Both the position numbers and the translations under genes were made by a program. Shown piece after piece: positions 1 through 64,000 of a stretch of 64,000 nt of DNA. Each line of letters opens with the position of its first letter. Within the stretch, counting starts at the first letter, position 1. A model generated the notes under the pieces. The model had not been told where the DNA came from, did not search any database, and saw only the letters and a list, made by a program, of their open reading frames with translations. Where the stretch lies: the NCBI GenBank assembly GCA_023144035.1, contig JAGLGM010000003.1:15876-79875 (forward strand), in the 5' to 3' direction. Source of the DNA: Candidatus Pacearchaeota archaeon. GTDB taxonomy: Archaea; Nanobdellota; Nanobdellia; Pacearchaeales; GW2011-AR1.

Positions 1-613
1 ATGAAACTTTTACAGAATCTTTATTTTCTTCAAAATGTCCAAATAACTTTTCGTAAAGTTCTTTTATTTTATCTTTAATACTAAAATTCTTTTTTGGAAG
101 TGAAATTCCTACTTCTCTAAGTGCATTTTTATTTATAATTTCTTTCTTAATTCTTCTATTTTCTGTCACAATTGCTTTATTTAATGCTTCCATTAATTCT
201 TGAAGTGTGACTTTTTTAACTCTTGACATAGGGGTTTTAGGAACTAAAATGGGGATTTCTTCATCTAATTCAATTCTTTCTAAAACATGTTTTTTTTGTT
301 CTTTTGCACCAAACAAGATTTCATCTATGCTCTTCAAATGTTTGTTTAAAAGAATTTCTGACTTAATTCTTAATAAAAGTGCAGCTGCTAATAATACTTT
401 ACTAGATACAAAAAAATCTGCTTCTTCTAAATTTTGTATTTTTTCTAAATATCTTTCTGTTAAAATAGTAATATTTATGTTCCAAGGGTCTAATTGTTCT
501 GTATTTATGAGATCATAGATTATTTCTTGCCAACCTATTTCTCTATTAAATAATAAATCATGAACTTGGTCTTGTTTTATACTATTTTTTGAAGGATCAA
601 CCTCTTTTTCCAT
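1..613 (-). CDS. scpA: Segregation and condensation protein A (ScpA kleisin), N-terminal part; gene runs off the window start
   Basis: Minus-strand frame from ATG (complement of 611-613) reads MEKEVDPSKNSIKQDQVHDLLFNREIGWQEIIYDLINTEQLDPWNINITILTERYLEKIQNLEEADFFVSSKVLLAAALLLRIKSEIL..., the ScpA N-terminal motif (LDPW-I-I). Absent from the ORF track only because no stop lies inside the window. Confidence 0.6.
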   Translation of the reverse strand, partial: MEKEVDPSKNSIKQDQVHDLLFNREIGWQEIIYDLINTEQLDPWNINITILTERYLEKIQNLEEADFFVSSKVLLAAALLLRIKSEILLNKHLKSIDEILFGAKEQKKHVLERIELDEEIPILVPKTPMSRVKKVTLQELMEALNKAIVTENRRIKKEIINKNALREVGISLPKKNFSIKDKIKELYEKLFGHFEENKDSVKVS

Positions 614-645
614 TTAATATATAGAATTTTAGATTTTATAAATAT

Positions 646-682
646 GTGTAGTGGATAAAGATTAAAGATGTAGTGGATAAAT
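646..682. repeat. Two direct copies of tgtagtggataaa spaced about 22 bp, in the scpA upstream spacer
   Basis: gtgtagtggataaag at 646-660 and atgtagtggataaat at 668-682. Confidence 0.3.
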
Positions 683-859
683 AGATAACTGATGTGTTTT
701 AAAAGGAGTTACCTGCATTACTACTTTGGGTTAAGTACTGCCTGTCATTCTATAAGGGTAACATGATAGAAAGGTTTAAATAGTTCATGAGACTCTATTT
801 TATATCACCTCTTTTTGCCCAGGAGACGCTTCAGATCAGCTTTTTGTCGATTTGAAGAT

Positions 860-874
860 TCTCCCAGGGTTATA
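860..874. repeat. attL-like 15-bp direct repeat
   Basis: Exact match to 9051-9065. Confidence 0.55.
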
Positions 875-905
875 TGTTTTACTTTAAAACTCTATGAATA
901 TAATA

Positions 906-1145
906 TTATTTTTCGTTATTTTTTAACGTAATTAACCTCCTTCTAATTGTATGTTTTTGACCAAATAAATCGAATGTATACTCTTTTTTAACATCATCTG
1001 GAAACGCCTTTTCTAATTTTGCTTGAATCCATTTACCTAATGGTGCAATTAACTTATTTCTAAAATCTTCTAAATCTACATCTTTAAAATCTTTATCGGA
1101 TAAAAATTCAATTTCAATTCTATATGCTTTTGTTTTATTTTTCAT
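906..1145 (-). CDS. Hypothetical small protein, possible partner of the upstream RHH protein; start at 1145 (MKNKTKAYRIEIEF...) or 1163
   Basis: ORF track 906..1163. The internal ATG at 1145 overlaps the TGA of the upstream small ORF as ATGA (translational coupling). Confidence 0.45.
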   Translation of the reverse strand: MKNKTKAYRIEIEFLSDKDFKDVDLEDFRNKLIAPLGKWIQAKLEKAFPDDVKKEYTFDLFGQKHTIRRRLITLKNNEK

Positions 1146-1279
1146 TTTTGTTTCTTCTTCCAAAAATCTATTAATCTTACAACAACATCATCATATGTTT
1201 CTCTTCTAGATTGTTTCAACTTATCTAATTTTATTTTAGTTTTCTCTTCTAAACCGACTAACTTAAGTGGTTTTTTCAT
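1142..1279 (-). CDS. Ribbon-helix-helix (CopG/Arc-like) small DNA-binding protein, 45 aa
   Basis: Hand translation MKKPLKLVGLEEKTKIKLDKLKQSRRETYDDVVVRLIDFWKKKQK* gives a beta-strand then two helices typical of RHH. Below the ORF-track size cutoff. Confidence 0.4.
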   Translation of the reverse strand: MKKPLKLVGLEEKTKIKLDKLKQSRRETYDDVVVRLIDFWKKKQK

Positions 1280-1320
1280 ATATTTTAATAGATTTTAATG
1301 TATTTAAATCTTTATATGAT

Positions 1321-1468
1321 ATAGAATGTGTGTTTTTCCGTCGCTGTTATATAAAATAGATTATATATAATTTATTATAAGAGTGTTTATATACGATAAA
1401 ACATTAAAATATATATAAGTCAAAAAAATAAGATAACTAAATGTCCATTTTGCGACGCTGTTTATAAT
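1321..1468. promoter_or_regulatory. Iteron-like repeated motif cg(t/a)cgctgtt(t)ata(t)aaat upstream of the Rep operon; possible origin or operator
   Basis: tttccgtcgctgttatataaaat (about 1326-1348) and ttttgcgacgctgtttataataaat (about 1447-1471) in an AT-rich spacer. Confidence 0.3.
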
Positions 1469-1540
1469 AAATTGAAAGACTTCTGATAGATAATAAATAC
1501 CTTTGATATTTTACAGAATTGAAAAAGGAGGTAAAAGAAG

Positions 1541-1747
1541 ATGGACATAAAACAAATAAAAAAATATGAAAATAAAAAAGTAAGAGTATTTCTTAATACT
1601 AACGATTATACTTATATTCTTGATAGTTTACAAATTATTGACGATGAAGTAGAAGGATTTGATATTAAAAATAGGAAGATAACATTATCTCCTGAAATAA
1701 TTATAGGGATTATTCCATTATCGGGAATAAGCGATGGTCAACACTGA
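1541..1747 (+). CDS. Hypothetical protein (element)
   Basis: ORF track. Overlaps Rep start by 14 nt. N-terminus (KQIKKY) echoes the N-terminus of the next ORF (EQIKKY). Confidence 0.4.
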   Translation: MDIKQIKKYENKKVRVFLNTNDYTYILDSLQIIDDEVEGFDIKNRKITLSPEIIIGIIPLSGISDGQH

Positions 1748-3320
1748 ACAAATTAAAAAGTATGGATCTCTTAATGAAATTGAAAGAGTTATTTATAAAA
1801 TACAGGAAAGAGGATATGAAGATTCTAATAAAAAAGAACATGAGTGGGATTTCTTTAGTGATGCTGGATTAAATGACGAAGTAATATTTGATAAATTTTC
1901 TATTAGTTCAAATATTACTGATAATGAAAGAAAAACATTTTTCAATCTTAAACAAGAAGACCAATATAAATTTATAGATAATGCTCGACAATGTTTTTGT
2001 GAAAAAAATGGAAAATATAGTGAATATTTATTAATGAAACAAAGAGAAGAATTAGAAAAAAATAATTTAATTGTTCCTGAAGAAATAAAAAATATTGAGG
2101 AATTTATACAAAATAATTCAGTTAGTAAATTGAAAAGGATGAAAGATAAAATTTTAATTGATATATCTAATATAGATGATGAAGTTACACAAACTTATTT
2201 TATTAGAATGTTAGCTGAAAAGACAAAATTAGTATATAAATCATTATATAAAAAAATAATTGAATTAAAAGATGAATATAAAGTGAGAGTTACAACATCT
2301 GTATCTGATTTATTAGGTATGAATGTTCCAGAAGTAGATTATTATATTGAAAATTTAATTCCAAAAGGATGTTTAATTTTATTCGGTGGAAAACCAGGAC
2401 AAGCTAAAAGTTTAACAACTCAGCATATGTTTTTGAGTTTATTTACAGATAGTTATTTAGATAAGTTTAAAGTAAATAATAACAATAACAATATAAAATT
2501 ATTAGTATATGATTTAGAAAATAATTTAGAACATGTTTTAGCGCCAAGACTTCAATATATTGCTAAAGGTTTAGGATTAACACAAGACGATTTAAAAGAT
2601 AAATTTGATGTTTATGCTGATTTTAATAAGAATAATATGAAATTTGAACTAGAAAGAACTAAAGATTTTGATATAATTATCTTTGATAGTTATAAGAGAT
2701 TTTTAAGAGGAACTGAAAATGATTCTACAGTAACAGATAAATTTTATCAAGAATTCTTGAAACCTTTAACAGATGCAGGAAAAACAATAGTAATAATTCA
2801 TCATTTTAAGAAATCTAATATGGAAGACTTAAGTGAAGAGTTTTTATTAGATTTGTTTCGTGGTTCATCAGATATTGCTTCACAAATTGATTTAGGTTTT
2901 GGAGTATTTAGAACTCCAGAAATTATTAGTGATGATTGTAAAACTACTAGATTTGAAACTTTTATTACTAAAATTAAAAATCGGAGAGGTTTGCCTGTTA
3001 AATCTTTTACATATAAAGTATTAAAAGATGATAATGAAAAGAAAACTACATTTGAATTTGGTGAATTTGGACATATTACATCACCAAAAGAAAGAAATAA
3101 GATATTAATTTGTAAGTTTATTGAAAGTAAAAATGATAAAGTTCCAAGACAGAATATAATTGATTATATGAAAAATGAAACTAATGGTCAGTTATCAGAT
3201 ATATCTGTCATTAATTATTTAAAGGAATTAGTTTCGGAACAGATATTAAGTCAACCGAACCATGGATTTTACAAGTCAAAACAATTTCAGAACATAGAGT
3301 TGGAAGAGGTAAAGAAGTAG
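1734..3320 (+). CDS. RecA-like P-loop NTPase, replication-associated (DnaB/RepA-like helicase of mobile elements)
   Basis: Walker A GGKPGQAKS, Walker B IIIFDSY; element context. Confidence 0.6.
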   Translation: MVNTEQIKKYGSLNEIERVIYKIQERGYEDSNKKEHEWDFFSDAGLNDEVIFDKFSISSNITDNERKTFFNLKQEDQYKFIDNARQCFCEKNGKYSEYLLMKQREELEKNNLIVPEEIKNIEEFIQNNSVSKLKRMKDKILIDISNIDDEVTQTYFIRMLAEKTKLVYKSLYKKIIELKDEYKVRVTTSVSDLLGMNVPEVDYYIENLIPKGCLILFGGKPGQAKSLTTQHMFLSLFTDSYLDKFKVNNNNNNIKLLVYDLENNLEHVLAPRLQYIAKGLGLTQDDLKDKFDVYADFNKNNMKFELERTKDFDIIIFDSYKRFLRGTENDSTVTDKFYQEFLKPLTDAGKTIVIIHHFKKSNMEDLSEEFLLDLFRGSSDIASQIDLGFGVFRTPEIISDDCKTTRFETFITKIKNRRGLPVKSFTYKVLKDDNEKKTTFEFGEFGHITSPKERNKILICKFIESKNDKVPRQNIIDYMKNETNGQLSDISVINYLKELVSEQILSQPNHGFYKSKQFQNIELEEVKK

Positions 3321-3535
3321 TATAATATGTCTATATTATATATATTTATTATTTTATTTATATTTTATATATAATTAGAATCAAACATATAGAGAATCTA
3401 TATAATATAGGCAATGTGTTGGCGCAAAAAACAATCTAATAGGTGGTTAAAACGCAGAAATTCAACTAAAAACTAAAAATATATTTTAATATATTTATAT
3501 AAATAAAAAGGGAATAGAGTATTTAAATTTTTAAA

Positions 3536-3772
3536 ATGGAAGAAAAAAAGAAAATATCGACAACATTCGCGAGAATTGGAAGTATGGGTAAATCAAAAAT
3601 AATTACAATCCCAAAATCTATAAAAGATATGAATGCAGGGGACGAAGTTTTAATTATCAAAATGAATATGGAATTAATTGACTATCTTAAAAAATTAGTT
3701 GAAAAAGATTTTGTCAAACATAATATAAAACTTGAGTGGATTGATTATTTAAGGCGAAAAAGATTTAGTTAA
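3536..3772 (+). CDS. AbrB/SpoVT/MazE-type swapped-hairpin DNA-binding protein
   Basis: RIGSMGKSKIITIPKSIKDMNAGDEVLI motif. Confidence 0.5.
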   Translation: MEEKKKISTTFARIGSMGKSKIITIPKSIKDMNAGDEVLIIKMNMELIDYLKKLVEKDFVKHNIKLEWIDYLRRKRFS

Positions 3773-4329
3773 TACCCAACAGCTTCCACACCATATTCGG
3801 CTTGCTCTCTTGTAAACCCCCCATATTCTAATTGTTCAATTAATCCCTCTCGTGAAAATGGCATAATATCTAAATAAGATTGAGCCGTTAATGTAGCTTG
3901 TTCATTCCAATCAGCCCCACAATTATCTACTCCATATAATGCTTGTTCATGAGTGTATCCCTCATATTCTAATTGTTCAATTAATCCATTATAAGAGAAA
4001 GACATAACGTTCAGATAAGATAATGCACTGTCCAATGCATTCTTTTCACCTATTGTTGTTTCATCAGATTCTTTTACAGCTGGTGTTGTTGTTTGTGTTG
4101 GTGTTGTTGTTTGAGTATTTGAATTATCTGTTGATACAAGATTTTCTGAATTATAATTATCTGAAATTGTATTGGTCTCTTGGGTTTCCTCTTCAAAAGT
4201 CTTCACAACATTAGCAGTTTGAGAAAATGAATCAGATATAACATTGACTACACCCAAAAACATGAAACCTACAATTACCCAAAACCACCATTTTTGATAG
4301 AAGGTTTTATCCTTTTTTTGTTTTTCCAT
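3769..4329 (-). CDS. Ltp-family (prophage superinfection-exclusion lipoprotein-like) membrane protein with two Ltp repeats
   Basis: N-terminal TM helix, Thr/Pro-rich linker (TQTTTPTQTTTP), then two repeats: SALSYLNVMSFSYNGLIEQLEYEGYTHEQALYGVDNCGADWNEQA and AQSYLDIMPFSREGLIEQLEYGGFTREQAEYGVEA. Confidence 0.6.
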   Translation of the reverse strand: MEKQKKDKTFYQKWWFWVIVGFMFLGVVNVISDSFSQTANVVKTFEEETQETNTISDNYNSENLVSTDNSNTQTTTPTQTTTPAVKESDETTIGEKNALDSALSYLNVMSFSYNGLIEQLEYEGYTHEQALYGVDNCGADWNEQATLTAQSYLDIMPFSREGLIEQLEYGGFTREQAEYGVEAVGY

Positions 4330-4330
4330 T

Positions 4331-4882
4331 TTAATAATAATTTACCTCAATTTCATCTTCTCCATATCCTGTAATAATGCAATCAGATATTTTTTTATCA
4401 GATTCTTTAATATAAATTTCTATAATGGCTTTAGTTAATTCATAATCTTCTAATCCATTTTCATTTACTTCAACATCTTCTACTTTTTCCCCTTCTTCAT
4501 CTTTTACTGTAAATTCCATTTCATTCCATTCTTCAACTAAATTGTTAAAATCTTCTGACGCAGTATCATTAAAACCTAATGAAGCCACCCCACACATTAT
4601 CTCAGTCATTAATTCAGTCGCATCTCCAAAAAAATCATTATAAATTATTTCTTCTTCAAAATAAAGTCTCATATCCAGTGAAACTTCTTTTGTTAATGAA
4701 TTTTTAGTAAGGATCACTGTACTATTTTCATCCGAGTATTCTATAATTTCTATGTTAGATTTATTTGATTGTTTATTAAACAAGAAAAAAGATAAAACTA
4801 TAATCAAAATAATAACTGCAACTCCTCCTATGATTAAACTTTTATTTTTTATATTTAATTTAGATGTCATTAATTGCCCCAA
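4331..4882 (-). CDS. Membrane-anchored hypothetical protein (N-terminal TM, acidic C-terminal domain)
   Basis: ORF track; hydrophobic segment IIGGVAVIILIIVLSFFLF. Confidence 0.45.
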   Translation of the reverse strand: MGQLMTSKLNIKNKSLIIGGVAVIILIIVLSFFLFNKQSNKSNIEIIEYSDENSTVILTKNSLTKEVSLDMRLYFEEEIIYNDFFGDATELMTEIMCGVASLGFNDTASEDFNNLVEEWNEMEFTVKDEEGEKVEDVEVNENGLEDYELTKAIIEIYIKESDKKISDCIITGYGEDEIEVNYY

Positions 4883-5631
4883 TTCTTAATCAAACCTTTA
4901 GGAAGATTTTCAATAAAAGTAACAATTTTATCAACAATAGATTCGAGCCAAGAAGTTCTATTTTCTAATTCTACATTTTGTTCTTCTAATTCTTCAACTT
5001 TTTGTTCAAGTTCAGCAACTCTTAATTCTAATTCGTTTGGTTGTGGAGGTTCTTCAGATTCTTCTTGTTCTGTGCAAATTATAAAATTATCATAATCCAT
5101 ATGACCTATTCCATTATGACCAAAAACTGTACCAATATAAACTTCATGTTCAACATTATTATTTATTGTATGTGTAGTTACTTCATTAAATGTGATTTGT
5201 CCTTCTCCAAATTCTATTTTATTATGATATTTTTCAAAAGGACGACAAACTCCATCCCAACATCCTCCTAATCCAAATCGGTATTGATTATCCACTAAGA
5301 ACATATTCACTGAATTTCCTTCTGCATAAATAAAATTAATATCATATTCCAACATATCTCCTGCTTTGAATTTATATTTTGGGACTAAATATGTTCTATG
5401 GTCTCCGAGAATTGAATCCTGTCTTGTATGAAAATTTTCTAAATCAGCATCTAATCCAGAATCAGCTATAAATGGTTGTCCTTCATAATCTTTCCTAATT
5501 TCCCATTTACTTGTATCTAAAGTATCAGATGAAAAATCATCATAAACTTCACAAACTTGCACAGCACTAATTAAACTAATCAATAAAATTGGTAGAATTA
5601 AAGTTAATACAATTTTGCTCTGTTTTCTCAT
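4870..5631 (-). CDS. Secreted hypothetical protein with signal peptide and C-terminal coiled coil
   Basis: N-terminal signal KIVLTLILPILLISLISA; heptad-like ELELRVAELEQKVEELEEQNVELENR. Confidence 0.45.
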   Translation of the reverse strand: MRKQSKIVLTLILPILLISLISAVQVCEVYDDFSSDTLDTSKWEIRKDYEGQPFIADSGLDADLENFHTRQDSILGDHRTYLVPKYKFKAGDMLEYDINFIYAEGNSVNMFLVDNQYRFGLGGCWDGVCRPFEKYHNKIEFGEGQITFNEVTTHTINNNVEHEVYIGTVFGHNGIGHMDYDNFIICTEQEESEEPPQPNELELRVAELEQKVEELEEQNVELENRTSWLESIVDKIVTFIENLPKGLIKNWGN

Positions 5632-5703
5632 GTATTTATATTTTATTTAGATTATTTAAATCTTTTTATCTGTTACGCTTCTGTCACTCTTTCTTTTTAA
5701 GAA

Positions 5704-5943
5704 TTGTTACGCTATTGTTTCATGAAAAAAGAGTTAAAATTGGAGATATTCTTAAAGAAAAGTGAATTAAGAAGAAATGTTTGGAAACAATTAGATAAAT
5801 CAAAAACTGCTTCTGAAATTTCTAACGAAGTAGATAAGCATAGAAGTGCTGTAAGCAGAGTTCTTTTAGACATGCAAAAAGCAGGATTTGTGAAATGTAT
5901 TAATCCAGAAGATAAGAGTTTCAGGTGTTATGTGAAGAGATAG
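5704..5943 (+). CDS. Winged-helix transcription regulator (ArsR/MarR-like); start may be the internal MKKELK
   Basis: TASEISNEVDKHRSAVSRVLLDMQKAGFV HTH. Confidence 0.5.
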   Translation: MLRYCFMKKELKLEIFLKKSELRRNVWKQLDKSKTASEISNEVDKHRSAVSRVLLDMQKAGFVKCINPEDKSFRCYVKR

Positions 5944-6135
5944 AAAAATTACAAATAATAGAGCTTTTATTTTGTTATAATTTTCCCTCTATAAAAACAC
6001 CAAAAAACAGGCAAATACTTGATATAACGAGAGAAAAAGAGGTTACCTATACTATTTATCAACTAAGAGAAGTTGTTATGTTTTTAGAGTTGTTATATAA
6101 TTATAAAAATTGTACTTTAATAGTTATTTTAGAAA

Positions 6136-6495
6136 ATGGCAAATGAAACTAAGGCAATTAAAAATATAAAAGTAACAAAAAGGGAATGGAATAATGTTGG
6201 AAACCTTATTGATTTCTTAAAATTTAGATATAAAAAGGAAGATGATTTTGTTAAATGGTTAATAGGAATCGCTTTAGTATTTTTATTTTCTTCTAGTGTG
6301 ACAAATGTTCTAGAGAGTCAAACAGATTGGATTAGAACCACTGGAGTTGTTATTTTTATTGCTTCTATAGTATTTATTGTTCTATTACTTATTATTCAAC
6401 ATTATATTGATAAAGCTCAAATAGAAGTTATGAAATATCTCTACAAACAAAAAGATAAAAAGAAAAAGGTAAAAGGAAAAACTAAGAAGAAATAG
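6136..6495 (+). CDS. Small membrane protein with Lys-rich tail
   Basis: Two hydrophobic helices, KKKKVKGKTKKK tail. Confidence 0.4.
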   Translation: MANETKAIKNIKVTKREWNNVGNLIDFLKFRYKKEDDFVKWLIGIALVFLFSSSVTNVLESQTDWIRTTGVVIFIASIVFIVLLLIIQHYIDKAQIEVMKYLYKQKDKKKKVKGKTKKK

Positions 6496-6709
6496 AAAAT
6501 TAATGACCTATTGGGCCCCTGAATATTTCTTTAAACATTAATATCAAAAAAGTTAATAATATTGCCGAAAAAATTATCTCAAACCATTTTCTCTTTATAA
6601 ATTTTAAAAACTTATTCATAAAGATTCTACGAATTTATTATATTTAAATATGGGCGTTTCTAAAAAGAAAAGTATAAAATTGTTGGATTCTTAATTATCT
6701 TGATTAAAA

Positions 6710-7726
6710 ATGCCTAGTTTTGAAGAAATATTTGGATTAGCAACATATTTGAAAGAAATAGAAAATTTAAAAATTAATTTAAGAGTTAATTTTAATGGAG
6801 TATTATTAACTGCTTTGTATTTTAAAAATAAGTCTGAAGAAAAAGAAAGAAAAGATAAATTTTTTAATAGAAATAAAGAGATAATTGAAGAAATAAATAA
6901 AGAGATAAATAAATTTAATTTAAAATTAAAGGAAAAATACAAGTTTTTGCCTCTAAAGTCTCTTGAAATAATTAATCTTGAATATATTAAAAAAATAATT
7001 TATGAACATCAAGGAAAAGATTCAACTTCAAGAAAATACACTCTTCTCCAACTAAATAATTGTTTATTAGATTTTGAAAATTCGATTAAGAATTTTCTTG
7101 ACTCCTTTGAAATCCAATTGATACCATTTAAAGGGAGAGACGTTACAGATTTTCTTAATGAAGAAAATGGAATAATGGTAAAAGAAGCTTTTGATATTTA
7201 TAGTATTGGATATTTCGGAACTGCTGTTTTCTTAATGGGAAAATGTCTTGAAAAAAACATCACAGATTTTCTTAAAAAGAATGTTAATAAAAATAAAATA
7301 AAATATCCTTTAAATGAAATTGAGAAATGTACTTTCCATCAAAAAATAAACATCTTAAAAAATGAAACTTTTATTTCTGAATCAGATTATTCTAAGATTA
7401 TGTCTATCAAATGGGAGAGAAATATTGCAGTTCATCCTTCTAAAAAAGAAGAAATAGAAAAATTGATGGCAGATTCTAGTGGGACAATAACTCTCTGTAT
7501 TAATCAGATTATTAATTTCCAAAAGAAAATAGAAGAAGTGAAAAGTGAGGCTGAAATCCAAGAAGAAAAAGCAAGAGAATTGCTTGGGGGAACGTCGGGA
7601 GGAGGAATTCCAATATTATATGGAAAAACTCCAGAAGAAAATTTAGAATTGCTTAAAAGCTATGGTGGGAAAAGAATAGAAGAAATGAGGGAAAAATTAA
7701 GAAAAGAAATTGAAGAAACAAAATAA
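6710..7726 (+). CDS. Hypothetical protein with HEPN-like Rx4H motif (possible RNase / abortive-infection-type)
   Basis: KWERNIAVHP (R-x4-H) in the C-terminal half; coiled-coil-rich; adjacent to integrase. Confidence 0.4.
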   Translation: MPSFEEIFGLATYLKEIENLKINLRVNFNGVLLTALYFKNKSEEKERKDKFFNRNKEIIEEINKEINKFNLKLKEKYKFLPLKSLEIINLEYIKKIIYEHQGKDSTSRKYTLLQLNNCLLDFENSIKNFLDSFEIQLIPFKGRDVTDFLNEENGIMVKEAFDIYSIGYFGTAVFLMGKCLEKNITDFLKKNVNKNKIKYPLNEIEKCTFHQKINILKNETFISESDYSKIMSIKWERNIAVHPSKKEEIEKLMADSSGTITLCINQIINFQKKIEEVKSEAEIQEEKARELLGGTSGGGIPILYGKTPEENLELLKSYGGKRIEEMREKLRKEIEETK

Positions 7727-7739
7727 AAAATAAATTTGT

Positions 7740-8900
7740 TTATACCCCTAACTGACTTTCAATACTCTCTAAGATTTCACCTTCTTCTGTGATTTCAAAG
7801 ACTTCTGGATTTTCCTTCATTCTTCTATGTAATTTTTCATTAAACTTTATAATATCTCTTATTTTTTCTTCAAACCTTTTCTCCATATCTTCCATCTTGA
7901 TTTCTAACTCATGCTTTTTTTCTTCCGAGATTTCTTCAACATGATACACTTGTGATAAAACTGCATCACGCATATCATCATTATCTATATGAGTGTATCT
8001 TGCACCAATATTTGAATTTGGTGAATGTCCTGAAAACTTTTTTGCTAATGGGTTCGAAATTGTCTTATACATTTGAGTTAACTTTGTATGTCTAAATAGA
8101 TAAGGAAATATCGGTTTAGTTATTCCTGCTTTCTTTCCAAGTTCTTTAAAATACATAGACATGCCTGAACTACTAACTGGCTTACTTCTATTTCTTGGAG
8201 TCGGAAAGATAAAATCATTGTCTGAAACATTGGGAAAAGGAAACTCTTGTTTATATCTCTTCAAATGAATTATAGATTCATTCAAAGGAATTGTTCTTCC
8301 TCTACTTGTTTTAGAACTAAATAAAGACATTTCTTTACTTTCAAGATTTATAGAACTCCATTTTGCTGTTCTAACTTCTTCTGTTCTTGCCCCAGTTTCA
8401 GAAAGTAGACTAATTAATGCCTTATATCTTAGTTTTTCGGCTGTTCTAATTAATAATTCAAGCTCTTCAGCAGTAACTAAACTATTTTTGTTTATTTTTC
8501 TGTCTATCTCTTCTCTCTTTTTCTTAATATCTATTAGTTCTTTAAATCTTGATGACCAATCGTCATAATGAAACTTCAAAAACCTCTTTAGAACCTTCTT
8601 AATATCGTTTTGAGTAGGCACAGATATTGAAGAATTGTTAAGAATTACTAAAAATTCTCTCAAATCTTTTAATTCCAGATTGTAAAGAGATTTTTCCATA
8701 ACATCATAAATTTGATACATTTTCCTTTCAATCATATCAAGAGCGTGTGAACAAGCTGACATGCCACAATAATCTACAAAAGATTCTATAGTTTCTTTAT
8801 CTTTATCAGACATAGATTTACCAATTGTCTCTTTCAGAGTTATAATCTTACCATTAACTCTTCTCTTTTTTAAGTTATAATTTGGAAATTCTTTTTTCAT
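7740..8900 (-). CDS. Tyrosine recombinase / phage-type integrase
   Basis: LLSETGARTEEV (Arg box I), FRHT (box II), GHSPNSNIGARYTHI (catalytic Tyr region). Confidence 0.8.
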   Translation of the reverse strand: MKKEFPNYNLKKRRVNGKIITLKETIGKSMSDKDKETIESFVDYCGMSACSHALDMIERKMYQIYDVMEKSLYNLELKDLREFLVILNNSSISVPTQNDIKKVLKRFLKFHYDDWSSRFKELIDIKKKREEIDRKINKNSLVTAEELELLIRTAEKLRYKALISLLSETGARTEEVRTAKWSSINLESKEMSLFSSKTSRGRTIPLNESIIHLKRYKQEFPFPNVSDNDFIFPTPRNRSKPVSSSGMSMYFKELGKKAGITKPIFPYLFRHTKLTQMYKTISNPLAKKFSGHSPNSNIGARYTHIDNDDMRDAVLSQVYHVEEISEEKKHELEIKMEDMEKRFEEKIRDIIKFNEKLHRRMKENPEVFEITEEGEILESIESQLGV

Positions 8901-9050
8901 TTTATCCTCATTGTTTATTAAAATTTTGAAAAATATTTATTATAAATAAAACGATTTTTTCGTTTAAAAATACATTTAAAATACTTTATAAATAATCTAT
9001 TATATATAATAAATTATAATTCATAGAGTTTTTTAAGTAAATCTTAATAA

Positions 9051-9065
9051 TCTCCCAGGGTTATA
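9051..9065. repeat. attR-like 15-bp direct repeat
   Basis: Exact match to 860-874. Confidence 0.55.
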
Positions 9066-9178
9066 ATCACTTTAAATCATATTTAATAGAAAAGTCGTGG
9101 ATTAAGTATTTAGTTTTTATTATATGCTCCCACGCATCACATTCTTAAGAAATTAATTTATAAAATAAATAGAAATTA

Positions 9179-9622
9179 TTAGTCTTTAAACTTTTCTAAA
9201 TAAAATTCTTTCTTCTCAAAATTCATAACTAAATTATATTTTCTTTCTCTTAAAAAATCAGTTCCTATTATTATTGGAAAATGTCCCAATTCGCTTTCTT
9301 TCTTTTTAGAAGTAGGTTTTAAAACTACACAAGGAAAAGGTTCTATAACCATTTCTTCTTTTTCATTTATAATTATAAACTCAAAATTATTTACTTCATA
9401 AGCATTATATTTCATACCTCCTAAACAAACTATTTTAGAAAACTTTTTATTAAAAGGAGTTTGTAATCTCAAAGCTTTATCATATGGAATAACTGTTTTT
9501 GGACTTCCAGTATCTATTACAAAAGTATCAGGAATCATATTTTTTCTATAGCTTCTTAAAAGAGCAACATTTCCATATTGTTCTTCATTATCATTACCTA
9601 TGTTTATTAAAGGTATTCTCAT
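9179..9622 (-). CDS. Retropepsin-like (clan AA) aspartic protease
   Basis: FVIDTGSPKTVIP, the D-T/S-G active-site signature. Confidence 0.55.
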   Translation of the reverse strand: MRIPLINIGNDNEEQYGNVALLRSYRKNMIPDTFVIDTGSPKTVIPYDKALRLQTPFNKKFSKIVCLGGMKYNAYEVNNFEFIIINEKEEMVIEPFPCVVLKPTSKKKESELGHFPIIIGTDFLRERKYNLVMNFEKKEFYLEKFKD

Positions 9623-9858
9623 TAGAAAATAACAATTTCTTTACCAGAACTAACTTGTTTAATTAAAAGATTGTTACTATCAATCTTTTTATATTTAAGA
9701 GAAGAAAGCAACTCATTCATATTTTTCCCATTAGCAACTACCTTTTGACTTTTAATTGCTACCACATCTCCTAAAAACTTCTCTTTTATTTTATTTAAAT
9801 TAAGAATAAACCATTTAAGATCTTCTGAAGAATCTTTGAGAATTTGTAATTCTTCCAT
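9622..9858 (-). CDS. Hypothetical small protein, translationally coupled (TAATG) to the aspartic protease
   Basis: ORF track; its stop overlaps the protease start. Confidence 0.4.
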   Translation of the reverse strand: MEELQILKDSSEDLKWFILNLNKIKEKFLGDVVAIKSQKVVANGKNMNELLSSLKYKKIDSNNLLIKQVSSGKEIVIF

Positions 9859-9895
9859 ATAAATTATATGTGAAAAATATTTATAAACCTATTCA

Positions 9896-10177
9896 TTATT
9901 CTTTCTTTTCTTCTTTAACTTCAGGTGTTTCTGTTTGTACTTCAACTGCTTTACCTTCTCCGGAGGAGACCCCGTTGGGGCCAAATTCAGAATAATGACA
10001 TTTACCGCAGTATTTTCTGTCTTTAGCATTCATTAAAAAGATACCAGGACCACATCTTGGACAATTTCTCTCACGTGTAATCTTGTCACCTTCAATTTTA
10101 TACTTAGTATATTTTTTACTAGTTGGCTTATTTTTGTGAGGTTTCTTTCCTTTTTTTACTGATTTTTTTACTCCCAT
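9896..10177 (-). CDS. rps27ae: Ribosomal protein S27ae
   Basis: C4 zinc motif CPRCGPGIFLMNAKDRKYCGKCHY; Lys-rich N-terminus. Confidence 0.75.
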   Translation of the reverse strand: MGVKKSVKKGKKPHKNKPTSKKYTKYKIEGDKITRERNCPRCGPGIFLMNAKDRKYCGKCHYSEFGPNGVSSGEGKAVEVQTETPEVKEEKKE

Positions 10178-10710
10178 TATTCTGTTTTCTCCTCTGGTTT
10201 AGATTCTTCTTTATTTTTAGAAACAGGTTCTTCAGGTTTTGTTGATTCTGAGTTACTCTTATCTTGAGAAACATTAGCATCCTCTTGTGGAACTTCTACA
10301 GGTTGTTCTGCTGGTTTTTCTTCAGGAACTTTAGCAGGTTCTGGTTGAGCTTCAGGTGCTGGTTGCTCTACTGGTTTTGGTTCTTCAACAGATACAGCTT
10401 CTTCAACTGGTTTAGGTTCTTCAGCAGGTTTTTCAGGTTCTTTAATTGCGTCTTTTTTTGATTGTCCTTCTGTACTTAATTTATCTTGTTCAGAATTATA
10501 AATGTGTGCAGATATTGTAAAACTCTTTGATCCAAATTTACCTAATATTTTTTTTATTCTTATATTTTCTTTAGCTGTAGAAAATTTTTCAGTAATAATC
10601 TTTCTTGCATCTGAATGACTTGGAGTAATTTCTGCATTAATTGTAAATTTAACTTCTCTTCTTTTAAACAAAGAGTTTTTCTTTTCTTCAATTATATTAA
10701 AATTTTCCAT
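10177..10710 (-). CDS. rps24e: Ribosomal protein S24e with Pro/Glu/Lys-rich C-terminal low-complexity extension
   Basis: LFKRREVKFTINAEITPSHSDARKIITEKF is S24e-like; PEPKPVEE repeats in the tail. Confidence 0.7.
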   Translation of the reverse strand: MENFNIIEEKKNSLFKRREVKFTINAEITPSHSDARKIITEKFSTAKENIRIKKILGKFGSKSFTISAHIYNSEQDKLSTEGQSKKDAIKEPEKPAEEPKPVEEAVSVEEPKPVEQPAPEAQPEPAKVPEEKPAEQPVEVPQEDANVSQDKSNSESTKPEEPVSKNKEESKPEEKTE

Positions 10711-10715
10711 AAGAA

Positions 10716-10907
10716 TTACCTAGTTTTAATTGCAAAATTTCCTTTTTTATTAATATTTAATTTTTGTGCTATCTCTGACTTTTCAGGATTTAAGATTACA
10801 ATCCTTCCCTTGAACCCTTCTGTATTTTCCTTTGATTCACATTCAGGACATTTTTCTCCTGTTTCAAAGATTCTATTACAAACTTTGCATGCTTTATCTT
10901 TTGCCAT
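10716..10907 (-). CDS. spt4: Transcription elongation factor Spt4 (RpoE'')
   Basis: MAKDKACKVCNRIFETGEKCPECES zinc ribbon; position between rpoE and S24e. Confidence 0.75.
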   Translation of the reverse strand: MAKDKACKVCNRIFETGEKCPECESKENTEGFKGRIVILNPEKSEIAQKLNINKKGNFAIKTR

Positions 10908-11512
10908 TATTTTTTCCCTCCTTTACCTTTAACTGCTTTTTCTTCTGCTTTAGCAATTTTTTCAGCGTCTTTTTGTTTTTTAATTTTATCTTCTTGAACC
11001 CATTCTGTTTTTCCTAAACCTGGTTGCCTCATTGTTAAACCTAATTTTGGTTCATCACCTTTGTGACTTATTGCAACTATTCTTGCCATACATAAATCTC
11101 CTGATTTTAAACCTCTCTTACTTGCTTTTCCAAGTAAAGAATTTGCTTTACTAAAACTTACAAAATCATTCATTGTTTGACTTATATGAATCATTCCTCT
11201 CATCATTCCCATATCAATGAAAGCTCCAAAATTTGTAATCTCTGCAATGATTCCATAAACAAGTTCTTGTAATTCTGGTTTCCAAGCAAGTAATTTAAAT
11301 TTTGAATTATAATAAGCTGCCCCATCTCCTGGAATTATTACTCCTTCTCCGACTTCTGTAACCTCGATAACAGCTACAACTCTTCCTAATTCTTTATCAT
11401 AATAATCTGTGTAAGTTTCTCTAAGTTGTTTATCAACAGCTTCTGCAGTAGGCAAACCAAACCACTTTGGCTCTACTCTTACATAGTCTTCGACATCAGT
11501 TAAATAAAACAT
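10907..11512 (-). CDS. rpoE: RNA polymerase subunit E' (Rpb7 homolog, S1 domain)
   Basis: N-terminal Rpb7-like fold plus S1 domain (GDLCMARIVAISHKGDEPKLGLTMRQPGLGK). Confidence 0.8.
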   Translation of the reverse strand: MFYLTDVEDYVRVEPKWFGLPTAEAVDKQLRETYTDYYDKELGRVVAVIEVTEVGEGVIIPGDGAAYYNSKFKLLAWKPELQELVYGIIAEITNFGAFIDMGMMRGMIHISQTMNDFVSFSKANSLLGKASKRGLKSGDLCMARIVAISHKGDEPKLGLTMRQPGLGKTEWVQEDKIKKQKDAEKIAKAEEKAVKGKGGKK

Positions 11513-11591
11513 AAAAATTATAGTAGAAATTGGTTTAAAAAGGTTGTCCTGTATAAAATAAATCTTTTTAAGGGAAAAAACGATTCATTAA

Positions 11592-11937
11592 TCATGGGAA
11601 ATTTTAGCAAGTGATCATGATGCAGCAATAATATTAATTATAGAAGAATATAAGAAATTACAATCTCACAATCCTAACCATGAATTATTAAAATATATTA
11701 CCAATATAAATAGCAATGGTTTTGATTATGTTCAAAAAGAATATGAAGAATTTGTTGATAGGTTTGAAACACCAGAAGATAAAAAAGAGGAATATATTAA
11801 GGTAGCAAAAGTTATGGCTTTATATTTTGTTGGTTTAAAAAAGGCTGTCGATAAAATAGAAGGAATTAATCATTCTCCAAAACCAAAAGAAACAGATACT
11901 AAACCTGTAAAATCATTAGATGATTTGCCTTTTTAAT
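11592..11937 (+). pseudogene. Possible decayed/frameshifted gene (long open frames with no start codon and a +1 shift near 11817-11822)
   Basis: An 85-codon stop-free frame (…EEYKKLQSHNPNHELLKYITNINSNGFDYVQKEYEEFVDRFETPEDKKEEYIKVAKVMA) continues in the +1 frame (LYFVGLKKAVDKIEGINHSPKPKETDTKPVKSLDDLPF*) after a T-run. No in-frame ATG/GTG/TTG. Confidence 0.3.
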
Positions 11938-12309
11938 TTATTGAAGCTCTAATTTCTTTTTTCCTCTTATTATTAATTTAGAATTGTCTAATTTATCTTT
12001 AATTTCCTTATCTAATGTAGCAATGACAAGTCTTGGATGTTCCTTTGCATATTTAATTAAACCTTTATCAACATATTTTCCTCGAATATCTATTTCTTTA
12101 AACTTGTTTTTTTCTAAAATTACTTGAGATAATCTTGCATCATCTCTAAACTTAAGTTTCTTTGTGGAATTTGCAACTCTTTTAATCTCTTCTATAACTT
12201 GTGTTGGAATTAAAATAGTTAAGCCCATATTAGGAATGTCTCTAAAGAAATCTATCTTTTGTTTTACACATGTCATAATAAAATTAGTATCTAAAATTAC
12301 TTGTTTCAT
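11938..12309 (-). CDS. PIN-domain protein (Fcf1/VapC-like ribonuclease) upstream of rpoE
   Basis: VILDTNFIM N-terminal acidic motif; size about 120 aa as in archaeal Fcf1-like PIN proteins. Confidence 0.6.
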   Translation of the reverse strand: MKQVILDTNFIMTCVKQKIDFFRDIPNMGLTILIPTQVIEEIKRVANSTKKLKFRDDARLSQVILEKNKFKEIDIRGKYVDKGLIKYAKEHPRLVIATLDKEIKDKLDNSKLIIRGKKKLELQ

Positions 12310-12359
12310 AATTATATTAAAAGATTAACCTTTAAATAATCTTTTTTCTTCATCTTCGT

Positions 12360-12923
12360 ATGCAAGAAAAAGAGAACATACTTAAAATTCTTGAAGGAAC
12401 AAAAACTTCTATTCAAAAAGGAGATGTTGTGACTATTAAAAATCTAAGCAATCAAACAACAAATACTGCTGCTTTAACACATGATCCAGATAATATTGCT
12501 ATTGCTGTTATTGTTTATACTATAAGTAAACTTTTTGAAAGACAAGATTATCAAAAATTACCTGGGTGGCAAGAATTTTATAATACTATTTTCAAATGTA
12601 TAGATAATTCAATAATTTCTATTAAAAATAATGATGATGCACAAATAAAAACAAATTTAGATTGCTTAAGAACCTCACTTGTAAAAGTTTCTGGAAATTT
12701 GAAAAAACATATTCAAGATGTTTTTAGAAAAGCTAGTATAAATAAAGCATCTAAGATTTATGAACACGGTATTTCTATGGAGAAAACAGCAAAACTTCTT
12801 GGAATTACAATGTTTGAACTTGCAAGTTATTCTGGTCAAAGAGAACAAGTTTCAGAAACCCCAATTATTAAAGGAGTTGATGTTAAATCAAGAATTAATC
12901 TTGCAATGGAGATGTTTAAATGA
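12360..12923 (+). CDS. Hypothetical protein with C-terminal HTH-like segment
   Basis: ORF track; ISMEKTAKLLGITMFEL. Confidence 0.4.
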   Translation: MQEKENILKILEGTKTSIQKGDVVTIKNLSNQTTNTAALTHDPDNIAIAVIVYTISKLFERQDYQKLPGWQEFYNTIFKCIDNSIISIKNNDDAQIKTNLDCLRTSLVKVSGNLKKHIQDVFRKASINKASKIYEHGISMEKTAKLLGITMFELASYSGQREQVSETPIIKGVDVKSRINLAMEMFK

Positions 12924-13600
12924 ATCCAGTAATTATCTTCGACGCAAGCACATTAATAAGTTTTTCAATGGCTGGGTTAATTCCTGAAATAAGAGAATTA
13001 AAAAAAATATTCAAAGGCAAATTTATTATTAGTGAAGATGTAAAAAAAGAAGCAATAGACACTCCGCTTAAAATAAAAAGATTTCAACTTGAAGCTTTAA
13101 AAATAAAGCAATTATTAGATGAAAATATTTTGGAATTACCTATTTCATTAGGATTAGATGATAAACTTATTAAAACAAAAACTCAAGAAATTTTAGATAT
13201 GGCAAATACCACTATTTATGGAGCTGATAAAGATATACATTTAATTGACTTAGGTGAATCTTCTGCTCTTGCAATAAGTAAAATATTAAATGATAAAAAA
13301 ATAGAGAATGTTATTGCAATTGATGAGAGAACTACTCGTAGTCTTGCTGAAACTCCAAATGAATTAAAAAAATACTTAGAAGGAAAATTGCATGCAAAAA
13401 TGACTGTTAAACAAGAGAAAGTAGATTTTTTTAAACAATTTAAATTTATTAGATCAGTAGAACTTATTTATGTTGCATATAAAAAAGGTATTTTAAAATT
13501 AAAAGGTTCTGAAAATCTTAGTGCTATTCTTTATGCTTTAAAATATAAAGGGTGTGCTGTTTCTGGGAAGGAGATTCAAGAGATAAGGAATTTGGCATAG
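12920..13600 (+). CDS. Hypothetical protein, possible PIN-like N-terminal domain
   Basis: VIIFDASTLISF N-terminus, later acidic residues; overlaps upstream ORF by 4 nt (operon). Confidence 0.4.
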   Translation: MNPVIIFDASTLISFSMAGLIPEIRELKKIFKGKFIISEDVKKEAIDTPLKIKRFQLEALKIKQLLDENILELPISLGLDDKLIKTKTQEILDMANTTIYGADKDIHLIDLGESSALAISKILNDKKIENVIAIDERTTRSLAETPNELKKYLEGKLHAKMTVKQEKVDFFKQFKFIRSVELIYVAYKKGILKLKGSENLSAILYALKYKGCAVSGKEIQEIRNLA

Positions 13601-13637
13601 ATAAAGCTTAAAAATTAGATATTTCTTGTAATAATAT

Positions 13638-13726
13638 GGATGCGTAAGTTAATGTTAGACTATGTGGCTCCAGAATTTTTAACATGGAGTTACCACAAAG
13701 CGAGGGTTAGATTCCCTCCGTGTCCA
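13638..13726 (+). tRNA. tRNA-Trp (anticodon CCA at 13670-13672) with 18-nt intron (13674-13691) after position 37
   Basis: Acceptor ggatgcg/cgtgtcc (two G-U), discriminator A, D-stem agtt/gact, anticodon stem tgtgg/ccaca, loop ctCCAg, T-arm gaggg-ttagatt-ccctc. Intron atggag pairs with anticodon-loop ctcca (BHB-like). Confidence 0.6.
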
Positions 13727-13785
13727 TTGTATCTATTATTTTGCAAGACAATAATTCTTATAAAAGATTTTGAAAGTTTATCTCT

Positions 13786-14022
13786 ATGGGAATTTCAAAA
13801 CTTGTTGGACTAATTAGAAAAAATATAACGAGTGTAGATATTCGTCCTAGAAATAAACAATATGCTTTTGTTCTTAACCAAAATTCTAAAGAAATATTGG
13901 TTTCACATTTTCAATATAATTCCTCTCAAGAAGCAAAAGAAGAAGGAAACCAATTTATTAAAGAAATGAGGAGTGGAAATTTTAAAGAAATTCCTTCGGA
14001 CATTGCATCGGAATATTTATAA
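13786..14022 (+). CDS. Hypothetical small protein
   Basis: ORF track only. Confidence 0.3.
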   Translation: MGISKLVGLIRKNITSVDIRPRNKQYAFVLNQNSKEILVSHFQYNSSQEAKEEGNQFIKEMRSGNFKEIPSDIASEYL

Positions 14023-14044
14023 ACACATATGAATATATCTTCAT

Positions 14045-14338
14045 ATGAATTGTAACACATATCATGTATTTTTTAGAAATCTTGCAAATCCTATTAAGAC
14101 AAAGATAATCACTGCATTAAAAGAAAAAGAAAGTTCTGTTAGTGAATTATCTAAAAAATTAAAGATAGAACAAAGTAAATTATCTCATGCTTTATCTTCT
14201 TTAAGATGTTGTAATTTAGTTCTTGTGAAACAAAAAGGAAAAAATAGAATATATAGTTTAAATAAAAAAACAATAATTCCTATTCTTAAAATAATCGATA
14301 AACATAAATGTAATTATTGTAAGGCTTGTGGAAAATAA
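14045..14338 (+). CDS. ArsR/SmtB-family transcription regulator
   Basis: LANPIKTKIITALKEKESSVSELSKKLKIEQSKLSHALSSLRCCNLV; overlaps next gene. Confidence 0.65.
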   Translation: MNCNTYHVFFRNLANPIKTKIITALKEKESSVSELSKKLKIEQSKLSHALSSLRCCNLVLVKQKGKNRIYSLNKKTIIPILKIIDKHKCNYCKACGK

Positions 14339-15497
14339 AATGAAACAAATATATTTAGATAATGCTGCGACTACAAAGATGGATGGAAAAGTAGTTGGTG
14401 CTATGCTTCCTTATTTTGAAGGAAAATATGGGAATGCCTCATCACAACATCTTATAGGGCAAGAAGCAAAAAATGCTTTAAATAAATCTAGAAGAATAAT
14501 TGCAAGAGCAATTTCTGCTCGTAGTGATGAAATTATTTTTACTTCTGGAGGAACAGAATCAAATAATCTTGCGTTAAAAGGATTATTTTTAGAAAATTAT
14601 CCTGAAAAAAATCACATTATTACAACAAAAATAGAACATGATTGTACATTAAACACTTGTAAGTGGCTTGAAAAACAAGGGGCAAAAGTAACTTATTTAG
14701 ATGTTGATAAAGAAGGCTTTGTAAATGTAAAAGATATTGAAAAAGTAATAACAGATAAAACTTTTTTAGTAACAATAATTCATGCAAACAATGAAATAGG
14801 AACAATTCAAAATTTAGAAGAAATTGGAAAAATTTGTAAATCAAAAGAAGTTTTATTTCATACAGATGCTTGTCAAAGTTTCACAAAAGTTAATATTAAT
14901 GTTAAAAAACAAAATCTAGATTTAGTAACTTTAAATGCACATAAAATTCATGGTCCAAAAGGAGTGGGTGTTTTATATATTAAAAGAGGAATTAAAATTG
15001 CGCCTTTATCACATGGAGGAGGACATGAACAAGGATTTAGAAGTGGAACTGAAAATATCCCTGGAATAATTGGTTTTGTAAAAGCTGTAGAAATTGTAAA
15101 ATCAAAAGATGTTAAAAAAATGGAAATGCTTAGAGATAGATTAATTAGAGGATTATTAAAAATTCCAAATGTAACTTTAAATGGACCTATAAAAAATAGG
15201 TTATGTAATAATGTAAATGTATCTTTTAATAATATTGAAGGAGAAGCCATAGGAGGTTATTTAGAAAATCAAGGAATTTATACTTCTACAGGATCTGCAT
15301 GCATGTCTCATTCTTTAGAAACAAGTCATGTCTTAAAAGCATTAGGTCTACCTCCTTTAAAATCAAATAGTTCAATTAGATTAAGTTTGAGTAAATTTAC
15401 AACAGAACAAGATATTGATTATGTATTAGATAAAATTCCTAAAATAGTAAATAAATTGAGGAAAATAAGTCCTTTAGTTGGAGGTAATAGATGGTAA
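14328..15497 (+). CDS. iscS: Cysteine desulfurase (NifS/IscS family, PLP-dependent)
   Basis: IYLDNAATT, SGGTESNN, HKIHGPKGVG (PLP-Lys), SACMS active-site Cys. Confidence 0.85.
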   Translation: MENKMKQIYLDNAATTKMDGKVVGAMLPYFEGKYGNASSQHLIGQEAKNALNKSRRIIARAISARSDEIIFTSGGTESNNLALKGLFLENYPEKNHIITTKIEHDCTLNTCKWLEKQGAKVTYLDVDKEGFVNVKDIEKVITDKTFLVTIIHANNEIGTIQNLEEIGKICKSKEVLFHTDACQSFTKVNINVKKQNLDLVTLNAHKIHGPKGVGVLYIKRGIKIAPLSHGGGHEQGFRSGTENIPGIIGFVKAVEIVKSKDVKKMEMLRDRLIRGLLKIPNVTLNGPIKNRLCNNVNVSFNNIEGEAIGGYLENQGIYTSTGSACMSHSLETSHVLKALGLPPLKSNSSIRLSLSKFTTEQDIDYVLDKIPKIVNKLRKISPLVGGNRW

Positions 15498-16236
15498 AAT
15501 GGAAGACAAAGAAATAAAAAAAATAGTTAAAAATGCTTATTCAGAAATAGCTTCAAAAAAATGCGGTTGCCAATGTGGATGTGATTCTTCTGAAAAAGAA
15601 ATCGCAGAACAAATTGGTTATTCAAAAAAAGAAATAAATAATTTCTCAGATGCAAATTTAGGATTAGGTTGTGGAAATCCTGTTGCATTATCTAAAATAA
15701 AAAAAGGAGAAATTGTTTTAGATTTAGGAAGTGGAGCAGGTTTTGATGCTTTTCTTGCTGTTCAAAAAGTTGGAAAAACAGGAAAAGTTATTGGCGTGGA
15801 TATAACTGAAAAAATGATTGAAAAAGCAAAAGCTAATGCTAAAAGATATGGATATGAAAATGTTGAATTTAAATTAGGAGATATTGAAAGTTTACCTTTA
15901 GAAGATAATTCAGTTGATGTTATAATTAGTAATTGCGTTATTAATCTTGTTCCAGATAAAGAAAAAGTTTTTTCAGAAAGCTACAGAGTTTTAAAAAAAG
16001 GCGGAAAAATTTATGTTTCAGATATTGTTTTATTAAAAGAACTTTCTGAAGAACAAAAAAAAGATGAAAAATTATTGTCTGGGTGTGTTGCAGGAGCTTT
16101 GCAAAAAGAAGATTATATTGAAAAAATAAAAAAAGTAGGTTTTAAAGTTAAAATTCTTGGTGAAGATAAAGAAATAAGTAAAACTCAATATCAAGGAATT
16201 GATTTAGAAAGTTTGAAATTAGAGGGAATAAAATGA
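15478..16236 (+). CDS. SAM-dependent methyltransferase, ArsM/UbiE-like, with N-terminal Cys cluster
   Basis: VLDLGSGAGFDAFLA (motif I), GVDITEKM, DVIISNCVINLVPDKEKVF; CGCQCGCDS near N-terminus. Confidence 0.6.
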   Translation: MEVIDGKMEDKEIKKIVKNAYSEIASKKCGCQCGCDSSEKEIAEQIGYSKKEINNFSDANLGLGCGNPVALSKIKKGEIVLDLGSGAGFDAFLAVQKVGKTGKVIGVDITEKMIEKAKANAKRYGYENVEFKLGDIESLPLEDNSVDVIISNCVINLVPDKEKVFSESYRVLKKGGKIYVSDIVLLKELSEEQKKDEKLLSGCVAGALQKEDYIEKIKKVGFKVKILGEDKEISKTQYQGIDLESLKLEGIK

Positions 16237-16430
16237 AAATCACAAATAAAACAAAAATAAACAAATTGCTTGAAAAAAATCCTGAAGCAGCTGAAATTTT
16301 ATTTGAAGCTGGTATGGGTTGTGTGGGTTGTTCTATGGCTATGCATGAAACAATTGAACAAGGTTGTTTAGCACATGGAATGACAAAAAAACAAATTGAA
16401 AAATTAATTAAGGAGTTAAATAAGAAATGA
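16233..16430 (+). CDS. DUF1858-type redox disulfide small protein
   Basis: GMGCVGCSMAMHETIEQGCLAHG. Confidence 0.5.
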   Translation: MKITNKTKINKLLEKNPEAAEILFEAGMGCVGCSMAMHETIEQGCLAHGMTKKQIEKLIKELNKK

Positions 16431-18004
16431 TGAAATATTCTAAAAAAGTTATGTGTGAATTTCTCAAACCTAAAAACATGGGAGAAATAAAAAATCCAGA
16501 TGGAGTTGGAAAAATTGGAAATCCTACTTGTTTACTTCCAGATGAAAAAATTTGGTTAAATGAAAGTTTTGAAGCAATTAAAAAAACAAATAAAGGAGAT
16601 ATGGTTTTATCACATGATTCTACTGAAAATAAGATTTTAGGAAAATTTTCTAGAGAATATAAAGGAGAAATAATCAGACTAAAAAATGCGCTTGGGAATA
16701 TTTTTCTTACTCCAGAACATCTTGTTTTTGCAATGCGTATTCCAAAAGGAGATAAATTTAAAAGAAATAAAGGTAAAAAACAATTGATTCCTTCATGGTA
16801 TCATGCTGAATATTTGAAAAAAGGGGACATAATATTATATCCTTTTTCAAGAAAAGAAAAAAATATTAAATATTTGACAATAGATATCCCAAAACCCAAA
16901 TATGATTTTAGGAGCAAAAATATTCCAAGTAAAATCTCTCTTAACATGGATCTTTTGAGGCTTTTTGGTTACTTTCTCTCGGAAGGAAATATTCAAGATA
17001 AACCATCTAAAACATATATTTCTTTTGCGTTGCATATTAAGGAGAAAGAAATTGTCGAAGACATAAGAAAGATTGTTAAAAGATTATTTGATTTAGAAAT
17101 AAAATCCAAAGAAAGAATAAAGGAAAATGGGGTCGTTGTTTATATTTACCATGCTCAATTAGCAAGATGGTTTAAAAAATTATTTGGAAATGGTACTCAA
17201 AATAAATATTTACCTGAATTTATAATGCAATTACCCATATCAAAACAAAAAGCATTGATAAAAGGTTTGTGGAAAGGAGATGGATGCATCAATGTGAATC
17301 GTATTGGACCAAGAGCAGGCTATGTTACAATTTCATATAGATTATCTCAACAAATAAAAATCCTTTTACTAAGGCAAAAAATAATCTCTTCATTTTATAT
17401 TGAAAAAGAAAAAAAATCCAAATGGGCTAATCATAAAGAAGCTTATAGAATTCATGTGGGACAAAGAGATTCTCTAAAAAAATTATGTAAAATTTTAAAT
17501 TTAAAACATTGCTCAAAATCTTATGAGTCTATTAGTTCTTGGATTAACAATAATTTTTTATATACCCCTATAACTAAAATAGAAAGAAAAAATTATAAAG
17601 GAAAAGTATATAATTTAGAAGTTGAAAAGACCCATTCATTTATTTCAGAAAGTTTTTGTCTTCATAATTGTGGCGATGTTATGTGGGTTTATATTAAAGT
17701 TAAAAATGATAAAATTACAAAAATCAAATTTAAAACATTTGGATGTGCTGCTGCAATTGCAACATCTTCTATGGTTACTCAACTTGCTAAAGGAAAAACA
17801 ACTAAAGATGCTAAAAAAATTAAAATAAAAGATGTGGCATCTTCTTTAAAAGGATTACCTCCTCTAAAAATGCATTGTAGTGAACTTGCAACAGATGCTT
17901 TAAAATTAGCAATTAAAGATTATGAAAAAAAGAAAACTAATAAAAAGAAAAATGAAAATAGAACAAAAAGTAAAACAAACTTTGAAAAAGATAAAGTTAA
18001 ATAA
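16427..18004 (+). CDS. iscU: Fe-S cluster scaffold IscU/NifU-N, interrupted by an intein; Lys-rich C-terminal tail overlaps the next gene
   Basis: N-extein YSKKVMCEFLKPKNMGEIKNPDGVGKIGNPT; C-extein CGDVMWVYIKVKNDKITKIKFKTFGCAAAIATSSM…LPPLKMHCSELATDALKLAIKDY. Confidence 0.8.
   Translation: MMKYSKKVMCEFLKPKNMGEIKNPDGVGKIGNPTCLLPDEKIWLNESFEAIKKTNKGDMVLSHDSTENKILGKFSREYKGEIIRLKNALGNIFLTPEHLVFAMRIPKGDKFKRNKGKKQLIPSWYHAEYLKKGDIILYPFSRKEKNIKYLTIDIPKPKYDFRSKNIPSKISLNMDLLRLFGYFLSEGNIQDKPSKTYISFALHIKEKEIVEDIRKIVKRLFDLEIKSKERIKENGVVVYIYHAQLARWFKKLFGNGTQNKYLPEFIMQLPISKQKALIKGLWKGDGCINVNRIGPRAGYVTISYRLSQQIKILLLRQKIISSFYIEKEKKSKWANHKEAYRIHVGQRDSLKKLCKILNLKHCSKSYESISSWINNNFLYTPITKIERKNYKGKVYNLEVEKTHSFISESFCLHNCGDVMWVYIKVKNDKITKIKFKTFGCAAAIATSSMVTQLAKGKTTKDAKKIKIKDVASSLKGLPPLKMHCSELATDALKLAIKDYEKKKTNKKKNENRTKSKTNFEKDKVK
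16529..17668 (+). other. Intein (380 aa) with LAGLIDADG homing-endonuclease domain, inserted in IscU between GNPT and CGD
   Basis: Starts CLLPDEKIWLN (block A), LTPEHLVFA (block B TxxH), LFGYFLSEGNI and LIKGLWKGDGC (LAGLIDADG blocks). Ends …VYNLEVEKTHSFISESFCLHN followed by extein Cys. Confidence 0.75.
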
Positions 18005-18770
18005 AAAAGAAAAAATCATAGTTGCACTTTCTGGTGGAAAAGACTCAACTGTAACTGCTTATCTTTTAAAGAAATTAGGATATAATATTGAAGGATTTCA
18101 TATTAATTTAAGAATTGGAAAATATAGTGAAGATTGCTTAGAAGCTATAGAGAAATTATGTAAAGACCTTAAGATTAAACTTCATGTCTATGATATGAAA
18201 AATGAAATGGGAAGTGGAATGTGTTATCTCAGAACATCTATTCAATCAAGCCCAGGCAAAGGTAGACTAAAAAATTGTGCTATTTGCGGAGTTATTAAAA
18301 AATGGATTTTAAATAGAGAAGTGAGAAAATTAAAAGCTGATAAAATTGCGACAGGTCATAATTTAGATGATGAAGCTCAAACATTTTTAATGAATATCTT
18401 TAAAGGAAGTCCAAAATTAAGTGTAAACTCAGGTCCAATAACATTAAATATGCATGACGAAAAATTTATTCCAAGAATAAAACCTTTATTTTATGTTGCT
18501 GAAAATGATATTAGAGAATATTCAAAAAAAAATAAACTTCCTGTAAATTATGGGGCTTGTCCGTGTGCATTAGATTCTTATAGAATTCAAGTTAGGAAAT
18601 TCCTTGACACTTTATCTAAAAAAGATAAAGAAAACATTGTAAAAAACTTTGATAAATTACTTAAAAAAATTTCAAAATCAAAAGATGACAAAATAACTTA
18701 TTGTGAAATGTGTGGTGAACCTTCTAGAAATAATATCTGTAAAAAATGTGAATTAATGAAGATCGTCTAA
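17922..18770 (+). CDS. tRNA 2-thiolation PP-loop ATPase (TtuA/NcsA/Ncs6 family); true start probably internal, around 17952
   Basis: SGGKDS PP-loop, CAICG and C-terminal CEMCGEPSRNNICKKC zinc fingers. Confidence 0.7.
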   Translation: MKKRKLIKRKMKIEQKVKQTLKKIKLNKKEKIIVALSGGKDSTVTAYLLKKLGYNIEGFHINLRIGKYSEDCLEAIEKLCKDLKIKLHVYDMKNEMGSGMCYLRTSIQSSPGKGRLKNCAICGVIKKWILNREVRKLKADKIATGHNLDDEAQTFLMNIFKGSPKLSVNSGPITLNMHDEKFIPRIKPLFYVAENDIREYSKKNKLPVNYGACPCALDSYRIQVRKFLDTLSKKDKENIVKNFDKLLKKISKSKDDKITYCEMCGEPSRNNICKKCELMKIV

Positions 18771-19856
18771 CCAAATTGCATCTTTTTTTAATCTTCTTTT
18801 GAAAAAAGATTCAAAATCATTTTGATTTTTGTTTTGATGCCATTTAAAATAAATATCTTTTCCAATAATTCCTATAATTTCTGCCTTTCCTTCTGCATGA
18901 GACATACAATATTTTATTCTTCTACAAATTATATTTCCATGTGTTTTCTTTTTTGCATCAGAGAAAATTTTTACTCCTTTTTCTAATGAAACTGAGAAAT
19001 GTTTTTTTACTCTTTTAACAGGTCTACATTGAAATAAATAATAAGGAAGAACTCCAACTTCAATTAATTTATTCCACAACTCTGCAAGAATATCTGCTTT
19101 ATCATTTACTCCTTTTAATAAAACAGTTTGGTTATATGCTGTTGCTCCTGCATCTAAAAATCTTTTAACTGCTCTAACAGATTCTTTTGTGATTTCTCTT
19201 GGATGATTAAAATGAGTTACAAGACAAATTCTTTTTTTCTTTGTAAATTTTTTAACCATTTTTATTAATTTATGACCTTTATTTATTCTTTCAGGAAATA
19301 CAACTGGCACTCTAGAAGCAATTCTGATATATTTTACATGAGGAATAGTTGAAATTTCTTCGAAAAACTTTTCTAAAACTTCTGATGTTAAAGCTAATGC
19401 ATCTCCTCCACTTAAAATAATATTATCAATTTCTTTATGATTTCTTACATAATCAATTGATTCTTTAAATCTTCTAACAACTTCATTACTAGGTAAACCT
19501 GCAAGTCTTTTTCTAAAACAGTGTCTACAATAAGCAGTACATCTATTTGTAGTTAATATTAAAGCAGTTTGAGGATATTTATGTTGTAAACCTACAGTTT
19601 TAACATTAGAGGATTCACAACTTGCATCATAATCTCCTTCTAAATCTAATTCTCCTTTTGAAGGAATAATCATTTTTTTAATTGGATCTTTTTCATCTTT
19701 AGGATTAATAAGAGAAAGATAATATTTAGTAATCTTCATAGGATGAATTTTATGAATCTCTTTTATTACTTTTTCTTCGTCTTTAGAAAGAGGAAGATAT
19801 TGTTTTAACTCCTCTATTGTTGTTATAAAATGGTGATTTTTAAACTTAAAACTCAT
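18753..19856 (-). CDS. Radical SAM enzyme, lysine 2,3-aminomutase (KamA/EpmB) family
   Basis: TNRCTAYCRHCFRKR CxxxCxxC; KamA-like length. Confidence 0.7.
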   Translation of the reverse strand: MSFKFKNHHFITTIEELKQYLPLSKDEEKVIKEIHKIHPMKITKYYLSLINPKDEKDPIKKMIIPSKGELDLEGDYDASCESSNVKTVGLQHKYPQTALILTTNRCTAYCRHCFRKRLAGLPSNEVVRRFKESIDYVRNHKEIDNIILSGGDALALTSEVLEKFFEEISTIPHVKYIRIASRVPVVFPERINKGHKLIKMVKKFTKKKRICLVTHFNHPREITKESVRAVKRFLDAGATAYNQTVLLKGVNDKADILAELWNKLIEVGVLPYYLFQCRPVKRVKKHFSVSLEKGVKIFSDAKKKTHGNIICRRIKYCMSHAEGKAEIIGIIGKDIYFKWHQNKNQNDFESFFKRRLKKDAIWLDDLH

Positions 19857-19925
19857 AAATTAAAAAAGTAAAAATCGTTTATAACTCTTCTTATTTTAAG
19901 AAATATAAATTATAAAAATAAAAAA

Positions 19926-20186
19926 TTATTTCTTTTTCTTAACTGATTTCTTTGCTTTTTTTGGTTTAACAGCTTTGTATTTTAGTTTTGAAAATACAAA
20001 AATATACAATATTGGCAAGATACCTACACTATTAATTACAGCTATTACAATAAACCAAATTAAATTATTATTTCTTGCTGATTTCCATAGAGCTAATAAT
20101 TTCCATACAGCACTCCAAAGAAGAATTATTATAAGTAACCAAGTAGCAATTCCAACTTGAGCAGCAATTGTTTCTAAATATTCCAT
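19926..20186 (-). CDS. Small membrane protein with Lys-rich tail
   Basis: Two TM helices, KPKKAKKSVKKKK. Confidence 0.4.
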   Translation of the reverse strand: MEYLETIAAQVGIATWLLIIILLWSAVWKLLALWKSARNNNLIWFIVIAVINSVGILPILYIFVFSKLKYKAVKPKKAKKSVKKKK

Positions 20187-20326
20187 TTTTACCTCCTAAT
20201 TATCTCAAAGATAGTTTAATTTAAAAAATTATCTTGTTGGGCAAGAGAGTGGTTACTAACCTTTAAATACTATTTGGCTTTAATAATATTCCACTATACA
20301 AGTTATAGTAATAAAAAGAATGTGAT

Positions 20327-20342
20327 ATACAATATATTGTAT
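20327..20342. promoter_or_regulatory. NrdR-box-like perfect 16-bp palindrome atacaatatattgtat upstream of nrdR-nrdJ, nested in an outer inverted repeat ctatacaag/cttgtatag (20294-20358)
   Basis: Perfect palindrome about 50 nt upstream of nrdR ATG; resembles the bacterial NrdR box consensus acaC-AtATaT-Gtgt. Confidence 0.5.
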
Positions 20343-20391
20343 GTTATATCTTGTATAGAAATAAAAGAGGAAACTGTATACTAAATAAAAA

Positions 20392-20829
20392 ATGGATTGT
20401 CCATATTGTTCACACATAAATTCAAAAGTAACAGATAAAAGAAAATCTCCACAAGGGGTAAGAAGAAGGAGAGAATGTCTCAAATGTAAAAAGAGGTTTA
20501 CTACATATGAGAAAACAGAAAAAGGAGACCTCTATGTAATAAAAAAACAAGGACAAAGAGAAAAATTTAATAGAGATAAATTAGAATCTGGAATTGAAAG
20601 AGCATTTGAAAAAAGACCTGTTTCAAGAGATAAAGTTCAAAAGATGATTAATGAAATAGAAGAACAAATAAGAAAAAGAGGTAAAAAAGAAATAAAGAGT
20701 TCAATTATAGGTGATTTAGTATCTAAAAAGATAAAAAGACTAGATAAGGTTGCTTATATTAGGTTTGCTTCAGTCTATAGAGACTTTGAAGATATTAAAG
20801 ATTTTAAAAAGGAGTTAAAAGAATTATAA
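20392..20829 (+). CDS. nrdR: Transcriptional repressor NrdR (zinc ribbon plus ATP-cone)
   Basis: MDCPYCSHINSKVTDKRKSPQGVRRRRECLKCKKRFTTYE. Confidence 0.85.
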   Translation: MDCPYCSHINSKVTDKRKSPQGVRRRRECLKCKKRFTTYEKTEKGDLYVIKKQGQREKFNRDKLESGIERAFEKRPVSRDKVQKMINEIEEQIRKRGKKEIKSSIIGDLVSKKIKRLDKVAYIRFASVYRDFEDIKDFKKELKEL

Positions 20830-20831
20830 AA

Positions 20832-23800
20832 ATGATTGAAAAAATAAGTGGTTTAGAAAATAAAACATTTACTCCTGAATATTCTGTTATAAAATTCACA
20901 GACAATCCTTTAAAATATTCTCCAAGAGAATTAAAATCATATGATGAAGATAGGCATATAAAAATTGATGATGCTTATAGTCTTGTTGATTCTCAAAAAA
21001 TAGATAGTTTAAGTTCTGAAAAATTAAGAGAAGCTGTAAATTCCGGAGACATAAGAATTTATGATTTTAAAGAAGAAAAATGTTTAGATAGATTAGATTT
21101 AGGAAAAGTTTACAATAATCCAATTAAAGAAAAACAAGGACTTGAAATTAATAGATATTTTACTCAAGAAGGTGAAAACCCTTTTGATTCAGTTGAATTT
21201 AAAAAAAGAGATTTTCAAATAGTAGATAAAGATACAAAAAAAATTATTTTCGAGATGAAAAATACAGAGTTTCCAGAATGGATAGATGAAACTTCAGCCA
21301 CCATTGTTGCAAATAAATATTTTTTTAATCCAGATAAAAAAGAATGGAAACAAAAAATAAAAAATAAGCTTGGAAGAGATCATGAATATTCTCTTAAACA
21401 TCTTAATAGTAGAGTTACTGATTTTATTACAGGAGAAGGTTGGAAATTAGGTTATTTTAAATCAGAAAAAGATAGAGAAATATTTAGAGACGAACTTAAC
21501 TTCATACAAATTAATGGAATAGGTTCTTTTAATTCCCCAGTACAATTTAATGCAGGATTATTTAATTCATATGGTATTCAAGGAAGTTCTGGAATAAATT
21601 ATTGGAATGATCCTGAAACAGGAGAGGTGAAAAAAGTTGTTAATGGAGAATATATACACCCTCAATTACATGCTTGTTTTATTAAAGGACCAAATGATGA
21701 TTTAGAAAGTATTTTACAACATGGAATTGATGAAGGAGCTATTTTTGCTTCTGGTTCTGGAATAGGTCAAGACATTGGAGTTTTAAGAGAAGGAGGAGGA
21801 ACTCTTTCAGGAGGAGGAAAAGCTTCTGGTCCAAAAAGTTTTACTATTTGGTATGATAAAGGAGCAGGAACAATTAAATCAGGAGGTAAAACAAGAAGAG
21901 CTGCTAGAATGACAATTATGAGGCAAGATCATCCAGATATTCAAGAATTTGTTGGAATGAAAATTGCTGAAGATAAAAAAGCTTTAACCTTAATACAAAA
22001 TGGATATGAGAATGGAATGGATGGTGAAGCTTATACAACTGTTTCCCTTCAAAATACTAATTTTTCAGTTAGATTAGATGATTATTTCTTTAAAACTCTT
22101 GATCAAGGAGGAAAAATTGAATTAAGAGGAATAAAAGATAAAAAAGTAAAGGGGAAAGTTTCTGCTGATTCTCTTTTAAAAGAAATTTCTTTTGGAAGTT
22201 GGAGAATTGGAGATCCAGCAGTTCAATATGATAGTCAAATTCAAAAAATGCATACTTCTAAAAATTCAGGGAAAATAAAATCAAGTAATCCTTGTGGAGA
22301 ATTTATGAATATTGATAATACTTCTTGTAATCTTTATGCTAATAGGTTAACAGCATTTATAGATGAAAATGGAAATTTTGATGTTGAAAAATATAAATAT
22401 TCTGTAAGAATTGCTGCAATTGCTCAAGATATTGCTAATAAAGCAGCTTCTTATCCTGTTAAAGATATAGCGTCTATAAGTCCAGAATTTAGTTCAATTG
22501 GTCAAGGATTTGCTGATTTAGGTTCTTTATTAATGAGAAAAGGATTAGCTTATGATTCTGACGAAGCAAGATCATTAACTGCAGCTATTTCTGCTTTAAT
22601 GACTGGTACTGTTTATGAGACTTCAATTGAAATGGCTGAAAAATTAGGAACTTTTGAACATTATGAATTTAATCAACAACCTATGCTAAATGTAATGAAA
22701 AAACATAAAAAAAATCTTAAAGATGTTGATTGGGAAAAAATGGAAGATCCTAATTTGAAAAGAGCAGCTTATAAATCTTGGAACAATATCCTTAAAGAAG
22801 GAAAAGAACATGGTTTTAGAAATTCTCAAACAACTGTTTTAGCTCCAACTGGAACAACCTCTTTTTTAATGGGCTGTAGCACCACAGGTATTGAACCTGC
22901 ATTTTCTTTGAGTACTACAAAAAATCTTGCTGGAGGAGGCCATGTAACAATTACAAATAAAGATGTTAAATTTTCATTAAATAATTTAGGATATTCTGAA
23001 GAAAACATAAAAGATATTTCAAAATTTGTTGAAAAATATAATACTTTAATTGATGCACCTCATTTAAATCCAGAACATTATCCTATATTTGACACTGCTA
23101 TAGGGAATAATGGAAAAGGAAGTATTAGTTTAGAAGGACATATGAAAATGATGGGAGCTGCACAACCTTTTATTTCTGGAGCTATTTCAAAAACAAATAA
23201 CCTTCCAAAAGAATCAACTGTTAAAGATATTTATGATGGCTATCTTTTAGGAGATGAACTTGATTTAAAAGGAGTTACAATCTTTAGGAGTAGTAGTAAA
23301 CCTGTTGCTGCATATGGAGATTCTGAAGTAGGTGTTAAATTAAAAAGAGGAGAAAAAGAAGAATTACCTTTTAGTGGAGATAGTTTTAGACAAGAAATTA
23401 AAATAAATCAAGCTCCTTTTTTAATAAACATTGGAGAATATGAAGATGGAAGACCAGGAGAAATTGTTATTAATTCATATACTTCTGATTCAACATTAGG
23501 AGCTGTTTTAAGAACAGCAGGAATTTCTGCATCTAGTGCCCTTAAGAGAGGGTCTGATCTAGAAGATGTTTTTAAAGGATGGATAGGCCATGGTTTTGAA
23601 CCTCGTGGTCTTGTAAAAATTGAAAATTCAAAAGGAGTAATAAAACCCCACCCTTATATAAAAGAAGCTTCTTCTCCATTAGATTTTGCAGGAAGATTAG
23701 CCCTTTTACATTATAAAGGTGAAAAAGATTTTGCAACAGAACCAGATCAAGTTAATTTAGGTGATTTAAGAGGTGCAAAGAATGGGGCATTTAAAACATA

Positions 23801-24029
23801 TCAAAGAATGGAAGTAGATGAATGGAATATTGATGATGTTTTAAAAGATGCTGAAACAGGAGGTTTTGTTAATGAGAGTGAGTTTTCAAATGGAAATAAA
23901 AAGAAAAAAAATGGGAATAATAAAGGACTTCTTTGCACTACCGGTTGTGGAGGATTAATGGTTCAAACAGGACCTAATTGCTTCCAATGTAATAGTTGTG
24001 GAGAAAAACGTGGAGGATGTGGAGGATAG
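20832..24029 (+). CDS. nrdJ: Ribonucleotide reductase, class II (B12-dependent, NrdJ-type) with C-terminal Cys-rich tail
   Basis: NPCGEF active site; C-terminal CTTGCGGLMVQTGPNCFQCNSCGEKRGGCGG; 3 nt downstream of nrdR (operon). Confidence 0.8.
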   Translation: MIEKISGLENKTFTPEYSVIKFTDNPLKYSPRELKSYDEDRHIKIDDAYSLVDSQKIDSLSSEKLREAVNSGDIRIYDFKEEKCLDRLDLGKVYNNPIKEKQGLEINRYFTQEGENPFDSVEFKKRDFQIVDKDTKKIIFEMKNTEFPEWIDETSATIVANKYFFNPDKKEWKQKIKNKLGRDHEYSLKHLNSRVTDFITGEGWKLGYFKSEKDREIFRDELNFIQINGIGSFNSPVQFNAGLFNSYGIQGSSGINYWNDPETGEVKKVVNGEYIHPQLHACFIKGPNDDLESILQHGIDEGAIFASGSGIGQDIGVLREGGGTLSGGGKASGPKSFTIWYDKGAGTIKSGGKTRRAARMTIMRQDHPDIQEFVGMKIAEDKKALTLIQNGYENGMDGEAYTTVSLQNTNFSVRLDDYFFKTLDQGGKIELRGIKDKKVKGKVSADSLLKEISFGSWRIGDPAVQYDSQIQKMHTSKNSGKIKSSNPCGEFMNIDNTSCNLYANRLTAFIDENGNFDVEKYKYSVRIAAIAQDIANKAASYPVKDIASISPEFSSIGQGFADLGSLLMRKGLAYDSDEARSLTAAISALMTGTVYETSIEMAEKLGTFEHYEFNQQPMLNVMKKHKKNLKDVDWEKMEDPNLKRAAYKSWNNILKEGKEHGFRNSQTTVLAPTGTTSFLMGCSTTGIEPAFSLSTTKNLAGGGHVTITNKDVKFSLNNLGYSEENIKDISKFVEKYNTLIDAPHLNPEHYPIFDTAIGNNGKGSISLEGHMKMMGAAQPFISGAISKTNNLPKESTVKDIYDGYLLGDELDLKGVTIFRSSSKPVAAYGDSEVGVKLKRGEKEELPFSGDSFRQEIKINQAPFLINIGEYEDGRPGEIVINSYTSDSTLGAVLRTAGISASSALKRGSDLEDVFKGWIGHGFEPRGLVKIENSKGVIKPHPYIKEASSPLDFAGRLALLHYKGEKDFATEPDQVNLGDLRGAKNGAFKTYQRMEVDEWNIDDVLKDAETGGFVNESEFSNGNKKKKNGNNKGLLCTTGCGGLMVQTGPNCFQCNSCGEKRGGCGG

Positions 24030-24107
24030 GTAAGTGCGAATAATTCTTTCTTAAAGTATATTTCAAATTACAATTATTCTTAAAAAGCGTTAAAGGAATT
24101 TAATTTT

Positions 24108-24614
24108 ATGAAAAAAAGAAAGATTCCTAATTGGGATGATTATTTTATGTCAATGGTTTATCTTGTTGCATCAAAAAGTAAAGATGAAAGAACTCATATT
24201 GGAGCAATTATTGTAGGTGAAAATAAAGAAGTTGTTTCTTTAGGTTACAATAGTTTTCCTAGAGGGCTTAATGATAATATTTCTAAAAGGCAAGAAAAAC
24301 CAGAAAAAGATTATTGGTTTGAACATGCTGAAAGAAATGCTATTTACAATGCAACTTTAATTGGAACTTCTTTAAATGGATGTAAAATGTATACAAATGG
24401 TATTCCTTGCATGGATTGTGCAAGAGGTATTGTTCAATCGGGAATTCTTGAAGTTATTGTAGATAAAAAATGGAATGAAAGTAATACAGGAGATGATTTA
24501 GAACATTCAAAAAGAACAATTCAAATGTTTAAAGAAACAGGTGTTAAATTAAGATATTGGAAAGGAAAACTTTTGAAGATTGAAAAGTTTCGAGGAAAAA
24601 AGGCCTTGAAATAA
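24108..24614 (+). CDS. dCMP deaminase (ComEB-type)
   Basis: HAERNAI and PCMDCARGI zinc-binding motifs. Confidence 0.8.
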   Translation: MKKRKIPNWDDYFMSMVYLVASKSKDERTHIGAIIVGENKEVVSLGYNSFPRGLNDNISKRQEKPEKDYWFEHAERNAIYNATLIGTSLNGCKMYTNGIPCMDCARGIVQSGILEVIVDKKWNESNTGDDLEHSKRTIQMFKETGVKLRYWKGKLLKIEKFRGKKALK

Positions 24615-24686
24615 AACATCTATCACAATTAAACTTAAAAAGAAACTTATCTCAGAGATAAGATAAAAAAGGAGATTAATAAAAAA

Positions 24687-25262
24687 ATGCCAATTTCAGC
24701 TTTAAAATTATTAGAATTAAATGAAAAATATAATTTAATTGAAAATCTTTCTGAAAGAGAATTATTAAATCCAGAAGGTGTTGGAACAGATCTTAGAGTT
24801 GGTGAAGTTTACAAAATAATAGAGCCAGGATTCTTAGGAATTGACGAAAGACACACTCCAGCAATTAAAAAAGTAGCAGATATAAATGAAGGAGATAAAA
24901 AAGTAGTTTTAAATCCTGGAGCATATGTTTTAGTTAAAACAATGGAAAGACTTAATGTTCCAGCTGAAAAAATCTCTCTTGAAACATGGAAAGCGTCTAG
25001 ATATCTTATGCCTGTTGTTTATCCTAGGAGCACTTTACAAAGATGTGGAATTGCTTTATTTAGAACAAAAACAGACCCAGGATATTCAGGAGAATTAACT
25101 TTTGGTTTAACAAATTTAGGAAACCAGAAATTCACATTTGAATTAGGTGCTAGAATGTTTAATGTTGTGTTTGAACCTGTAATAGGTGATATAAACAGAG
25201 CTTATAGTGGACAACACAATCAAGGCAGAGTTAGTGGCGGAGTAACTGAATTTCAGAATTGA
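24687..25262 (+). CDS. dCTP deaminase / dUTPase-family protein
   Basis: DPGYSGELTFGLTNLGNQKFTFELGARMFNVVF resembles the dCTP deaminase C-terminal motif. Confidence 0.55.
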   Translation: MPISALKLLELNEKYNLIENLSERELLNPEGVGTDLRVGEVYKIIEPGFLGIDERHTPAIKKVADINEGDKKVVLNPGAYVLVKTMERLNVPAEKISLETWKASRYLMPVVYPRSTLQRCGIALFRTKTDPGYSGELTFGLTNLGNQKFTFELGARMFNVVFEPVIGDINRAYSGQHNQGRVSGGVTEFQN

Positions 25263-25335
25263 TTTTTTTATAAAATTTAAATAATTCTTAAAATATATTT
25301 TAGATTGCTATTATATTTATAAAAGAAACTTAGTT

Positions 25336-27033
25336 ATGAATAAGATGACAATAAAACACGGTGATCAAACCTATATGACTGATAATGATCTTACAATAAA
25401 GATTATGGGTCTTTGGCCAAGTTTTAATATATCTAATCCTGAGTTAAAAAAAGAATTTGAAAAGAAATTTGGAAGAGGATTTTTAGGAGGAGATGATTTG
25501 GTTTCTTATGCACAACCTCTTGTTTCGAGTGGAATGGATTTTGAAAAATTAGAAGAAACAATCTTTGGAGACATGTATAATGAAGAAGGAAAAAATTTTG
25601 AAGATATTTTATTTAATAAAACTGCAACAGGAATTGGAAGAGGACATTCTTTAGGAGGGTTATCTGGAGTTGTTCTAGGAGTTCATGGAACAAAAATGAT
25701 TGATTCTGGATTAACAGGATTATGTTCTTCAAGATCTTTAGTTACAAGTAGCAGAAGAAGGGAAACTGGAACAGCAGATATTGCAATCCCAGAAAGCTTA
25801 CAAAAACATCCAAAATTACTCAAAAAATATATGCAAATTTCTGAGGAAGTTTTCAACTTAGGAAAAGAATTTAAAGAAAAATTTGGAAAAATGGGAGGAG
25901 TTGAAACTTTCAATAAAGTTATTCCTTATAATAATCCTGCTGATTTATTTATTGTTTTACCCTTAGATACAATGGCTACCATTACTGCAGAAGTTAGAGA
26001 AGATGCTTTGAATCCAAATGGAACTTTTCTTCCTAGAGAAATACATGCATTATCTGCAATGTTTCCAGAAATAACAAAAGAAATTGGTCAAAGTACTATG
26101 TATAAACAAAGAATTGAAGTTCCAAGAGATAATTATATGCATTATAATGTTTTCAAAGACCCTGGTTTTCCGAACCATGCACTTGAACTTGGAACGGAAT
26201 TAGGTTTGGAAAATATTGATCCTCTTGTTGTAAATACTTTTTTTGACAACACTAAAGGATTTCGTGTTGCTGCAAATTATGCTTTAGAAGCAATTAAACA
26301 AGCACAAAAAAGTGATAATCCAAAAGAACTTCATGAAAAATCATTAGAAGCAATGTATGCTTTGAGAAAATTTGCTAATGAATACAATGAATCAGTAAGA
26401 ATTCAAATAGGAGACACTTTGTCTTGGAGAGTCTGGTCTGAACAAAAAAGACATTCAACCTTAAGACAAACTGTTGAATCTGTTTATTCTGGAGCTGAAA
26501 GAGCTTTAAAAGGAATTACTCCTCTTTGGCCAACTATTGAAGTAGCATATAATGAAAACGATTTTGAAAAATTAAATGGGGTATTGAGTGAATTAGAAAA
26601 AAATATTATTATTGATAATAGGCTAAAAAGAAAACCTGAAGTTATAATTCCTTATGCTTATCACACTGCAAAACAATTAATGCTTTATCAAGAATTTTTA
26701 GATGCAGGTATTCCTGCAAGGGATGCTTTATTTGCTGTTCCAAAAAATATTAGATTAAGAACTTCTGAGAATTATGATTTAACTAATTTAATTGATTTAG
26801 AATTTCCTTTAAGACTTTGTAATACTTGTGAACCTGAAAGAAAAGCTAGTTCTTGGAAAAAAAGAGAAATTATCGTTGAAGAACTTCCTGATTTAGAGCC
26901 TTTCTTAAAATCAAAATGTAATGTTGGTTTTTGTACTGAAGGAAAATATTGTAATCAAATTACAGATATGAGAGAGTATGATGAAGGATTACATAAGGCA
27001 ACTAAACAATATATGTTAGATAAAGCTAAATAA
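25336..27033 (+). CDS. Hypothetical 565-aa protein inside the dNTP-metabolism block; C-terminal Cys cluster
   Basis: ORF track; CNTCEPERK…CNVGFCTEGKYCNQ. Confidence 0.45.
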   Translation: MNKMTIKHGDQTYMTDNDLTIKIMGLWPSFNISNPELKKEFEKKFGRGFLGGDDLVSYAQPLVSSGMDFEKLEETIFGDMYNEEGKNFEDILFNKTATGIGRGHSLGGLSGVVLGVHGTKMIDSGLTGLCSSRSLVTSSRRRETGTADIAIPESLQKHPKLLKKYMQISEEVFNLGKEFKEKFGKMGGVETFNKVIPYNNPADLFIVLPLDTMATITAEVREDALNPNGTFLPREIHALSAMFPEITKEIGQSTMYKQRIEVPRDNYMHYNVFKDPGFPNHALELGTELGLENIDPLVVNTFFDNTKGFRVAANYALEAIKQAQKSDNPKELHEKSLEAMYALRKFANEYNESVRIQIGDTLSWRVWSEQKRHSTLRQTVESVYSGAERALKGITPLWPTIEVAYNENDFEKLNGVLSELEKNIIIDNRLKRKPEVIIPYAYHTAKQLMLYQEFLDAGIPARDALFAVPKNIRLRTSENYDLTNLIDLEFPLRLCNTCEPERKASSWKKREIIVEELPDLEPFLKSKCNVGFCTEGKYCNQITDMREYDEGLHKATKQYMLDKAK

Positions 27034-27058
27034 AAACGTTTATAAAAATTATTAATAA

Positions 27059-27994
27059 TTATAGCAACCTCACCAACCATTTCTTATCTAAATATTTTTT
27101 TGTTATAGTTTCTTTCAAATTTATTCCTGCACTCATATCAATTGAAGAAGGCATTAACAGATTTTTCTTATAATCTGGAGGAGAGATAGTTAGTTGCATT
27201 CCTTTTGCCCAATAAAATTTTCTAAATAAAAAACCTTCTGAATCTTTTGAGGTTGGATCTTCTTCAAGAATGTAAGATATTTCATCTTTTTCAAATAATT
27301 CTTTAAAACTAAATCCTATATTATTTAAAGATTTTAAAATAGATTTTTTAATAATTTTATTTACCTCTTCTTTGTTCTTATTTGAAAAAAGAGTAATTAA
27401 ATCAATATCTAAATAAGATTTTCCCATTATTTCTTTTGCTAAAAGTGGTTTCGGGCTTCCCCTTTTACAAGCAGATCCTGTTAAATAAATTTCATTACAC
27501 ATTGATTTAATTTGGTTGACAAATTCAAGAATGAACTTTTGATCTATCTCTGTTAAATATCCCTTAAAATACTTGTCAAAGCGTTTACTATCTGAAATTA
27601 AAGGAATTTCGTTAAAAGAAGTGTATGCATTTATTATATTACTAAGATTTAATGAATATGTTTTTTTTGAATCATCAAAAAAATAAAAAACTGCTTTAAA
27701 ATCTTCTTGAGAATGGGGTTGCAAAATTTTTGAACAATTTTCACAAGGAATAGCTCTTTTTACATTCTCTGGTTTTCCATTTGCCATAAGATGTATTTCT
27801 TTTATCTTAAAATCTTCTTTATCTTTTCTAGCTTTACTAACTGCTATATCTTCGGCATGCAAAATCCTCTCTTCTTTTTCAACATTATATCCTTCATATA
27901 ATTTATTTTCTTTTGTTATTAAGATACATCCAACTTTTCTACTTGTTAATGGAGCTTGTGCTTTTTTTATAAGTTTTATTAGTTGCTCGTGCAT
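27059..27994 (-). CDS. Fusion protein: N-terminal cytidine/deoxycytidylate-deaminase-fold domain plus C-terminal minimal nucleotidyltransferase (Pol-beta superfamily) domain
   Basis: HAEDIAV … PCENCSKIL (CDA zinc motifs); LTGSACKRGS…SYLDIDLI (GS-x-DxD NTase motif). Confidence 0.55.
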   Translation of the reverse strand: MHEQLIKLIKKAQAPLTSRKVGCILITKENKLYEGYNVEKEERILHAEDIAVSKARKDKEDFKIKEIHLMANGKPENVKRAIPCENCSKILQPHSQEDFKAVFYFFDDSKKTYSLNLSNIINAYTSFNEIPLISDSKRFDKYFKGYLTEIDQKFILEFVNQIKSMCNEIYLTGSACKRGSPKPLLAKEIMGKSYLDIDLITLFSNKNKEEVNKIIKKSILKSLNNIGFSFKELFEKDEISYILEEDPTSKDSEGFLFRKFYWAKGMQLTISPPDYKKNLLMPSSIDMSAGINLKETITKKYLDKKWLVRLL

Positions 27995-28099
27995 ATATGA
28001 TTGAGCTAAATTTTCTTTTTAAACAATTATGTTTTCAGAAACATATATTCATCTTTTCAAATAAAAACTTTTATAAATCACCTTATTCTACAGAAAACT

Positions 28100-28417
28100 A
28101 TGGAACATGTAAAAGAATTGACAAATGGTATGTTTGATGACTTTATTAAAGAGGGATTAGTATTAATCGACTTTTTTGCTGATTGGTGTATGCCTTGTTT
28201 AATGATGGTTCCAATATTAGAAGAAGTAGGAGAAAAACTTGGTGAAAAAGTTAAGATAGGTAAAGTTGATGTTGGAGAAAATCAAGATATTGCTAGCAAG
28301 TTTGGAGTTAGTTCTATTCCTAATTTTGTATTATTTAAAGATGGTGAAGTAATTGAACAATTTACAGGTTCAATATCTGCAGAAGAACTTGAAGAGAAAC
28401 TAAATAAACATCTCTAA
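28100..28417 (+). CDS. Thioredoxin
   Basis: WCMPC active site in a thioredoxin-fold-length protein. Confidence 0.75.
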   Translation: MEHVKELTNGMFDDFIKEGLVLIDFFADWCMPCLMMVPILEEVGEKLGEKVKIGKVDVGENQDIASKFGVSSIPNFVLFKDGEVIEQFTGSISAEELEEKLNKHL

Positions 28418-28427
28418 GTTAATTCTA

Positions 28428-29003
28428 TTAAAATACTTCTTTAAACACTTCGTTCATATATTTAATAGCCCAGTTTCTTAAAAATAATGCTCCTGGAAGA
28501 GAATCTATATTGTGGGAAGAATATGTAAAATATTTTGAATGTCCTTCAATTAGTGCTTTAAATTCTTCTGTTTTTTCTTCTGTGAATTTTATATAGGAGT
28601 TAGGAACAAGTGTTTCGCAATTGTAATCCTCTTTATTAAAATATAAACTTCCCCCTCCATCTCTGCTTATTGAAAATCCACTTACAAATCCATTTTCTTG
28701 AACCATAATATTATCTTCCCAACCTCTAAAAATTTGATATCCTGTCCTCTGAATTATTTTTGGCTTTTCTTTAAGAAATACTTCTTCAAACCATTCTTTT
28801 TTATCTTGATCTTTTTCTATTTTTACATATTCTTTTAGATCAGCATACCATTCTTCTGCTACTTGTGGGAAAATCTTTTTTGCAATTAAAGGATCTAAAT
28901 TTATACTTTCATCTAAAAGTTTTGAATGAATAGGTATTTGAAAACAAGATCCATATAAAATAGGCAATTCTTCTTTTTTTAGAAAGAGTTGTTCAAGTTT
29001 CAT
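28428..29003 (-). CDS. Hypothetical protein
   Basis: ORF track only. Confidence 0.4.
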   Translation of the reverse strand: MKLEQLFLKKEELPILYGSCFQIPIHSKLLDESINLDPLIAKKIFPQVAEEWYADLKEYVKIEKDQDKKEWFEEVFLKEKPKIIQRTGYQIFRGWEDNIMVQENGFVSGFSISRDGGGSLYFNKEDYNCETLVPNSYIKFTEEKTEEFKALIEGHSKYFTYSSHNIDSLPGALFLRNWAIKYMNEVFKEVF

Positions 29004-29171
29004 ATAAAAATCGTTATTTTTTAAGATTATAAAGATAATTATGCTGAAGAATAATTTTATAAAGCAAATTCCTCTAAATTAATCATGGCTCTGTAGCTTC
29101 CCAAGGGATGACTTACATTTTATGTAAGCCTCAGCCTCTAAGTTGCTTCGCACTCGCCATAAACAAAATAC

Positions 29172-29264
29172 GGCTCCGTAGCTCAGCCTGGCAGAGCACT
29201 GGACTTTTAGTTGGTAAAACAAGAAGTTATCCAGGTGTCGAGGGTTCAAATCCCCCCGGGGCCA
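29172..29264 (+). tRNA. tRNA-Lys (anticodon TTT at 29206-29208) with 19-nt intron (about 29210/11 to 29228/29)
   Basis: Acceptor ggctccg/cggggcc, discriminator A, D-arm gctc-agcctggca-gagc, anticodon stem ctgga/tccag, loop cTTTTag, T-arm gaggg-ttcaaat-ccccc (one A-C mismatch). Intron aagaagt pairs with actttt. Confidence 0.7.
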
Positions 29265-29319
29265 TTTTTCTAAACAAAAATCTATTAAAGGAATTTTCAC
29301 CCCAAGGGGTTTCCCAATA

Positions 29320-29391
29320 GGATGACTCTGGTGAGCCTTCCACAAAGGATGACTCTGGTGAGCCTTCCTCACAGGATGACTCTGGTGAGCC
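29320..29391. repeat. 27-nt tandem repeat, 2.7 copies (ggatgactctggtgagccttcc-caca-)
   Basis: ggat starts at 29320, 29347, 29374; copies differ only in the last about 6 nt. Confidence 0.7.
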
Positions 29392-29413
29392 TCAAATCCC
29401 CCCGGGGCCATTT
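29392..29413. repeat. 22-bp exact duplicate of the tRNA-Lys 3' end (tcaaatccccccggggccattt), att-like scar
   Basis: Identical to 29246-29267. Confidence 0.7.
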
Positions 29414-29528
29414 ATCAATTAATAAGGAATTAACAGAAAGATTTAAAAACTAAATTTAAGTATCTTTTATTATTATAAAGTTGTTAAATTGTTAGGTAAA
29501 ACTATGCAATTTCACTTAAAAATCCCTC

Positions 29529-29735
29529 ATGCACATCTTACAACCCAAACATTCTAAACTTAATGAAAAAGAAATTCAAGAATTGTTAACAGATTTAAAT
29601 CTTTCTAAAGCACAATTACCTAAAATTCTATTTACAGATGCTGGTTTACCAGAAGGATGTGAAATAGGAGATGTGCTTAAAATAGAAAGAAAAGAAGGAG
29701 ATAAAGTTAATATATACTTTAGAGTGGTTGTTTAA
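29529..29735 (+). CDS. rpoH: RNA polymerase subunit H (Rpb5 homolog)
   Basis: MHILQPKHSKLNEKEIQELLTDLNLSKAQLPKI…; directly precedes rpoB. Confidence 0.8.
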   Translation: MHILQPKHSKLNEKEIQELLTDLNLSKAQLPKILFTDAGLPEGCEIGDVLKIERKEGDKVNIYFRVVV

Positions 29736-32700
29736 ATGGTAAAAGACAGTCAACATTTAATTGTTAAAAAATACTTGAAAGGTCATTCTCTAGTTGAATC
29801 TAATATAAAATCATTTAATAATTTTATAGAAAAAAGAATACAAGAGATTGTTAATGAAATCTCTGAAGGAATAGAAAGTGATGATTTTGAAATTAATTTA
29901 GGAAAGATAAAAGTTGGTAGTCCAAAAGTTATTGAAGCTGATGGAAGTTCTTCATTAATTATGCCTTCTGAAGCAAGATTAAGAAATTTAACTTATTCTG
30001 CTCCTATTACATTAGAAATTACAGTTAGAAAAGATGATCAAGTTGATTCTGAAACTGTTGAAATTGGAAGAATACCTATAATGGTAAAGAGTAAAGTTTG
30101 TAATACTGCTGGAATGAGTCAAGAAGAATTAATTGCAAATTATAATGATGGTATGGACCCTGGAGGATATTTTATAATTAAAGGTAATGAAAGAGTTATG
30201 GTTATGGCAGAAGATCTTGCAGAAAACCAACCATTTGTAGAAACAAATAAAAAAGATATATTAATTTTAAAAATGTTTTCTTCAAAAGGAACATACAGAA
30301 TCCCTGTTAATTTAATTGAAAATAAAGAAGGTATTTTTGAATTATCATTTAGTAGATTTAGAGATTTGCCAGCAATTGTAATCTTAAAAGCTTTAGGTTT
30401 AACAAAAGAATCAGATATTGCAAAATATATTGGAAAGGAAACAGACAGTGTTATTGTTAACTTATATGAATTTGTTAATTTAGCAACTAGGGAAGATGCA
30501 ATTATGTATATTGCTGAAAAAACAAATCTTCAAGGTACAAAAAAAGAAATTTTAGATAGAGCAAAACAAAGAATTGATTCTTATCTTTTTCCACATATTG
30601 GAAATAAAAAAGAAGATAGGATGAAAAAAGCAGTAACTCTTTGTAAATTAATTAAACAGTTTTTAATTGCTAAAGAAAATCCTCAATTAAGAACAGATAA
30701 AGATCATTATGCTAATAAAAGAGTTAGACTTTCAGGTGATTTATTATCAACATTATTTAGAGTAAATTTAGGTATTTTAATTAGAGATATTCAATATTCG
30801 TTGCAAAAATCAGCAAAAAGAAAAAAATTCTTTTCAATTAAGGTTCTTGCTAAATCTACTTTATTTTCACATAGAGTTGAATCTGCAATTGCTACAGGAA
30901 GTTGGACTGGTGAAAGAAGTGGAATTACACAAAATATGGATAAGACAAATTATCTTGCGACAATTTCTCAACTACAAAGAGTTTCAAGTATGCTTCCAAG
31001 TGATCAAGAAAATTTTATGGCAAGAACATTACATCCAACTCATTATGGAAGATTCTGTCCAATAGAAACTCCAGAAGGAACAGAAATTGGATTAAGAAAA
31101 AATCTTGCATTATTAAGTCAAGTATCAACAAGAACTGATTTAAATGAAGATAAATTTTTAAAAGAATTAGAATCTTTAGGATTAAATAAAGAAGGTGTTA
31201 AAGGACGTGAAGTTTTCTTTAATGGAAGATTTGTTGGAAGTATTGAAAACCACAATGACTTTGTTCAAGAAATTAGGGAAAAAAGAAGAAATAATGAACT
31301 GCCTCTTCAAATGAGTATAAGAGATGATGAAAGTTTTCAAACTATTTCAATTTCAACAGAACCTGGAAGGGTTTTAAGACCATTAATAATTTTAGAAAAT
31401 GGAGCTCCAAGATTAAAAAATGAACATTTAATTCAATTAGAACAAAATGAAATACAATGGGAAGATTTAATTAAAAAAGGTATTATTGAATATCTTGATG
31501 CTGCCGAGGAAGAAAATACTTTAGTTGCATTATATGAAGAAGAATTAACTCCTAAACATACACATCTTGAAATAGACAATATTGCTTTATTTGGTGTTGT
31601 TACTGGATTAGTTCCATATGGAAATCATGATCAAAGTTCAAGATTAAATAGAGGAAGTAAAACACAAAAACAAGCTTTAGGTTTATATTCTGCTAATTAT
31701 TTGTGTAGAACTGATACAGATGTAAGTATTTTACAATATCCTCAAAAACCGATTGTAAGAAGTTTCATATATGATACATTAAATACTTATCCTGCTGGAC
31801 AAAATCTTACTGTTGCTATAATGACTTATGAAGGTTATAACATGGAAGATGCTTTAGTATTTAATAAAGGAAGTGTTGATAGAGGTGTTGGAAGAAGTTT
31901 TTATTATAGGCCTTATTCTGCAGTTGAAATGAATTATGCTGGTGGATTAAAAGATGAAATTGCAATTCCTGAAAAAGATGCTTCTGGTTATAAAATGGAA
32001 TCAAGTTATAGATTTTTAGAAAATGATGGTGTTATTTTCCCTGAAGCAGAAATAAAAGAAGGAGAAGTTTTAATTGGAAAAATGTCTCCTCCAAAATTCC
32101 TATCAGAAGCGAGAGAAATTTCAGTTAGAACAAAAAAAGAATCAAGTGTAACAATGAGACAAGAAGAAAAAGGAATTGTTGATGCTGTTTTTGTTACAGA
32201 AGATTCTGAAGGAAATAAAATTGTTCAAGTTAAAACAAGAGATCAAAGAGTTCCTGAATTAGGTGATAAATTTGCAACTTCTCACGGTCAAAAAGGTGTT
32301 ATAGGTATGATTATTCCTGAAAATGATATTCCTTTTACATCAAATGGTATTAAACCAGATGTTATGTTTAATCCTCATGGTCTTCCAAGCCGTATGACTG
32401 TCGGTTATTTATTAGAATTATTAGCGGGTAAAGTTGGTTGTCTAAAAGGTGAAGTTATAGACGGTACTTCTTTCTCAGGTACAAGTAAAAAAGAATTAGG
32501 AAAACAATTAGAACAATTAGGATTTAGATTTGATGGAAAAGAAACAATGTATAATGGTATTACTGGAAAAAAAATGGAAGCAAAAATATTTGTTGGAAAT
32601 TTATATTATCTTAAACTTAAATATATGGTTGGAAATAAAATTCACGGTAGAGCTTCTGGAAAAGTTGCATTATTAACTAGACAACCTATTGAAGGTAGAT

Positions 32701-32993
32701 CAAGAGGAGGAGCTTTAAGATTAGGTGAAATGGAACAGCAAGCTTTAGTTGCTCATGGTGCTTCTTTATTATTAAAAGAAAGATATGATTCTGATAAAGT
32801 TGTATTACCAATTTGTACAAAGTGTGGTTCAATCGGTATTGATGACAATATACGAAATAAAATTATTTGTCCTATGTGTGGAAGTGAAGAAATTGAGCCT
32901 GTTGAAGTTTCTTATGCTTTCAAATTATTATTAGAAGAATTACAAGGTTTACATATTCATAGTAAATTTGACTTAAAAAATAAATACGAATAG
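29736..32993 (+). CDS. rpoB: RNA polymerase subunit B (unsplit B''+B')
   Basis: Full-length beta-like subunit with C-terminal zinc motif CTKCGS…CPMCGS. Confidence 0.95.
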   Translation: MVKDSQHLIVKKYLKGHSLVESNIKSFNNFIEKRIQEIVNEISEGIESDDFEINLGKIKVGSPKVIEADGSSSLIMPSEARLRNLTYSAPITLEITVRKDDQVDSETVEIGRIPIMVKSKVCNTAGMSQEELIANYNDGMDPGGYFIIKGNERVMVMAEDLAENQPFVETNKKDILILKMFSSKGTYRIPVNLIENKEGIFELSFSRFRDLPAIVILKALGLTKESDIAKYIGKETDSVIVNLYEFVNLATREDAIMYIAEKTNLQGTKKEILDRAKQRIDSYLFPHIGNKKEDRMKKAVTLCKLIKQFLIAKENPQLRTDKDHYANKRVRLSGDLLSTLFRVNLGILIRDIQYSLQKSAKRKKFFSIKVLAKSTLFSHRVESAIATGSWTGERSGITQNMDKTNYLATISQLQRVSSMLPSDQENFMARTLHPTHYGRFCPIETPEGTEIGLRKNLALLSQVSTRTDLNEDKFLKELESLGLNKEGVKGREVFFNGRFVGSIENHNDFVQEIREKRRNNELPLQMSIRDDESFQTISISTEPGRVLRPLIILENGAPRLKNEHLIQLEQNEIQWEDLIKKGIIEYLDAAEEENTLVALYEEELTPKHTHLEIDNIALFGVVTGLVPYGNHDQSSRLNRGSKTQKQALGLYSANYLCRTDTDVSILQYPQKPIVRSFIYDTLNTYPAGQNLTVAIMTYEGYNMEDALVFNKGSVDRGVGRSFYYRPYSAVEMNYAGGLKDEIAIPEKDASGYKMESSYRFLENDGVIFPEAEIKEGEVLIGKMSPPKFLSEAREISVRTKKESSVTMRQEEKGIVDAVFVTEDSEGNKIVQVKTRDQRVPELGDKFATSHGQKGVIGMIIPENDIPFTSNGIKPDVMFNPHGLPSRMTVGYLLELLAGKVGCLKGEVIDGTSFSGTSKKELGKQLEQLGFRFDGKETMYNGITGKKMEAKIFVGNLYYLKLKYMVGNKIHGRASGKVALLTRQPIEGRSRGGALRLGEMEQQALVAHGASLLLKERYDSDKVVLPICTKCGSIGIDDNIRNKIICPMCGSEEIEPVEVSYAFKLLLEELQGLHIHSKFDLKNKYE

Positions 32994-32996
32994 CGA

Positions 32997-33037
32997 AGGA
33001 CACCTCGCGGTTTCCTACCGCACTACCTTCCCTTAAA
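32997..33037 (+). other. 41-nt conserved element in the rpoB-rpoA spacer; second copy inside the tRNA-Ser intron
   Basis: aggacacctcgcggtttcctaccgcactaccttcccttaa vs 61964-62004 aggacacctcaacggtttcctaccgcactaccttcccttaa (2 mismatches); relatively GC-rich. Confidence 0.5.
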
Positions 33038-33062
33038 AATAAAAAACCAAAAAACAAATAAA

Positions 33063-36000
33063 ATGGCAAAAGCAGTTAGAAAAAAAATAGGAGAAATTAA
33101 ATTTTCTTTAATTAGTCCTGACCAAATCAAAAAAATATCTTCTGCTAAAATTGTAACTCCTGAACTTTATGATATTGACGGTTATCCTGTTGATGGTGGT
33201 TTAATGGATTTAAGATTAGGTGCTATTGATCCTGGTGTAAGATGTAGAACTTGTGGGGGAAGATTAAAAGAATGTTTAGGACACCCAGGAAGTATTGATT
33301 TAGCTAGACCAGTTATTCACTTAAAATATATTCCTTTAATTGAAATGTGTTTAAGATGTTTTTGTCATGATTGTGGTAAATTAATGTTAGAAGATAAAAA
33401 TTTAGAAAAATTAGCTCCAAGTCAAAGAGCTAAAAAAGCAAAAGATTCTAAAAAATGTCCTCATTGTCAAGCAACTCAAACTAAAACTAAGTTAGATAAA
33501 CCTACAAATTTCTTTAAAGGAAAAACAAGAATATTTCCAACAGAAGTTAGAGAACTTTTAGTGAATATTTCTAATGACGAATTAAAAAAAATTGGAGTTG
33601 ATCCAGATAATTGTAGGCCTGAATGGGCTGTTTTAACTGCATTATTAGTTCCACCTGTAACAGTAAGACCAAGTATTATTTTAGAATCAGGTGAAAGAAG
33701 TGAAGATGATTTAACACATAAACTTTCAGATATTATTAGGGCTAATCAAAGACTATGGGAAAATTTAAATGCAGGTGCTCCTGAAGTTATTATTGAGGAT
33801 TTATGGGATTTGTTACAATTTCATATAACAACTTTCTTTGATAATACAACAACAAGAATTCCTCCTGCAAGACATAGAAGCGGTCAACCTTTAAAGACAA
33901 TTACAGAAAGAATAAAAGGTAAAGAAGGAAGAATTAGAAAAAATATTGCAGGTAAAAGAGTGAATTATTCTGGTAGAACTGTTATTTCTCCTGACCCTTA
34001 TATTAATATAAATGAAGTAGGAATTCCACATGAAATTGCAAGAATTGTTACTGTTTCTGAAATAGTTAATGATCTTAATCTTGAGAAATTAAAGGATTTA
34101 GTAAGGCAAGGAGAAACATATCCTGGTGCAAATTATGTTATACGTCCTGATGGAAAAAGAAAAAAAATAACAGAAGAATTAAGAGAAGAAATTATTAGTG
34201 AACTTTCTCCAGGTTATCAAGTTGAAAGGCATTTACAAAATGGAGATATTGTATTATTTAATAGACATCCAAGTCTTCACAGGGGAAGTCTTATGGCTCA
34301 CTATGTAAAAGTATTGCCTGGAAGAACATTTAGATTACATCCTGCTGCTGCTACTCCTTATAATGCTGATTTTGATGGTGATGAAATGAACATACACTCT
34401 CCACAAACAGAAGAAGCAAGAGCAGAAGCAAAAATACTTTTAGATGTTAAAAGAAATCTTATGTCTCCTAAAAATAATACAAATTTAGTTGGGTGTATTG
34501 GAGATGCTATTACTGGAAATTATTTATTAGGTTTTAATGAACTTTCTAAAGAAGATACAAATCAACTTTTATACAAATCAGGATTAGATTATTCTGTTTC
34601 AAAAAAAATGGTTTCTGGACTTGAAATCTTCTCGAAAATATTACCTAAAGTTAATTTTTCAAATGATTCTATAACAATTAAAGATGGAGAAATTACTAAA
34701 GGAGTTATAGATAAAACTACTTTTGGTGATGAAGATGGAGACTTAGTTAAAGAACTTGATAAAACTGTAGGTAGAACTGAAACTTTTGAAACTATTAAAC
34801 GAGCTTTTAATTTAGGTAAAAATTATCTTACTGATCATGGAATTACAACTTCTGTTGAAGATTTAGATTTAGATGAAAAAGTAATTGAAGCTGGTGAAGA
34901 AATAATTAAAAAAGCTGAGAAAAAAACAAATGAATTAATTTTATCTTATAATGAAGGAACTTTAGAAAGTATTCCTGGAAAAACAAAGGAAGAATCAAGA
35001 GAAATAAAAATCTTACAATCTTTAAATGAAGTAAGAACAAAAATTGGAGAAATTGTTAAACGAGAATTCCCTGCTTCAAATCCAGTTAACCATATGATTA
35101 AATCTGGAGGAGGAGGAAATATTCTTAATATTACTCAAATGGCTTCATGTGTTGGTCAACAAGCTTTAGGAAATCGTAGAGTTGATTTTGGTTATACAGG
35201 AAGAACACTTTCATTTTTCCAAAAAGGAGATTTATCTCCAAAATCAAGAGGTTTTATTAGAAATTCTTTTATTAAAGGTTTAAGGCCAGATGAATTCTTT
35301 TTCCAAGCAATTACAGGAAGAGATTCGCTTATGGATACTGGTTTGAGAACACCTAAATCAGGTTATTTATATAGAAGATTAGCAAATGCTTTACAAGATT
35401 TGAGAAAAGAATATGATGGAACAATTAGAGATAGTAATAATAATATTATTCAATTTAAATATGGAGATGATGGATTAGATGTTACCAAACTCCATATTAA
35501 AGGAGAATTAGATTCTGGAGAAGCAATAGGAATTGTTACTGCACAATCATTTGGAGAAGCTTCAACACAAATGGTTTTAAGAACATTCCATATGGCAGGT
35601 GTAGCAGAGATGCAAGTTACCCAAGGTTTACCAAGAATTATAGAAATTTTTGATGCAAGAAAAAAACCTTCTTCACCTAAAATGGAAGTTTATCTAAATA
35701 AAGAATTTAACAATGAAAAAAATGCAAAAATCTTTGCTGAAAAAATTAAAGAAGTTAAATTACAAGAAATTTCTTCTGAAATTATATTGGATTTTGGAAA
35801 TAAAAAAATTGAAATAAAAATTGATGATAAAGGATTAAAACAAACTCATGCTTCTATAAATAAAATTGTTGAAAGATTAAATGAAGCTGGATTTAAAGTT
35901 AAAGAAAAATCAAATTCAATAATTTTAAACGTTGCTGAATTTGAATTTAGAGAAATATATAAACTTAAAGAAAAATTAAAAGAAACTATAATTTCAGGCA

Positions 36001-36551
36001 TTAAAGATATTAAACAAGTTTTAATTGTAAAAAAAGATAGAGATTTTGTTGTAACTACTTTAGGAACAAATCTAAAAGAAATGATAAATATGAAAGAAGT
36101 TAATAAAGATAAATTAATTTCAAATGATTTTTATGAAATGGCTGATGTGTTTGGAATTGAATCTGCTCGTCAATTAATAATTAATGAAATTTCAGAAGTT
36201 CTTAAAAGTCAAGGATTAGATATTGATATAAGACATCTTAAATTAGTTGCAGATGCTATGACTAATTCTGGTGGAGTTAAAGGAGTTACAAGAATGGGTA
36301 TTATTGCTCTAAAATCTTCAATATTAGCAAGAGCTACTTTCGAAACTCCTGTTAAGCAATTTGTGAATGCTACTCTAAAAGGAAGCGGAGATAAATTAGC
36401 AAGTGTTATTGAAAATATTTTACTTAATCAACCAGTGCCAATTGGAACTGGTCTACCTGGACTTCTTGTTAAAGTTGTTGGACCTTTAATAAAAAAAGAG
36501 GAAGATAAGAAAAAAGCTAAAACAAAGGTTGTTGAAGAGGTCAACAAATAA
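33063..36551 (+). CDS. rpoA: RNA polymerase subunit A, apparently unsplit (A' and A'' regions in one 1162-aa ORF)
   Basis: Zinc motifs at N-terminus, NADFDGDEMN catalytic loop, then trigger-loop/A''-type region (AQSFGEASTQMVLRTFHMAGVA) in the same frame. Confidence 0.9.
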   Translation: MAKAVRKKIGEIKFSLISPDQIKKISSAKIVTPELYDIDGYPVDGGLMDLRLGAIDPGVRCRTCGGRLKECLGHPGSIDLARPVIHLKYIPLIEMCLRCFCHDCGKLMLEDKNLEKLAPSQRAKKAKDSKKCPHCQATQTKTKLDKPTNFFKGKTRIFPTEVRELLVNISNDELKKIGVDPDNCRPEWAVLTALLVPPVTVRPSIILESGERSEDDLTHKLSDIIRANQRLWENLNAGAPEVIIEDLWDLLQFHITTFFDNTTTRIPPARHRSGQPLKTITERIKGKEGRIRKNIAGKRVNYSGRTVISPDPYININEVGIPHEIARIVTVSEIVNDLNLEKLKDLVRQGETYPGANYVIRPDGKRKKITEELREEIISELSPGYQVERHLQNGDIVLFNRHPSLHRGSLMAHYVKVLPGRTFRLHPAAATPYNADFDGDEMNIHSPQTEEARAEAKILLDVKRNLMSPKNNTNLVGCIGDAITGNYLLGFNELSKEDTNQLLYKSGLDYSVSKKMVSGLEIFSKILPKVNFSNDSITIKDGEITKGVIDKTTFGDEDGDLVKELDKTVGRTETFETIKRAFNLGKNYLTDHGITTSVEDLDLDEKVIEAGEEIIKKAEKKTNELILSYNEGTLESIPGKTKEESREIKILQSLNEVRTKIGEIVKREFPASNPVNHMIKSGGGGNILNITQMASCVGQQALGNRRVDFGYTGRTLSFFQKGDLSPKSRGFIRNSFIKGLRPDEFFFQAITGRDSLMDTGLRTPKSGYLYRRLANALQDLRKEYDGTIRDSNNNIIQFKYGDDGLDVTKLHIKGELDSGEAIGIVTAQSFGEASTQMVLRTFHMAGVAEMQVTQGLPRIIEIFDARKKPSSPKMEVYLNKEFNNEKNAKIFAEKIKEVKLQEISSEIILDFGNKKIEIKIDDKGLKQTHASINKIVERLNEAGFKVKEKSNSIILNVAEFEFREIYKLKEKLKETIISGIKDIKQVLIVKKDRDFVVTTLGTNLKEMINMKEVNKDKLISNDFYEMADVFGIESARQLIINEISEVLKSQGLDIDIRHLKLVADAMTNSGGVKGVTRMGIIALKSSILARATFETPVKQFVNATLKGSGDKLASVIENILLNQPVPIGTGLPGLLVKVVGPLIKKEEDKKKAKTKVVEEVNK

Positions 36552-36598
36552 TTATTTACTATATAAATCTTTAAAAAGTATAAATAGAAATTTATTCT

Positions 36599-36799
36599 AT
36601 GGAAGATTTTATTATAAATCCTATTAAGGTAGATTTTAATCCTGAAAAAATTACTGACTTGGAAGTTAGAGAAGTTTTTGCTGATGAGAGGGCAAGAACT
36701 CTTTGGTTAGCAATTAAACCACGGCATTTAACAGACCAATATTTTAATAGAAATTGTTTAAGTGCTGGAAAAAGTATTAAAAAAGGAATTGATAATTAA
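36599..36799 (+). CDS. Hypothetical small protein at the position where L30e normally sits (not L30e-like)
   Basis: ORF track only. Confidence 0.3.
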   Translation: MEDFIINPIKVDFNPEKITDLEVREVFADERARTLWLAIKPRHLTDQYFNRNCLSAGKSIKKGIDN

Positions 36800-36967
36800 A
36801 CTCAATTAGAAACTCTTCTTCTTTTTAATTTTGAACATAACTATAGTAAAGAATTTATAAATGAATTATTCCCCTATGTTACTGGGCAAAAAACTTTAGA
36901 ATATGAAGTTATTCAGAAATAATCGACGATAAAAAGGTTTAAAAACTAACCACTTCTAATCAGAATA

Positions 36968-37390
36968 TTGAAAATGGTGAACACTATTGATATGCAAGAT
37001 ATGAGATATTTAAATCTCTTCGGTAAAATTACAAGAATTAGTACAAGATATTGTTTCAAATATAATGAAGCTCTTATTTTTTGTGTTCCTAAAAGATTAA
37101 TTTCTCAAGCATTTGGTGAAAATGCAAAAAATGCAAAGCAAATGAGCCAAATATTAAATAAAAGAATAAAAATTATTGGTCTTCCAAAAGATGTAAAAGA
37201 TGCTAAATCATTTATTGCCGCTATTGTTAGCCCTGTTAGATTCAAAGAATTAGAAATTACTCCAAATGAAATAATCTTAACTGCAGGAAGTCAAAGTAAA
37301 GCAGCTTTAATTGGAAGAAATAAAAGAAGACTTCTAGAAATGCAAAAGATAATTAAAGATTTCTTCAAAAGAGACTTTAGAATAGTATAA
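36968..37390 (+). CDS. nusA: Archaeal NusA-like KH-domain protein
   Basis: KH motifs …[15 protein letters not shown]…; conserved position before rps12. Confidence 0.7.
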
Positions 37391-37431
37391 GAAATGTTTA
37401 TAAATCAATTTTCTCTCGATTAATTATTAAC

Positions 37432-37854
37432 ATGGGACTTAAATCAGCAACAAAAAGTATAAAAAATAGAAAAAAATTCCGATGGAAAGATCGGAAATAT
37501 AAAGTTAGAACTCTAAATCTTTATGCTAAATCAGATCCTTTAGAAGGAGCTAACCAAGCAAAAGGAATTGTTTTACAAAAAGTTCAGAAAGAAGCAAAGC
37601 AACCAAACTCAGCAATGAGAAAATGTTGCAAAGTTCAACTAAAGAAAAATGGTAAGCAAGTTACTGCTTTTATTCCTGGAAACTTAGCGCAAAAATTTGT
37701 TGATGAACACGACGAAGTTATGATTGAAAGAATTGGGGGAAAGCAAGGAAGAAGTAAAGGAGATATTCCAGGTGTTCGATTTCAAGTTATTCAAGTAAAT
37801 GATCAACCTTTAGCACGATTAGTTCGTGGTAAGATTGAAAAAGGTAGAAGATAA
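37432..37854 (+). CDS. rps12: Ribosomal protein S12
   Basis: [28 protein letters not shown]. Confidence 0.9.
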
Positions 37855-38179
37855 AATGGCTAAGAAATTATATATTCCAGAAGATAAAAGAATTGCTAAT
37901 TTAAATGAAATAAATAATACTCGTGAAAGATATAAATTAAAGAGTGAAAAATATTTGGAAATATTAGAATATGTTAAAGGAATTAAAGGATTAACTATTA
38001 ATGAAGGAGAAATTCTTTCTACTTTTGAAGGTGTAGAAGGTCAAGGAAGAATAGATTTTGTAAGACTTCCTAAAAATACAAATGGAAATATAGGTTATGA
38101 TAAAAACATGAAATTTTCTGAAGATAATAAATTAAATGAGGAAATCCATAAAGGTCTTGTGGATTTATTAAATGAATAA
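37826..38179 (+). CDS. Hypothetical protein inserted between rps12 and rps7; start probably at 37856 (MAKKL…)
   Basis: ORF track; no recognisable motif. Confidence 0.4.
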
Positions 38180-38810
38180 AATGGAAGAGCAAATTCAAAC
38201 ATTAAAATCAGAAAAAATAAATTTTAAAATATTTGATTTATATGATATCACTGAAATAAAAGTAGAAGATCCTGGGTTAAAAAATACAATTAATCTTGAA
38301 CCTAAATTAGTTTTGAAAGATTATGGAAGAAATTTTCAAAAGTTTGGGCAATTAAAAGTAAATATTGTTGAAAGATTGATGAATCGAGTTGCTGTTGCAG
38401 GACATAGAGGGAAAAAACATAAAATAATTGTTGGAAGAGCAACAGGAAAATATACAAGGAATATGAATATTGTTCTTAAAGCATTTAAATTAGTTGAAAA
38501 AAGAACAAATCAAAATCCTGTTAAAGTATTTGTTAAAGCAATTGAAAACTCTGCTCCAAAAGATGAAGTTACTGTTATTGAATATGGAGGAGCAAGATAT
38601 CCTCAAGCAGTTGATGTATCGCCTTTAAGAAGAGTTAACTTAGCTTTAAAGCATATTGTTCATGGATCTTCAGATAAATCTTTTAATAAAAAGAAAAGTT
38701 ATTCTCAAGCATTAGCAGAAGAAATTATTATGGCTTCTGAAGAAAATGGTGAAAGCTTTGCAATTAAAAAGAAAAAAGAAAGCGAGGCTCAAGCTGACTC
38801 AGCGCGATAA
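38172..38810 (+). CDS. rps7: Ribosomal protein S7
   Basis: …RVAVAGHRGKKHKIIVGRATGKYTRNM…AIENSAPKDEV… is S7-like. Confidence 0.85.
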   Translation: MNKMEEQIQTLKSEKINFKIFDLYDITEIKVEDPGLKNTINLEPKLVLKDYGRNFQKFGQLKVNIVERLMNRVAVAGHRGKKHKIIVGRATGKYTRNMNIVLKAFKLVEKRTNQNPVKVFVKAIENSAPKDEVTVIEYGGARYPQAVDVSPLRRVNLALKHIVHGSSDKSFNKKKSYSQALAEEIIMASEENGESFAIKKKKESEAQADSAR

Positions 38811-38862
38811 TAACTTTTAGAAAACAATAATTCTTATAAATCTTATTTTAACTTATTCTTAT

Positions 38863-39168
38863 ATGTCAAAAGAAAAATCAAGAGAAACTACAAAAATTTA
38901 TAATAAAAAACATAGTATTCCAAAGTGTATGGTTCCTTTTTTAGATGCTTTAGAATTTATAAAATATGTTGAAAGAATTGGTCTTGGTTCTTATAGAAAA
39001 ATAAAATCAAATGAATCAACTTTAGATTTGAAAGGATATGATGAATTAAAACATTCTTATAAAGTAATTATAAGACATAATCATTTTCAGCAGGAATTTA
39101 TTTTAAGTGTAAATAAAGATAAAAAAGATATCTTCAAAAAAGTGTTGGAAAATTACCTCGGAGATTAA
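38863..39168 (+). CDS. Hypothetical protein between rps7 and aEF-2
   Basis: ORF track only. Confidence 0.4.
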   Translation: MSKEKSRETTKIYNKKHSIPKCMVPFLDALEFIKYVERIGLGSYRKIKSNESTLDLKGYDELKHSYKVIIRHNHFQQEFILSVNKDKKDIFKKVLENYLGD

Positions 39169-39213
39169 CTCCTGCAAAACTTTATAAACTATTTTTTAAA
39201 TTAACTTATATAC

Positions 39214-41394
39214 ATGGCAACAGAAGAAGATTTTGTAAAATTAATGAAAGAACAAGACAAAATTAGAAATATAGCAATTGCTGCACATATTGATCATGGT
39301 AAAACTACTTTCTCTGATAATTTGCTTTTAGGAGCAGGAATGATGTCACAAGAAGAAGCTGGAAAAGCTTTGAAACTTGATTTTCACGAGGATGAATCTT
39401 CAAGAGGAATTACTATTGATTCTGCATCTGTAAGTATGATTCATAATGTTGGTGGAGAAGATCATTTAATTAATTTAATTGATACGCCAGGGCATGTTGA
39501 TTTTGGTGGAGATGTTACAAGAGCTATGAGGGCTGTTGATGGTTGTATTGTTTTATCATGTGCTGTAGAAGGTGTAATGCCTCAAACAGAAACAGTTTTA
39601 AGACAAGCTTTAAAAGAATTAGTAAAACCTGTTTTATTCATAAATAAAGTTGACAGATTAATCAAAGAAGTTAAACTAACTCCTCAAGAAATGGAAAAAA
39701 AATTCCTTTCTATTATTGAACATATTAATGAATTAATTGAAAACATTGCTCCTGAAGGATATAAAGAAAAATGGAAAGTAGGTGTTGGAGAAGGAAGTGT
39801 TGCTTTTGGTTCTGCATTTCATAATTGGGCTTTGAGTTTCCCATATATGAAGAAAAAAGGATTAACTTTCAAAGATATAATTGATGCTTACAGTGAAGAA
39901 GATGAAAATAAACTAAAACAAAATATTAAAGAATTAGCTGAAAAAGCACCATTACATGAAGTTGTTTTAGAGATGAGTGTTAAACATCATCCAAATCCTG
40001 TTGATGCTCAAAAATATAGAATCCCTAAACTATGGCATGGAGAACATGATTCTGAAGTTGGAAAATCATTAATAAATTGTAATCCTAACGGACCTCCTGT
40101 TTTTATGCCTATTAAAATTGTAGTTGATAAACATGCAGGTGAAGTTGCTGCAGGAAGATTATTTTCAGGAACTATAAAACAAGGTGACGAAGTTTATATG
40201 AATCTTGCAAAAAGAAATGTTAGAGCACAGCAAGTTTCTGTTTACAAAGGTGCACAAAGAATGATTGTTAATGAAGTTAGTGCTGGAAATATTGTTGGAA
40301 TTGTTGGATTAAAAGATACTTTTGCAGGTGAAACAGTTAGTAAAGAACCAATGGAACCTTTAGAAGCAATTAAACATTTGTTTGATCCTGTTGTTACAAA
40401 ATCAATTGAAGCTAAAAAAGCAGCTGACCTTCCTAGATTAGTTGAAGTCTTAAAACAAGTTGGAAAAGAAGACCCTTCTATTAAAATTGAAATTAATGAA
40501 CAAACAGGAGAAAGTTTAATGTCTGGTATGGGAGAATTACACTTAGAAATTATAGAAAATAGAATTAAAACTGAAAAAGGTTTAGATGTTAAAACTTCTG
40601 CTCCTATTATTGTATATAGAGAAACAGTTACAAAAGCTTCTGAAACAAAAGAAGGAAGAAGTCCAAATAAACATAATAGTTTCTATATTAAACTTGAACC
40701 TTTAGAAGATAATATTTATGAAGCAATTAGAAGCGGAGTTTTGCCAGAAGGAAGAGTAAAGAAAAAAAGTACTGCTGTTGCAGAAGTTTTATCAGGACTA
40801 GGTTGGAGTGGAGATCAAATTAGAAATGTTAGAAATGTTTACAAAGGAAATGTTTTCTTAGATGAAACACGAGGAGAAGTTCATATTGGGGAAGTTATTG
40901 AAATGGTTTTAGATGCTTTTGAAATGGTTATGGATGCTGGTCCTTTAGCACGTGAACCATGTATGAAAGTAAAAGCTTCATTAATGGATATTAGACTTCA
41001 CGAAGATGCTATTCACAGAGGTCCTGCACAAGTTTATCCTGCTGTAAGAGAAGGTGTAACAGAAGCTATTAAAACTGCTGGTGCTGCTCTTTTTGAACCA
41101 TTACAAGTTCATGTTATTGAAGCTCCTGATAAATTTACAGGAGTAATGACAAAATTAGTTGGAAGTAAAAGAGGACAAATGATTGATATGTCACAAGAAG
41201 GAACACTTTCAAAAGTAAAGGCAAAGATTCCTGTGGCTGAAATGCTTGGATGGTCAAATGATCTTAGGTCTGCAACAGAAGGTAGAGGAACATCTTCAAT
41301 CTTAGAACAAGATTTTGAAAGAATTCCAACAAATCTACAAGCAACTGTTATAAAGAAAATAAGAGATAGAAAAGGTTTAGCTGTTAATCAGTAA
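39214..41394 (+). CDS. fusA: Translation elongation factor 2 (aEF-2)
   Basis: AHIDHGKTT, DTPGHVDF, NKVDR G-motifs; diphthamide-region HRGPAQ. Confidence 0.95.
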   Translation: MATEEDFVKLMKEQDKIRNIAIAAHIDHGKTTFSDNLLLGAGMMSQEEAGKALKLDFHEDESSRGITIDSASVSMIHNVGGEDHLINLIDTPGHVDFGGDVTRAMRAVDGCIVLSCAVEGVMPQTETVLRQALKELVKPVLFINKVDRLIKEVKLTPQEMEKKFLSIIEHINELIENIAPEGYKEKWKVGVGEGSVAFGSAFHNWALSFPYMKKKGLTFKDIIDAYSEEDENKLKQNIKELAEKAPLHEVVLEMSVKHHPNPVDAQKYRIPKLWHGEHDSEVGKSLINCNPNGPPVFMPIKIVVDKHAGEVAAGRLFSGTIKQGDEVYMNLAKRNVRAQQVSVYKGAQRMIVNEVSAGNIVGIVGLKDTFAGETVSKEPMEPLEAIKHLFDPVVTKSIEAKKAADLPRLVEVLKQVGKEDPSIKIEINEQTGESLMSGMGELHLEIIENRIKTEKGLDVKTSAPIIVYRETVTKASETKEGRSPNKHNSFYIKLEPLEDNIYEAIRSGVLPEGRVKKKSTAVAEVLSGLGWSGDQIRNVRNVYKGNVFLDETRGEVHIGEVIEMVLDAFEMVMDAGPLAREPCMKVKASLMDIRLHEDAIHRGPAQVYPAVREGVTEAIKTAGAALFEPLQVHVIEAPDKFTGVMTKLVGSKRGQMIDMSQEGTLSKVKAKIPVAEMLGWSNDLRSATEGRGTSSILEQDFERIPTNLQATVIKKIRDRKGLAVNQ

Positions 41395-42304
41395 ATCCAA
41401 AGCTTTCTAAATTATCTTTTAATGTTTTAATTAAAAAAGGAAAAATTAATGAATAATCTTCATCATTTGATTTTCTTACTGCCTTTAAATATTGTTGACG
41501 TTGTTTTTTATAGATATTAATCCAAGGATAATCTTTTTTATTTAATAAAAAGTTCATAATAAGTCGTGAAACCCTTCCATTACCATCAATAAAAGGATGA
41601 ATTGTAACAAATTTCAGAGATACTAAAGTTGCTAATTCTAATGAGTGATATTTTGTTTTATTTTTTTTATACCAATAAACTAAATTCTTAATTAATTGAG
41701 GAACTTTTTCTGAAGTAGGAAATCTAACATTGCTTCCAAAAATTTTAACTTGTGTTTCTCTATATCTTCCTGCAAATCTTTCAGATATTTCTTTTAAAAT
41801 AATTAAATGTAATTTTAAAATAAAATTCTCACTAAAATCTCCTTTATAATTTTTAATAAATTCTAATGCTTTTATGTGGTTTTTTGCTTCATAAATTTCT
41901 CTTAATGTTTTTCCTTCAGGTGAAAGATTCTCATTTACTACTAATGAAGTTTCTTCTAAAGATAAAGAATTACCTTCAATTGCGTTACTATTATAAGTTA
42001 ATTCAGTAAAGAAAGAATTTTCAAGTCTTTCGAATTCTTCTTGGTTTAATTTTTTTATTTTCTCATTAAAAACTTTCTTATTTTTTTCTATCTCTTTTAT
42101 CTGTTCTTTAGTTAAGAAGAGATACTTTTTTTCTGTAATTAATTCTTCTTCAAATTTTTCTTTTAATTCTGAAACTTTGCTTTTTGATATATTTCCTACC
42201 CCTATAAACTTGCTTTTTTTTGACCATTTATTTTTTTCCCTTCTATTATAAATAAGATAATTCTTTTTATTCCCTTTAATATTTCTTATTTCATGATATA
42301 CCAT
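41384..42304 (-). CDS. Fic-family protein (AMPylator type) with intrinsic inhibitory motif
   Basis: HPFIDGNGRVSRL Fic motif; SNAIEGN matches the (S/T)xxxE(G/N) inhibitory helix; convergent with fusA, overlapping by 11 nt. Confidence 0.8.
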   Translation of the reverse strand: MVYHEIRNIKGNKKNYLIYNRREKNKWSKKSKFIGVGNISKSKVSELKEKFEEELITEKKYLFLTKEQIKEIEKNKKVFNEKIKKLNQEEFERLENSFFTELTYNSNAIEGNSLSLEETSLVVNENLSPEGKTLREIYEAKNHIKALEFIKNYKGDFSENFILKLHLIILKEISERFAGRYRETQVKIFGSNVRFPTSEKVPQLIKNLVYWYKKNKTKYHSLELATLVSLKFVTIHPFIDGNGRVSRLIMNFLLNKKDYPWINIYKKQRQQYLKAVRKSNDEDYSLIFPFLIKTLKDNLESFGFTD

Positions 42305-42388
42305 AAAAGATTATGTGGGCACATCTTTATAAACCTTTTTATTTGTGCCCATATTGATTTCTTAAAAATTACTAATAAACAAATTAAT

Positions 42389-43192
42389 CTAAATCAAAAC
42401 ACTAACCATCATTAAAATTGCAAAGATTAATACAAACCATCCAAAATTAATCTTCTTTGATAACTTCATTAAAATTGCTATTGTCAAAAGTCCAAAAACA
42501 AATGAAGCTAAAATTCCAAAGATTGCTGTGCTTGAGAAAACAACATCTCCTACATTAAGAAAAAGATTCCCTAATAAAATAATTGGAAGACTTAATAAAA
42601 AACTTAAACGAAGGGCAGTTGTGTCATCAAACTTTTTTAATAATAAAGTTGAAACAGTTATTCCTGAACGAGAGATTCCTGGAAGTGCTGAAACTCCTTG
42701 AACAAATCCAAGCAAAATAGAATCTTTATTTTTAATCTCTCTTTCTTTTCTCAATCCTTTTGATTTTGCTTTTAATTGTAAAATTCCTGTAAATAATAAA
42801 AGAAGTCCTATTGCAAAAGTAATTGTTTTTCCTGTGATTACTAATTGGTCTTGAAAGTTTTTTAACCCTATTAAGATTCCTAAACCAACTATTCCACTAA
42901 TTATCGTCGCTATTAATAAAAATTTAAATATTTCTTGATTTTCTGGACTTGCTTTTTTAAATTTAAACAAGGTTTTTATTAGAGCATAAACATCTTTTCT
43001 AAAATAAATTAATGCTGCAAAGAAAGTTCCTATATGAAAAAATAATGCTGTTTCAATTAAAACTCCTATATTAGTAATTCCAAAAAAGTTTGCCATAATT
43101 AATGTCAAAAAAGCACTTGAACTTACAGGTAACCATTCTGTTATTCCTTGAACTATTCCTAAAATTAATTGTTGAATTATTGTTAATTCCAT
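42389..43192 (-). CDS. uppP: Undecaprenyl-diphosphatase (UppP/BacA)
   Basis: Eight-TM profile; PGISRSGITVS motif. Confidence 0.85.
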   Translation of the reverse strand: MELTIIQQLILGIVQGITEWLPVSSSAFLTLIMANFFGITNIGVLIETALFFHIGTFFAALIYFRKDVYALIKTLFKFKKASPENQEIFKFLLIATIISGIVGLGILIGLKNFQDQLVITGKTITFAIGLLLLFTGILQLKAKSKGLRKEREIKNKDSILLGFVQGVSALPGISRSGITVSTLLLKKFDDTTALRLSFLLSLPIILLGNLFLNVGDVVFSSTAIFGILASFVFGLLTIAILMKLSKKINFGWFVLIFAILMMVSVLI

Positions 43193-43294
43193 AAAGATAG
43201 AAAGTTTGGTAATTAATAAATTTAACTTAAAAACTATGGCGCTTACGCCGCCGTCTAGGATAGTAATGAATATTCTTGGGGGGAATTTTTAAAA

Positions 43295-44485
43295 TTAAAA
43301 AAGAATATCAAGTCCATTCTCTTTTCTTTCATTCTCTTCTTTCTTCAACCTTATTGTATTTTTTCTCCTTTCAATTCCTCTTTGTTTATTTTCTTCTTTT
43401 AACATCTTTAGAATATTGTTATGAGGAACTTGATTTCTATGGGTAATTCTTGTATTATATTCCCTTAAAAATTCAAAATTTGTCCAACCTTTTTTTTGGG
43501 CTTCAACTATAAGTTCTGTTTCTAAAACTGCACGTTCATATCTCTTAAAAGTTTTTTCATTTTTATAAATAAAATTTTCATTATTTCCAAAAAAAGCATT
43601 ATAGTCTAATTTTCTCCAATTTCTTCTTCTTATAGCTTCAGAAGTTAAGATTACATCGGTTAGGGAATATGTTGATTTTTTTTCTTGTTCTGGATGCTTC
43701 CAGCATTTTTTCCCAAAATAGTTATTAGGATTTAATATTCTTGAGAAATGTTCAAAATCTAAAAAGTATTTTTCTCCTTTTTTAATCCACCTAAAAGAAG
43801 GATTTTTAGAATGGATTCTGTATGCTTCATGGGGATATAAAAAACCCTTTTCTTGATTAAAATTGCGTGTATTTTCAGGATGATATTCTGGATAAGCTTT
43901 CCATAAATCTTCAAAGGAATCAAATTTAAAATTTTGTGAATCGAATTGAACAACTTCTACTTCCAAAATTTCATTCACTTTTGTACAATTAAAATCTTCT
44001 TTTGTAACTTCTTTATTTAGAATTTTTCTAATAATAAAAGAATTTTTTTTGTTTTTGTATTTATCTGGGATTTGAATCTCTGTAAAATGGCCTTGCCAAA
44101 CATATTCTCCCACGTTATGCCCTTTAAAAAGATTTTCTTCAAATTCAGATAAATCTATCGATTCATATTGCATTTCAGTTTTTCCTACACTCTGATGAGA
44201 TTTTTCAATAACATTATAAAAATTTTTCCGAATTAATTCTCTTTTTGAAGAATATTTATATTCTTCATCCCAATATTTTTCCTTATTTTCTAAATATTGT
44301 TTGGTATGTTCCAAATTAAATAATCTTGAAAACCCATGAAGTCCAGAATTTAACTCCTCTCCGATTCCTAATGGGCCTCTTAATTTTATTTTATCAAATT
44401 TGTCTAAGACTTCTTCTTTTGTAAGTCCTTTTGGATTTTCATACATTGTTGCAACAACAACAAGCATGTCAGTTGGAGCCCCCAT
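43295..44485 (-). CDS. Hypothetical protein (396 aa)
   Basis: ORF track only. Confidence 0.45.
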   Translation of the reverse strand: MGAPTDMLVVVATMYENPKGLTKEEVLDKFDKIKLRGPLGIGEELNSGLHGFSRLFNLEHTKQYLENKEKYWDEEYKYSSKRELIRKNFYNVIEKSHQSVGKTEMQYESIDLSEFEENLFKGHNVGEYVWQGHFTEIQIPDKYKNKKNSFIIRKILNKEVTKEDFNCTKVNEILEVEVVQFDSQNFKFDSFEDLWKAYPEYHPENTRNFNQEKGFLYPHEAYRIHSKNPSFRWIKKGEKYFLDFEHFSRILNPNNYFGKKCWKHPEQEKKSTYSLTDVILTSEAIRRRNWRKLDYNAFFGNNENFIYKNEKTFKRYERAVLETELIVEAQKKGWTNFEFLREYNTRITHRNQVPHNNILKMLKEENKQRGIERRKNTIRLKKEENERKENGLDILF

Positions 44486-44596
44486 AAAAAATCTATAAAG
44501 TGATAGCTTAAAAAGATTATTGTGATTAATTTAAAAATTCCAGATGTTCTGTAATAGGAGAACCCCCACTCCAGAAGATTAAAAATATTTTTATAA

Positions 44597-44857
44597 TTAT
44601 CTATATTTCAAAGTTAGAAATAAAACTGTTGTTGTTCCAAAACATGCTATTAAAAAACTTATAATCACAGGCCATTCTTGTAAAATTAATCCATAAGCTA
44701 ACCAAACATATGCTCCGATTGTAAAAACTAAAATAAATATCAAGCTAATATCTTTAGCACTTTTTCTTTTGTAAATTTTATAGGCTTGAGAAAAATGACT
44801 AAGACTCATAATTATCCCTGTAATACTTGCTAAAATACTTACAATTGTTAATAACAT
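44597..44857 (-). CDS. PQ-loop / SemiSWEET-like 3-TM membrane protein
   Basis: SQAYKIYKRKSAKDISL (PQ-loop-like) between TM helices; about 86 aa. Confidence 0.45.
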   Translation of the reverse strand: MLLTIVSILASITGIIMSLSHFSQAYKIYKRKSAKDISLIFILVFTIGAYVWLAYGLILQEWPVIISFLIACFGTTTVLFLTLKYR

Positions 44858-44934
44858 AATTGGTAAAATAAAACTAAGTTATTAAATATTTTGAATTTCA
44901 TTAAATTTATAAGTAGTCTAAGTATTGAAATTTT

Positions 44935-45369
44935 ATGGACTTACAAACCAATGAATATAGGAAAAAATTAGAATTAATGGTTTCTGAAAAATATGGTTGT
45001 GATAGTAAATTAGAAGGGTTAGAAGGAATTGAACTCATTGAAAAAAGAGATTTTCAGAAAGATTCGATGAAAGGTTTTAATTGCTTTGTTTATTTCTTTG
45101 GACTTGGAAATAATATTCCTTTTGATTTAGAAACATATTCATTTTGGTCACCTACAAAAGGATATTCTGAAGTTGAAATTCCAGAAAGAAAGGATATGGT
45201 TTTGTATATTGATACTAAATTAGAAAAAGAACCTTCTCACATTGGATTTTATGAGGGTGAAAATAAAGTTAGGTCAAAATGGGCTTTTGGAAATATCTAC
45301 ATGCATGAATTAAATTTGGTTCCAGAATGTTACGGCGATACTATTAAATTTTTTAAAAAAGATAATTGA
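44935..45369 (+). CDS. Hypothetical protein, possible NlpC/P60-like Cys-His fold
   Basis: Cys (GFNCFVYF) then His (SHIGFY, YMHEL) in order. Confidence 0.3.
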   Translation: MDLQTNEYRKKLELMVSEKYGCDSKLEGLEGIELIEKRDFQKDSMKGFNCFVYFFGLGNNIPFDLETYSFWSPTKGYSEVEIPERKDMVLYIDTKLEKEPSHIGFYEGENKVRSKWAFGNIYMHELNLVPECYGDTIKFFKKDN

Positions 45370-45441
45370 AATTCTGAACAAATTTTTTTTAAAAATTCCT
45401 TAAGCAAAAAGTTTATAAAGTAAATTTTAGTAAAGTTAATT

Positions 45442-46725
45442 ATGGCAAAAGAAAAACCAAATATGAATACTGTTTTTGTTGGACATGTTGATGCAGGAAA
45501 ATCAACAATAGTTGGACAAACAATGTTTCAATCAGGAGTTGTTCCTGAACAAGAAATGAAAAAATTAAGAGAAGAAGCTGAAAAACATGGTAAAATTGGT
45601 TTTGAATTCGCATATATTATGGATAAAATTAAAGAGGAAAGAGAAAGAGGAGTTACTATTGATTTAGCATATAAGAAACTTATGACTCCAAAAAGACAAA
45701 TTACAATCATTGACGCACCTGGACACAGAGACTTTGTTAAGAACATGATTACTGGTGCTTCGCAAGCAGATGCTGCTTTCTTGGTTATTGCTGCTCCTGC
45801 AGGTGTTCAACCACAAACAACTGAACATTTATGGTTATTACGAACAATGGGTGTTAAGAACTTATGTATTGCTGTAAATAAAATGGATGCTGTTGATTAT
45901 AAAGAAGATAAATTTAATGAAGTTAAAAAAGGTGTTGGAGAATTATTAACACAAGTAGGTATTAATGCTGAACAAACTACTTTTATTGCATGTTCTGGAT
46001 TAAAAGGAGATAATATTGTTGAAAAATCAAAAAATATGGATTGGTATAAAGGACCAACAATATTTGAACAATTTGATTTATTCCCTAGTGTTGAATTACC
46101 AACTAATTTACCAATGAGAATGCCTGTTCAAGATGTTTATGAAATTACAGGTATTGGTACTGTTCCTGTTGGAAAAATTGAAACAGGAGTTATGACTCTT
46201 GGTCAAAAAGTTAAAGTGTTGCCTGGACGAACTGGAGATGGTATTGACGGTGAAGTTAAAACTATAGAAATGCATCATGAACAAATGCAAGAAGCTCAAG
46301 CAGGAGATAATGTAGGTATTAATGTTAGAGGAGTAGGTAAAAAAGATATTGCAAGAGGGGATGTTATTTGTGAAGCTGCAAACCCAATTCCAATTGTTGA
46401 AGAATTTATTGCACAAATTGCAGTTATTAATCACCAAACTGTATTAGCTAAAGGATACACGCCTGTATTCCATATACACACAGCTCAAGTACCTTGTCAA
46501 TTTATAGAATTAATAGAACAAATTGATCCTAAAACTGGTGAAGTTATTAAAGAAAATCCTGATTTCTTAAAAAATGGAGATGTTGCTAAAGTTAGAGTTA
46601 AGCCTCAAGGAAGATTAGCTTTAGAAACTCAAAAAGACAACCCATATACTTCAAGATTTGCAGTTAGAGATGCAGGTGCAACTGTTGCTGCTGGTATGTG
46701 TATTGAAATTACTAAGAAGAAATAA
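45442..46725 (+). CDS. tuf: Translation elongation factor 1-alpha (aEF-1alpha)
   Basis: GHVDAGKST, DAPGHRDF, NKMD. Confidence 0.95.
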   Translation: MAKEKPNMNTVFVGHVDAGKSTIVGQTMFQSGVVPEQEMKKLREEAEKHGKIGFEFAYIMDKIKEERERGVTIDLAYKKLMTPKRQITIIDAPGHRDFVKNMITGASQADAAFLVIAAPAGVQPQTTEHLWLLRTMGVKNLCIAVNKMDAVDYKEDKFNEVKKGVGELLTQVGINAEQTTFIACSGLKGDNIVEKSKNMDWYKGPTIFEQFDLFPSVELPTNLPMRMPVQDVYEITGIGTVPVGKIETGVMTLGQKVKVLPGRTGDGIDGEVKTIEMHHEQMQEAQAGDNVGINVRGVGKKDIARGDVICEAANPIPIVEEFIAQIAVINHQTVLAKGYTPVFHIHTAQVPCQFIELIEQIDPKTGEVIKENPDFLKNGDVAKVRVKPQGRLALETQKDNPYTSRFAVRDAGATVAAGMCIEITKKK

Positions 46726-46771
46726 GTCTAAAAAAATGATTGACTTTAGAGAATAGTTCTAAAAAATTAAG

Positions 46772-47026
46772 ATGACAAATGAACAAAATATGTCTGATGT
46801 CTTTTCTAGAAATAAGATTAAATTAGAAAGATTACTTAAAGAAGTTAATTTAACCCCTCAAATGAAAGAAGTTATCCAAGTATCACTAGATTTTGCATAT
46901 GCTGCTGCATATTCTTTAAAAACTTGTGAGAAGGATGAATCTGATTGTAATGCTCAAATATATATTCAAGGTTATGAATCTGTGAAAAGGTTAATTGATG
47001 AAAAGAAGACTTCTGAACCTCAATAA
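46772..47026 (+). CDS. Hypothetical small protein
   Basis: ORF track only. Confidence 0.35.
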   Translation: MTNEQNMSDVFSRNKIKLERLLKEVNLTPQMKEVIQVSLDFAYAAAYSLKTCEKDESDCNAQIYIQGYESVKRLIDEKKTSEPQ

Positions 47027-47057
47027 TTCTTAAATACCTATTATAATTTAATAATTC

Positions 47058-47636
47058 ATGTTAGGAAGTGAATTATCTAAATCAGATGTTGAATCAAAAT
47101 TAATTGGAAAAGGAGATTTTGTGAACATTGATTATTTAAGCAAACTTTTGAATGAAAAACTTCATAGAGATACTAAAAAATTTGTTTATTTGAAATTAAT
47201 AGAGATTTATGATAGGAAAAAAATGTTTAATGATGTTGCAAAAATGTATGAAGGAATTGCAAAAATATCAATTGCTTTTTCAGAACAAATAAAAAACCAC
47301 TTAAATGCTACTCAATATTATATTAAGGCTGGATTTTTTGATAAAGCAAATTATTCTATGAGAAATGCTTTAAATGAAGCTAATTCTGTTGAAAGAGAAG
47401 AAATTAACTTTTCTGTTAAAGAATTTTATAAAAAACAAGCAGAAGAACATGAAAGAGAACTAAAAAGAAATCATGCTGCAAAAATATACGAGAAACTACT
47501 TGAAATGAATATAACAGACCAAGAAAGAAAAGAAATCAAAGAAAAATTAATGGAATTATATGAAAAATTAGGAAGATTAAAAGAATTTTATGCTATGAAA
47601 AAGTTTGAGGAAAAAGAATTTAGACTAAGTCCTTAA
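47058..47636 (+). CDS. Hypothetical helical protein
   Basis: ORF track only. Confidence 0.4.
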   Translation: MLGSELSKSDVESKLIGKGDFVNIDYLSKLLNEKLHRDTKKFVYLKLIEIYDRKKMFNDVAKMYEGIAKISIAFSEQIKNHLNATQYYIKAGFFDKANYSMRNALNEANSVEREEINFSVKEFYKKQAEEHERELKRNHAAKIYEKLLEMNITDQERKEIKEKLMELYEKLGRLKEFYAMKKFEEKEFRLSP

Positions 47637-47707
47637 AGTAAATTTTTGTCCATAAACCGTCTATAAACTTTTCTAATCAAATAAACAACAGGAGGTAAAT
47701 TTAAAAA

Positions 47708-47911
47708 ATGAAAAAACCTAATAAAGATATAAAAAAAGAGGATGAAATGGCTAAGAGAAACAATGTAATTGATGGATGGGGTTTAATAATTTTGATTATT
47801 GGATTGGCAATGAAATTTTTAAGTCAAGATAATAATATTGCTAATGTGGGATTATTACTTATAATTGTAGGAGTTATAAGAATCTTTTATGTCTTAATTA
47901 AACATGGATAA
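47708..47911 (+). CDS. Small membrane protein
   Basis: Two hydrophobic helices. Confidence 0.35.
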   Translation: MKKPNKDIKKEDEMAKRNNVIDGWGLIILIIGLAMKFLSQDNNIANVGLLLIIVGVIRIFYVLIKHG

Positions 47912-48098
47912 AAAATTAACTTGGAGCGTTGTTGTATTTTTATATGTAAGAGCTATTGCTGGACTCATAATTATCTTTTATCCTTTTCAGCCGACATACT
48001 TAAACGCTATCTTATCTACAATAGGGGCGTTAATTTTATTTACTTCGGGTTTAGAGATAAAATTCTCACACATACTTAAATCAGTAACCAAATCGTAA
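47904..48098 (+). CDS. Small membrane protein
   Basis: Two hydrophobic helices; overlaps previous by 8 nt. Confidence 0.35.
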   Translation: MDKKLTWSVVVFLYVRAIAGLIIIFYPFQPTYLNAILSTIGALILFTSGLEIKFSHILKSVTKS

Positions 48099-48100
48099 AA

Positions 48101-49126
48101 TTAATTAGAATATCTCCCAATCACAGTCAAATTATAACACAAAGATTTTAATAACATTTCATTATCCTTTGCTGTGTCGGTTTTTGTTCGCAACCAATTA
48201 GTAAGTTTCTTTTTCATAACTGAAAAAACAGATTCAACTAAAACCCTATAACGATACGATTCATGCCAAATTTCCTCTTCATTTTTATACAGATGGAAAG
48301 CATCACTCCATGCTTTACTCTTTGGATGTTTACCTGTTATATTTGATTTGAAATCAATAAAAACTTCCTTTATTCCAAGTTCCTGACATAAAGAATAATT
48401 ATCTTTGCTTAAATAACCTGCATCAGCGAGACATTTTTCGATAAGAAAACCATTTTTACAAACATTAGAAACAATCTCATTAAACATAGGACAATCATGT
48501 TGAGTTCCATGAGTTGGAATAGCATAAGCAATTATTTTGCTGTTTGTTAAACAACCAATATGTAACTTTTTAGTTTTGGTTAATGAGGGGGCAGAAGGAT
48601 TAGATTTTGGTTTATTTGAATAACCCCCAACATACATTTTAAGTCCGAACCAAGTTGAGTCTATAGCCAAAGTATTTTCCTGATTAAGAAAAGGCATAGC
48701 AGAAATTTGTATTAATTTGCTTAACTTTTTTGTTAAGGTCTTGTCATTCATATATTTACTTAAAGTGCTTCGTTTGGGTATTGATGAAATTACACCTAAA
48801 CTTTTTGCTAAAAGTAAGTCTGATTGAACTCTACGATAAGAAAGACCATTCAAAGATAGGATTAATAATGATTTGAAAATATCATTTAAATTGAATCTTG
48901 GTCTTCCTTCATATTGAGGCATGTTCAAAACAGCATTATCAATAAATTCAGAGCAAATTTTTAGAAATCTTGCTCTTTCAGTTTCAAGGTAATTTTCTTG
49001 TTTTTTAAGCACAGGAAGTGTAGTAGTCATTGTCATTTTATATATATTTAGACTGAATATTATTAAATAATAATGATATAAAGGTATATAAATGTATCTA
49101 TTTTTGATAATATATAGTCTGAACAT
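48101..49126 (-). CDS. DDE transposase (IS4/IS5-like, DDE_Tnp_1 type); true start probably internal (MTMTTTLPVL…)
   Basis: LAIDSTWF (D), CLADAGYLSKDN (D), YRYRVLVESVFSVMKKKL (E, Y-R-E-K). Confidence 0.65.
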   Translation of the reverse strand: MFRLYIIKNRYIYIPLYHYYLIIFSLNIYKMTMTTTLPVLKKQENYLETERARFLKICSEFIDNAVLNMPQYEGRPRFNLNDIFKSLLILSLNGLSYRRVQSDLLLAKSLGVISSIPKRSTLSKYMNDKTLTKKLSKLIQISAMPFLNQENTLAIDSTWFGLKMYVGGYSNKPKSNPSAPSLTKTKKLHIGCLTNSKIIAYAIPTHGTQHDCPMFNEIVSNVCKNGFLIEKCLADAGYLSKDNYSLCQELGIKEVFIDFKSNITGKHPKSKAWSDAFHLYKNEEEIWHESYRYRVLVESVFSVMKKKLTNWLRTKTDTAKDNEMLLKSLCYNLTVIGRYSN

Positions 49127-49150
49127 TATATTAATTAATAATAAAAAGAC
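48101..49150. mobile_element. Putative IS element; ends not defined
   Basis: Transposase ORF; AT-rich ends with ttaatta-containing imperfect inverted sequence and two agactgaa(t/c)att repeats at 49059-49125. Confidence 0.4.
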
Positions 49151-49155
49151 TGAAA

Positions 49156-49518
49156 ATGATTAAAAAAACCAAAAGTTTATATAATAAAAAGTCTAAGTAT
49201 TATAGACTAATAATGAAAATGAAAGAAAAAATCAATCCAGATGAGAGTATAATGTTTCTTAAAAAAAAGATAATAGACGCTTTAGGAGAGAGCAAAGAAG
49301 TAAGAGAATCTAAGAAAGTATTTTTCGACAAAAAAGCAAATCAATTTTCAATCAAAATCCCAAAATCTTTAGCATTAAAATCAGGTCTTAATGATTCCAG
49401 TATTTTTGATTTAGTACTTAAAACAAAAAAAGATGAAACATTAGACAAAATTAAGAAGTCAAAATTAGTAATTTTCTTAAAAGAAAATGATAACAAACAA
49501 AGAGAAAATAGTAGTTAA
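49156..49518 (+). CDS. Hypothetical protein
   Basis: ORF track only. Confidence 0.35.
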   Translation: MIKKTKSLYNKKSKYYRLIMKMKEKINPDESIMFLKKKIIDALGESKEVRESKKVFFDKKANQFSIKIPKSLALKSGLNDSSIFDLVLKTKKDETLDKIKKSKLVIFLKENDNKQRENSS

Positions 49519-49756
49519 TAAAAAAGCTATGGAAATACTTAAAAGTATTCATAATAGCGAAGGGTCTATGACTGCTAATAAGATATCAGAAAAAACAGGT
49601 ATTGCTTATGTTACTGTTCAAAAATATCTTAAAGCATTAAAAGAGACGAAGTTAGTTGTTCAAAAAGAAAAGGGAGCAAAGAAAAAGAAAGGACAAAAGA
49701 GTAAGAGTATCCATTATAGTTTGAATTATAATTATCTTCATTCAAAAGAAATTTAA
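49487..49756 (+). CDS. Winged-HTH DNA-binding protein
   Basis: ANKISEKTGIAYVTVQKYLKALKETKLV. Confidence 0.45.
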   Translation: MITNKEKIVVNKKAMEILKSIHNSEGSMTANKISEKTGIAYVTVQKYLKALKETKLVVQKEKGAKKKKGQKSKSIHYSLNYNYLHSKEI

Positions 49757-49776
49757 AAATAAAAATTAATTTGGAT

Positions 49777-50232
49777 TTATTCAACTTGGTCTATGGTTGT
49801 TGTTACTGTATAAGTTCCAGTTTCCAACATACTATCTAATTCATATGAAACATAAAGTCTTACCCAATTCTGAGAGGTAGCATTCTCATATTTTCCTGAG
49901 AGAGTTATTGTTTCACCTTCTAATAAAATATTGTAAAAAAGGTTAGGTTCATATTCATATTCATAAACTACATTTATTCCGTCAGGAGCATCATTAGATA
50001 CTGTAATAGTTATAGGAAAGTTTGCATCATTTTGTATTAAAACATTTTCCCCTGTTCCAACAGTTTCTCCCGCCATTGCATCAAAAGTATATGATAAATC
50101 TCCTGTAACTGTAATTGGTTGAATTACTTCAATATCTGCTGTTATTTGTGCATAATAAAGCATTAATCCTGCCTCAACTACTGTTAAAATAACTCCAACA
50201 ATAATAATTGCTATTAAAAATTTCTTATTCAT
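49777..50232 (-). CDS. Secreted/membrane-anchored hypothetical protein
   Basis: N-terminal hydrophobic anchor LIAIIIVGVILTVVEAGLMLYYA. Confidence 0.4.
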   Translation of the reverse strand: MNKKFLIAIIIVGVILTVVEAGLMLYYAQITADIEVIQPITVTGDLSYTFDAMAGETVGTGENVLIQNDANFPITITVSNDAPDGINVVYEYEYEPNLFYNILLEGETITLSGKYENATSQNWVRLYVSYELDSMLETGTYTVTTTIDQVE

Positions 50233-50264
50233 TTTCGCTTATTTAACCTCCCTTTCAACTTTAT

Positions 50265-50573
50265 TCATTTTAAGAATGTAATCAGTTTAGTTAATGGGGA
50301 AATCCCCCCTCTTACAATGCCTTTTAAGAAAGGTTTATCTCTAATAAAATCTGCAATTGGAGGACTATTATTATAATAGAAATTAACAAATCCTTTTCCA
50401 AAAGAATTTTTTAGCAAGTTGTTATCTCTCCAATATCTTAAAACCCTGACTTGTTCGCTATCTTTACCATAACAAGCAGTTGCTATAAAACAGCCTTTAG
50501 TCTTAATCCTCCTCGTATGCCCTCTCACTTTCACATATTTATATCCCATTTTATACCTTGTCAAATATGACAA
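50265..50573 (-). CDS. Hypothetical protein with CFIATAxYG motif
   Basis: KGCFIATACYGKDSEQVRVLRYWRDN. Confidence 0.35.
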   Translation of the reverse strand: MSYLTRYKMGYKYVKVRGHTRRIKTKGCFIATACYGKDSEQVRVLRYWRDNNLLKNSFGKGFVNFYYNNSPPIADFIRDKPFLKGIVRGGISPLTKLITFLK

Positions 50574-50878
50574 TCTGTATATTTAAATATTTCGGTAATA
50601 TAAACAATATGACAAAGATTGACATACTCAAATTAAAGAATGTCTTTTCTGCATTAGCTAATGAAAAAAGAATTAGGATAATTGAATTATGTTCTCAAAA
50701 AGGAAGAACGGTAACAGAATTAAGTAAGTTATTGAAACTAAATTATAGTATAACTGTTGAATATACAAGTATGTTAGCTAAGGTAAATCTTGTAGAAAAG
50801 AAGCGTAATAAAGATAGAACAGTCAGTGTAAAGTCTTTAATTAAACTGAATAATTGTGGAGAGATTAAAAAAATTTAA
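50558..50878 (+). CDS. ArsR-type HTH regulator; start probably 50609 (MTKIDIL…)
   Basis: VFSALANEKRIRIIELCSQKGRTVTELSKLLKLNYSITVEYTSMLAKVNLV. Confidence 0.55.
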   Translation: MSNMTICIFKYFGNINNMTKIDILKLKNVFSALANEKRIRIIELCSQKGRTVTELSKLLKLNYSITVEYTSMLAKVNLVEKKRNKDRTVSVKSLIKLNNCGEIKKI

Positions 50879-51090
50879 TAGACAGTTTATGGACAGAAAA
50901 GACTTTGTGGACTTAGTCAAGAATTTAGTAAGCTTTAAAAACCTACTCCGGTTCTAATTTATATTAGAAAGATACAATAGATTATTATTAATCACGATCA
51001 CAATTAATTTCAGATTTATACTTTGTCTTTGAGGGTGAACTGACATAAGTCAGTTATTTTTCTAATAAATTAAATTAAATAGGAGAAAAA

Positions 51091-52251
51091 ATGGCAAAAA
51101 TAAGTCCAGTATCGATAAAATACATGATACATTTAACTTTTATAGCCGAAGGTGCATTAGAAAAACCAGATGTAATTGGTGCTTTATTTGGTCAAACAGA
51201 AGGTTTACTTGGTGCTGATTTAGAAATGAGGGAATTACAAAAAGAAGGAAAAATTGGTAGAATTGAAGTTGATTTAGAAAGAAAAGATAGAAAAACAACT
51301 GGAAAAATCAAAATTCCTACTGCCTTAGATCAATCAGAAACAACTTTAATTGCAGCTGCTGTTGAAACTATTGAAAGAATTGGACCATGTGACTCTCAAA
51401 TTGAAGTTGAAAGAGTTGAAGATATTAGAGGGAGTAAGAGAGATTACATTGTTGAAAGAGCTAAAAAATTAATGCAAGAAATTGAAGGCTCAACAGATTC
51501 TAGAGAAATTTCAAATGAAATTAAAGATTCTAAAAAAATTGCTGGAGTTTCAGAATATGGAGATGATAAACTTCCTTGTGGAGATCTTTCTGGAAAAGAA
51601 GTAATTGTTGTTGAAGGTAGAGCAGATGTTATTAATTTATTAAGAAATGGCATTAAGAATGTAATTGCTATGAATGGTACAAAACTTCCTGATTCTATTA
51701 AGCAATTAAGTGAAGAAAAAGAGATAACTCTTTTTATTGATGGAGATAGAGGGGGAAAATTAATTGCTCAAAATGTTATGGATAATGCAAAAATAGTTTA
51801 CATTGCAGTAGCACCTGACGGAAAAGAAGTTGAAGAATTAACTGGAAAAGAAATCATCGCAAACTTAAGAAAGAAAGTTCCTGCAAAAGATTTCTTTTCT
51901 AAGGTTTCTTTTAAAGCAAGGAATGCTCCTTTACAAAACTCTGATACAAAAAAAGTTGAAAAGTTTGAACTAAATGAAGATGATAAAAATAAACTTAAAG
52001 AAATTTCTAAAAAAAATCAAGGTTCTGGAAAAGCAATTCTTTTAAATGATAAATTAGAAGAAATAAAATTAATTTCAACAAGAAGTTTAACTAGTTTTTT
52101 AAGAAGAAATAGATTAAATCCTTTAGCAATAGTAATTGACGGTCTTGTTACAAATTCGATTATTCAAGTTGCAGAAGAAATTAATTGTAAAGTTTTAGTT
52201 GCTAGTAACTTTGCAACAACTGATACAAATATTCAATTATTAAGTTTATGA
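51091..52251 (+). CDS. dnaG: Archaeal DnaG-type primase (TOPRIM)
   Basis: N-terminal MAKISPVSIKYMIHLTFIAEG…; TOPRIM EVIVVEGRADVINL … FIDGDRGG. Confidence 0.8.
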   Translation: MAKISPVSIKYMIHLTFIAEGALEKPDVIGALFGQTEGLLGADLEMRELQKEGKIGRIEVDLERKDRKTTGKIKIPTALDQSETTLIAAAVETIERIGPCDSQIEVERVEDIRGSKRDYIVERAKKLMQEIEGSTDSREISNEIKDSKKIAGVSEYGDDKLPCGDLSGKEVIVVEGRADVINLLRNGIKNVIAMNGTKLPDSIKQLSEEKEITLFIDGDRGGKLIAQNVMDNAKIVYIAVAPDGKEVEELTGKEIIANLRKKVPAKDFFSKVSFKARNAPLQNSDTKKVEKFELNEDDKNKLKEISKKNQGSGKAILLNDKLEEIKLISTRSLTSFLRRNRLNPLAIVIDGLVTNSIIQVAEEINCKVLVASNFATTDTNIQLLSL

Positions 52252-52292
52252 TTTTTAGAAAGATTTTTATATGAATTATTTATCTGGAAAGA

Positions 52293-52661
52293 ATGGTAAA
52301 CAAAAATAATGAAGAATCTGTAAGTGATAATTTCAAAGAAGCAAGAGGATTTGTTAAGAAGTGGTATGATTTAAATCTCACATTAATTGAACAAGTTGAA
52401 TTAAAAAAAATTGTTGAACACACAACCAACATTTATATTAATGATAAAAAAGAATATGGAAAAAAATATAGTAAATGGCAAATAAGACCTTCTCTAGAAG
52501 CTATGTATATTTTTATGAACAAAAACTATGGTACTCAAATTACAGATTATGGTAGTTTATATGAAATTAACTATAAAAGGAATCAAGATATGAATGAAAA
52601 AGGATATGACTCTTTTCCAGAATTTTTTAAAAAGATGCAAGAAGAAATGCACTTCCCTTAA
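52293..52661 (+). CDS. Hypothetical protein
   Basis: ORF track only. Confidence 0.4.
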   Translation: MVNKNNEESVSDNFKEARGFVKKWYDLNLTLIEQVELKKIVEHTTNIYINDKKEYGKKYSKWQIRPSLEAMYIFMNKNYGTQITDYGSLYEINYKRNQDMNEKGYDSFPEFFKKMQEEMHFP

Positions 52662-52804
52662 TTCTTTTTTACAAACAAGTCACTACATGTAACTAACAAT
52701 TAGGTATTTAGTAGTAACTATTAAATTACAACAGATAGTAAGATTTATAAATCAGAATATATGAATATAAATACAGAAAAAAATTCTGTATTAATTAAAT
52801 AAAA

Positions 52805-54010
52805 ATGAACACAAAAATGAACACAAAGAACCTTATGGTTTCTTTCTGTACTATTGCAATTGTTTTATTCTTAGTAGCTTTTGTTAGTGCTGCTGAGATA
52901 GCCACAATTGATTCTGTAGAAGTTAATGGTGTTGATACAAACGGATATAATGTTGCTGTTATTGCTGGTAATACTTTAAATATTGAAGTATTATTCACTG
53001 CTCTGTCAGATAATTCTAATGTAAGAATTGAAGCAGAACTTACAGGAACTAAAGTTGATGTTAGTGAAAAAACTGCATTCTTTGATGTTGAAGCTGACAA
53101 GACCTATCCAAAATCTCTTGAGTTAACTCTTCCTTACGAACTTAAAGATGTTCAAAGTGGAGATTTTAATCTTAATGTAAGAATTTGGAATAGTGAAACT
53201 GAGTCAGAATATAGCACTATTTTAAGAATTCAAAGACCTTCATTCAATGCAGATGTTATGTCTATAGAAGTTAGTCAAACTGTTGTTGCTGGTGAAATGC
53301 TACCAGTTGATGTTGTATTAAAGAACATTGGTTACAATGATCTTGATGATACATATGTTACTGTAAGTATTCCTGCACTTGGTATTGAAAAAACTTCTTA
53401 TTTTGGAGATATTGTATCTTTAGAAGATAATGACAATGATGATTTTGCTAAAGGAAGATTTTATTTAAGAGTTCCATACGAAGCTCTTGAAGGAATCTAT
53501 ACTATTGAAGTAGAAGTATCAAATGATGACTTAAACGTAATTGAATCTGAAGAAATTATTGTTAAAAATGATTTCTCAGCTGGAAACTTAATTGTAAATA
53601 GTTTTAGAAAAATTGTAGCAACTGGTCAAGATGCTGAATATAGTTTCATGATTGTAAACCCAACTAATCAGTTAAAGGTTTATCAAATCGTTACTGAATC
53701 TAACAGTAATCTTTATACAAATGCTAACACTGCTGTTATTGCTGTTCCTGCTGGAACAAGTAAGACAGTTACTGTAACTGCAAATGCTGTTGAAGAAGGT
53801 GAACACACTTTTAATGTGAATGTGCTTTCTGGAAACAACCTTGAAGGAGTTATTACATTTAGCCTTAATGCTGAAGGTAAACAATCAAACTCTATCGCAG
53901 TTTTAACAGTTATTTTAGCAATAGTATTTTTAGTATTACTAGTTGTTTTAATTGTATTACTAGGAAAGAAACCCCAAAAAACTGAAGAATTCGGAGAAAG
54001 TTATTACTAA
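52805..54010 (+). CDS. Cell-surface protein: signal peptide, Ig-like beta-rich body, C-terminal TM anchor
   Basis: Signal LMVSFCTIAIVLFLVAFVSA; C-terminal IAVLTVILAIVFLVLLVVLIVLLGKK. Confidence 0.55.
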   Translation: MNTKMNTKNLMVSFCTIAIVLFLVAFVSAAEIATIDSVEVNGVDTNGYNVAVIAGNTLNIEVLFTALSDNSNVRIEAELTGTKVDVSEKTAFFDVEADKTYPKSLELTLPYELKDVQSGDFNLNVRIWNSETESEYSTILRIQRPSFNADVMSIEVSQTVVAGEMLPVDVVLKNIGYNDLDDTYVTVSIPALGIEKTSYFGDIVSLEDNDNDDFAKGRFYLRVPYEALEGIYTIEVEVSNDDLNVIESEEIIVKNDFSAGNLIVNSFRKIVATGQDAEYSFMIVNPTNQLKVYQIVTESNSNLYTNANTAVIAVPAGTSKTVTVTANAVEEGEHTFNVNVLSGNNLEGVITFSLNAEGKQSNSIAVLTVILAIVFLVLLVVLIVLLGKKPQKTEEFGESYY

Positions 54011-54087
54011 TTCCTTTTTTATTTTTACTTTTTTTTAGTACTTTCTCCCTTTTTTATATTAATAAAATAAATATAATTTATAATAAA

Positions 54088-54264
54088 ATGACAAACGAAA
54101 ACTACAACGAAAAACAACCAGAATATAATCCTAAAATTGATTATGAAGATGATAATACTTTAGAACAAGTAATTAATTCTTCTAATTCTTTTCCAATGAC
54201 TGAGGAAGTAAAAGATTGTATAAGAATGGTTGATAGAGAAGCTAAGAGAATGAGACAAGAATAA
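54088..54264 (+). CDS. Possible small protein (58 aa)
   Basis: Hand-translated ATG…TAA frame MTNENYNEKQPEYNPKIDYEDDNTLEQVINSSNSFPMTEEVKDCIRMVDREAKRMRQE. Confidence 0.25.
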   Translation: MTNENYNEKQPEYNPKIDYEDDNTLEQVINSSNSFPMTEEVKDCIRMVDREAKRMRQE

Positions 54265-54276
54265 TTTTTAAGCTAA

Positions 54277-54885
54277 TCAAACAAATGGGACAAATATAAA
54301 GCCTTTTTTAGATCTCTTTATCTTAAAACCACCTCTTTTTCTTTCTATAATAACTAAATTTTGATTATATCTTGGACCAACAGGAGCTACAATTAATCCT
54401 TTATCTTTTAATTGAGATAAAACCTTTTTAGGAATAATTTCACAAGCAGCACTTATTAATATTTTATCAAATGGTGCTTTTTCTTTAAGTCCTTGCTTTC
54501 CATCTTTATTATAAACTTTTATATTTTTGTAATTTTTAGTATTTTCTTTTGATTTTTCTGCTAATTCAGGTATAATCTCTATCCCATAGATTTTTCCTTT
54601 CTTGCCTACAATTTCAGATATTAGAGCTAAAACATAACCACTTCCAGAACCAAGTTCTAGAACTTTTTGACCTAATTTTAAATCTAACATCTCTAACATA
54701 ACTGCTATTGTATATGGTTGAGAAATTGTCTGTGCTTTTCCTATTGAAAGAGGTGCATCTTCATATGCTCTATCTTTTAATTGATTTGAAATAAAATTCT
54801 CTCTTTTAACTTTTGAAAAAGCATCTAAGATATTCTCTGGGAAATTCTCTTGTTTTAGATGTTCTATAAGTTGGGGTTTGTTCAT
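54277..54885 (-). CDS. pcm: Protein-L-isoaspartate O-methyltransferase
   Basis: SQPYTIAVMLEML, VLELGSGSGY. Confidence 0.85.
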   Translation of the reverse strand: MNKPQLIEHLKQENFPENILDAFSKVKRENFISNQLKDRAYEDAPLSIGKAQTISQPYTIAVMLEMLDLKLGQKVLELGSGSGYVLALISEIVGKKGKIYGIEIIPELAEKSKENTKNYKNIKVYNKDGKQGLKEKAPFDKILISAACEIIPKKVLSQLKDKGLIVAPVGPRYNQNLVIIERKRGGFKIKRSKKGFIFVPFV

Positions 54886-55158
54886 TTTAAATCTTTAAAC
54901 TAATTATTTTCATTGCAAATTTTTATCTTTTGAAACATTTATTACACTCCAAATATTCTATTTGTTTTTCTTTTCTATTCCACTTAACCACATTAACTTT
55001 TTTTACCTAACAAATTTGTCTTTCCTACTTTAATATATCTTCCTTTGCCAATTGGAAATTTCATCTTTCCAAAATAATTTGCTCCAACATAGGTTTTATC
55101 TTTATTTAATTTTATTTTAAGATTCTCTCCACAAATTACACAATCTCTTTTAATAACA

Positions 55159-55539
55159 TTATTCAATATCTAAACTTATTTTAATTGCCAAATCAACTTG
55201 AGACATCAGATAAGGATTTAGCTTTGAAATTCTTTTTTTAATCATAGATTTATCAACTGTTCTTAATTGATTTAATAAAATATTTGAATCTAATTTGAGT
55301 TTTGAATCTTTTTTAGATAAAAAAACATTTGTGGGAAAGTTTTTTGTAAAATTTCTTGAAGTTATGGCAGCAACAATTATCACAGGACTATATTTATTAT
55401 AAAGATTATTTTGTATAACAATGGCTGGTCGAATCCCTCCTTGCTCTGAGCCTCTAACTGGTTCAAAATCAACAATAACTATGTCTCCTCTAGAGATCAC
55501 CTTCCCACTCCCACTTCGAAAGATCTTCCATTGCTTCAA
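55159..55539 (-). CDS. mazF: MazF/PemK-family endoribonuclease toxin
   Basis: GDIVIVDFEPVRGSEQGGIRPAIVIQNN. Confidence 0.75.
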   Translation of the reverse strand: MKQWKIFRSGSGKVISRGDIVIVDFEPVRGSEQGGIRPAIVIQNNLYNKYSPVIIVAAITSRNFTKNFPTNVFLSKKDSKLKLDSNILLNQLRTVDKSMIKKRISKLNPYLMSQVDLAIKISLDIE

Positions 55540-55750
55540 ATTCTTTTGTTATCTTTAAATTTTCTTCAGCCATTTCTTTACATCCTTCAATCATTAATTC
55601 TTTTCTCTCTTCTTTCTGAATTTTTACTGACTTTATTAAATTAAGAATTACTTCTTCATAACTTTGTCTTGGAGATTTTTTGTAAGAGTTAAGTGTTTCT
55701 TTTACTTGATTACTTAATTGAATTGTAGATATCATAATTCTATAGAACAA
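55490..55750 (-). CDS. Putative antitoxin partner of MazF
   Basis: Small acidic protein immediately upstream, overlapping mazF by 50 nt. Confidence 0.45.
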   Translation of the reverse strand: MFYRIMISTIQLSNQVKETLNSYKKSPRQSYEEVILNLIKSVKIQKEERKELMIEGCKEMAEENLKITKEFEAMEDLSKWEWEGDL

Positions 55751-55823
55751 CTATAGTATATAAATTTTTAGTTTGAAAATTAAATCTTTAAACTAATTAC
55801 TTTACTAATACCATCATGCATTA

Positions 55824-55942
55824 TGCGAAATATGGTTTATGAGCATTCGTGAAACGATTCTGAAAGAACTATGCGAAGCGACTATGTCTGCGAGCATCCT
55901 ATGAAATAGGTGCATGAAACAATTATATTTTAAGACTTATAA
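55824..55942. other. 119-bp relatively GC-rich insert with internal ~50-nt tandem duplication, flanked by a ~45-bp imperfect duplication of the SMC gene 3' end
   Basis: ttt(t)actaataccatcatgcatt at 55943-55965 (codes the SMC C-terminus) and again at 55802-55823. Between them tatgcgaa…gagcattc and tatgcgaa…gagcatcc units. Confidence 0.4.
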
Positions 55943-58796
55943 TTTTACTAATACCATCATGCATTGAGACTCCATAAAGATTTGTTGCGTTTGATATTAC
56001 CTCATCATTGTGTGTAATTACAATATATTGTCCTTTTTTCATATATTTTTGGAGAAGATTTGCTAAACGTTCTGAGTTTCTTTTATCTAATGCTGCGTCA
56101 ATTTCATCAAGAATATAAAAACAATAAGGATTTAATTCTTGAATTGCGAAAATTAATGACAAAGCTACTAACACTTGCTCCCCTCCTGAAAGAGACCTAA
56201 CATCAAAGTATTTTCCATGACCTGTTTTAACAATTATATTAACCCCTCCATCAAAAGGATCTTTTCTATTTTCTAAATCTAATGAAACTTGTCCTTTTGT
56301 GCTTAATAAAGTAAAATTGCTTGAAAACTTTTCATTTAATTCATCTAATGTTTTCAAAAAAACCTTTTTCTTTTTAATATCTATTTCATGAATTATTTTT
56401 AAAATTCCTTCTTTTTCTTTTGTAATAATTTCTGATTTATCTCTAACAGAATCATATTCTCTTTTTACAGAATCATAAACTTCCAAAGAACGCATATTAA
56501 TAGATCCTATTCTAGCCAACATGTCTTGTGTTTTTACTAATCTTTCTACAAGATTCTCTCTTTTTGATTTTATAACTTGAATATTTTTAAATTCTAATAA
56601 TTCTGTTTCGTGATTTTCAACAATCGCGTCTACTCTTGCTTTATCAATTTTAAAATTGTTTATATCTTGTTCAATATTATAAATAATATTTTTTTTATCT
56701 GATAATTCATATTCATTTTCTCTTATCTTTTTCTGAAAATTATCTTTTTCTGAAATTAATTGTTGAAACTTTTTACTTAATTCTTCTTCTTGTTTATTTT
56801 TTTTCTCGAGAATTTTTTCTTTTTCATCTATAACATTTTGAACTGCTTTTATTTCTTCATGTAAATCTTCTTGTTCCCTTAATAATTGCTTTAAGGATAT
56901 TTTTGACCTATCTAATTCTCTTTGTTTAAAAGATATTTCAGAATCAACATCTTCCTCGTTTCTTAAAGAAATTTCTTGAACTTCTACTCTTGTAGTTTCA
57001 TATTTTTGCTCAATATTTTGATTATCTTCAAAATTCCTTTCAAGCCTCTTTTTTATTTTATCTAATTCTGTAAACTCTTCTTTTGTCTTTTGAACTCTTT
57101 CTTGAATTTCTTTAAGTTGTTGTTTCTTTTCTCCTATATTTAAAAGTTTCATTAAATCAGATTCTCTTTTTGAGATTTCAGAAGTTAGTTGATCTATATC
57201 TTGTTTTATTAAATCTTTTTTATTATGAATATTTACTAATTCTTTATCTGATTTTTCAATATCTAAATTTAAATTATTTAACCTTGGTAAAGTGTCTTGA
57301 TTTATTTCATGAACATGTGCTTCTGTTATTTTGCTCTTACATATTGGACAAACATCCATTTTAGAAATATTTTCAATTAATTTGTTTTCTTTGTCAATTT
57401 CATTTTCATTTGCAGAAGATATTCTTTCTAATTCTATTTCTCTTTTATTTATAGAATCTAAAATTTCTTTTCTTTGTGCTAAAGATAATCTTAGAGATTC
57501 TACTTTTGTTTTATTAGTATTTTTATCAAATAATTCTTCATAAAGAATTTTCATTTGTCTTAATAAAAATTCAGATTCATTTTCATAATTCTTAAGGAGA
57601 GATGTTTTATCTTGAAATCTTTCTTTAATTGATTTTAATTCAGATTTAGCCATATAAAATTTTTTTCTTTGTTCTTCTAATTTTTCTAATTCTTGTTTTT
57701 TTAATTCAACTTCTTTATCTTTAAGTGTTTTTTTAGAGCTTGAACTTTTTGATACAGTTTTTTTTAAATCTTGAATATACTCTTCGGTTTCTTTAATAGT
57801 TTCTTCAAATTCTTGTTTTTGTTTTAATAGAACTGAATGTTTACTTCCATAATTCTCAGACCTTACACTTAATCCTGCAAGTTCTGCCCTAATATTTGCA
57901 ATTTCTTGATTAAGTTTTTCTTGTTCTAATCCAGTTGATTCTTGAATAGTTTTATTTATGTAATTAATTTTTGATTCAAAATTTTCTATATTTGTTCTTA
58001 AAATTATTATTGACTTCTTAATTTTATCAATTTCTTTATTCTTTTTAGCAATCTCTTCATTTATCTTTTCTATTTCTTTTTTATTTTTATTTATATCATA
58101 TGAAATTACACTTGCTTTCAATATCTTCACATCTTTCTCAAGTTTCTTAAATCTTAATGCTTGTTGCCTTTCTTTTTCTAAATTATTTAAATAAGCTGTC
58201 CTTTCTCTTAATATTGCTGCAACTTCTTTTAGTTTTTCCTCAGTTTTATTTAATTCTTTTAGTGATTTTTCTTTTCTTGATTCATAAATAGATATTCCTG
58301 AAACTTCTTCAAGTATCTTTCTTCTATCATCAGGATACATTCTTACAAAATTTTGAATTTCGCCTTGAAGAATTATATTAAAACCATTAGGATCAATTCC
58401 TGCTTGAGCAAGTAATCCTAAAACTTGCTGTCTTGTTTTTGTTTCATTATTTATCTTGTAAATGCTTTGCCCATTTTTTCTGACTATTCTTTTTATAGAA
58501 ACTTCATTTTTATCTATTGAAAAAGTTCTATTAGAATTATCAAAAACCATTTCAACACTTGCTTCTTTTGCAGGACTAGCTGCTTTTGTTCCTAAGAATA
58601 TTAAATTCCTTGCTTTTGCTGCTCTCATAGATTTTATACTTAATCTTCCTAAAACAAAACAAAGAGCGTCTGAGACATTTGATTTTCCGCTTCCATTTGG
58701 ACCTAAGATTACATTTATACCCTCTGTAAAAGGTATTTCTGTTTTTCTTGGAAAACTTTTAAATCCATGCATCACCAGTTTTTTTATATGAGCCAT
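55923..58796 (-). CDS. SMC-family ATPase with SMC-type heads and a central Rad50-like CPxC zinc-hook motif in place of a hinge (957 aa)
   Basis: N-terminal GPNGSGKSNVSDALCFVLG; C-terminal LSGGEQVLVALSLIFAI…LDEIDAALD; mid-protein MDVCPICKSKITEAHVHEI inside coiled coil. Confidence 0.8.
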   Translation of the reverse strand: MAHIKKLVMHGFKSFPRKTEIPFTEGINVILGPNGSGKSNVSDALCFVLGRLSIKSMRAAKARNLIFLGTKAASPAKEASVEMVFDNSNRTFSIDKNEVSIKRIVRKNGQSIYKINNETKTRQQVLGLLAQAGIDPNGFNIILQGEIQNFVRMYPDDRRKILEEVSGISIYESRKEKSLKELNKTEEKLKEVAAILRERTAYLNNLEKERQQALRFKKLEKDVKILKASVISYDINKNKKEIEKINEEIAKKNKEIDKIKKSIIILRTNIENFESKINYINKTIQESTGLEQEKLNQEIANIRAELAGLSVRSENYGSKHSVLLKQKQEFEETIKETEEYIQDLKKTVSKSSSSKKTLKDKEVELKKQELEKLEEQRKKFYMAKSELKSIKERFQDKTSLLKNYENESEFLLRQMKILYEELFDKNTNKTKVESLRLSLAQRKEILDSINKREIELERISSANENEIDKENKLIENISKMDVCPICKSKITEAHVHEINQDTLPRLNNLNLDIEKSDKELVNIHNKKDLIKQDIDQLTSEISKRESDLMKLLNIGEKKQQLKEIQERVQKTKEEFTELDKIKKRLERNFEDNQNIEQKYETTRVEVQEISLRNEEDVDSEISFKQRELDRSKISLKQLLREQEDLHEEIKAVQNVIDEKEKILEKKNKQEEELSKKFQQLISEKDNFQKKIRENEYELSDKKNIIYNIEQDINNFKIDKARVDAIVENHETELLEFKNIQVIKSKRENLVERLVKTQDMLARIGSINMRSLEVYDSVKREYDSVRDKSEIITKEKEGILKIIHEIDIKKKKVFLKTLDELNEKFSSNFTLLSTKGQVSLDLENRKDPFDGGVNIIVKTGHGKYFDVRSLSGGEQVLVALSLIFAIQELNPYCFYILDEIDAALDKRNSERLANLLQKYMKKGQYIVITHNDEVISNATNLYGVSMHDGISKIISLKI

Positions 58797-58835
58797 AAGG
58801 AAAAGAAAGAAGCTGGATTTTTAAAGATTAGGATA

Positions 58836-59528
58836 TTAAAAATCTAATTTTTTTTGCTCTGATTTTGCTTGAGCTTTTTTCCAAGTAATCCAATTTTTCC
58901 TAAATATTCCACTATCTTTATGTTTGCTTACATTTTTTGTTAAAAACTTTGAAGTTGAAGGATCAGAAGTATAACCAGAACCTATTTCTTCTCCATACTT
59001 TTTCTTAAGTTTATCCATTTCTTTTTCCCTTGTACTTTTAGCAAGGATAGAAGCAGCTGAAACAGAAACATGGTTTTTATCTGCTTTATGTTCACATACA
59101 ATATCTAAATTTGATAAATCTTTTACTTTTGTCATTAAAAAATCTCTCCACTTAATTATGCTTGTAGAAGGACAATCTACAACTACTTTTATTTTACAAG
59201 CTTCAGATTTATCTTTTAAAGATATTTCTTTATTTATTTTATTGATTATTTTAGCTGTCTTTATAGCTTCTAACATATTAAGATTTGTTCCTGAATCTTG
59301 TTTTTTATTTATTTCGTCTGCATCAGCTAATACAATTTCAAAACTTATTACTTCTTCTTTTATTTTTTGGGTTAAAAACTCCCTTCTTTTAGAAGTTAAT
59401 TGTTTAGAATCTCTTACACCTAATTTCTTAAATTTTCTTGCAGTTTTTTCGTCAATTAAACAACCTGCTAAAACCATTGGACCAATTACTGGACCCCTTC
59501 CTGCATCATCAATTCCTAACTCTAACAT
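58836..59528 (-). CDS. rnhB: Ribonuclease HII
   Basis: LGIDDAGRGPVIGPMVLAG. Confidence 0.85.
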   Translation of the reverse strand: MLELGIDDAGRGPVIGPMVLAGCLIDEKTARKFKKLGVRDSKQLTSKRREFLTQKIKEEVISFEIVLADADEINKKQDSGTNLNMLEAIKTAKIINKINKEISLKDKSEACKIKVVVDCPSTSIIKWRDFLMTKVKDLSNLDIVCEHKADKNHVSVSAASILAKSTREKEMDKLKKKYGEEIGSGYTSDPSTSKFLTKNVSKHKDSGIFRKNWITWKKAQAKSEQKKLDF

Positions 59529-59613
59529 GTGCTATAGAAAAACCTTTAGTTTTTTAAATTATTGTGTTATGTATTTGTTTTTGCTTATATTTAGGTAACT
59601 TGCGCATATTTCT

Positions 59614-60182
59614 TTAATTACAAACCCAAATATTATAAAAATTATAAACTCCTTTTATTTGCTCAACTAAATTCAAATCAGAATTTTTTATTAGTTTATC
59701 CATTCCTTTTTCAATATATTTTTTATATTTAGAATAATGTCCTGCTAGTATTTCATCAAACATAATTAAAGTTTTCTCAAGTTTGGAATTTGACGAAATA
59801 AAATCTATAAGAAAGGTCTTGTCAGAGATTTTTGAAATAATATTTAAGGTGTTTATTTGATCAAAGTAGTTCATAGTATGGATGCTAAACATTGCAACAG
59901 AATAATCAAAATGATTATCTTGATTAAATTGAGCCAAATGGATGGCTTCAAAGTCTAAATTAGAATAAATTCTTTTTTATTAGATTTTATCTTTTGATTA
60001 TTAATATCTATTCCTAAACCAGAGTTTATCTTAGAGGATAATTCAAAAAGTAATCCTCCATTACCACAACCAATATCAATCACTTTAGAATTTTCAGAAA
60101 TTAAATTATAAACTTGCGATATAATTTTTTGCTTCATATTTAAAAAATTAAGAATTAAAAATTTATTTTTCCTTATTATCAA
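59614..60182 (-). pseudogene. Class I SAM-methyltransferase apparently split by a stop and frameshift into 75-aa (59955-60182) and 107-aa (59614-59937) ORFs
   Basis: Upstream piece carries motif I VIDIGCGNGGLLFEL and GIDIN; the downstream piece is in another frame, 17 nt away. Confidence 0.35.
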
Positions 60183-60465
60183 TTAATGTTCTTGGGACTT
60201 CAATCAATACTTCATCTTCACCAATTTTCTTCTCCAAATCACCAAGCCCAACATTATTCAATGATTCTTTTGGTAATAATTTCCCAATAATTAAATAAAC
60301 ATCTTTGTCTTTTTTTGATTCAAAGATAGAAGGACAAGCACCTATAACACAATGATTATTACTTGGAGTTATTTCTTTAAATCCTTCATAAATTGCAGGA
60401 CAGGAAAGTATACCACACTTGTTTTCTTCAGGAGTTTTATCTTGGTAAATATAATTTATTTTCAT
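60163..60465 (-). CDS. Small protein with duplicated C-x4-CP-x-I-(Y/F)-E motif
   Basis: CGILSCPAIYE and CVIGACPSIFE. Confidence 0.4.
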   Translation of the reverse strand: MKINYIYQDKTPEENKCGILSCPAIYEGFKEITPSNNHCVIGACPSIFESKKDKDVYLIIGKLLPKESLNNVGLGDLEKKIGEDEVLIEVPRTLIDNKEK

Positions 60466-60561
60466 TGTAATAATTAAATGATAACCAATTATCTAAATCT
60501 TCCCATTAAAAAGTCCTAAATTATTCAAAATAATCACAAATTATTTAAAGTAATATGGGTT

Positions 60562-61527
60562 TTGATTAATATGGAATTAAAAGAAATTGACTTCAAATTA
60601 CTCAACTATTTATATCACAATTATAATGAACCTACATCAAAAATAGCGAAAAACACAAAAATATCAAGAGATAAAGTAGAATATCGTTTAAACAAATACA
60701 TTCAAACAAAACTCATAAAACAATTTGTCCCAATAATCAATTATTCTGAATTAGGATTTGAAAAACAAGTTATTTTATTCTTGAAATTTGAAACGCCAAA
60801 ACTAGCAGAAAAATTCGCCAAAACATTATCAAAAAACAAGAATTGTATCTCCTACGGAAAAATTCTGGAGAAATTTGACTTATATGTAAATGCAATTTTC
60901 AAGGACAATAATGAATTAGAGCAATTTATTTCACAATTATTTGAAGCAGAAAATAGATTGGCAAATTATCTTCTGATAAATCCTTCCTTTGCGGAGCTTT
61001 ATCCTTTAAAATTCATCGACAATAAAGAAAAAGAAAATTATGAACTTTTAAATATTTCAAGTAAAAAAATAAATTTTGATAAATTAGATTTTAAAATATT
61101 AAAAGAAATTTCAATTAACGGAAGAATAAAACTTTTAGACCTCTCCTTAAAATTAAAGGTTAATACAACAACAATTTTTTACAGATTAAAAAAATTAAAA
61201 GAAAACAAGATAATCTTAGGAAATCGGATACAATTCAGTAATAAAATTTTGGGTTATAATTATGGAGCAATCATTTTAAATATAAAAAAATTTTCAGAAG
61301 AAAACAAGCAAAAAATAAAACAATTCACAAGAAACTCAAAAAACACTAACTCTCTAATTTTGAATTTGCAAAAACCAAATTCAATAATACAATTTTTCTA
61401 CAAAGAAGAAAATGAAATAAAAAATGAAATAAGTAAAATAAAAAAACTATTTGAAAACGAGCAAATAGAAATAGAGTTAATTCATCTTGACGAAGAAGAA
61501 TACATAAATGTCTTGCCTTTTCTTTGA
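60562..61527 (+). CDS. Tandem Lrp/AsnC-family regulator (two HTH plus RAM-like units)
   Basis: IDFKLLNYLYHNYNEPTSKIAKNTKISRDKVEYRL and repeat LDFKILKEISINGRIKLLDLSLKLKVNTTTIFYRL. Confidence 0.55.
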   Translation: MINMELKEIDFKLLNYLYHNYNEPTSKIAKNTKISRDKVEYRLNKYIQTKLIKQFVPIINYSELGFEKQVILFLKFETPKLAEKFAKTLSKNKNCISYGKILEKFDLYVNAIFKDNNELEQFISQLFEAENRLANYLLINPSFAELYPLKFIDNKEKENYELLNISSKKINFDKLDFKILKEISINGRIKLLDLSLKLKVNTTTIFYRLKKLKENKIILGNRIQFSNKILGYNYGAIILNIKKFSEENKQKIKQFTRNSKNTNSLILNLQKPNSIIQFFYKEENEIKNEISKIKKLFENEQIEIELIHLDEEEYINVLPFL

Positions 61528-61641
61528 ATAATTTTCTTATTGAAAAATTAAATGGTTATTCACATTTTCAAAATCTTCTTTAAACTCACTTTGTTCGTTT
61601 ATTAGAAAGCTTTAAAAGTTGATTCACATATGATTTATTAT

Positions 61642-61772
61642 AGCGAGGTGGAGCAGTCTGGAGTGCTCGTCGGGCCCATAAGTAAATCCTTGCAGGATTT
61701 TTCATTCCTGCATAATCTTAGGATTATACGAGGAAACCCGGAGGTCGCGTGGTTCAAATCCCGCCCTCGCTA
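61642..61772 (+). tRNA. Initiator-type tRNA-Met (anticodon CAT at 61677-61679) with about 55-nt intron (61682-61736)
   Basis: A1:T72 acceptor agcgagg/cctcgct, discriminator A, D-arm gagc-agtctggagt-gctc, anticodon stem tcggg/cccgg (three G-C), loop ccCATaa, T-arm gcg[t]gg-ttcaaat-cccgc (single-nt bulge). Confidence 0.55.
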
Positions 61773-61921
61773 TTATATTCTTGCAAAATTTGAACAATTC
61801 CTTATTCAGCCATTGAAAAGCTTTTATTAATAATCTTTAAAATTATACTTCTCAATAAATTCACCCTCTCAAACTTTCTTAATAATTAACCTTAAATACT
61901 ATTAATTTATTCTATAATTAT

Positions 61922-62073
61922 GCCCAGATCGCATAGTGGTTATTGCACCGGATTGCTAAGCACAGGACACCTCAACGGTTTCCTACCGCACTACCTTCCC
62001 TTAATGGATTGTAGAAGTTAACGCAAAGATCCGGACCCTTCGGGGTGCGTAGGTTCGACTCCTACTCTGGGCG
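61922..62073 (+). tRNA. tRNA-Ser (anticodon GCT at 61955-61957) with about 70-nt intron (61960-62029) and long variable arm
   Basis: Acceptor gcccaga/tctgggc, discriminator G, D-loop with GG, anticodon stem ccgga/tccgg, loop ttGCTaa, variable arm acccttcggggtgc, T-arm gtagg-ttcgact-cctac. Intron 3' end gcaa pairs with ttgc (BHB-like). Confidence 0.65.
61964..62004 (+). other. Second copy of the 41-nt element, inside the tRNA-Ser intron
   Basis: See 32997-33037. Confidence 0.5.
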
Positions 62074-62173
62074 TTTATATTTTTCACTATTTGTATTGTG
62101 ACTCCTTTAGGCGTTTGTTTTTTCTTAAAAACAAAGGATTATAAATAATCCTTTATTAGATTTTTTATAAAAG

Positions 62174-63802
62174 ATGGTGAATGCTATATGGGTTGCTTTG
62201 ATTGGTATTATCTTCTTAATTGCAAATTACTTTTTATATGGAAAATATGTAGAAAATAAAATAAAACCTACTAACAAGAAAACTCCTGCTCATATAAATA
62301 AAGACAAAACAGACTTTTATCCTGCAAATAAATTCTTTTTATTTGGTCATCACTTTGCATCAATTGCAGGTGCAGGACCTATTATTGGACCTATCTTAGC
62401 TATTTCATATTTTGGATGGTTTTTTGTTGCTATTTGGATTGTATTAGGTACTGTTTTTATTGGAGCTGTTCATGATTATCTTAGTTTAATGATTTCTGTT
62501 AGAAATAAAGCAAAAGGAATATCACAAATAACTTCTAAAACTTTAAACAAAAAATCTGGAAAGGTTTTTGCAATAATGATTTATCTAACACTTTTATTAC
62601 TTGTAACTGTATTTTCTGTCTCTGCTGCAGATAGTATAATTGCACAACCAAGCTTAGTTATTCCTATAATTGCCATATCATTTATTGCTGTTTTTTTAGG
62701 TTTAGCAGTATATAAATTTAAAAAAAATGTTTTAATCTCAAGTTTAATTGCATTGGTTCTTGTTTTCTTTTTTATGTGGGTAGGATATAAAATTCCTCTT
62801 GCTTTACCATTTACACTTCAATTTCAAAAATTATTTTGGATAACAATTTTATTAGGTTATGGTGCAATTGCTTCTTTATTGCCTGTTTGGGTTTTCTTGC
62901 AACCTAGAGATTATTTAAGTTCTATTCAATTAATTTTATTTTTATTTCTTGGGTTTGTATCAATATTTGTTGTTAGACCAGAAATGGCTGTTCCAATGAT
63001 AATTAAAGGAAACCTTCCAATGTGGCCTATATTATTTATTACTGTTGCTTGTGGTGCAATCTCTGGATTTCATTCCCTTGTAGCTACTGGTACAACTTCT
63101 AAACAATTATCAAAAGAAAAACAAGGAAGATTTATTGGGTATGGTGGAATGATTGCAGAAGGTTTGTTAGCCCTATTAGTATTATTATTTGTTTCTACTC
63201 TTGCTTGGGATTCTGGGCCTTTAAACTTTTTGAATTCTTTAGATCAAGGGTGGATAATTGCATTTGGTAATGGTATAGGGAATATTGTTGGAAGCATAGG
63301 AATTCCTTTCTTAGGATTTGCAATTGCAAGTTTAATTGGTGTATTTATGGTAAATCAATTTATCTTAACTTCTTTAGATACTTCGACAAGATTATCAAGA
63401 TTAGTAGTTGCAAGCACTTTTAAGAAAAAGATATTTCAGAAAAAATGGTTTGGAGTATTAATCACAATTATTCCTGCTTATATTTTAGCTGTTACAAATT
63501 CTTATACAAACATATGGAGATTATTTGGAAGTGCCAATCAATTAATTGCAGCAATAGCATTGATAACAATCTCTGCTTATTTTATTGAACATAAAAAACA
63601 TATAAGATTCTTAATTATCCCTACAACCTTTATGGTGATTACTACAATTGCTGCATTAATTTATAGTTTATTTAATAAATCAGGATATCTTTTCACAGGG
63701 AGTTGGTTATTAGCCACTATCTCTATAATATTCCTTATATTAGCTGTAATTATTTCTTATGAGGGTTTTGAAATTATTAAGAAATATAAAAAGAGAATTT
63801 GA
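62174..63802 (+). CDS. cstA: Carbon starvation protein A (CstA-family peptide/pyruvate transporter)
   Basis: FGHHFASIAGAGPIIGPILAISYFGW…GAVHDY. Confidence 0.85.
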   Translation: MVNAIWVALIGIIFLIANYFLYGKYVENKIKPTNKKTPAHINKDKTDFYPANKFFLFGHHFASIAGAGPIIGPILAISYFGWFFVAIWIVLGTVFIGAVHDYLSLMISVRNKAKGISQITSKTLNKKSGKVFAIMIYLTLLLLVTVFSVSAADSIIAQPSLVIPIIAISFIAVFLGLAVYKFKKNVLISSLIALVLVFFFMWVGYKIPLALPFTLQFQKLFWITILLGYGAIASLLPVWVFLQPRDYLSSIQLILFLFLGFVSIFVVRPEMAVPMIIKGNLPMWPILFITVACGAISGFHSLVATGTTSKQLSKEKQGRFIGYGGMIAEGLLALLVLLFVSTLAWDSGPLNFLNSLDQGWIIAFGNGIGNIVGSIGIPFLGFAIASLIGVFMVNQFILTSLDTSTRLSRLVVASTFKKKIFQKKWFGVLITIIPAYILAVTNSYTNIWRLFGSANQLIAAIALITISAYFIEHKKHIRFLIIPTTFMVITTIAALIYSLFNKSGYLFTGSWLLATISIIFLILAVIISYEGFEIIKKYKKRI

Positions 63803-63825
63803 ATTAAAAAATATAAAAAATTTAA

Positions 63826-64000
63826 TTACTTACCTATTTCACTTGTTCTCTTATAACTAATATATAATTTATCTAAAATTTCTAAAGCTTTGTCTCTTTG
63901 TTCTGCTTTGCCCATTCCTTTCCAATCAATAACAGCAAAATCTACTTCTTCTTCTGTTTTCTCAATTGCTTCTTCAACCATTTCTTTTGTTAAAGGAAAA
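63826..64000 (-). CDS. Hypothetical protein, C-terminal part (gene starts beyond window end)
   Basis: Minus frame …TKEMVEEAIEKTEEEVDFAVIDWKGMGKAEQRDKALEILDKLYISYKRTSEIGK* ending at TAA (63826-63828). Confidence 0.4.
   Translation of the reverse strand, partial: FPLTKEMVEEAIEKTEEEVDFAVIDWKGMGKAEQRDKALEILDKLYISYKRTSEIGK

Follow-up and report, generated by a model that had tools for sequence, protein, structure and literature searches.

An SMC protein of Pacearchaeota with a probable Rad50-type zinc-hook apex in place of the hinge

The window analyzed here, a stretch of 64,000 nucleotides from a Candidatus Pacearchaeota archaeon, carries a gene (55923..58796, minus strand) for a 957-aa protein that combines the ATPase heads and arms of an SMC protein with a central segment homologous to the zinc hooks of Rad50. 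The protein is very probably the Smc subunit of a Smc-ScpA (prokaryotic condensin-type) complex in which the hinge has been replaced by a Rad50-type zinc hook. SMCs of this hook type are natural, ancient and strictly conserved across the clade to which the protein belongs, and head phylogeny and gene order suggest that the protein is the SMC ortholog of its lineage, with an exchanged apex module.

In the list of open reading frames, the gene is complete, with an ATG start and 957 codons followed by a stop. The identical protein in NCBI is named 'chromosome segregation protein SMC [Candidatus Pacearchaeota archaeon]', and Pfam SMC_N matches residues 3-950 with 173.7 bits. The N-terminal half of the ATPase head (aa 1-167; 58296..58796, minus strand), delimited by a motif scan, alignment with the Pyrococcus Smc head and AlphaFold (AF2) secondary structure, contains Walker A GPNGSGKS (residues 32-39) and the Q-loop LQG (143-145). 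The ascending coiled-coil arm (aa 168-479; 57360..58295, minus strand) is colinear with SMC arms in phmmer alignments and is modeled by AF2 as helices 168-208, 220-288, 290-347, 360-420 and 429-479. It leads to the apex MDVCPICKSKITEAH (aa 480-494; 57315..57359, minus strand; CPIC codons 57339-57350), which was placed by translation, CPxC conservation, Pfam Rad50_zn_hook, a profile match to the PDB, AF2 and Foldseek. The descending arm (aa 495-831; 56304..57314, minus strand) was assigned by phmmer alignment with the nearest hinge-bearing SMC, from Woesearchaeota (P0149), and by AF2 helices 492-591, 595-610, 617-734, 746-763 and 774-831. The C-terminal half of the head (aa 832-957; 55923..56303, minus strand), supported by the motif scan, the Pyrococcus Smc alignment and Foldseek, holds the signature LSGGE at 869, Walker B FYILDE at 893, the D-loop DEIDAALD at 897 and the H-loop VITH at 926-929, with the Walker B/D-loop stretch (residues 893-904) reading FYILDEIDAALD. 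Walker A, Q-loop, signature, Walker B, D-loop and H-loop are all intact. The list of reading frames and the motif scan bear out an earlier sequence-only reading of this DNA, which had described a 957-aa protein and quoted terminal and central motifs. In the full-length AF2 model, the two arms, of approximately 312 and 337 residues, form an antiparallel coiled coil of SMC length. The whole protein has 4 cysteines, at positions 46, 483, 486 and 892.

Both the heads and the arms are homologous to those of SMC proteins. A PDB search matched Pyrococcus Smc heads with E = 1e-105 (approximately 50% identity in the aligned blocks) versus approximately 1e-15 for Rad50 heads. The NCBIfam models agree, with 525.5 bits for SMC_prok_A (TIGR02169) and 512 bits for TIGR02168 versus at most 115.9 bits for the Rad50 models, the cut-offs of which are 700-1087 bits; the termini are thus SMC-like rather than Rad50-like, as had been proposed from the sequence. 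The 2 SMC scores fall below the respective equivalog cut-offs (729.4 and 567.35 bits), a shortfall that most likely reflects the lack of a match to the hinge part of the models; the matches consist of 2 stretches that skip that part. Colinearity extends along the arms, with residues 2-481 aligning with residues 2-483 of the Woesearchaeota SMC and residues 508-957 with its residues 697-1142. Foldseek comparison of the full-length model retrieved the Smc head-ScpA complexes 5XNS and 4I99 (target TM 0.90-0.91), the first Rad50 appearing at rank 13. MukB and JetC structures ranked far below SMC in this comparison.

These curated-model and PDB head scores effectively refute an identification as a Rad50/SbcC ortholog, that is, a double-strand-break repair ATPase with heads merely resembling those of SMC, and leave it next to no probability. 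The CxxC hook does resemble that of Rad50 and the protein is close in length to archaeal Rad50 (NCBIfam Rad50 models have 872-895 positions), but colinearity with SMC runs through both heads and arms, no gene for an Mre11-type phosphoesterase was found next door, either in the window or at 4 related loci, and the kleisin ScpA, which Rad50 does not need, is present. A highly improbable placement is also that in the ASRP family (ClsN/coalescin, Sph1/2), the members of which also join heads of the SMC superfamily to coiled coils with a zinc-hook motif (PMC9389158). Although the NCBIfam ASRP model (NF045487) matches with E = 3e-31, it reaches 108.7 bits where 300 bits are required, and the match covers only head segments of the 593-position model, whereas the SMC models reach scores 5 times as high, with alignments that take in the arms as well as the heads. 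Furthermore, a tree of SMC head domains puts the protein inside the canonical archaeal SMCs, and ASRP membership is rejected on the basis of this tree together with the curated-model scores. The central zinc-hook motif, being common to ASRP and Rad50, is not discriminating. The sequence-only reading had suggested an archaeal SMC-related protein; of this, the SMC heads and the Rad50-type hook stand, whereas a separate SMC-related family of the ASRP/ClsN kind does not.

The protein has no hinge. Pfam SMC_hinge (PF06470) gave no match in the central 131 aa at E ≤ 10 and none across the full protein; in the Woesearchaeota SMC, the Pfam hinge is found at residues 508-618. The entire 213-residue hinge module of the latter corresponds to 26 residues centered on C483-P-I-C486 in the Pacearchaeota protein, which is 185 aa shorter, close to the difference of about 200 aa that had been estimated for hinge-containing SMCs in general. 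A custom hinge HMM matched 100 relatives, none of them a hook form, and none of the 151 classified sequences (150 representatives and the query) combines a hinge and a hook. The absence of a hinge had been part of the sequence-only reading, with a degenerate hinge around CPIC as the contrary case; the latter was looked for by alignment and not found, and it is ruled out by the lack of any Pfam hinge signal and by the presence of only 26 residues between the aligned arms.

The apex is homologous to Rad50 hooks by profile and by fold, in agreement with the Rad50/SbcC hook pattern that had been recognized in the central CPIC. The family profile matched the P. furiosus Rad50 hooks in the PDB (6ZFF, 6.4e-13; 1L8D, 5.9e-12) and the human RAD50 hook (5GOX, 3.7e-5), with the best non-Rad50 match at 0.015. 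Pfam Rad50_zn_hook (PF04423) gave 20.4 bits for the central 131 aa, below its cut-off of 24.3 bits, and 24.8 bits for a relative (P0075). In control searches with the profile, the native segment scored 49.1 bits, compared with 18-21 bits when the motif or the flanks were removed or shuffled, and 791 ordinary SMC arm segments scored at most 20.9 bits. The register CP-x-C-x-[RK]-x-[IL]-T-x-E-H agrees with that of P. furiosus Rad50 over 12 positions, H494 corresponding to a non-ligand His in the hook sequence of the latter. Structure prediction, which had been suggested for locating the apex, placed CPIC at the tip of a coiled-coil hairpin (AF2, monomer; pLDDT 94.8), and in a Foldseek search with this apex model Rad50 hooks ranked first (top match 1L8D; 6ZFF_B, a hook in the rod form, with TM 0.81 and rmsd 2.2 Å). 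A 115-aa hook profile returned 3 fragments from a database of 5.8 billion proteins. As judged from the sequence, C483 and C486 are the 2 predicted zinc ligands, through which the apex would bind zinc and dimerize by sharing the ion, and the hook was presumably derived from a Rad50 gene.

The CPxC motif is strictly conserved. Among the homologs listed, with at least 66% identity, CPxC[KR]xx[IVM]TxxH was present in all 120, and CPxC sits midway along all full-length relatives, even those with as little as approximately 37% identity. In full-length alignments, the only invariant columns across residues 214-720 are G289, which lies at a predicted helix break in the ascending arm, and C483, P484 and C486. 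Retention of both cysteines and the proline over such divergence fits a role as ligands. The clade comprises at least 120 clusters at 90% identity and at least 21 full-length representatives at 50%. Some Pacearchaeota have another form, represented by close relatives of approximately 800 aa with neither hinge nor hook; these proteins, the arms of which are approximately 150 residues shorter in total, have no apex cysteine and are seemingly maintained, which suggests that the apex chemistry is dispensable.

The same relatives lend some weight to the view that the central CPxC does not act as an intermolecular zinc hook: it could have arisen by convergence, shape a turn in the structure, or hold a metal or perform redox chemistry within one chain, and any dimerization would then take place elsewhere. 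In addition, the apex was modeled as a monomer and, according to the controls, the profile score to Rad50 hooks comes partly from the coiled-coil flanks, so that a convergent CPxC..T.EH motif on a hairpin is conceivable. Nevertheless, we consider this very unlikely: a tetrahedral zinc site within a single chain would need more ligands than 2 cysteines, H494 is the only other conserved Cys or His in the vicinity, the register is shared with P. furiosus Rad50 over its 12 positions, and the Cys pair and the Pro are absolutely conserved.

A phylogeny, another check that had been proposed, was run among SMCs and placed the hook clade inside the hinge-bearing archaeal SMCs. In neighbor-joining trees of 330 head columns rooted with bacterial SMCs, from which Rad50 as well as ASRP heads were left out, the hook clade (bootstrap 0.91-0.93) is nested 10 nodes deep among them, and its sister group includes hinge SMCs labeled Woesearchaeota and Nanoarchaeota, with a modest support of 0.61 for the exact sister. 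Gene order tells a similar story. An RNase HII gene (58836..59528, minus strand; Pfam RNase_HII, 157.6 bits) is located 39 bp upstream of the SMC gene on the same strand, and the order RNase HII-SMC recurs in other loci (L082/L083, L090, L088 and L084/L085), being common to hook forms (the window, L082 and L090) and a hinge form (L084). RNase HII is a syntenic neighbor and a marker of positional orthology, not a functional part of the SMC complex. The SMC locus belongs to the core chromosome, with genes for DnaG, EF-1alpha, EF-2 and S7. An SMC-like protein of a defense island or mobile element (Wadjet, Lamassu) is rejected because of this core-chromosome location with conserved synteny and the low structural rank of MukB and JetC.

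The kleisin ScpA is encoded in the window as well. Its N-terminal 204 codons lie at 1..613 on the minus strand (Pfam SMC_ScpA, 30.7 bits; cut-off 24.6), where the gene runs off the left edge, and the full gene, of 298 aa, was found on the same contig (L087, 7984-8880, PF02616). ScpA is the predicted partner of the hook-type SMC; no ScpB was detected in the window or adjoining ScpA. Mre11, Rad50 and a second SMC were all missing among the ORFs of at least 120 aa in the window, and no metallophosphoesterase of the Mre11 type was found within 10-kb flanks of the 4 related loci. The sequence-only reading had thus correctly noted ScpA at this place, the lack of an adjacent Mre11 and the lack of a canonical hinge SMC in the window.

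A canonical hinge SMC could nevertheless be encoded elsewhere in the genome, in which case the hook copy would be a specialized paralog for DNA-end tethering or repair, or for a second, ClsN-like layer of compaction. There are parallels, since other archaea have extra zinc-hook proteins of the SMC superfamily, the ASRPs (ClsN/Sph) (PMC9389158), and some archaea have 2 SMC homologs (bioRxiv 10.1101/2021.05.15.444277). However, RNase HII adjoins the hook form just as it adjoins the hinge form in the sister lineage, which gives both the same chromosomal position. In the tree, the hook clade and the hinge clade of the Woesearchaeota type do not mix but stand as sister groups, the pattern that orthologs in sister lineages should give. 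Also against a paralog are the absence of both modules together from any of the 151 classified sequences, the absence of a second SMC from approximately 85 kb of the contig and from 20-kb flanks in 4 relatives, and the small size of DPANN genomes. Such a paralog is unlikely, and the hook-type SMC may well be the only SMC of the genome.

For a hook-type Smc-ScpA complex, the following mechanism can be proposed. The hinge would have been replaced by a Rad50-type zinc hook once in evolution. Each monomer would fold back on itself, residues 1-167 and 832-957 forming one ABC ATPase head and residues 168-479 and 495-831 a full-length antiparallel arm, the far-end turn of which would be the C483-P-I-C486 loop. 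Two monomers would then join at their apices through one zinc ion held by 4 cysteines, 2 per chain, as in Rad50. Upon ATP binding the heads would engage, and ScpA would bridge the 2 heads and close the ring. By forming such a ring with ScpA, the complex would presumably organize and segregate the chromosome as the hinge-type Smc-ScpA does.

The hinge is counted among the features that define an SMC protein, and it takes an active part in models of DNA entry, loop extrusion and hinge-head communication. Pacearchaeota and their relatives may run their sole chromosomal SMC without it, one locus displaying a series from hinge (Woesearchaeota) to zinc hook (most Pacearchaeota) to no apex module (some Pacearchaeota), an idea that we put forward tentatively, at somewhat less than even chances. 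If the series holds, the DNA-binding and gate roles proposed for the hinge are not universally required for SMC function, and even covalent-like dimerization at the apex may be dispensable in nature. From the engineered swap in B. subtilis, it seemed to matter little which dimerization domain an SMC carries; here nature appears to have made the same swap and kept it across an archaeal clade, with strict selection on the 2 cysteines, providing an evolutionary test of whether the essential SMC activity resides in the heads, arms and kleisin. It would also show plainly that SMC and Rad50, the 2 main branches of the SMC superfamily, can exchange modules. A compact SMC with a simple, metal-dependent apex would suit structural and single-molecule work. 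For annotation, the lesson is that hook forms are labeled plain 'SMC' and that equivalog HMMs miss them.

As precedents, the literature offers engineered swaps, ASRPs with hooks and actinobacterial SMCs lacking a hinge; our search turned up no earlier description of a bona fide SMC that naturally carries a hook, although a published classification of ABC ATPases may mention one. The Pacearchaeota protein resembles canonical Smc (Pyrococcus; TIGR02169) in its heads, colinear arms, the presence of ScpA in the genome and the position shared with the Woesearchaeota hinge-SMC, but the hinge (PF06470), which in canonical Smc is both the dimerization domain and a DNA-binding surface, is replaced by the 26-residue CPxC segment. 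With the Rad50/SbcC hook (PF04423; 1L8D, 6ZFF and 5GOX) it shares CP-x-C-x-[KR]-x-[IL]-T-x-E-H on a coiled-coil hairpin, differing from Rad50/SbcC in the SMC-type heads, the presence of a kleisin and the absence of a nearby Mre11 gene. The ASRPs (ClsN/coalescin, Sph1/Sph2) are likewise archaeal SMC-superfamily ATPases with a zinc hook, but constitute a separate, shorter family. Natural hinge-less SMC homologs have been described in marine Actinobacteria, explicitly without a CXXC zinc-hook motif (Sussfeld et al. 2025, PMC12153180); these are bacterial and have no hook, whereas the Pacearchaeota form has a hook on full-length arms. Hook and hinge are interchangeable in Rad50, too (PMC6969161). 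The same architecture is found in Smc(Zh), a B. subtilis Smc in which the hinge was swapped for the P. furiosus Rad50 zinc hook and which sustained normal growth and alignment of the arms with each other (Buermann et al. 2017, PMC5344682), demonstrating that a hook-for-hinge design can work; Smc(Zh), however, is a laboratory chimera, whereas the Pacearchaeota form is natural.

The gene at 55923-58796 (-) lies in an AT-rich window (GC content of 0.24 to 0.31) from a 142-kb metagenomic scaffold and is an intact ORF with an ATG start. It encodes a protein of 957 aa, identical to one in the public record named 'chromosome segregation protein SMC [Candidatus Pacearchaeota archaeon]'. All motifs quoted in the sequence-only reading were recovered, namely Walker A (residue 32), the LSGGE signature (residue 869), the Walker B/D-loop (residues 893-904), and the apex segment MDVCPICKSKITEAH (residues 480-494), along with a Q-loop (residue 143) and an H-loop (residues 926-929). 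Two of the only 4 cysteines in the protein lie within CPIC.

The Pfam SMC_hinge model matched neither the whole protein nor its central 131 aa, even at E ≤ 10, ruling out a degenerate hinge around CPIC, the alternative raised in the sequence-only reading itself. The closest hinge-bearing relative, P0149 from a Woesearchaeota archaeon (1142 aa, Pfam hinge at 508-618), was aligned by phmmer along both arms, with residues 2-481 and 508-957 of the hook SMC corresponding to 2-483 and 697-1142 of P0149. Since 26 residues stand for the 213 that hold the hinge and its junctions in P0149, the apex appears to have been replaced, with the arms kept at full SMC length. The sole turn between the 2 arms in the full-length AlphaFold model (a monomer, mean pLDDT 79.9) spans residues 480-491, with CPIC inside.

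The termini proved SMC-like rather than Rad50-like, as had been proposed. The best matches among PDB sequences were Pyrococcus Smc head constructs (E = 1e-105, 1e-96, and 1e-86), followed by eukaryotic SMC2/3/1/4, whereas Rad50 heads reached only approximately 1e-15. Among NCBIfam models, SMC_prok_A and SMC_prok_B scored 525.5 and 512 bits, both below their equivalog cut-offs and matching in 2 stretches that skip the models' hinge section, compared with at most 115.9 bits for Rad50 models, 108.7 for the archaea-specific SMC-related proteins (ASRPs), and 38 for arcadin-4. The structures most similar to the full-length model were SMCs, with target TM-scores of 0.90 to 0.91 upon superposition on Pyrococcus Smc head-ScpA complexes and the first Rad50 at rank 13. 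The hook SMC fails the curated model of the ASRPs (ClsN/Sph) and groups with canonical SMCs.

The central hook pattern was likewise borne out by profile and fold comparisons. Pfam Rad50_zn_hook matched the central 131 aa at 20.4 bits (E = 4.5e-4), below the cut-off of 24.3, which is exceeded by a 68%-identical relative, P0075 (24.8 bits). A profile of the 115-aa apex region, built from 21 diverse family members, retrieved 2 solved P. furiosus Rad50 hooks from the PDB (6ZFF, E = 6.4e-13; 1L8D, E = 5.9e-12) and human RAD50 hook chains (3.7e-5 and 1.4e-3), with any other match no better than 0.015. The alignment places D-x-C-P-x-C-K-x-K-I-T-x-E-H of the family in register with G-K-C-P-V-C-G-R-E-L-T-D-E-H of P. 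furiosus Rad50. The native P. furiosus segment scored 49.1 bits against the profile, falling to 18.1 with the hook masked, 21.4 with the hook alone, and 18.9 ± 4.0 with the hook retained between shuffled flanks; thus, both the motif and the in-register flanks contribute. Among 791 arm segments of hinge-type SMCs, the highest score was only 20.9 bits; therefore, the signal is not given by ordinary SMC arm sequence. The monomeric AlphaFold model of the 115-aa region (pLDDT 94.8) consists of 2 helices, 2-50 and 65-114, linked by a short loop that holds CPIC at 56-59. In Foldseek searches of the PDB, Rad50 hooks ranked first (1L8D B, 1L8D A, then 5GOX), and 6ZFF_B, the P. furiosus hook in rod form, superposed best (TM 0.81/0.75, rmsd 2.2 Å); the E-values were weak, which is to be expected of a helical hairpin. 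Profile and model identify the apex as a zinc hook of the Rad50 type, with zinc binding predicted.

The motif CPxC[KR]xx[IVM]TxxH was present in 120 of 120 database clusters at no less than 66% identity, among the matches listed. In a search covering 1.84 billion representatives, CPxC occupied the midpoint of every listed full-length relative aligned end to end (946-1023 aa, down to approximately 37% identity), and none of the listed hinge-bearing SMCs had it there. Of 151 sequences classified locally (150 representatives and the query), 100 had a hinge, 35 a hook (fragments included), 16 neither module, and 0 both. When 18 and 40 members were aligned over their full length, only G289, C483, P484, and C486 were invariant between residues 214 and 720, and H494 was conserved in at least 90%; in the apex alignment (14-41% identity to the query), C, P, and C were the only invariant residues. 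G289 (window 57930-57932), the only invariant arm residue apart from CPxC, sits at a one-residue break between modeled helices 220-288 and 290-347 and may mark a conserved arm discontinuity. Some relatives of hook type (P0019, P0122, and P0130) carry a LAGLIDADG intein of approximately 530 aa just after the Walker A region, and several hinge-bearing relatives of 1660-1800 aa would, by size alone, allow a comparable insertion.

Following the sequence-only reading's call for a phylogeny, 2 distance-based trees were built from the heads of SMC homologs only. In the first (neighbour-joining, 331 columns, 127 sequences), 21 full-length hook forms and 4 relatives of approximately 800 aa formed one split (bootstrap 0.91). 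In the second, which added taxon-labelled SMCs from a genome scan and was rooted on 11 bacterial SMCs forming one group, the hook clade (0.93) lay 10 nodes deep within archaeal SMCs. Its sister group (pairing support 0.61) comprised 36 hinge-class representatives and 2 loci in genomes labelled Woesearchaeota and Nanoarchaeota, both also matching the hinge model built here; successive outgroups were hinge-bearing or taxon-labelled full-length SMCs, except for 6 sequences with neither module. By parsimony, the hinge is the ancestral state and its replacement a single event. Five SMC genes have RNase HII upstream in the same orientation: that of the window (gap 39 bp), a 68%-identical hook form (509-kb contig), the hook form that diverges most (1023 aa, 40% identical), one form of 804 aa with neither module, and the 1142-aa Woesearchaeota hinge form; the context of another hinge form, P0151, differs. 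This gene order agrees with the trees, and together they indicate that the hook SMC is an SMC ortholog whose apex module was exchanged rather than a new family.

Pacearchaeota also encode SMC homologs of approximately 780-804 aa (P0287, 804 aa, L088 10001-12415; P0140, P0143, P0144, and P0147) with neither CxxC hook nor hinge, the centre being plain coiled coil devoid of cysteines. Their scattering within the hook clade of the head tree, rather than in one group, and their retained RNase HII-SMC synteny suggest secondary hook loss together with arm shortening. SMC homologs of CPR bacteria (Patescibacteria, Saccharibacteria; L031 2456-4741, L041 3568-5853, L045 6933-9179, and L049 8169-10424) are only approximately 750-760 aa, lack CxxC, and gave no match to a hinge HMM, which was built on archaeal hinges and might miss a divergent bacterial one; a relationship to the 'hinge-less' SMCs reported from marine Actinobacteria is possible.

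The neighbours of the SMC gene are core chromosomal: DnaG-type primase, EF-1alpha, EF-2, S7, S12, RpoB/RpoA, and ribonucleotide reductase. Directly downstream, genes for a 126-aa MazF/PemK toxin and a small antitoxin-like protein of 86 aa occupy 55159-55750 (-); the pair is absent from the syntenic locus of a 68%-identical relative (L082), and the Woesearchaeota SMC has an unrelated MazEF pair nearby. A predicted surface protein of 401 aa (52805-54010 (+); N-terminal signal/TM, C-terminal TM, weak FixG_C Ig-like match) is a conserved neighbour in relatives L082 and L088. A deoxynucleotide-metabolism cluster (20392-24029 and 24108-27994) starts with an NrdR-like repressor (Zn ribbon and ATP cone), followed immediately by a class II ribonucleotide reductase of 1065 aa, and continues with dCMP deaminase, a dCTP deaminase-like gene, a 565-aa ORF whose C-terminus weakly resembles ThyX, and another protein with a deaminase domain; at the locus of the most divergent hook form, ThyX is directly downstream of SMC. 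A NifU/IscU-like gene (525 aa) at 16427-18004 contains an intein (Intein_splicing and LAGLIDADG_3).

The ScpA assignment at 1-613 (-) was confirmed: this partial ORF encodes the N-terminus (Pfam SMC_ScpA above cut-off) of a gene complete on the contig (298 aa). Signs of mobile DNA near ScpA include an integrase of phage type (7740-8900) and DUF4145 (6710-7726), as well as a gene resembling the AbiEii toxin approximately 5 kb past the left edge of the window (L087 2250-3200). Elsewhere in the window, positions 48101-49126 encode a DDE transposase. Among window ORFs of at least 120 aa there was no ScpB, Mre11, NurA/HerA, Rad50, or second SMC, in line with the reported lack of an adjacent Mre11 and a hinge-bearing SMC, and we infer that the hook SMC is the sole SMC of the genome. 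In Rad50 hooks, 2 chains share one Zn2+ via the Cys pair of each (structures 1L8D, 6ZFF). Similarly, a single Zn2+, with C483 and C486 from both chains as ligands, would hold 2 hook SMC protomers together at their apices, the heads would engage on ATP, and ScpA would bridge neck and cap, closing the ring.

The initial reading of SMC-type heads with a Rad50-type hook was essentially correct, and the protein is best described as a natural hinge-to-hook variant of the chromosomal SMC that is widespread in Pacearchaeota, with predicted zinc binding and function. No report of a zinc hook on Pacearchaeota, Woesearchaeota, Nanoarchaeota, or hinge-less SMCs was found in the literature, one relevant classification lying outside the scope; surveys of archaeal SMC diversity give DPANN SMCs as canonical, with the hook unmentioned, and reviews hold hook and hinge to be family-specific, with exchanges engineered only (PMC7752040). 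Known hook-bearing archaeal SMC relatives are the ASRPs (PMC9389158). The hinge-less SMCs of marine Actinobacteria are explicitly described as lacking CXXC (PMC12153180), whereas CPIC is present in the Pacearchaeota protein. The variant is of clear interest for the SMC field, tempered by engineered precedent: B. subtilis Smc with its hinge swapped for the P. furiosus Rad50 hook supports normal growth, with correct arm length still needed (PMC5344682), indicating that the design is workable, and the converse exchange is functional in Rad50 of fission yeast (PMC6969161). Unlike the laboratory swap in B. subtilis, the Pacearchaeota form is a natural variant.

Follow-up and report, generated by a model that had tools for sequence, protein, structure and literature searches.

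The sequence between positions 61922 and 62073 of the 64,000-nt stretch of DNA analyzed here (the window) was originally predicted to be a tRNA-Ser gene interrupted by a 70-nt intron, part of which recurs after rpoB. The window has a G+C content of 27.4% and encodes archaeal information-processing proteins (RpoB, RpoA, Rpo7, S24e, S7, EF-2, and EF-1alpha), with RpoA unsplit. Its nearest source-labelled RpoB homologs belong to Pacearchaeota, Woesearchaeota, or Nanoarchaeota, the closest being from Pacearchaeota. Neither a splicing endonuclease (EndA) gene nor an RNA ligase gene was found within the 64 kb. An identical copy of the CstA gene of the window is present on ZHAN22-2, a 142-kb metagenome scaffold.

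When the whole window was searched, the Rfam tRNA model (RF00005) matched exactly positions 61922 to 62073 on the plus strand with a score of 47 bits (E=6.7e-07), compared with a gathering threshold of 29 bits. With its intron search enabled, ARAGORN reported tRNA-Ser(gct) with a 70-nt intron reading AGCAC...CGCAAAG, and removal of positions 61959 to 62028 in silico led the same program to call an intronless tRNA-Ser(gct). The gene is composed of the following parts:

61922 to 61958, plus strand: exon 1 of tRNA-Ser(GCU) (Rfam, ARAGORN -i, four-ortholog consensus fold)
61959 to 62028, plus strand: intron of 70 nt at position 37/38 (ARAGORN, in-silico splicing)
62029 to 62073, plus strand: exon 2 of tRNA-Ser(GCU) (Rfam, ARAGORN, consensus fold)

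Exon 1 contributes the acceptor 5′ strand, a 3-bp D stem, the 5′ strand of the anticodon stem (CCGGA), and loop bases 32 to 37 (UUGCUA), with the anticodon GCT at 61955-61957. Exon 2 contributes A38, the anticodon-stem 3′ strand (TCCGG), the variable arm ACCC-TTCG-GGGT, the T arm, the acceptor 3′ strand, and the discriminator G73 (G62073), which is typical of tRNA-Ser. The MFE fold of the precursor is a cloverleaf in which the anticodon stem is lengthened by UUGC/GCAA (z = -3.3; none of 200 shuffled sequences was as good). When four orthologous Ser(GCU) genes, all with the intron at the identical position, were folded together, the consensus was a cloverleaf whose acceptor stem, T arm, and long variable arm all contain compensatory changes; in the 4-bp stem of the variable arm, these changes are GC to AU, CG to UA twice, and CG to GC. 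The Rfam model's own alignment, in which the 3′ side of the anticodon stem is taken from the variable arm, leaving an 81-nt insert, was excluded by this consensus fold. The sequence evidence confirms that 61922-62073 on the plus strand is a class II tRNA-Ser(GCU) gene with cleanly pairing arms and a 70-nt intron, as had been predicted. The intron had been placed at either 37/38 or 38/39; the first position was borne out and the second was not, and, owing to a repeated A, the product is the same either way. Splicing is predicted to join ...GGAUUGCUA to AUCCGG... (UUGCUA to AUCCGG).

The prediction that all four tRNA genes of the window are interrupted also held, with introns of 18, 19, 55, and 70 nt, and the window yielded no intronless tRNA. 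The three genes other than that for tRNA-Ser are as follows:

13638 to 13726, plus strand: tRNA-Trp(CCA) with an 18-nt canonical bulge-helix-bulge (BHB) intron, without the element (Rfam, ARAGORN, in-silico splicing)
29172 to 29264, plus strand: tRNA-Lys(UUU) with a 19-nt canonical intron, without the element (Rfam, ARAGORN)
61642 to 61772, plus strand: initiator tRNA-Met(CAU) with a 55-nt intron (ARAGORN after in-silico splicing)

The initiator tRNA-Met shows an A1:U72 pair, a GGG/CCC anticodon stem, C33, a bulged T stem, and a relaxed BHB. In its unspliced form this gene was missed by both Rfam and ARAGORN, and the spliced form was recognized by ARAGORN. Its ortholog at L055 (collected loci are given as L numbers) contains a diverged copy of the element.

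Canonical archaeal 37/38 pre-tRNA introns contain a BHB motif, are cut by EndA, and are ligated by RtcB (PMC4090602, PMC4033280). The ends of the tRNA-Ser intron read AGCACAGG at the 5′ side and ACGCAAAG at the 3′ side. The strand that completes the motif is the following:

62023 to 62026, plus strand: GCAA, 3′ strand of the central BHB helix, pairing with U32-C35 at 61953-61956 (MFE and consensus folds, 40-intron comparison)

The proposed pairing of the intronic gcaa with the ttgc of the anticodon loop was thus recovered, as a 4-bp central helix between UUGC (bases 32 to 35) and GCAA in both the MFE and the consensus folds. The helix is flanked by two 3-nt bulges on opposite strands, a 5′ bulge made of U36, A37, and the first base of the intron (A) and a 3′ bulge made of A62027, G62028, and A38 (62029), the latter containing the 3′ splice site; these are the features of a BHB. 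The strict hBHBh′ form, with contiguous outer helices of at least 2 bp on both sides, was not found. The anticodon stem forms the outer helix on one side, and on the intron side only one of three contiguous pairs (a G-C) is made. Instead, the base of a hairpin beginning at intron base 2 would close the 5′ bulge; the lower stem of this hairpin is 2 bp long (GC/GC, then an A.C mismatch), and an arm of about 33 nt separates the hairpin base from the central helix. Because the intron-side helix is not contiguous with the central helix, we describe the motif as a relaxed BHB with a three-way junction, in which the lower stem of the hairpin would act as the helix closing the 5′ bulge. Such a motif fits the work on DPANN alpha4-type endonucleases, where enzymes with an extra loop accompany heavily disrupted tRNA genes (PMC5829648).

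The hairpin belongs to the sequence that had been described as a 41-nt element found again after rpoB. This repeat was substantiated: positions 61976-62004 and 33008-33036 are identical over 29 nt (blastn E=3e-11), and the two copies can be aligned over about 45 nt, differing only in the loop, which is TCAAC in the intron and TCGC after rpoB, and in the 5′ flank, which is GCAC and GCGA, respectively. The copies lie at the following positions:

61959 to 62004, plus strand: element copy 1, the first 46 nt of the tRNA-Ser intron (covariance model R1, 61.7 bits)
32992 to 33036, plus strand: element copy 2, after rpoB (covariance model R1, 65.1 bits)

Copy 1 consists of a lower stem, GC (61960-61961) with GC (61988-61989); an upper stem, AGGACACC (61964-61971) with GGTTTCCT (61977-61984), closed by the loop TCAAC; and a tail, ACTACCTTCCC (61990-62000) followed by TTAA. 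The G+C content of the intron is 47%, compared with 27% for the window. The consensus of the element, about 41 to 45 nt long, is (A)GCG-A-AGGA(C/A)ACC, a loop, GGUUUCCU-AC-CGC, and the tail ACUACCUUCC; the loop measures 2 to 5 nt and is 38 nt long in one copy.

Seven species-representative MAGs, each labelled Pacearchaeota, Woesearchaeota, or Nanoarchaeota, contain the exact 24-mer GGTTTCCTACCGCACTACCTTCCC once or twice, for a total of 8 places. The same 24-mer had no match in viral contigs, and a viral or plasmid origin was rejected for that reason. Searching with a pattern that fixed the hairpin and left the tail free returned 60 metagenome loci, nearly all of which carry TA(C/T)CTTCC after the hairpin. 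The covariance model R1 was built from 46 distinct copies and used to scan 0.5 Mb of loci; with copies scoring above 56 bits taken as canonical, it recovered 73 canonical and at least 7 diverged copies on contigs of Pacearchaeota, Woesearchaeota, and Nanoarchaeota. In the model-based alignment, which was used since MAFFT misaligned the 3′ halves of diverged copies, 90.7% of hairpin cells are paired, compared with at most 51% when the partner columns were slid, and there are three compensatory pairs. Much of the hairpin sequence was fixed by the scan patterns, and its covariation support is thin for that reason. On inspection, the diverged copies have AUA/UAU, UAA/UUA, or GUAA/UUAC in place of the GCG/CGC lower stem and keep a ...CUUCC tail 5 to 8 nt after the hairpin. 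The element matched no family in Rfam 15, for which the only gathering-level matches in the window were three tRNAs; at E<=1, the region around the tRNA-Ser locus gave only the tRNA itself and an sRNA match attributable to chance, so that known ribozymes and other RNA families were set aside. Literature searches turned up no published description, and the element is apparently an undescribed family.

About 44 of the 72 instances found by pattern lie in anticodon-loop (37/38) introns, always in the sense orientation, and at least 17 tRNA species are involved: Arg-UCG/UCU, Val-UAC/GAC, Gly-GCC/CCC, Ile-GAU, Thr-GGU, Ser-GCU/GGA, Asp-GUC, Lys-CUU/UUU, Phe-GAA, Leu-UAA, Cys-GCA, and Glu-UUC. The splice sites were re-derived in 40 distinct introns with the element. 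The helix between bases 32-35 and intron positions n-5 to n-2 is fully paired (4/4) in 37 of them and paired at three of four positions in the other 3, and at least 13 different sequences of this helix occur, tracking the anticodon loop. Covariation therefore lends strong support to the predicted central helix and to the 37/38 junction. The element keeps a register relative to the 5′ splice site, its GCG starting at intron base 2 in 26/40 introns and at base 1 in 7/40, and in 23 of the 40 at most one-third of the contiguous intron-side helix is paired. It is from this register that we infer the flanking-helix role of the lower stem.

The 3′ parts of these introns are also shared. The Ser-GCU and Gly-GCC introns have the common 3′ end ACGCAAAG, the Arg-UCG and Val-UAC introns have the common 3′ segment GUGUAAAUCGCU(G/A)AAAA, and more generally introns of tRNAs with the same bases 32-35 have 3′ parts in common. 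Since these parts are common to different tRNAs, they indicate that whole introns may have been transferred between tRNA genes. The other tRNA genes on the same contigs comprise 30 that are intronless and 11 with introns lacking the canonical element. Some of those 11 introns contain diverged hairpin-plus-CUCC or CCUUC versions.

Copies outside introns are found in several transcribed settings. They follow stop codons (rpoB in the window, L057, and L047; also L059 and L070), lie in 16S-23S spacers (L027, L052, and L038), occur about 1.6 kb upstream of the 16S gene (L038, L054, L056, and L072), and occupy tRNA 5′ leaders (L012/L055, L029/48/58/69, L049, L069, and L031). Wherever orientation could be judged, the non-tRNA canonical copies are sense to the flanking genes, and no common function was found among the genes beside them. 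In the leader units a 13- to 21-nt copy of the tRNA 5′ end is followed by the element, a spacer, and the intact tRNA, and the 3′ part of the spacer pairs with the duplicated 5′ tRNA copy, G.U pairs included. Leader and intergenic copies are flanked by direct repeats of 16 to 22 nt that none of 300 shuffles equalled; over all sites the flanking repeats are 8 to 22 nt long, and at some sites they are absent or not significant.

Copy 2 overlaps the stop codon of rpoB, TAG at 32991-32993, within which it begins; the start of rpoA at 33063 lies 27 nt downstream. In five relatives (L074 and L076-L079), whose RpoB C termini are 68 to 84% identical, rpoB and rpoA are joined as GAATAAAATG, the empty junction reading ...AAATACGAA TAA A ATG..., and a sixth relative has a 35-nt spacer without the element. 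The element is present at the same point of rpoB in the window, in L057 (94% RpoB identity), and in L047 (68%), in each case after the TA of the stop codon, so that TAA becomes TAG. Because the junction is empty in close relatives, the rpoB copy is, on this comparison, a secondary insertion. At L057 a 15-nt flanking repeat with one mismatch is suggestive (13 of 300 shuffles were as good); the repeat was not significant by the shuffle test in the window or in L047. Instead of mobility, the shared point in lineages with 68% identity could be a sign of an old resident element that was precisely lost elsewhere. In the window the TAG and the 69-nt spacer are in frame with rpoA, but this frame is not conserved in L057 or L047, where unrelated small ORFs lie between the element and rpoA, and we therefore do not take it as programmed readthrough. 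A conserved rpoB/rpoA cis-regulator was rejected along with readthrough, as the frame is not kept and close relatives lack the element. An mRNA intron was likewise rejected, given that no downstream complement to the upstream bases exists with which a BHB could form around the rpoB copy.

The element is polymorphic for presence or absence not only at the rpoB-rpoA junction but also in Lys(UUU) genes. The L044 ortholog of the window's tRNA-Lys gene has near-identical exons and a 68-nt intron containing the element, and the L069 ortholog has no intron and carries the element in a leader unit. Multi-copy polymorphism of this kind is a property of REP/MITE sequences; a fixed-length target-site duplication, occurrence in both orientations, and a linked transposase, which also characterize them, were not found. 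No transposase adjoins the element copies, and no mobilizing enzyme was identified.

Several candidate activities of the element were assessed. A P2 helix between the tail and downstream sequence is plausible in single folds, but over 62 copies the pairing was no better than in shuffles, and it was discarded. The complement of the element resembles helix 45 of 16S rRNA. A role of the tail as an rRNA antisense guide was rejected, the predicted duplexes with the 16S and 23S rRNAs of L038 and with the RNase P RNA of L063 being no better than those of shuffled queries, and no other match exists within the window. Inspection of the window intron revealed no UGAUGA, no CUGA, and no K-turn GA pairs; the supposed GA strand lies opposite UCCU and is Watson-Crick paired. 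C/D-box, K-turn, and H/ACA assignments were dismissed with the boxes absent. Some relatives have UGAUGR-like strings in their 3′ parts, but these lack a D-box partner.

Across the copies compared, the element is conserved, structured, sense oriented, and variably present, occurs in many hosts, and is sited at the 5′ splice bulge. In our view the locus, from a Pacearchaeota-like DPANN archaeon, probably encodes a functional tRNA that is spliced in the ordinary way, with an intron core belonging to a mobile, sequence-constrained family of elements that contributes to the splice motif as well. In the precursor, U32-C35 would pair with GCAA near the 3′ end of the intron and form the central helix, with the anticodon stem closing the 3′ bulge and the base of the G+C-rich hairpin that starts at intron base 2 closing the intron side of the 5′ bulge. 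Judging from other archaea, cleavage by the splicing endonuclease would be expected in both bulges, followed by joining of the tRNA-Ser exons by an RtcB-type ligase and, probably, circularization of the excised intron, with a circle junction in which ...ACGCAAAG meets AGCACAGG...; circularization of archaeal tRNA introns at the BHB has been reported (PMC12558985). The family may have moved between tRNA genes as an intron core at the canonical position and been copied, in sense, into other transcribed noncoding DNA, namely, tRNA leaders with duplicated flanks, rRNA spacers, and sites after stop codons. The element would supply the flanking helix of the splice motif while spreading among tRNA genes and other transcribed spacers. 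A protein or RNA partner that recognizes the element is suggested by its invariant stem sequence and its single-stranded tail. We hold with lesser confidence, as a tentative proposal, that the family is either an undescribed DPANN-specific functional RNA made from circular introns or a mobile intron RNA that brings its own splice-site helix, the tail being a partner recognition site. In the first case it might bind a protein or act as a guide, being mass-produced from many tRNA genes; in the second, it could have spread to other transcripts by RNA cleavage and ligation or by template switching.

Three other explanations bear on the same observations. The element may chiefly be a trans-acting small RNA or protein-binding module, with a secondary role in splicing, released as circular introns, by RNase P from leaders, and from rRNA spacers and 3′ UTRs, with the tail ACUACCUUCC as a seed or protein site. 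This is possible rather than probable, and it overlaps with the reading we prefer without the two excluding one another. It would account for a stem and unpaired tail that are near-invariant across order-level lineages, the tail not being forced by the search and having no consistent partner in cis; for the sense orientation of all judgeable copies, which lie in RNAs that are cut out by processing; and for the closing stems of the leader units, which keep pairing through G.U, something that matters at the RNA level only. Against it, no target emerged, as complementarity to 16S, 23S, and RNase P RNA did not exceed that of shuffled sequences and the window holds no other match. The copy in the window also lacks C/D boxes and K-turn GA pairs, the flanking genes have nothing in common, and the polymorphic sites (the rpoB junction and the Lys intron) would be unexpected for an essential RNA, although other copies could provide dosage.

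Purely selfish REP/MITE-like DNA, for which tRNA introns would be safe harbors and conservation would serve mobilization only, with no part in splicing, seems to us unlikely. Insertion polymorphism, flanking direct repeats, the many unrelated noncoding contexts, and a core that is a palindromic hairpin all agree with such an origin. It does not readily explain the fixed register, with GCG at intron base 1 or 2 in 33/40 introns, exactly where a helix must close the 5′ bulge, nor the restriction of canonical copies to the sense orientation; moreover, duplications made at transposase targets are not of such variable length as the flanking repeats (8 to 22 nt), and the element has no linked transposase, an apparently low copy number, and no viral matches. 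Very improbable, in our estimate, is that the locus is a tRNA-Ser pseudogene disrupted by an insertion or that it gives separately processed halves of a split tRNA. In favor of this, insertion of the element is seen elsewhere, and L036 has a Ser(GCU) 3′ half with the element and no 5′ half within 400 nt. In the window, however, both exons are intact and contiguous, all stems pair, four orthologs show compensatory changes with the same intron position, and the 3′ end of the intron fits the anticodon loop in exactly the way that it does in 39 other hosts. Nor was an intronless Ser(GCU) copy seen in the window or the collected loci.

Comparison with known systems separates what is familiar from what is new. 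Like canonical archaeal 37/38 BHB introns (PMC4090602, PMC4033280), the tRNA-Ser intron has the same position, a 4-bp helix with bases 32-35, two 3-nt bulges, and a cloverleaf upon removal. It differs from them in that its 5′-bulge helix is the base of a conserved hairpin, noncontiguous and at a three-way junction, and in that it is long (70 nt) for an anticodon-loop intron without an ORF and conserved in sequence across hosts. Near-identical introns in different tRNA genes, implying spread, are also a feature of Thermoproteales, where transposed tRNA introns were reportedly described by Fujishima et al. in 2010; those families are said to lie mostly at noncanonical positions and within single crenarchaeal genomes. 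The intron core of the present element is, in contrast, confined to the canonical position, extends across Pacearchaeota, Woesearchaeota, and Nanoarchaeota, and is found in mRNA and rRNA spacers and tRNA leaders as well.

The tRNA-Trp intron of Haloferax and other Euryarchaeota contains a C/D-box guide RNA, and C/D-box sRNAs have a C box (RUGAUGA), a D box (CUGA), a K-turn, and a 10- to 12-nt guide upstream of D. That intron and the present one are both conserved, structured RNA modules inside a canonical tRNA intron and are probably released as circles. The element, however, has no C box, D box, or K-turn and no target that we could find, and it resides in at least 17 tRNA species and outside tRNAs rather than in one tRNA. 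The tRNA-Trp intron of Haloferax and other Euryarchaeota is mentioned as a C/D-box RNA host in PMC12558985. In Caldiarchaeum, a 5′ tRNA fragment upstream of tRNA-Thr was left by integration of a 1.8-kb recombinase-encoding mobile element (PMC3293823). The leader units of L012, L029, L049, and L069 similarly have a duplicated 5′ piece and a foreign insert upstream of an intact tRNA, but their insert is 75 to 90 nt long, has no ORF, and pairs through its 3′ part with the duplicated fragment. As in REP/MITE sequences, the element is short, G+C rich, hairpin forming, multi-copy, variably present, and located in transcribed intergenic regions after stops. Unlike them, its canonical copies are sense only and low in number, with variable-length flanking repeats and no linked RAYT or other transposase, and it has an asymmetric conserved tail and a preference for a fixed register inside tRNA introns.

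The tRNA-Ser gene and its intron are thus of a well-known kind, and what appears to be new is the element family, a variant on the shared or transposed introns of archaeal tRNA genes. Archaeal tRNA introns are usually deemed free to vary outside the splice motif, the C/D-box intron of tRNA-Trp excepted. In contrast, the module of about 42 nt described here is near-invariant between DPANN lineages of order rank and among at least 17 tRNA species, holds a fixed register beside the 5′ splice site, and is also inserted polymorphically at the rpoB-rpoA junction and in tRNA leaders and rRNA spacers. Many tRNA genes whose introns contain the element are missed or misassigned by standard tRNA finders, and these would make up part of the "missing tRNAs" reported for DPANN MAGs. 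The family offers a handle on how tRNA introns are gained and move between genes, on what the relaxed-specificity DPANN endonuclease recognizes, and on the function that excised introns may have in reduced genomes.

rpoB and rpoA lie in succession in the window, each as a single gene.

Window 29736-32993, rpoB, one ORF of 1085 aa
Window 33063-36551, rpoA, unsplit

In relatives whose RpoB C termini are 68 to 83% identical to that of the window (L074, L077 and L078), rpoB is divided into two ORFs (402 to 483 aa and 560 to 667 aa). RpoA is undivided, at about 1150 to 1185 aa, in the window and in all compared relatives. An unsplit RpoA is unusual among archaea.

At window positions 32991-33065, a single reading frame runs from the rpoB TAG through a spacer of 69 nt to the ATG of rpoA with no additional stop, and readthrough would therefore yield an RpoB-RpoA fusion. 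This in-frame arrangement was not kept in L057 or L047, relatives carrying the element at the same point; the rpoB-rpoA joint in relatives reads GAATAAAATG. Small ORFs are found between the element and rpoA in both loci, specifically one of 63 aa in L057 (3677-3868) and a Cys-rich one of 100 aa in L047 (4227-4529). Neither had a Pfam match. Since these ORFs are unrelated to each other and neither is present in the window spacer, the junction resembles an insertion hotspot.

A gene cluster at 1734-8900 in the window looks like an integrated element and encodes an AAA_25 ATPase, an Ltp-like lipoprotein, a DUF4145 protein and a tyrosine integrase.

Window 7740-8900, tyrosine integrase of the cluster
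Window 16427-18004, + strand, NifU-like protein split by an intein that carries a LAGLIDADG homing-endonuclease domain
Window 48101-49126, DDE transposase

Near tRNA genes, the element occurs in leader units, in which a 13- to 21-nt duplicate of the tRNA 5' end is followed by the element, a spacer complementary to the duplicate (G.U pairs included) and the intact tRNA. The downstream genes are Ser-GGA, Ser-CGA, Arg-UCU and Lys-UUU (Lys twice).

Leader units: L012/L055; L029/L048/L058/L069; L049 12556-12596; L069 6517-6556; L031

Diverged copies of the element are placed as follows.

L067 1541-1575, abutting the 5' end of a tRNA on the opposite strand
L070 37-73, abutting the 5' end of a tRNA on the opposite strand
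L015 102-137, immediately 3' of the end of a tRNA

These placements limit the sense-only rule to canonical copies. Another diverged copy (L055 4372-4411) lies in the ortholog of the window's initiator tRNA-Met(CAU) gene (61642-61772, + strand). The window gene has a 55-nt intron with a relaxed bulge-helix-bulge motif (2-bp central helix, 4-nt 5' bulge), C33 and a T stem with a 1-nt bulge; it was not detected by Rfam, even at E<=1, nor, unspliced, by ARAGORN.

At L036 1100-1260 (- strand), the loop bases UUGCUAA and an "intron" that carries the element precede a tRNA-Ser(GCU) 3' half. No 5' half was found within 400 nt, and the gene could be either split or truncated.

In a subset of copies (L015, L027, L032/L043, L049, L052, L061, L064 and L068), a second module, CC(C)UUGRG-UUUGR-CUCARGG-YUGAUGR, with compensatory changes in its hairpin, lies just 3' of the element tail. 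In L027 and L052, a truncated second element is also present in tandem.

Three tRNA-Glu(CUC) genes (L016 6122-6320, L061 1581-1750 and L071 6-160) have introns of 82 to 126 nt that share a conserved sequence unrelated to the element, ...GGUGAUCU...AUCUCRAUGAGAGA...GCAUCUCAAUGCRACC.... These introns represent a further conserved DPANN intron family.
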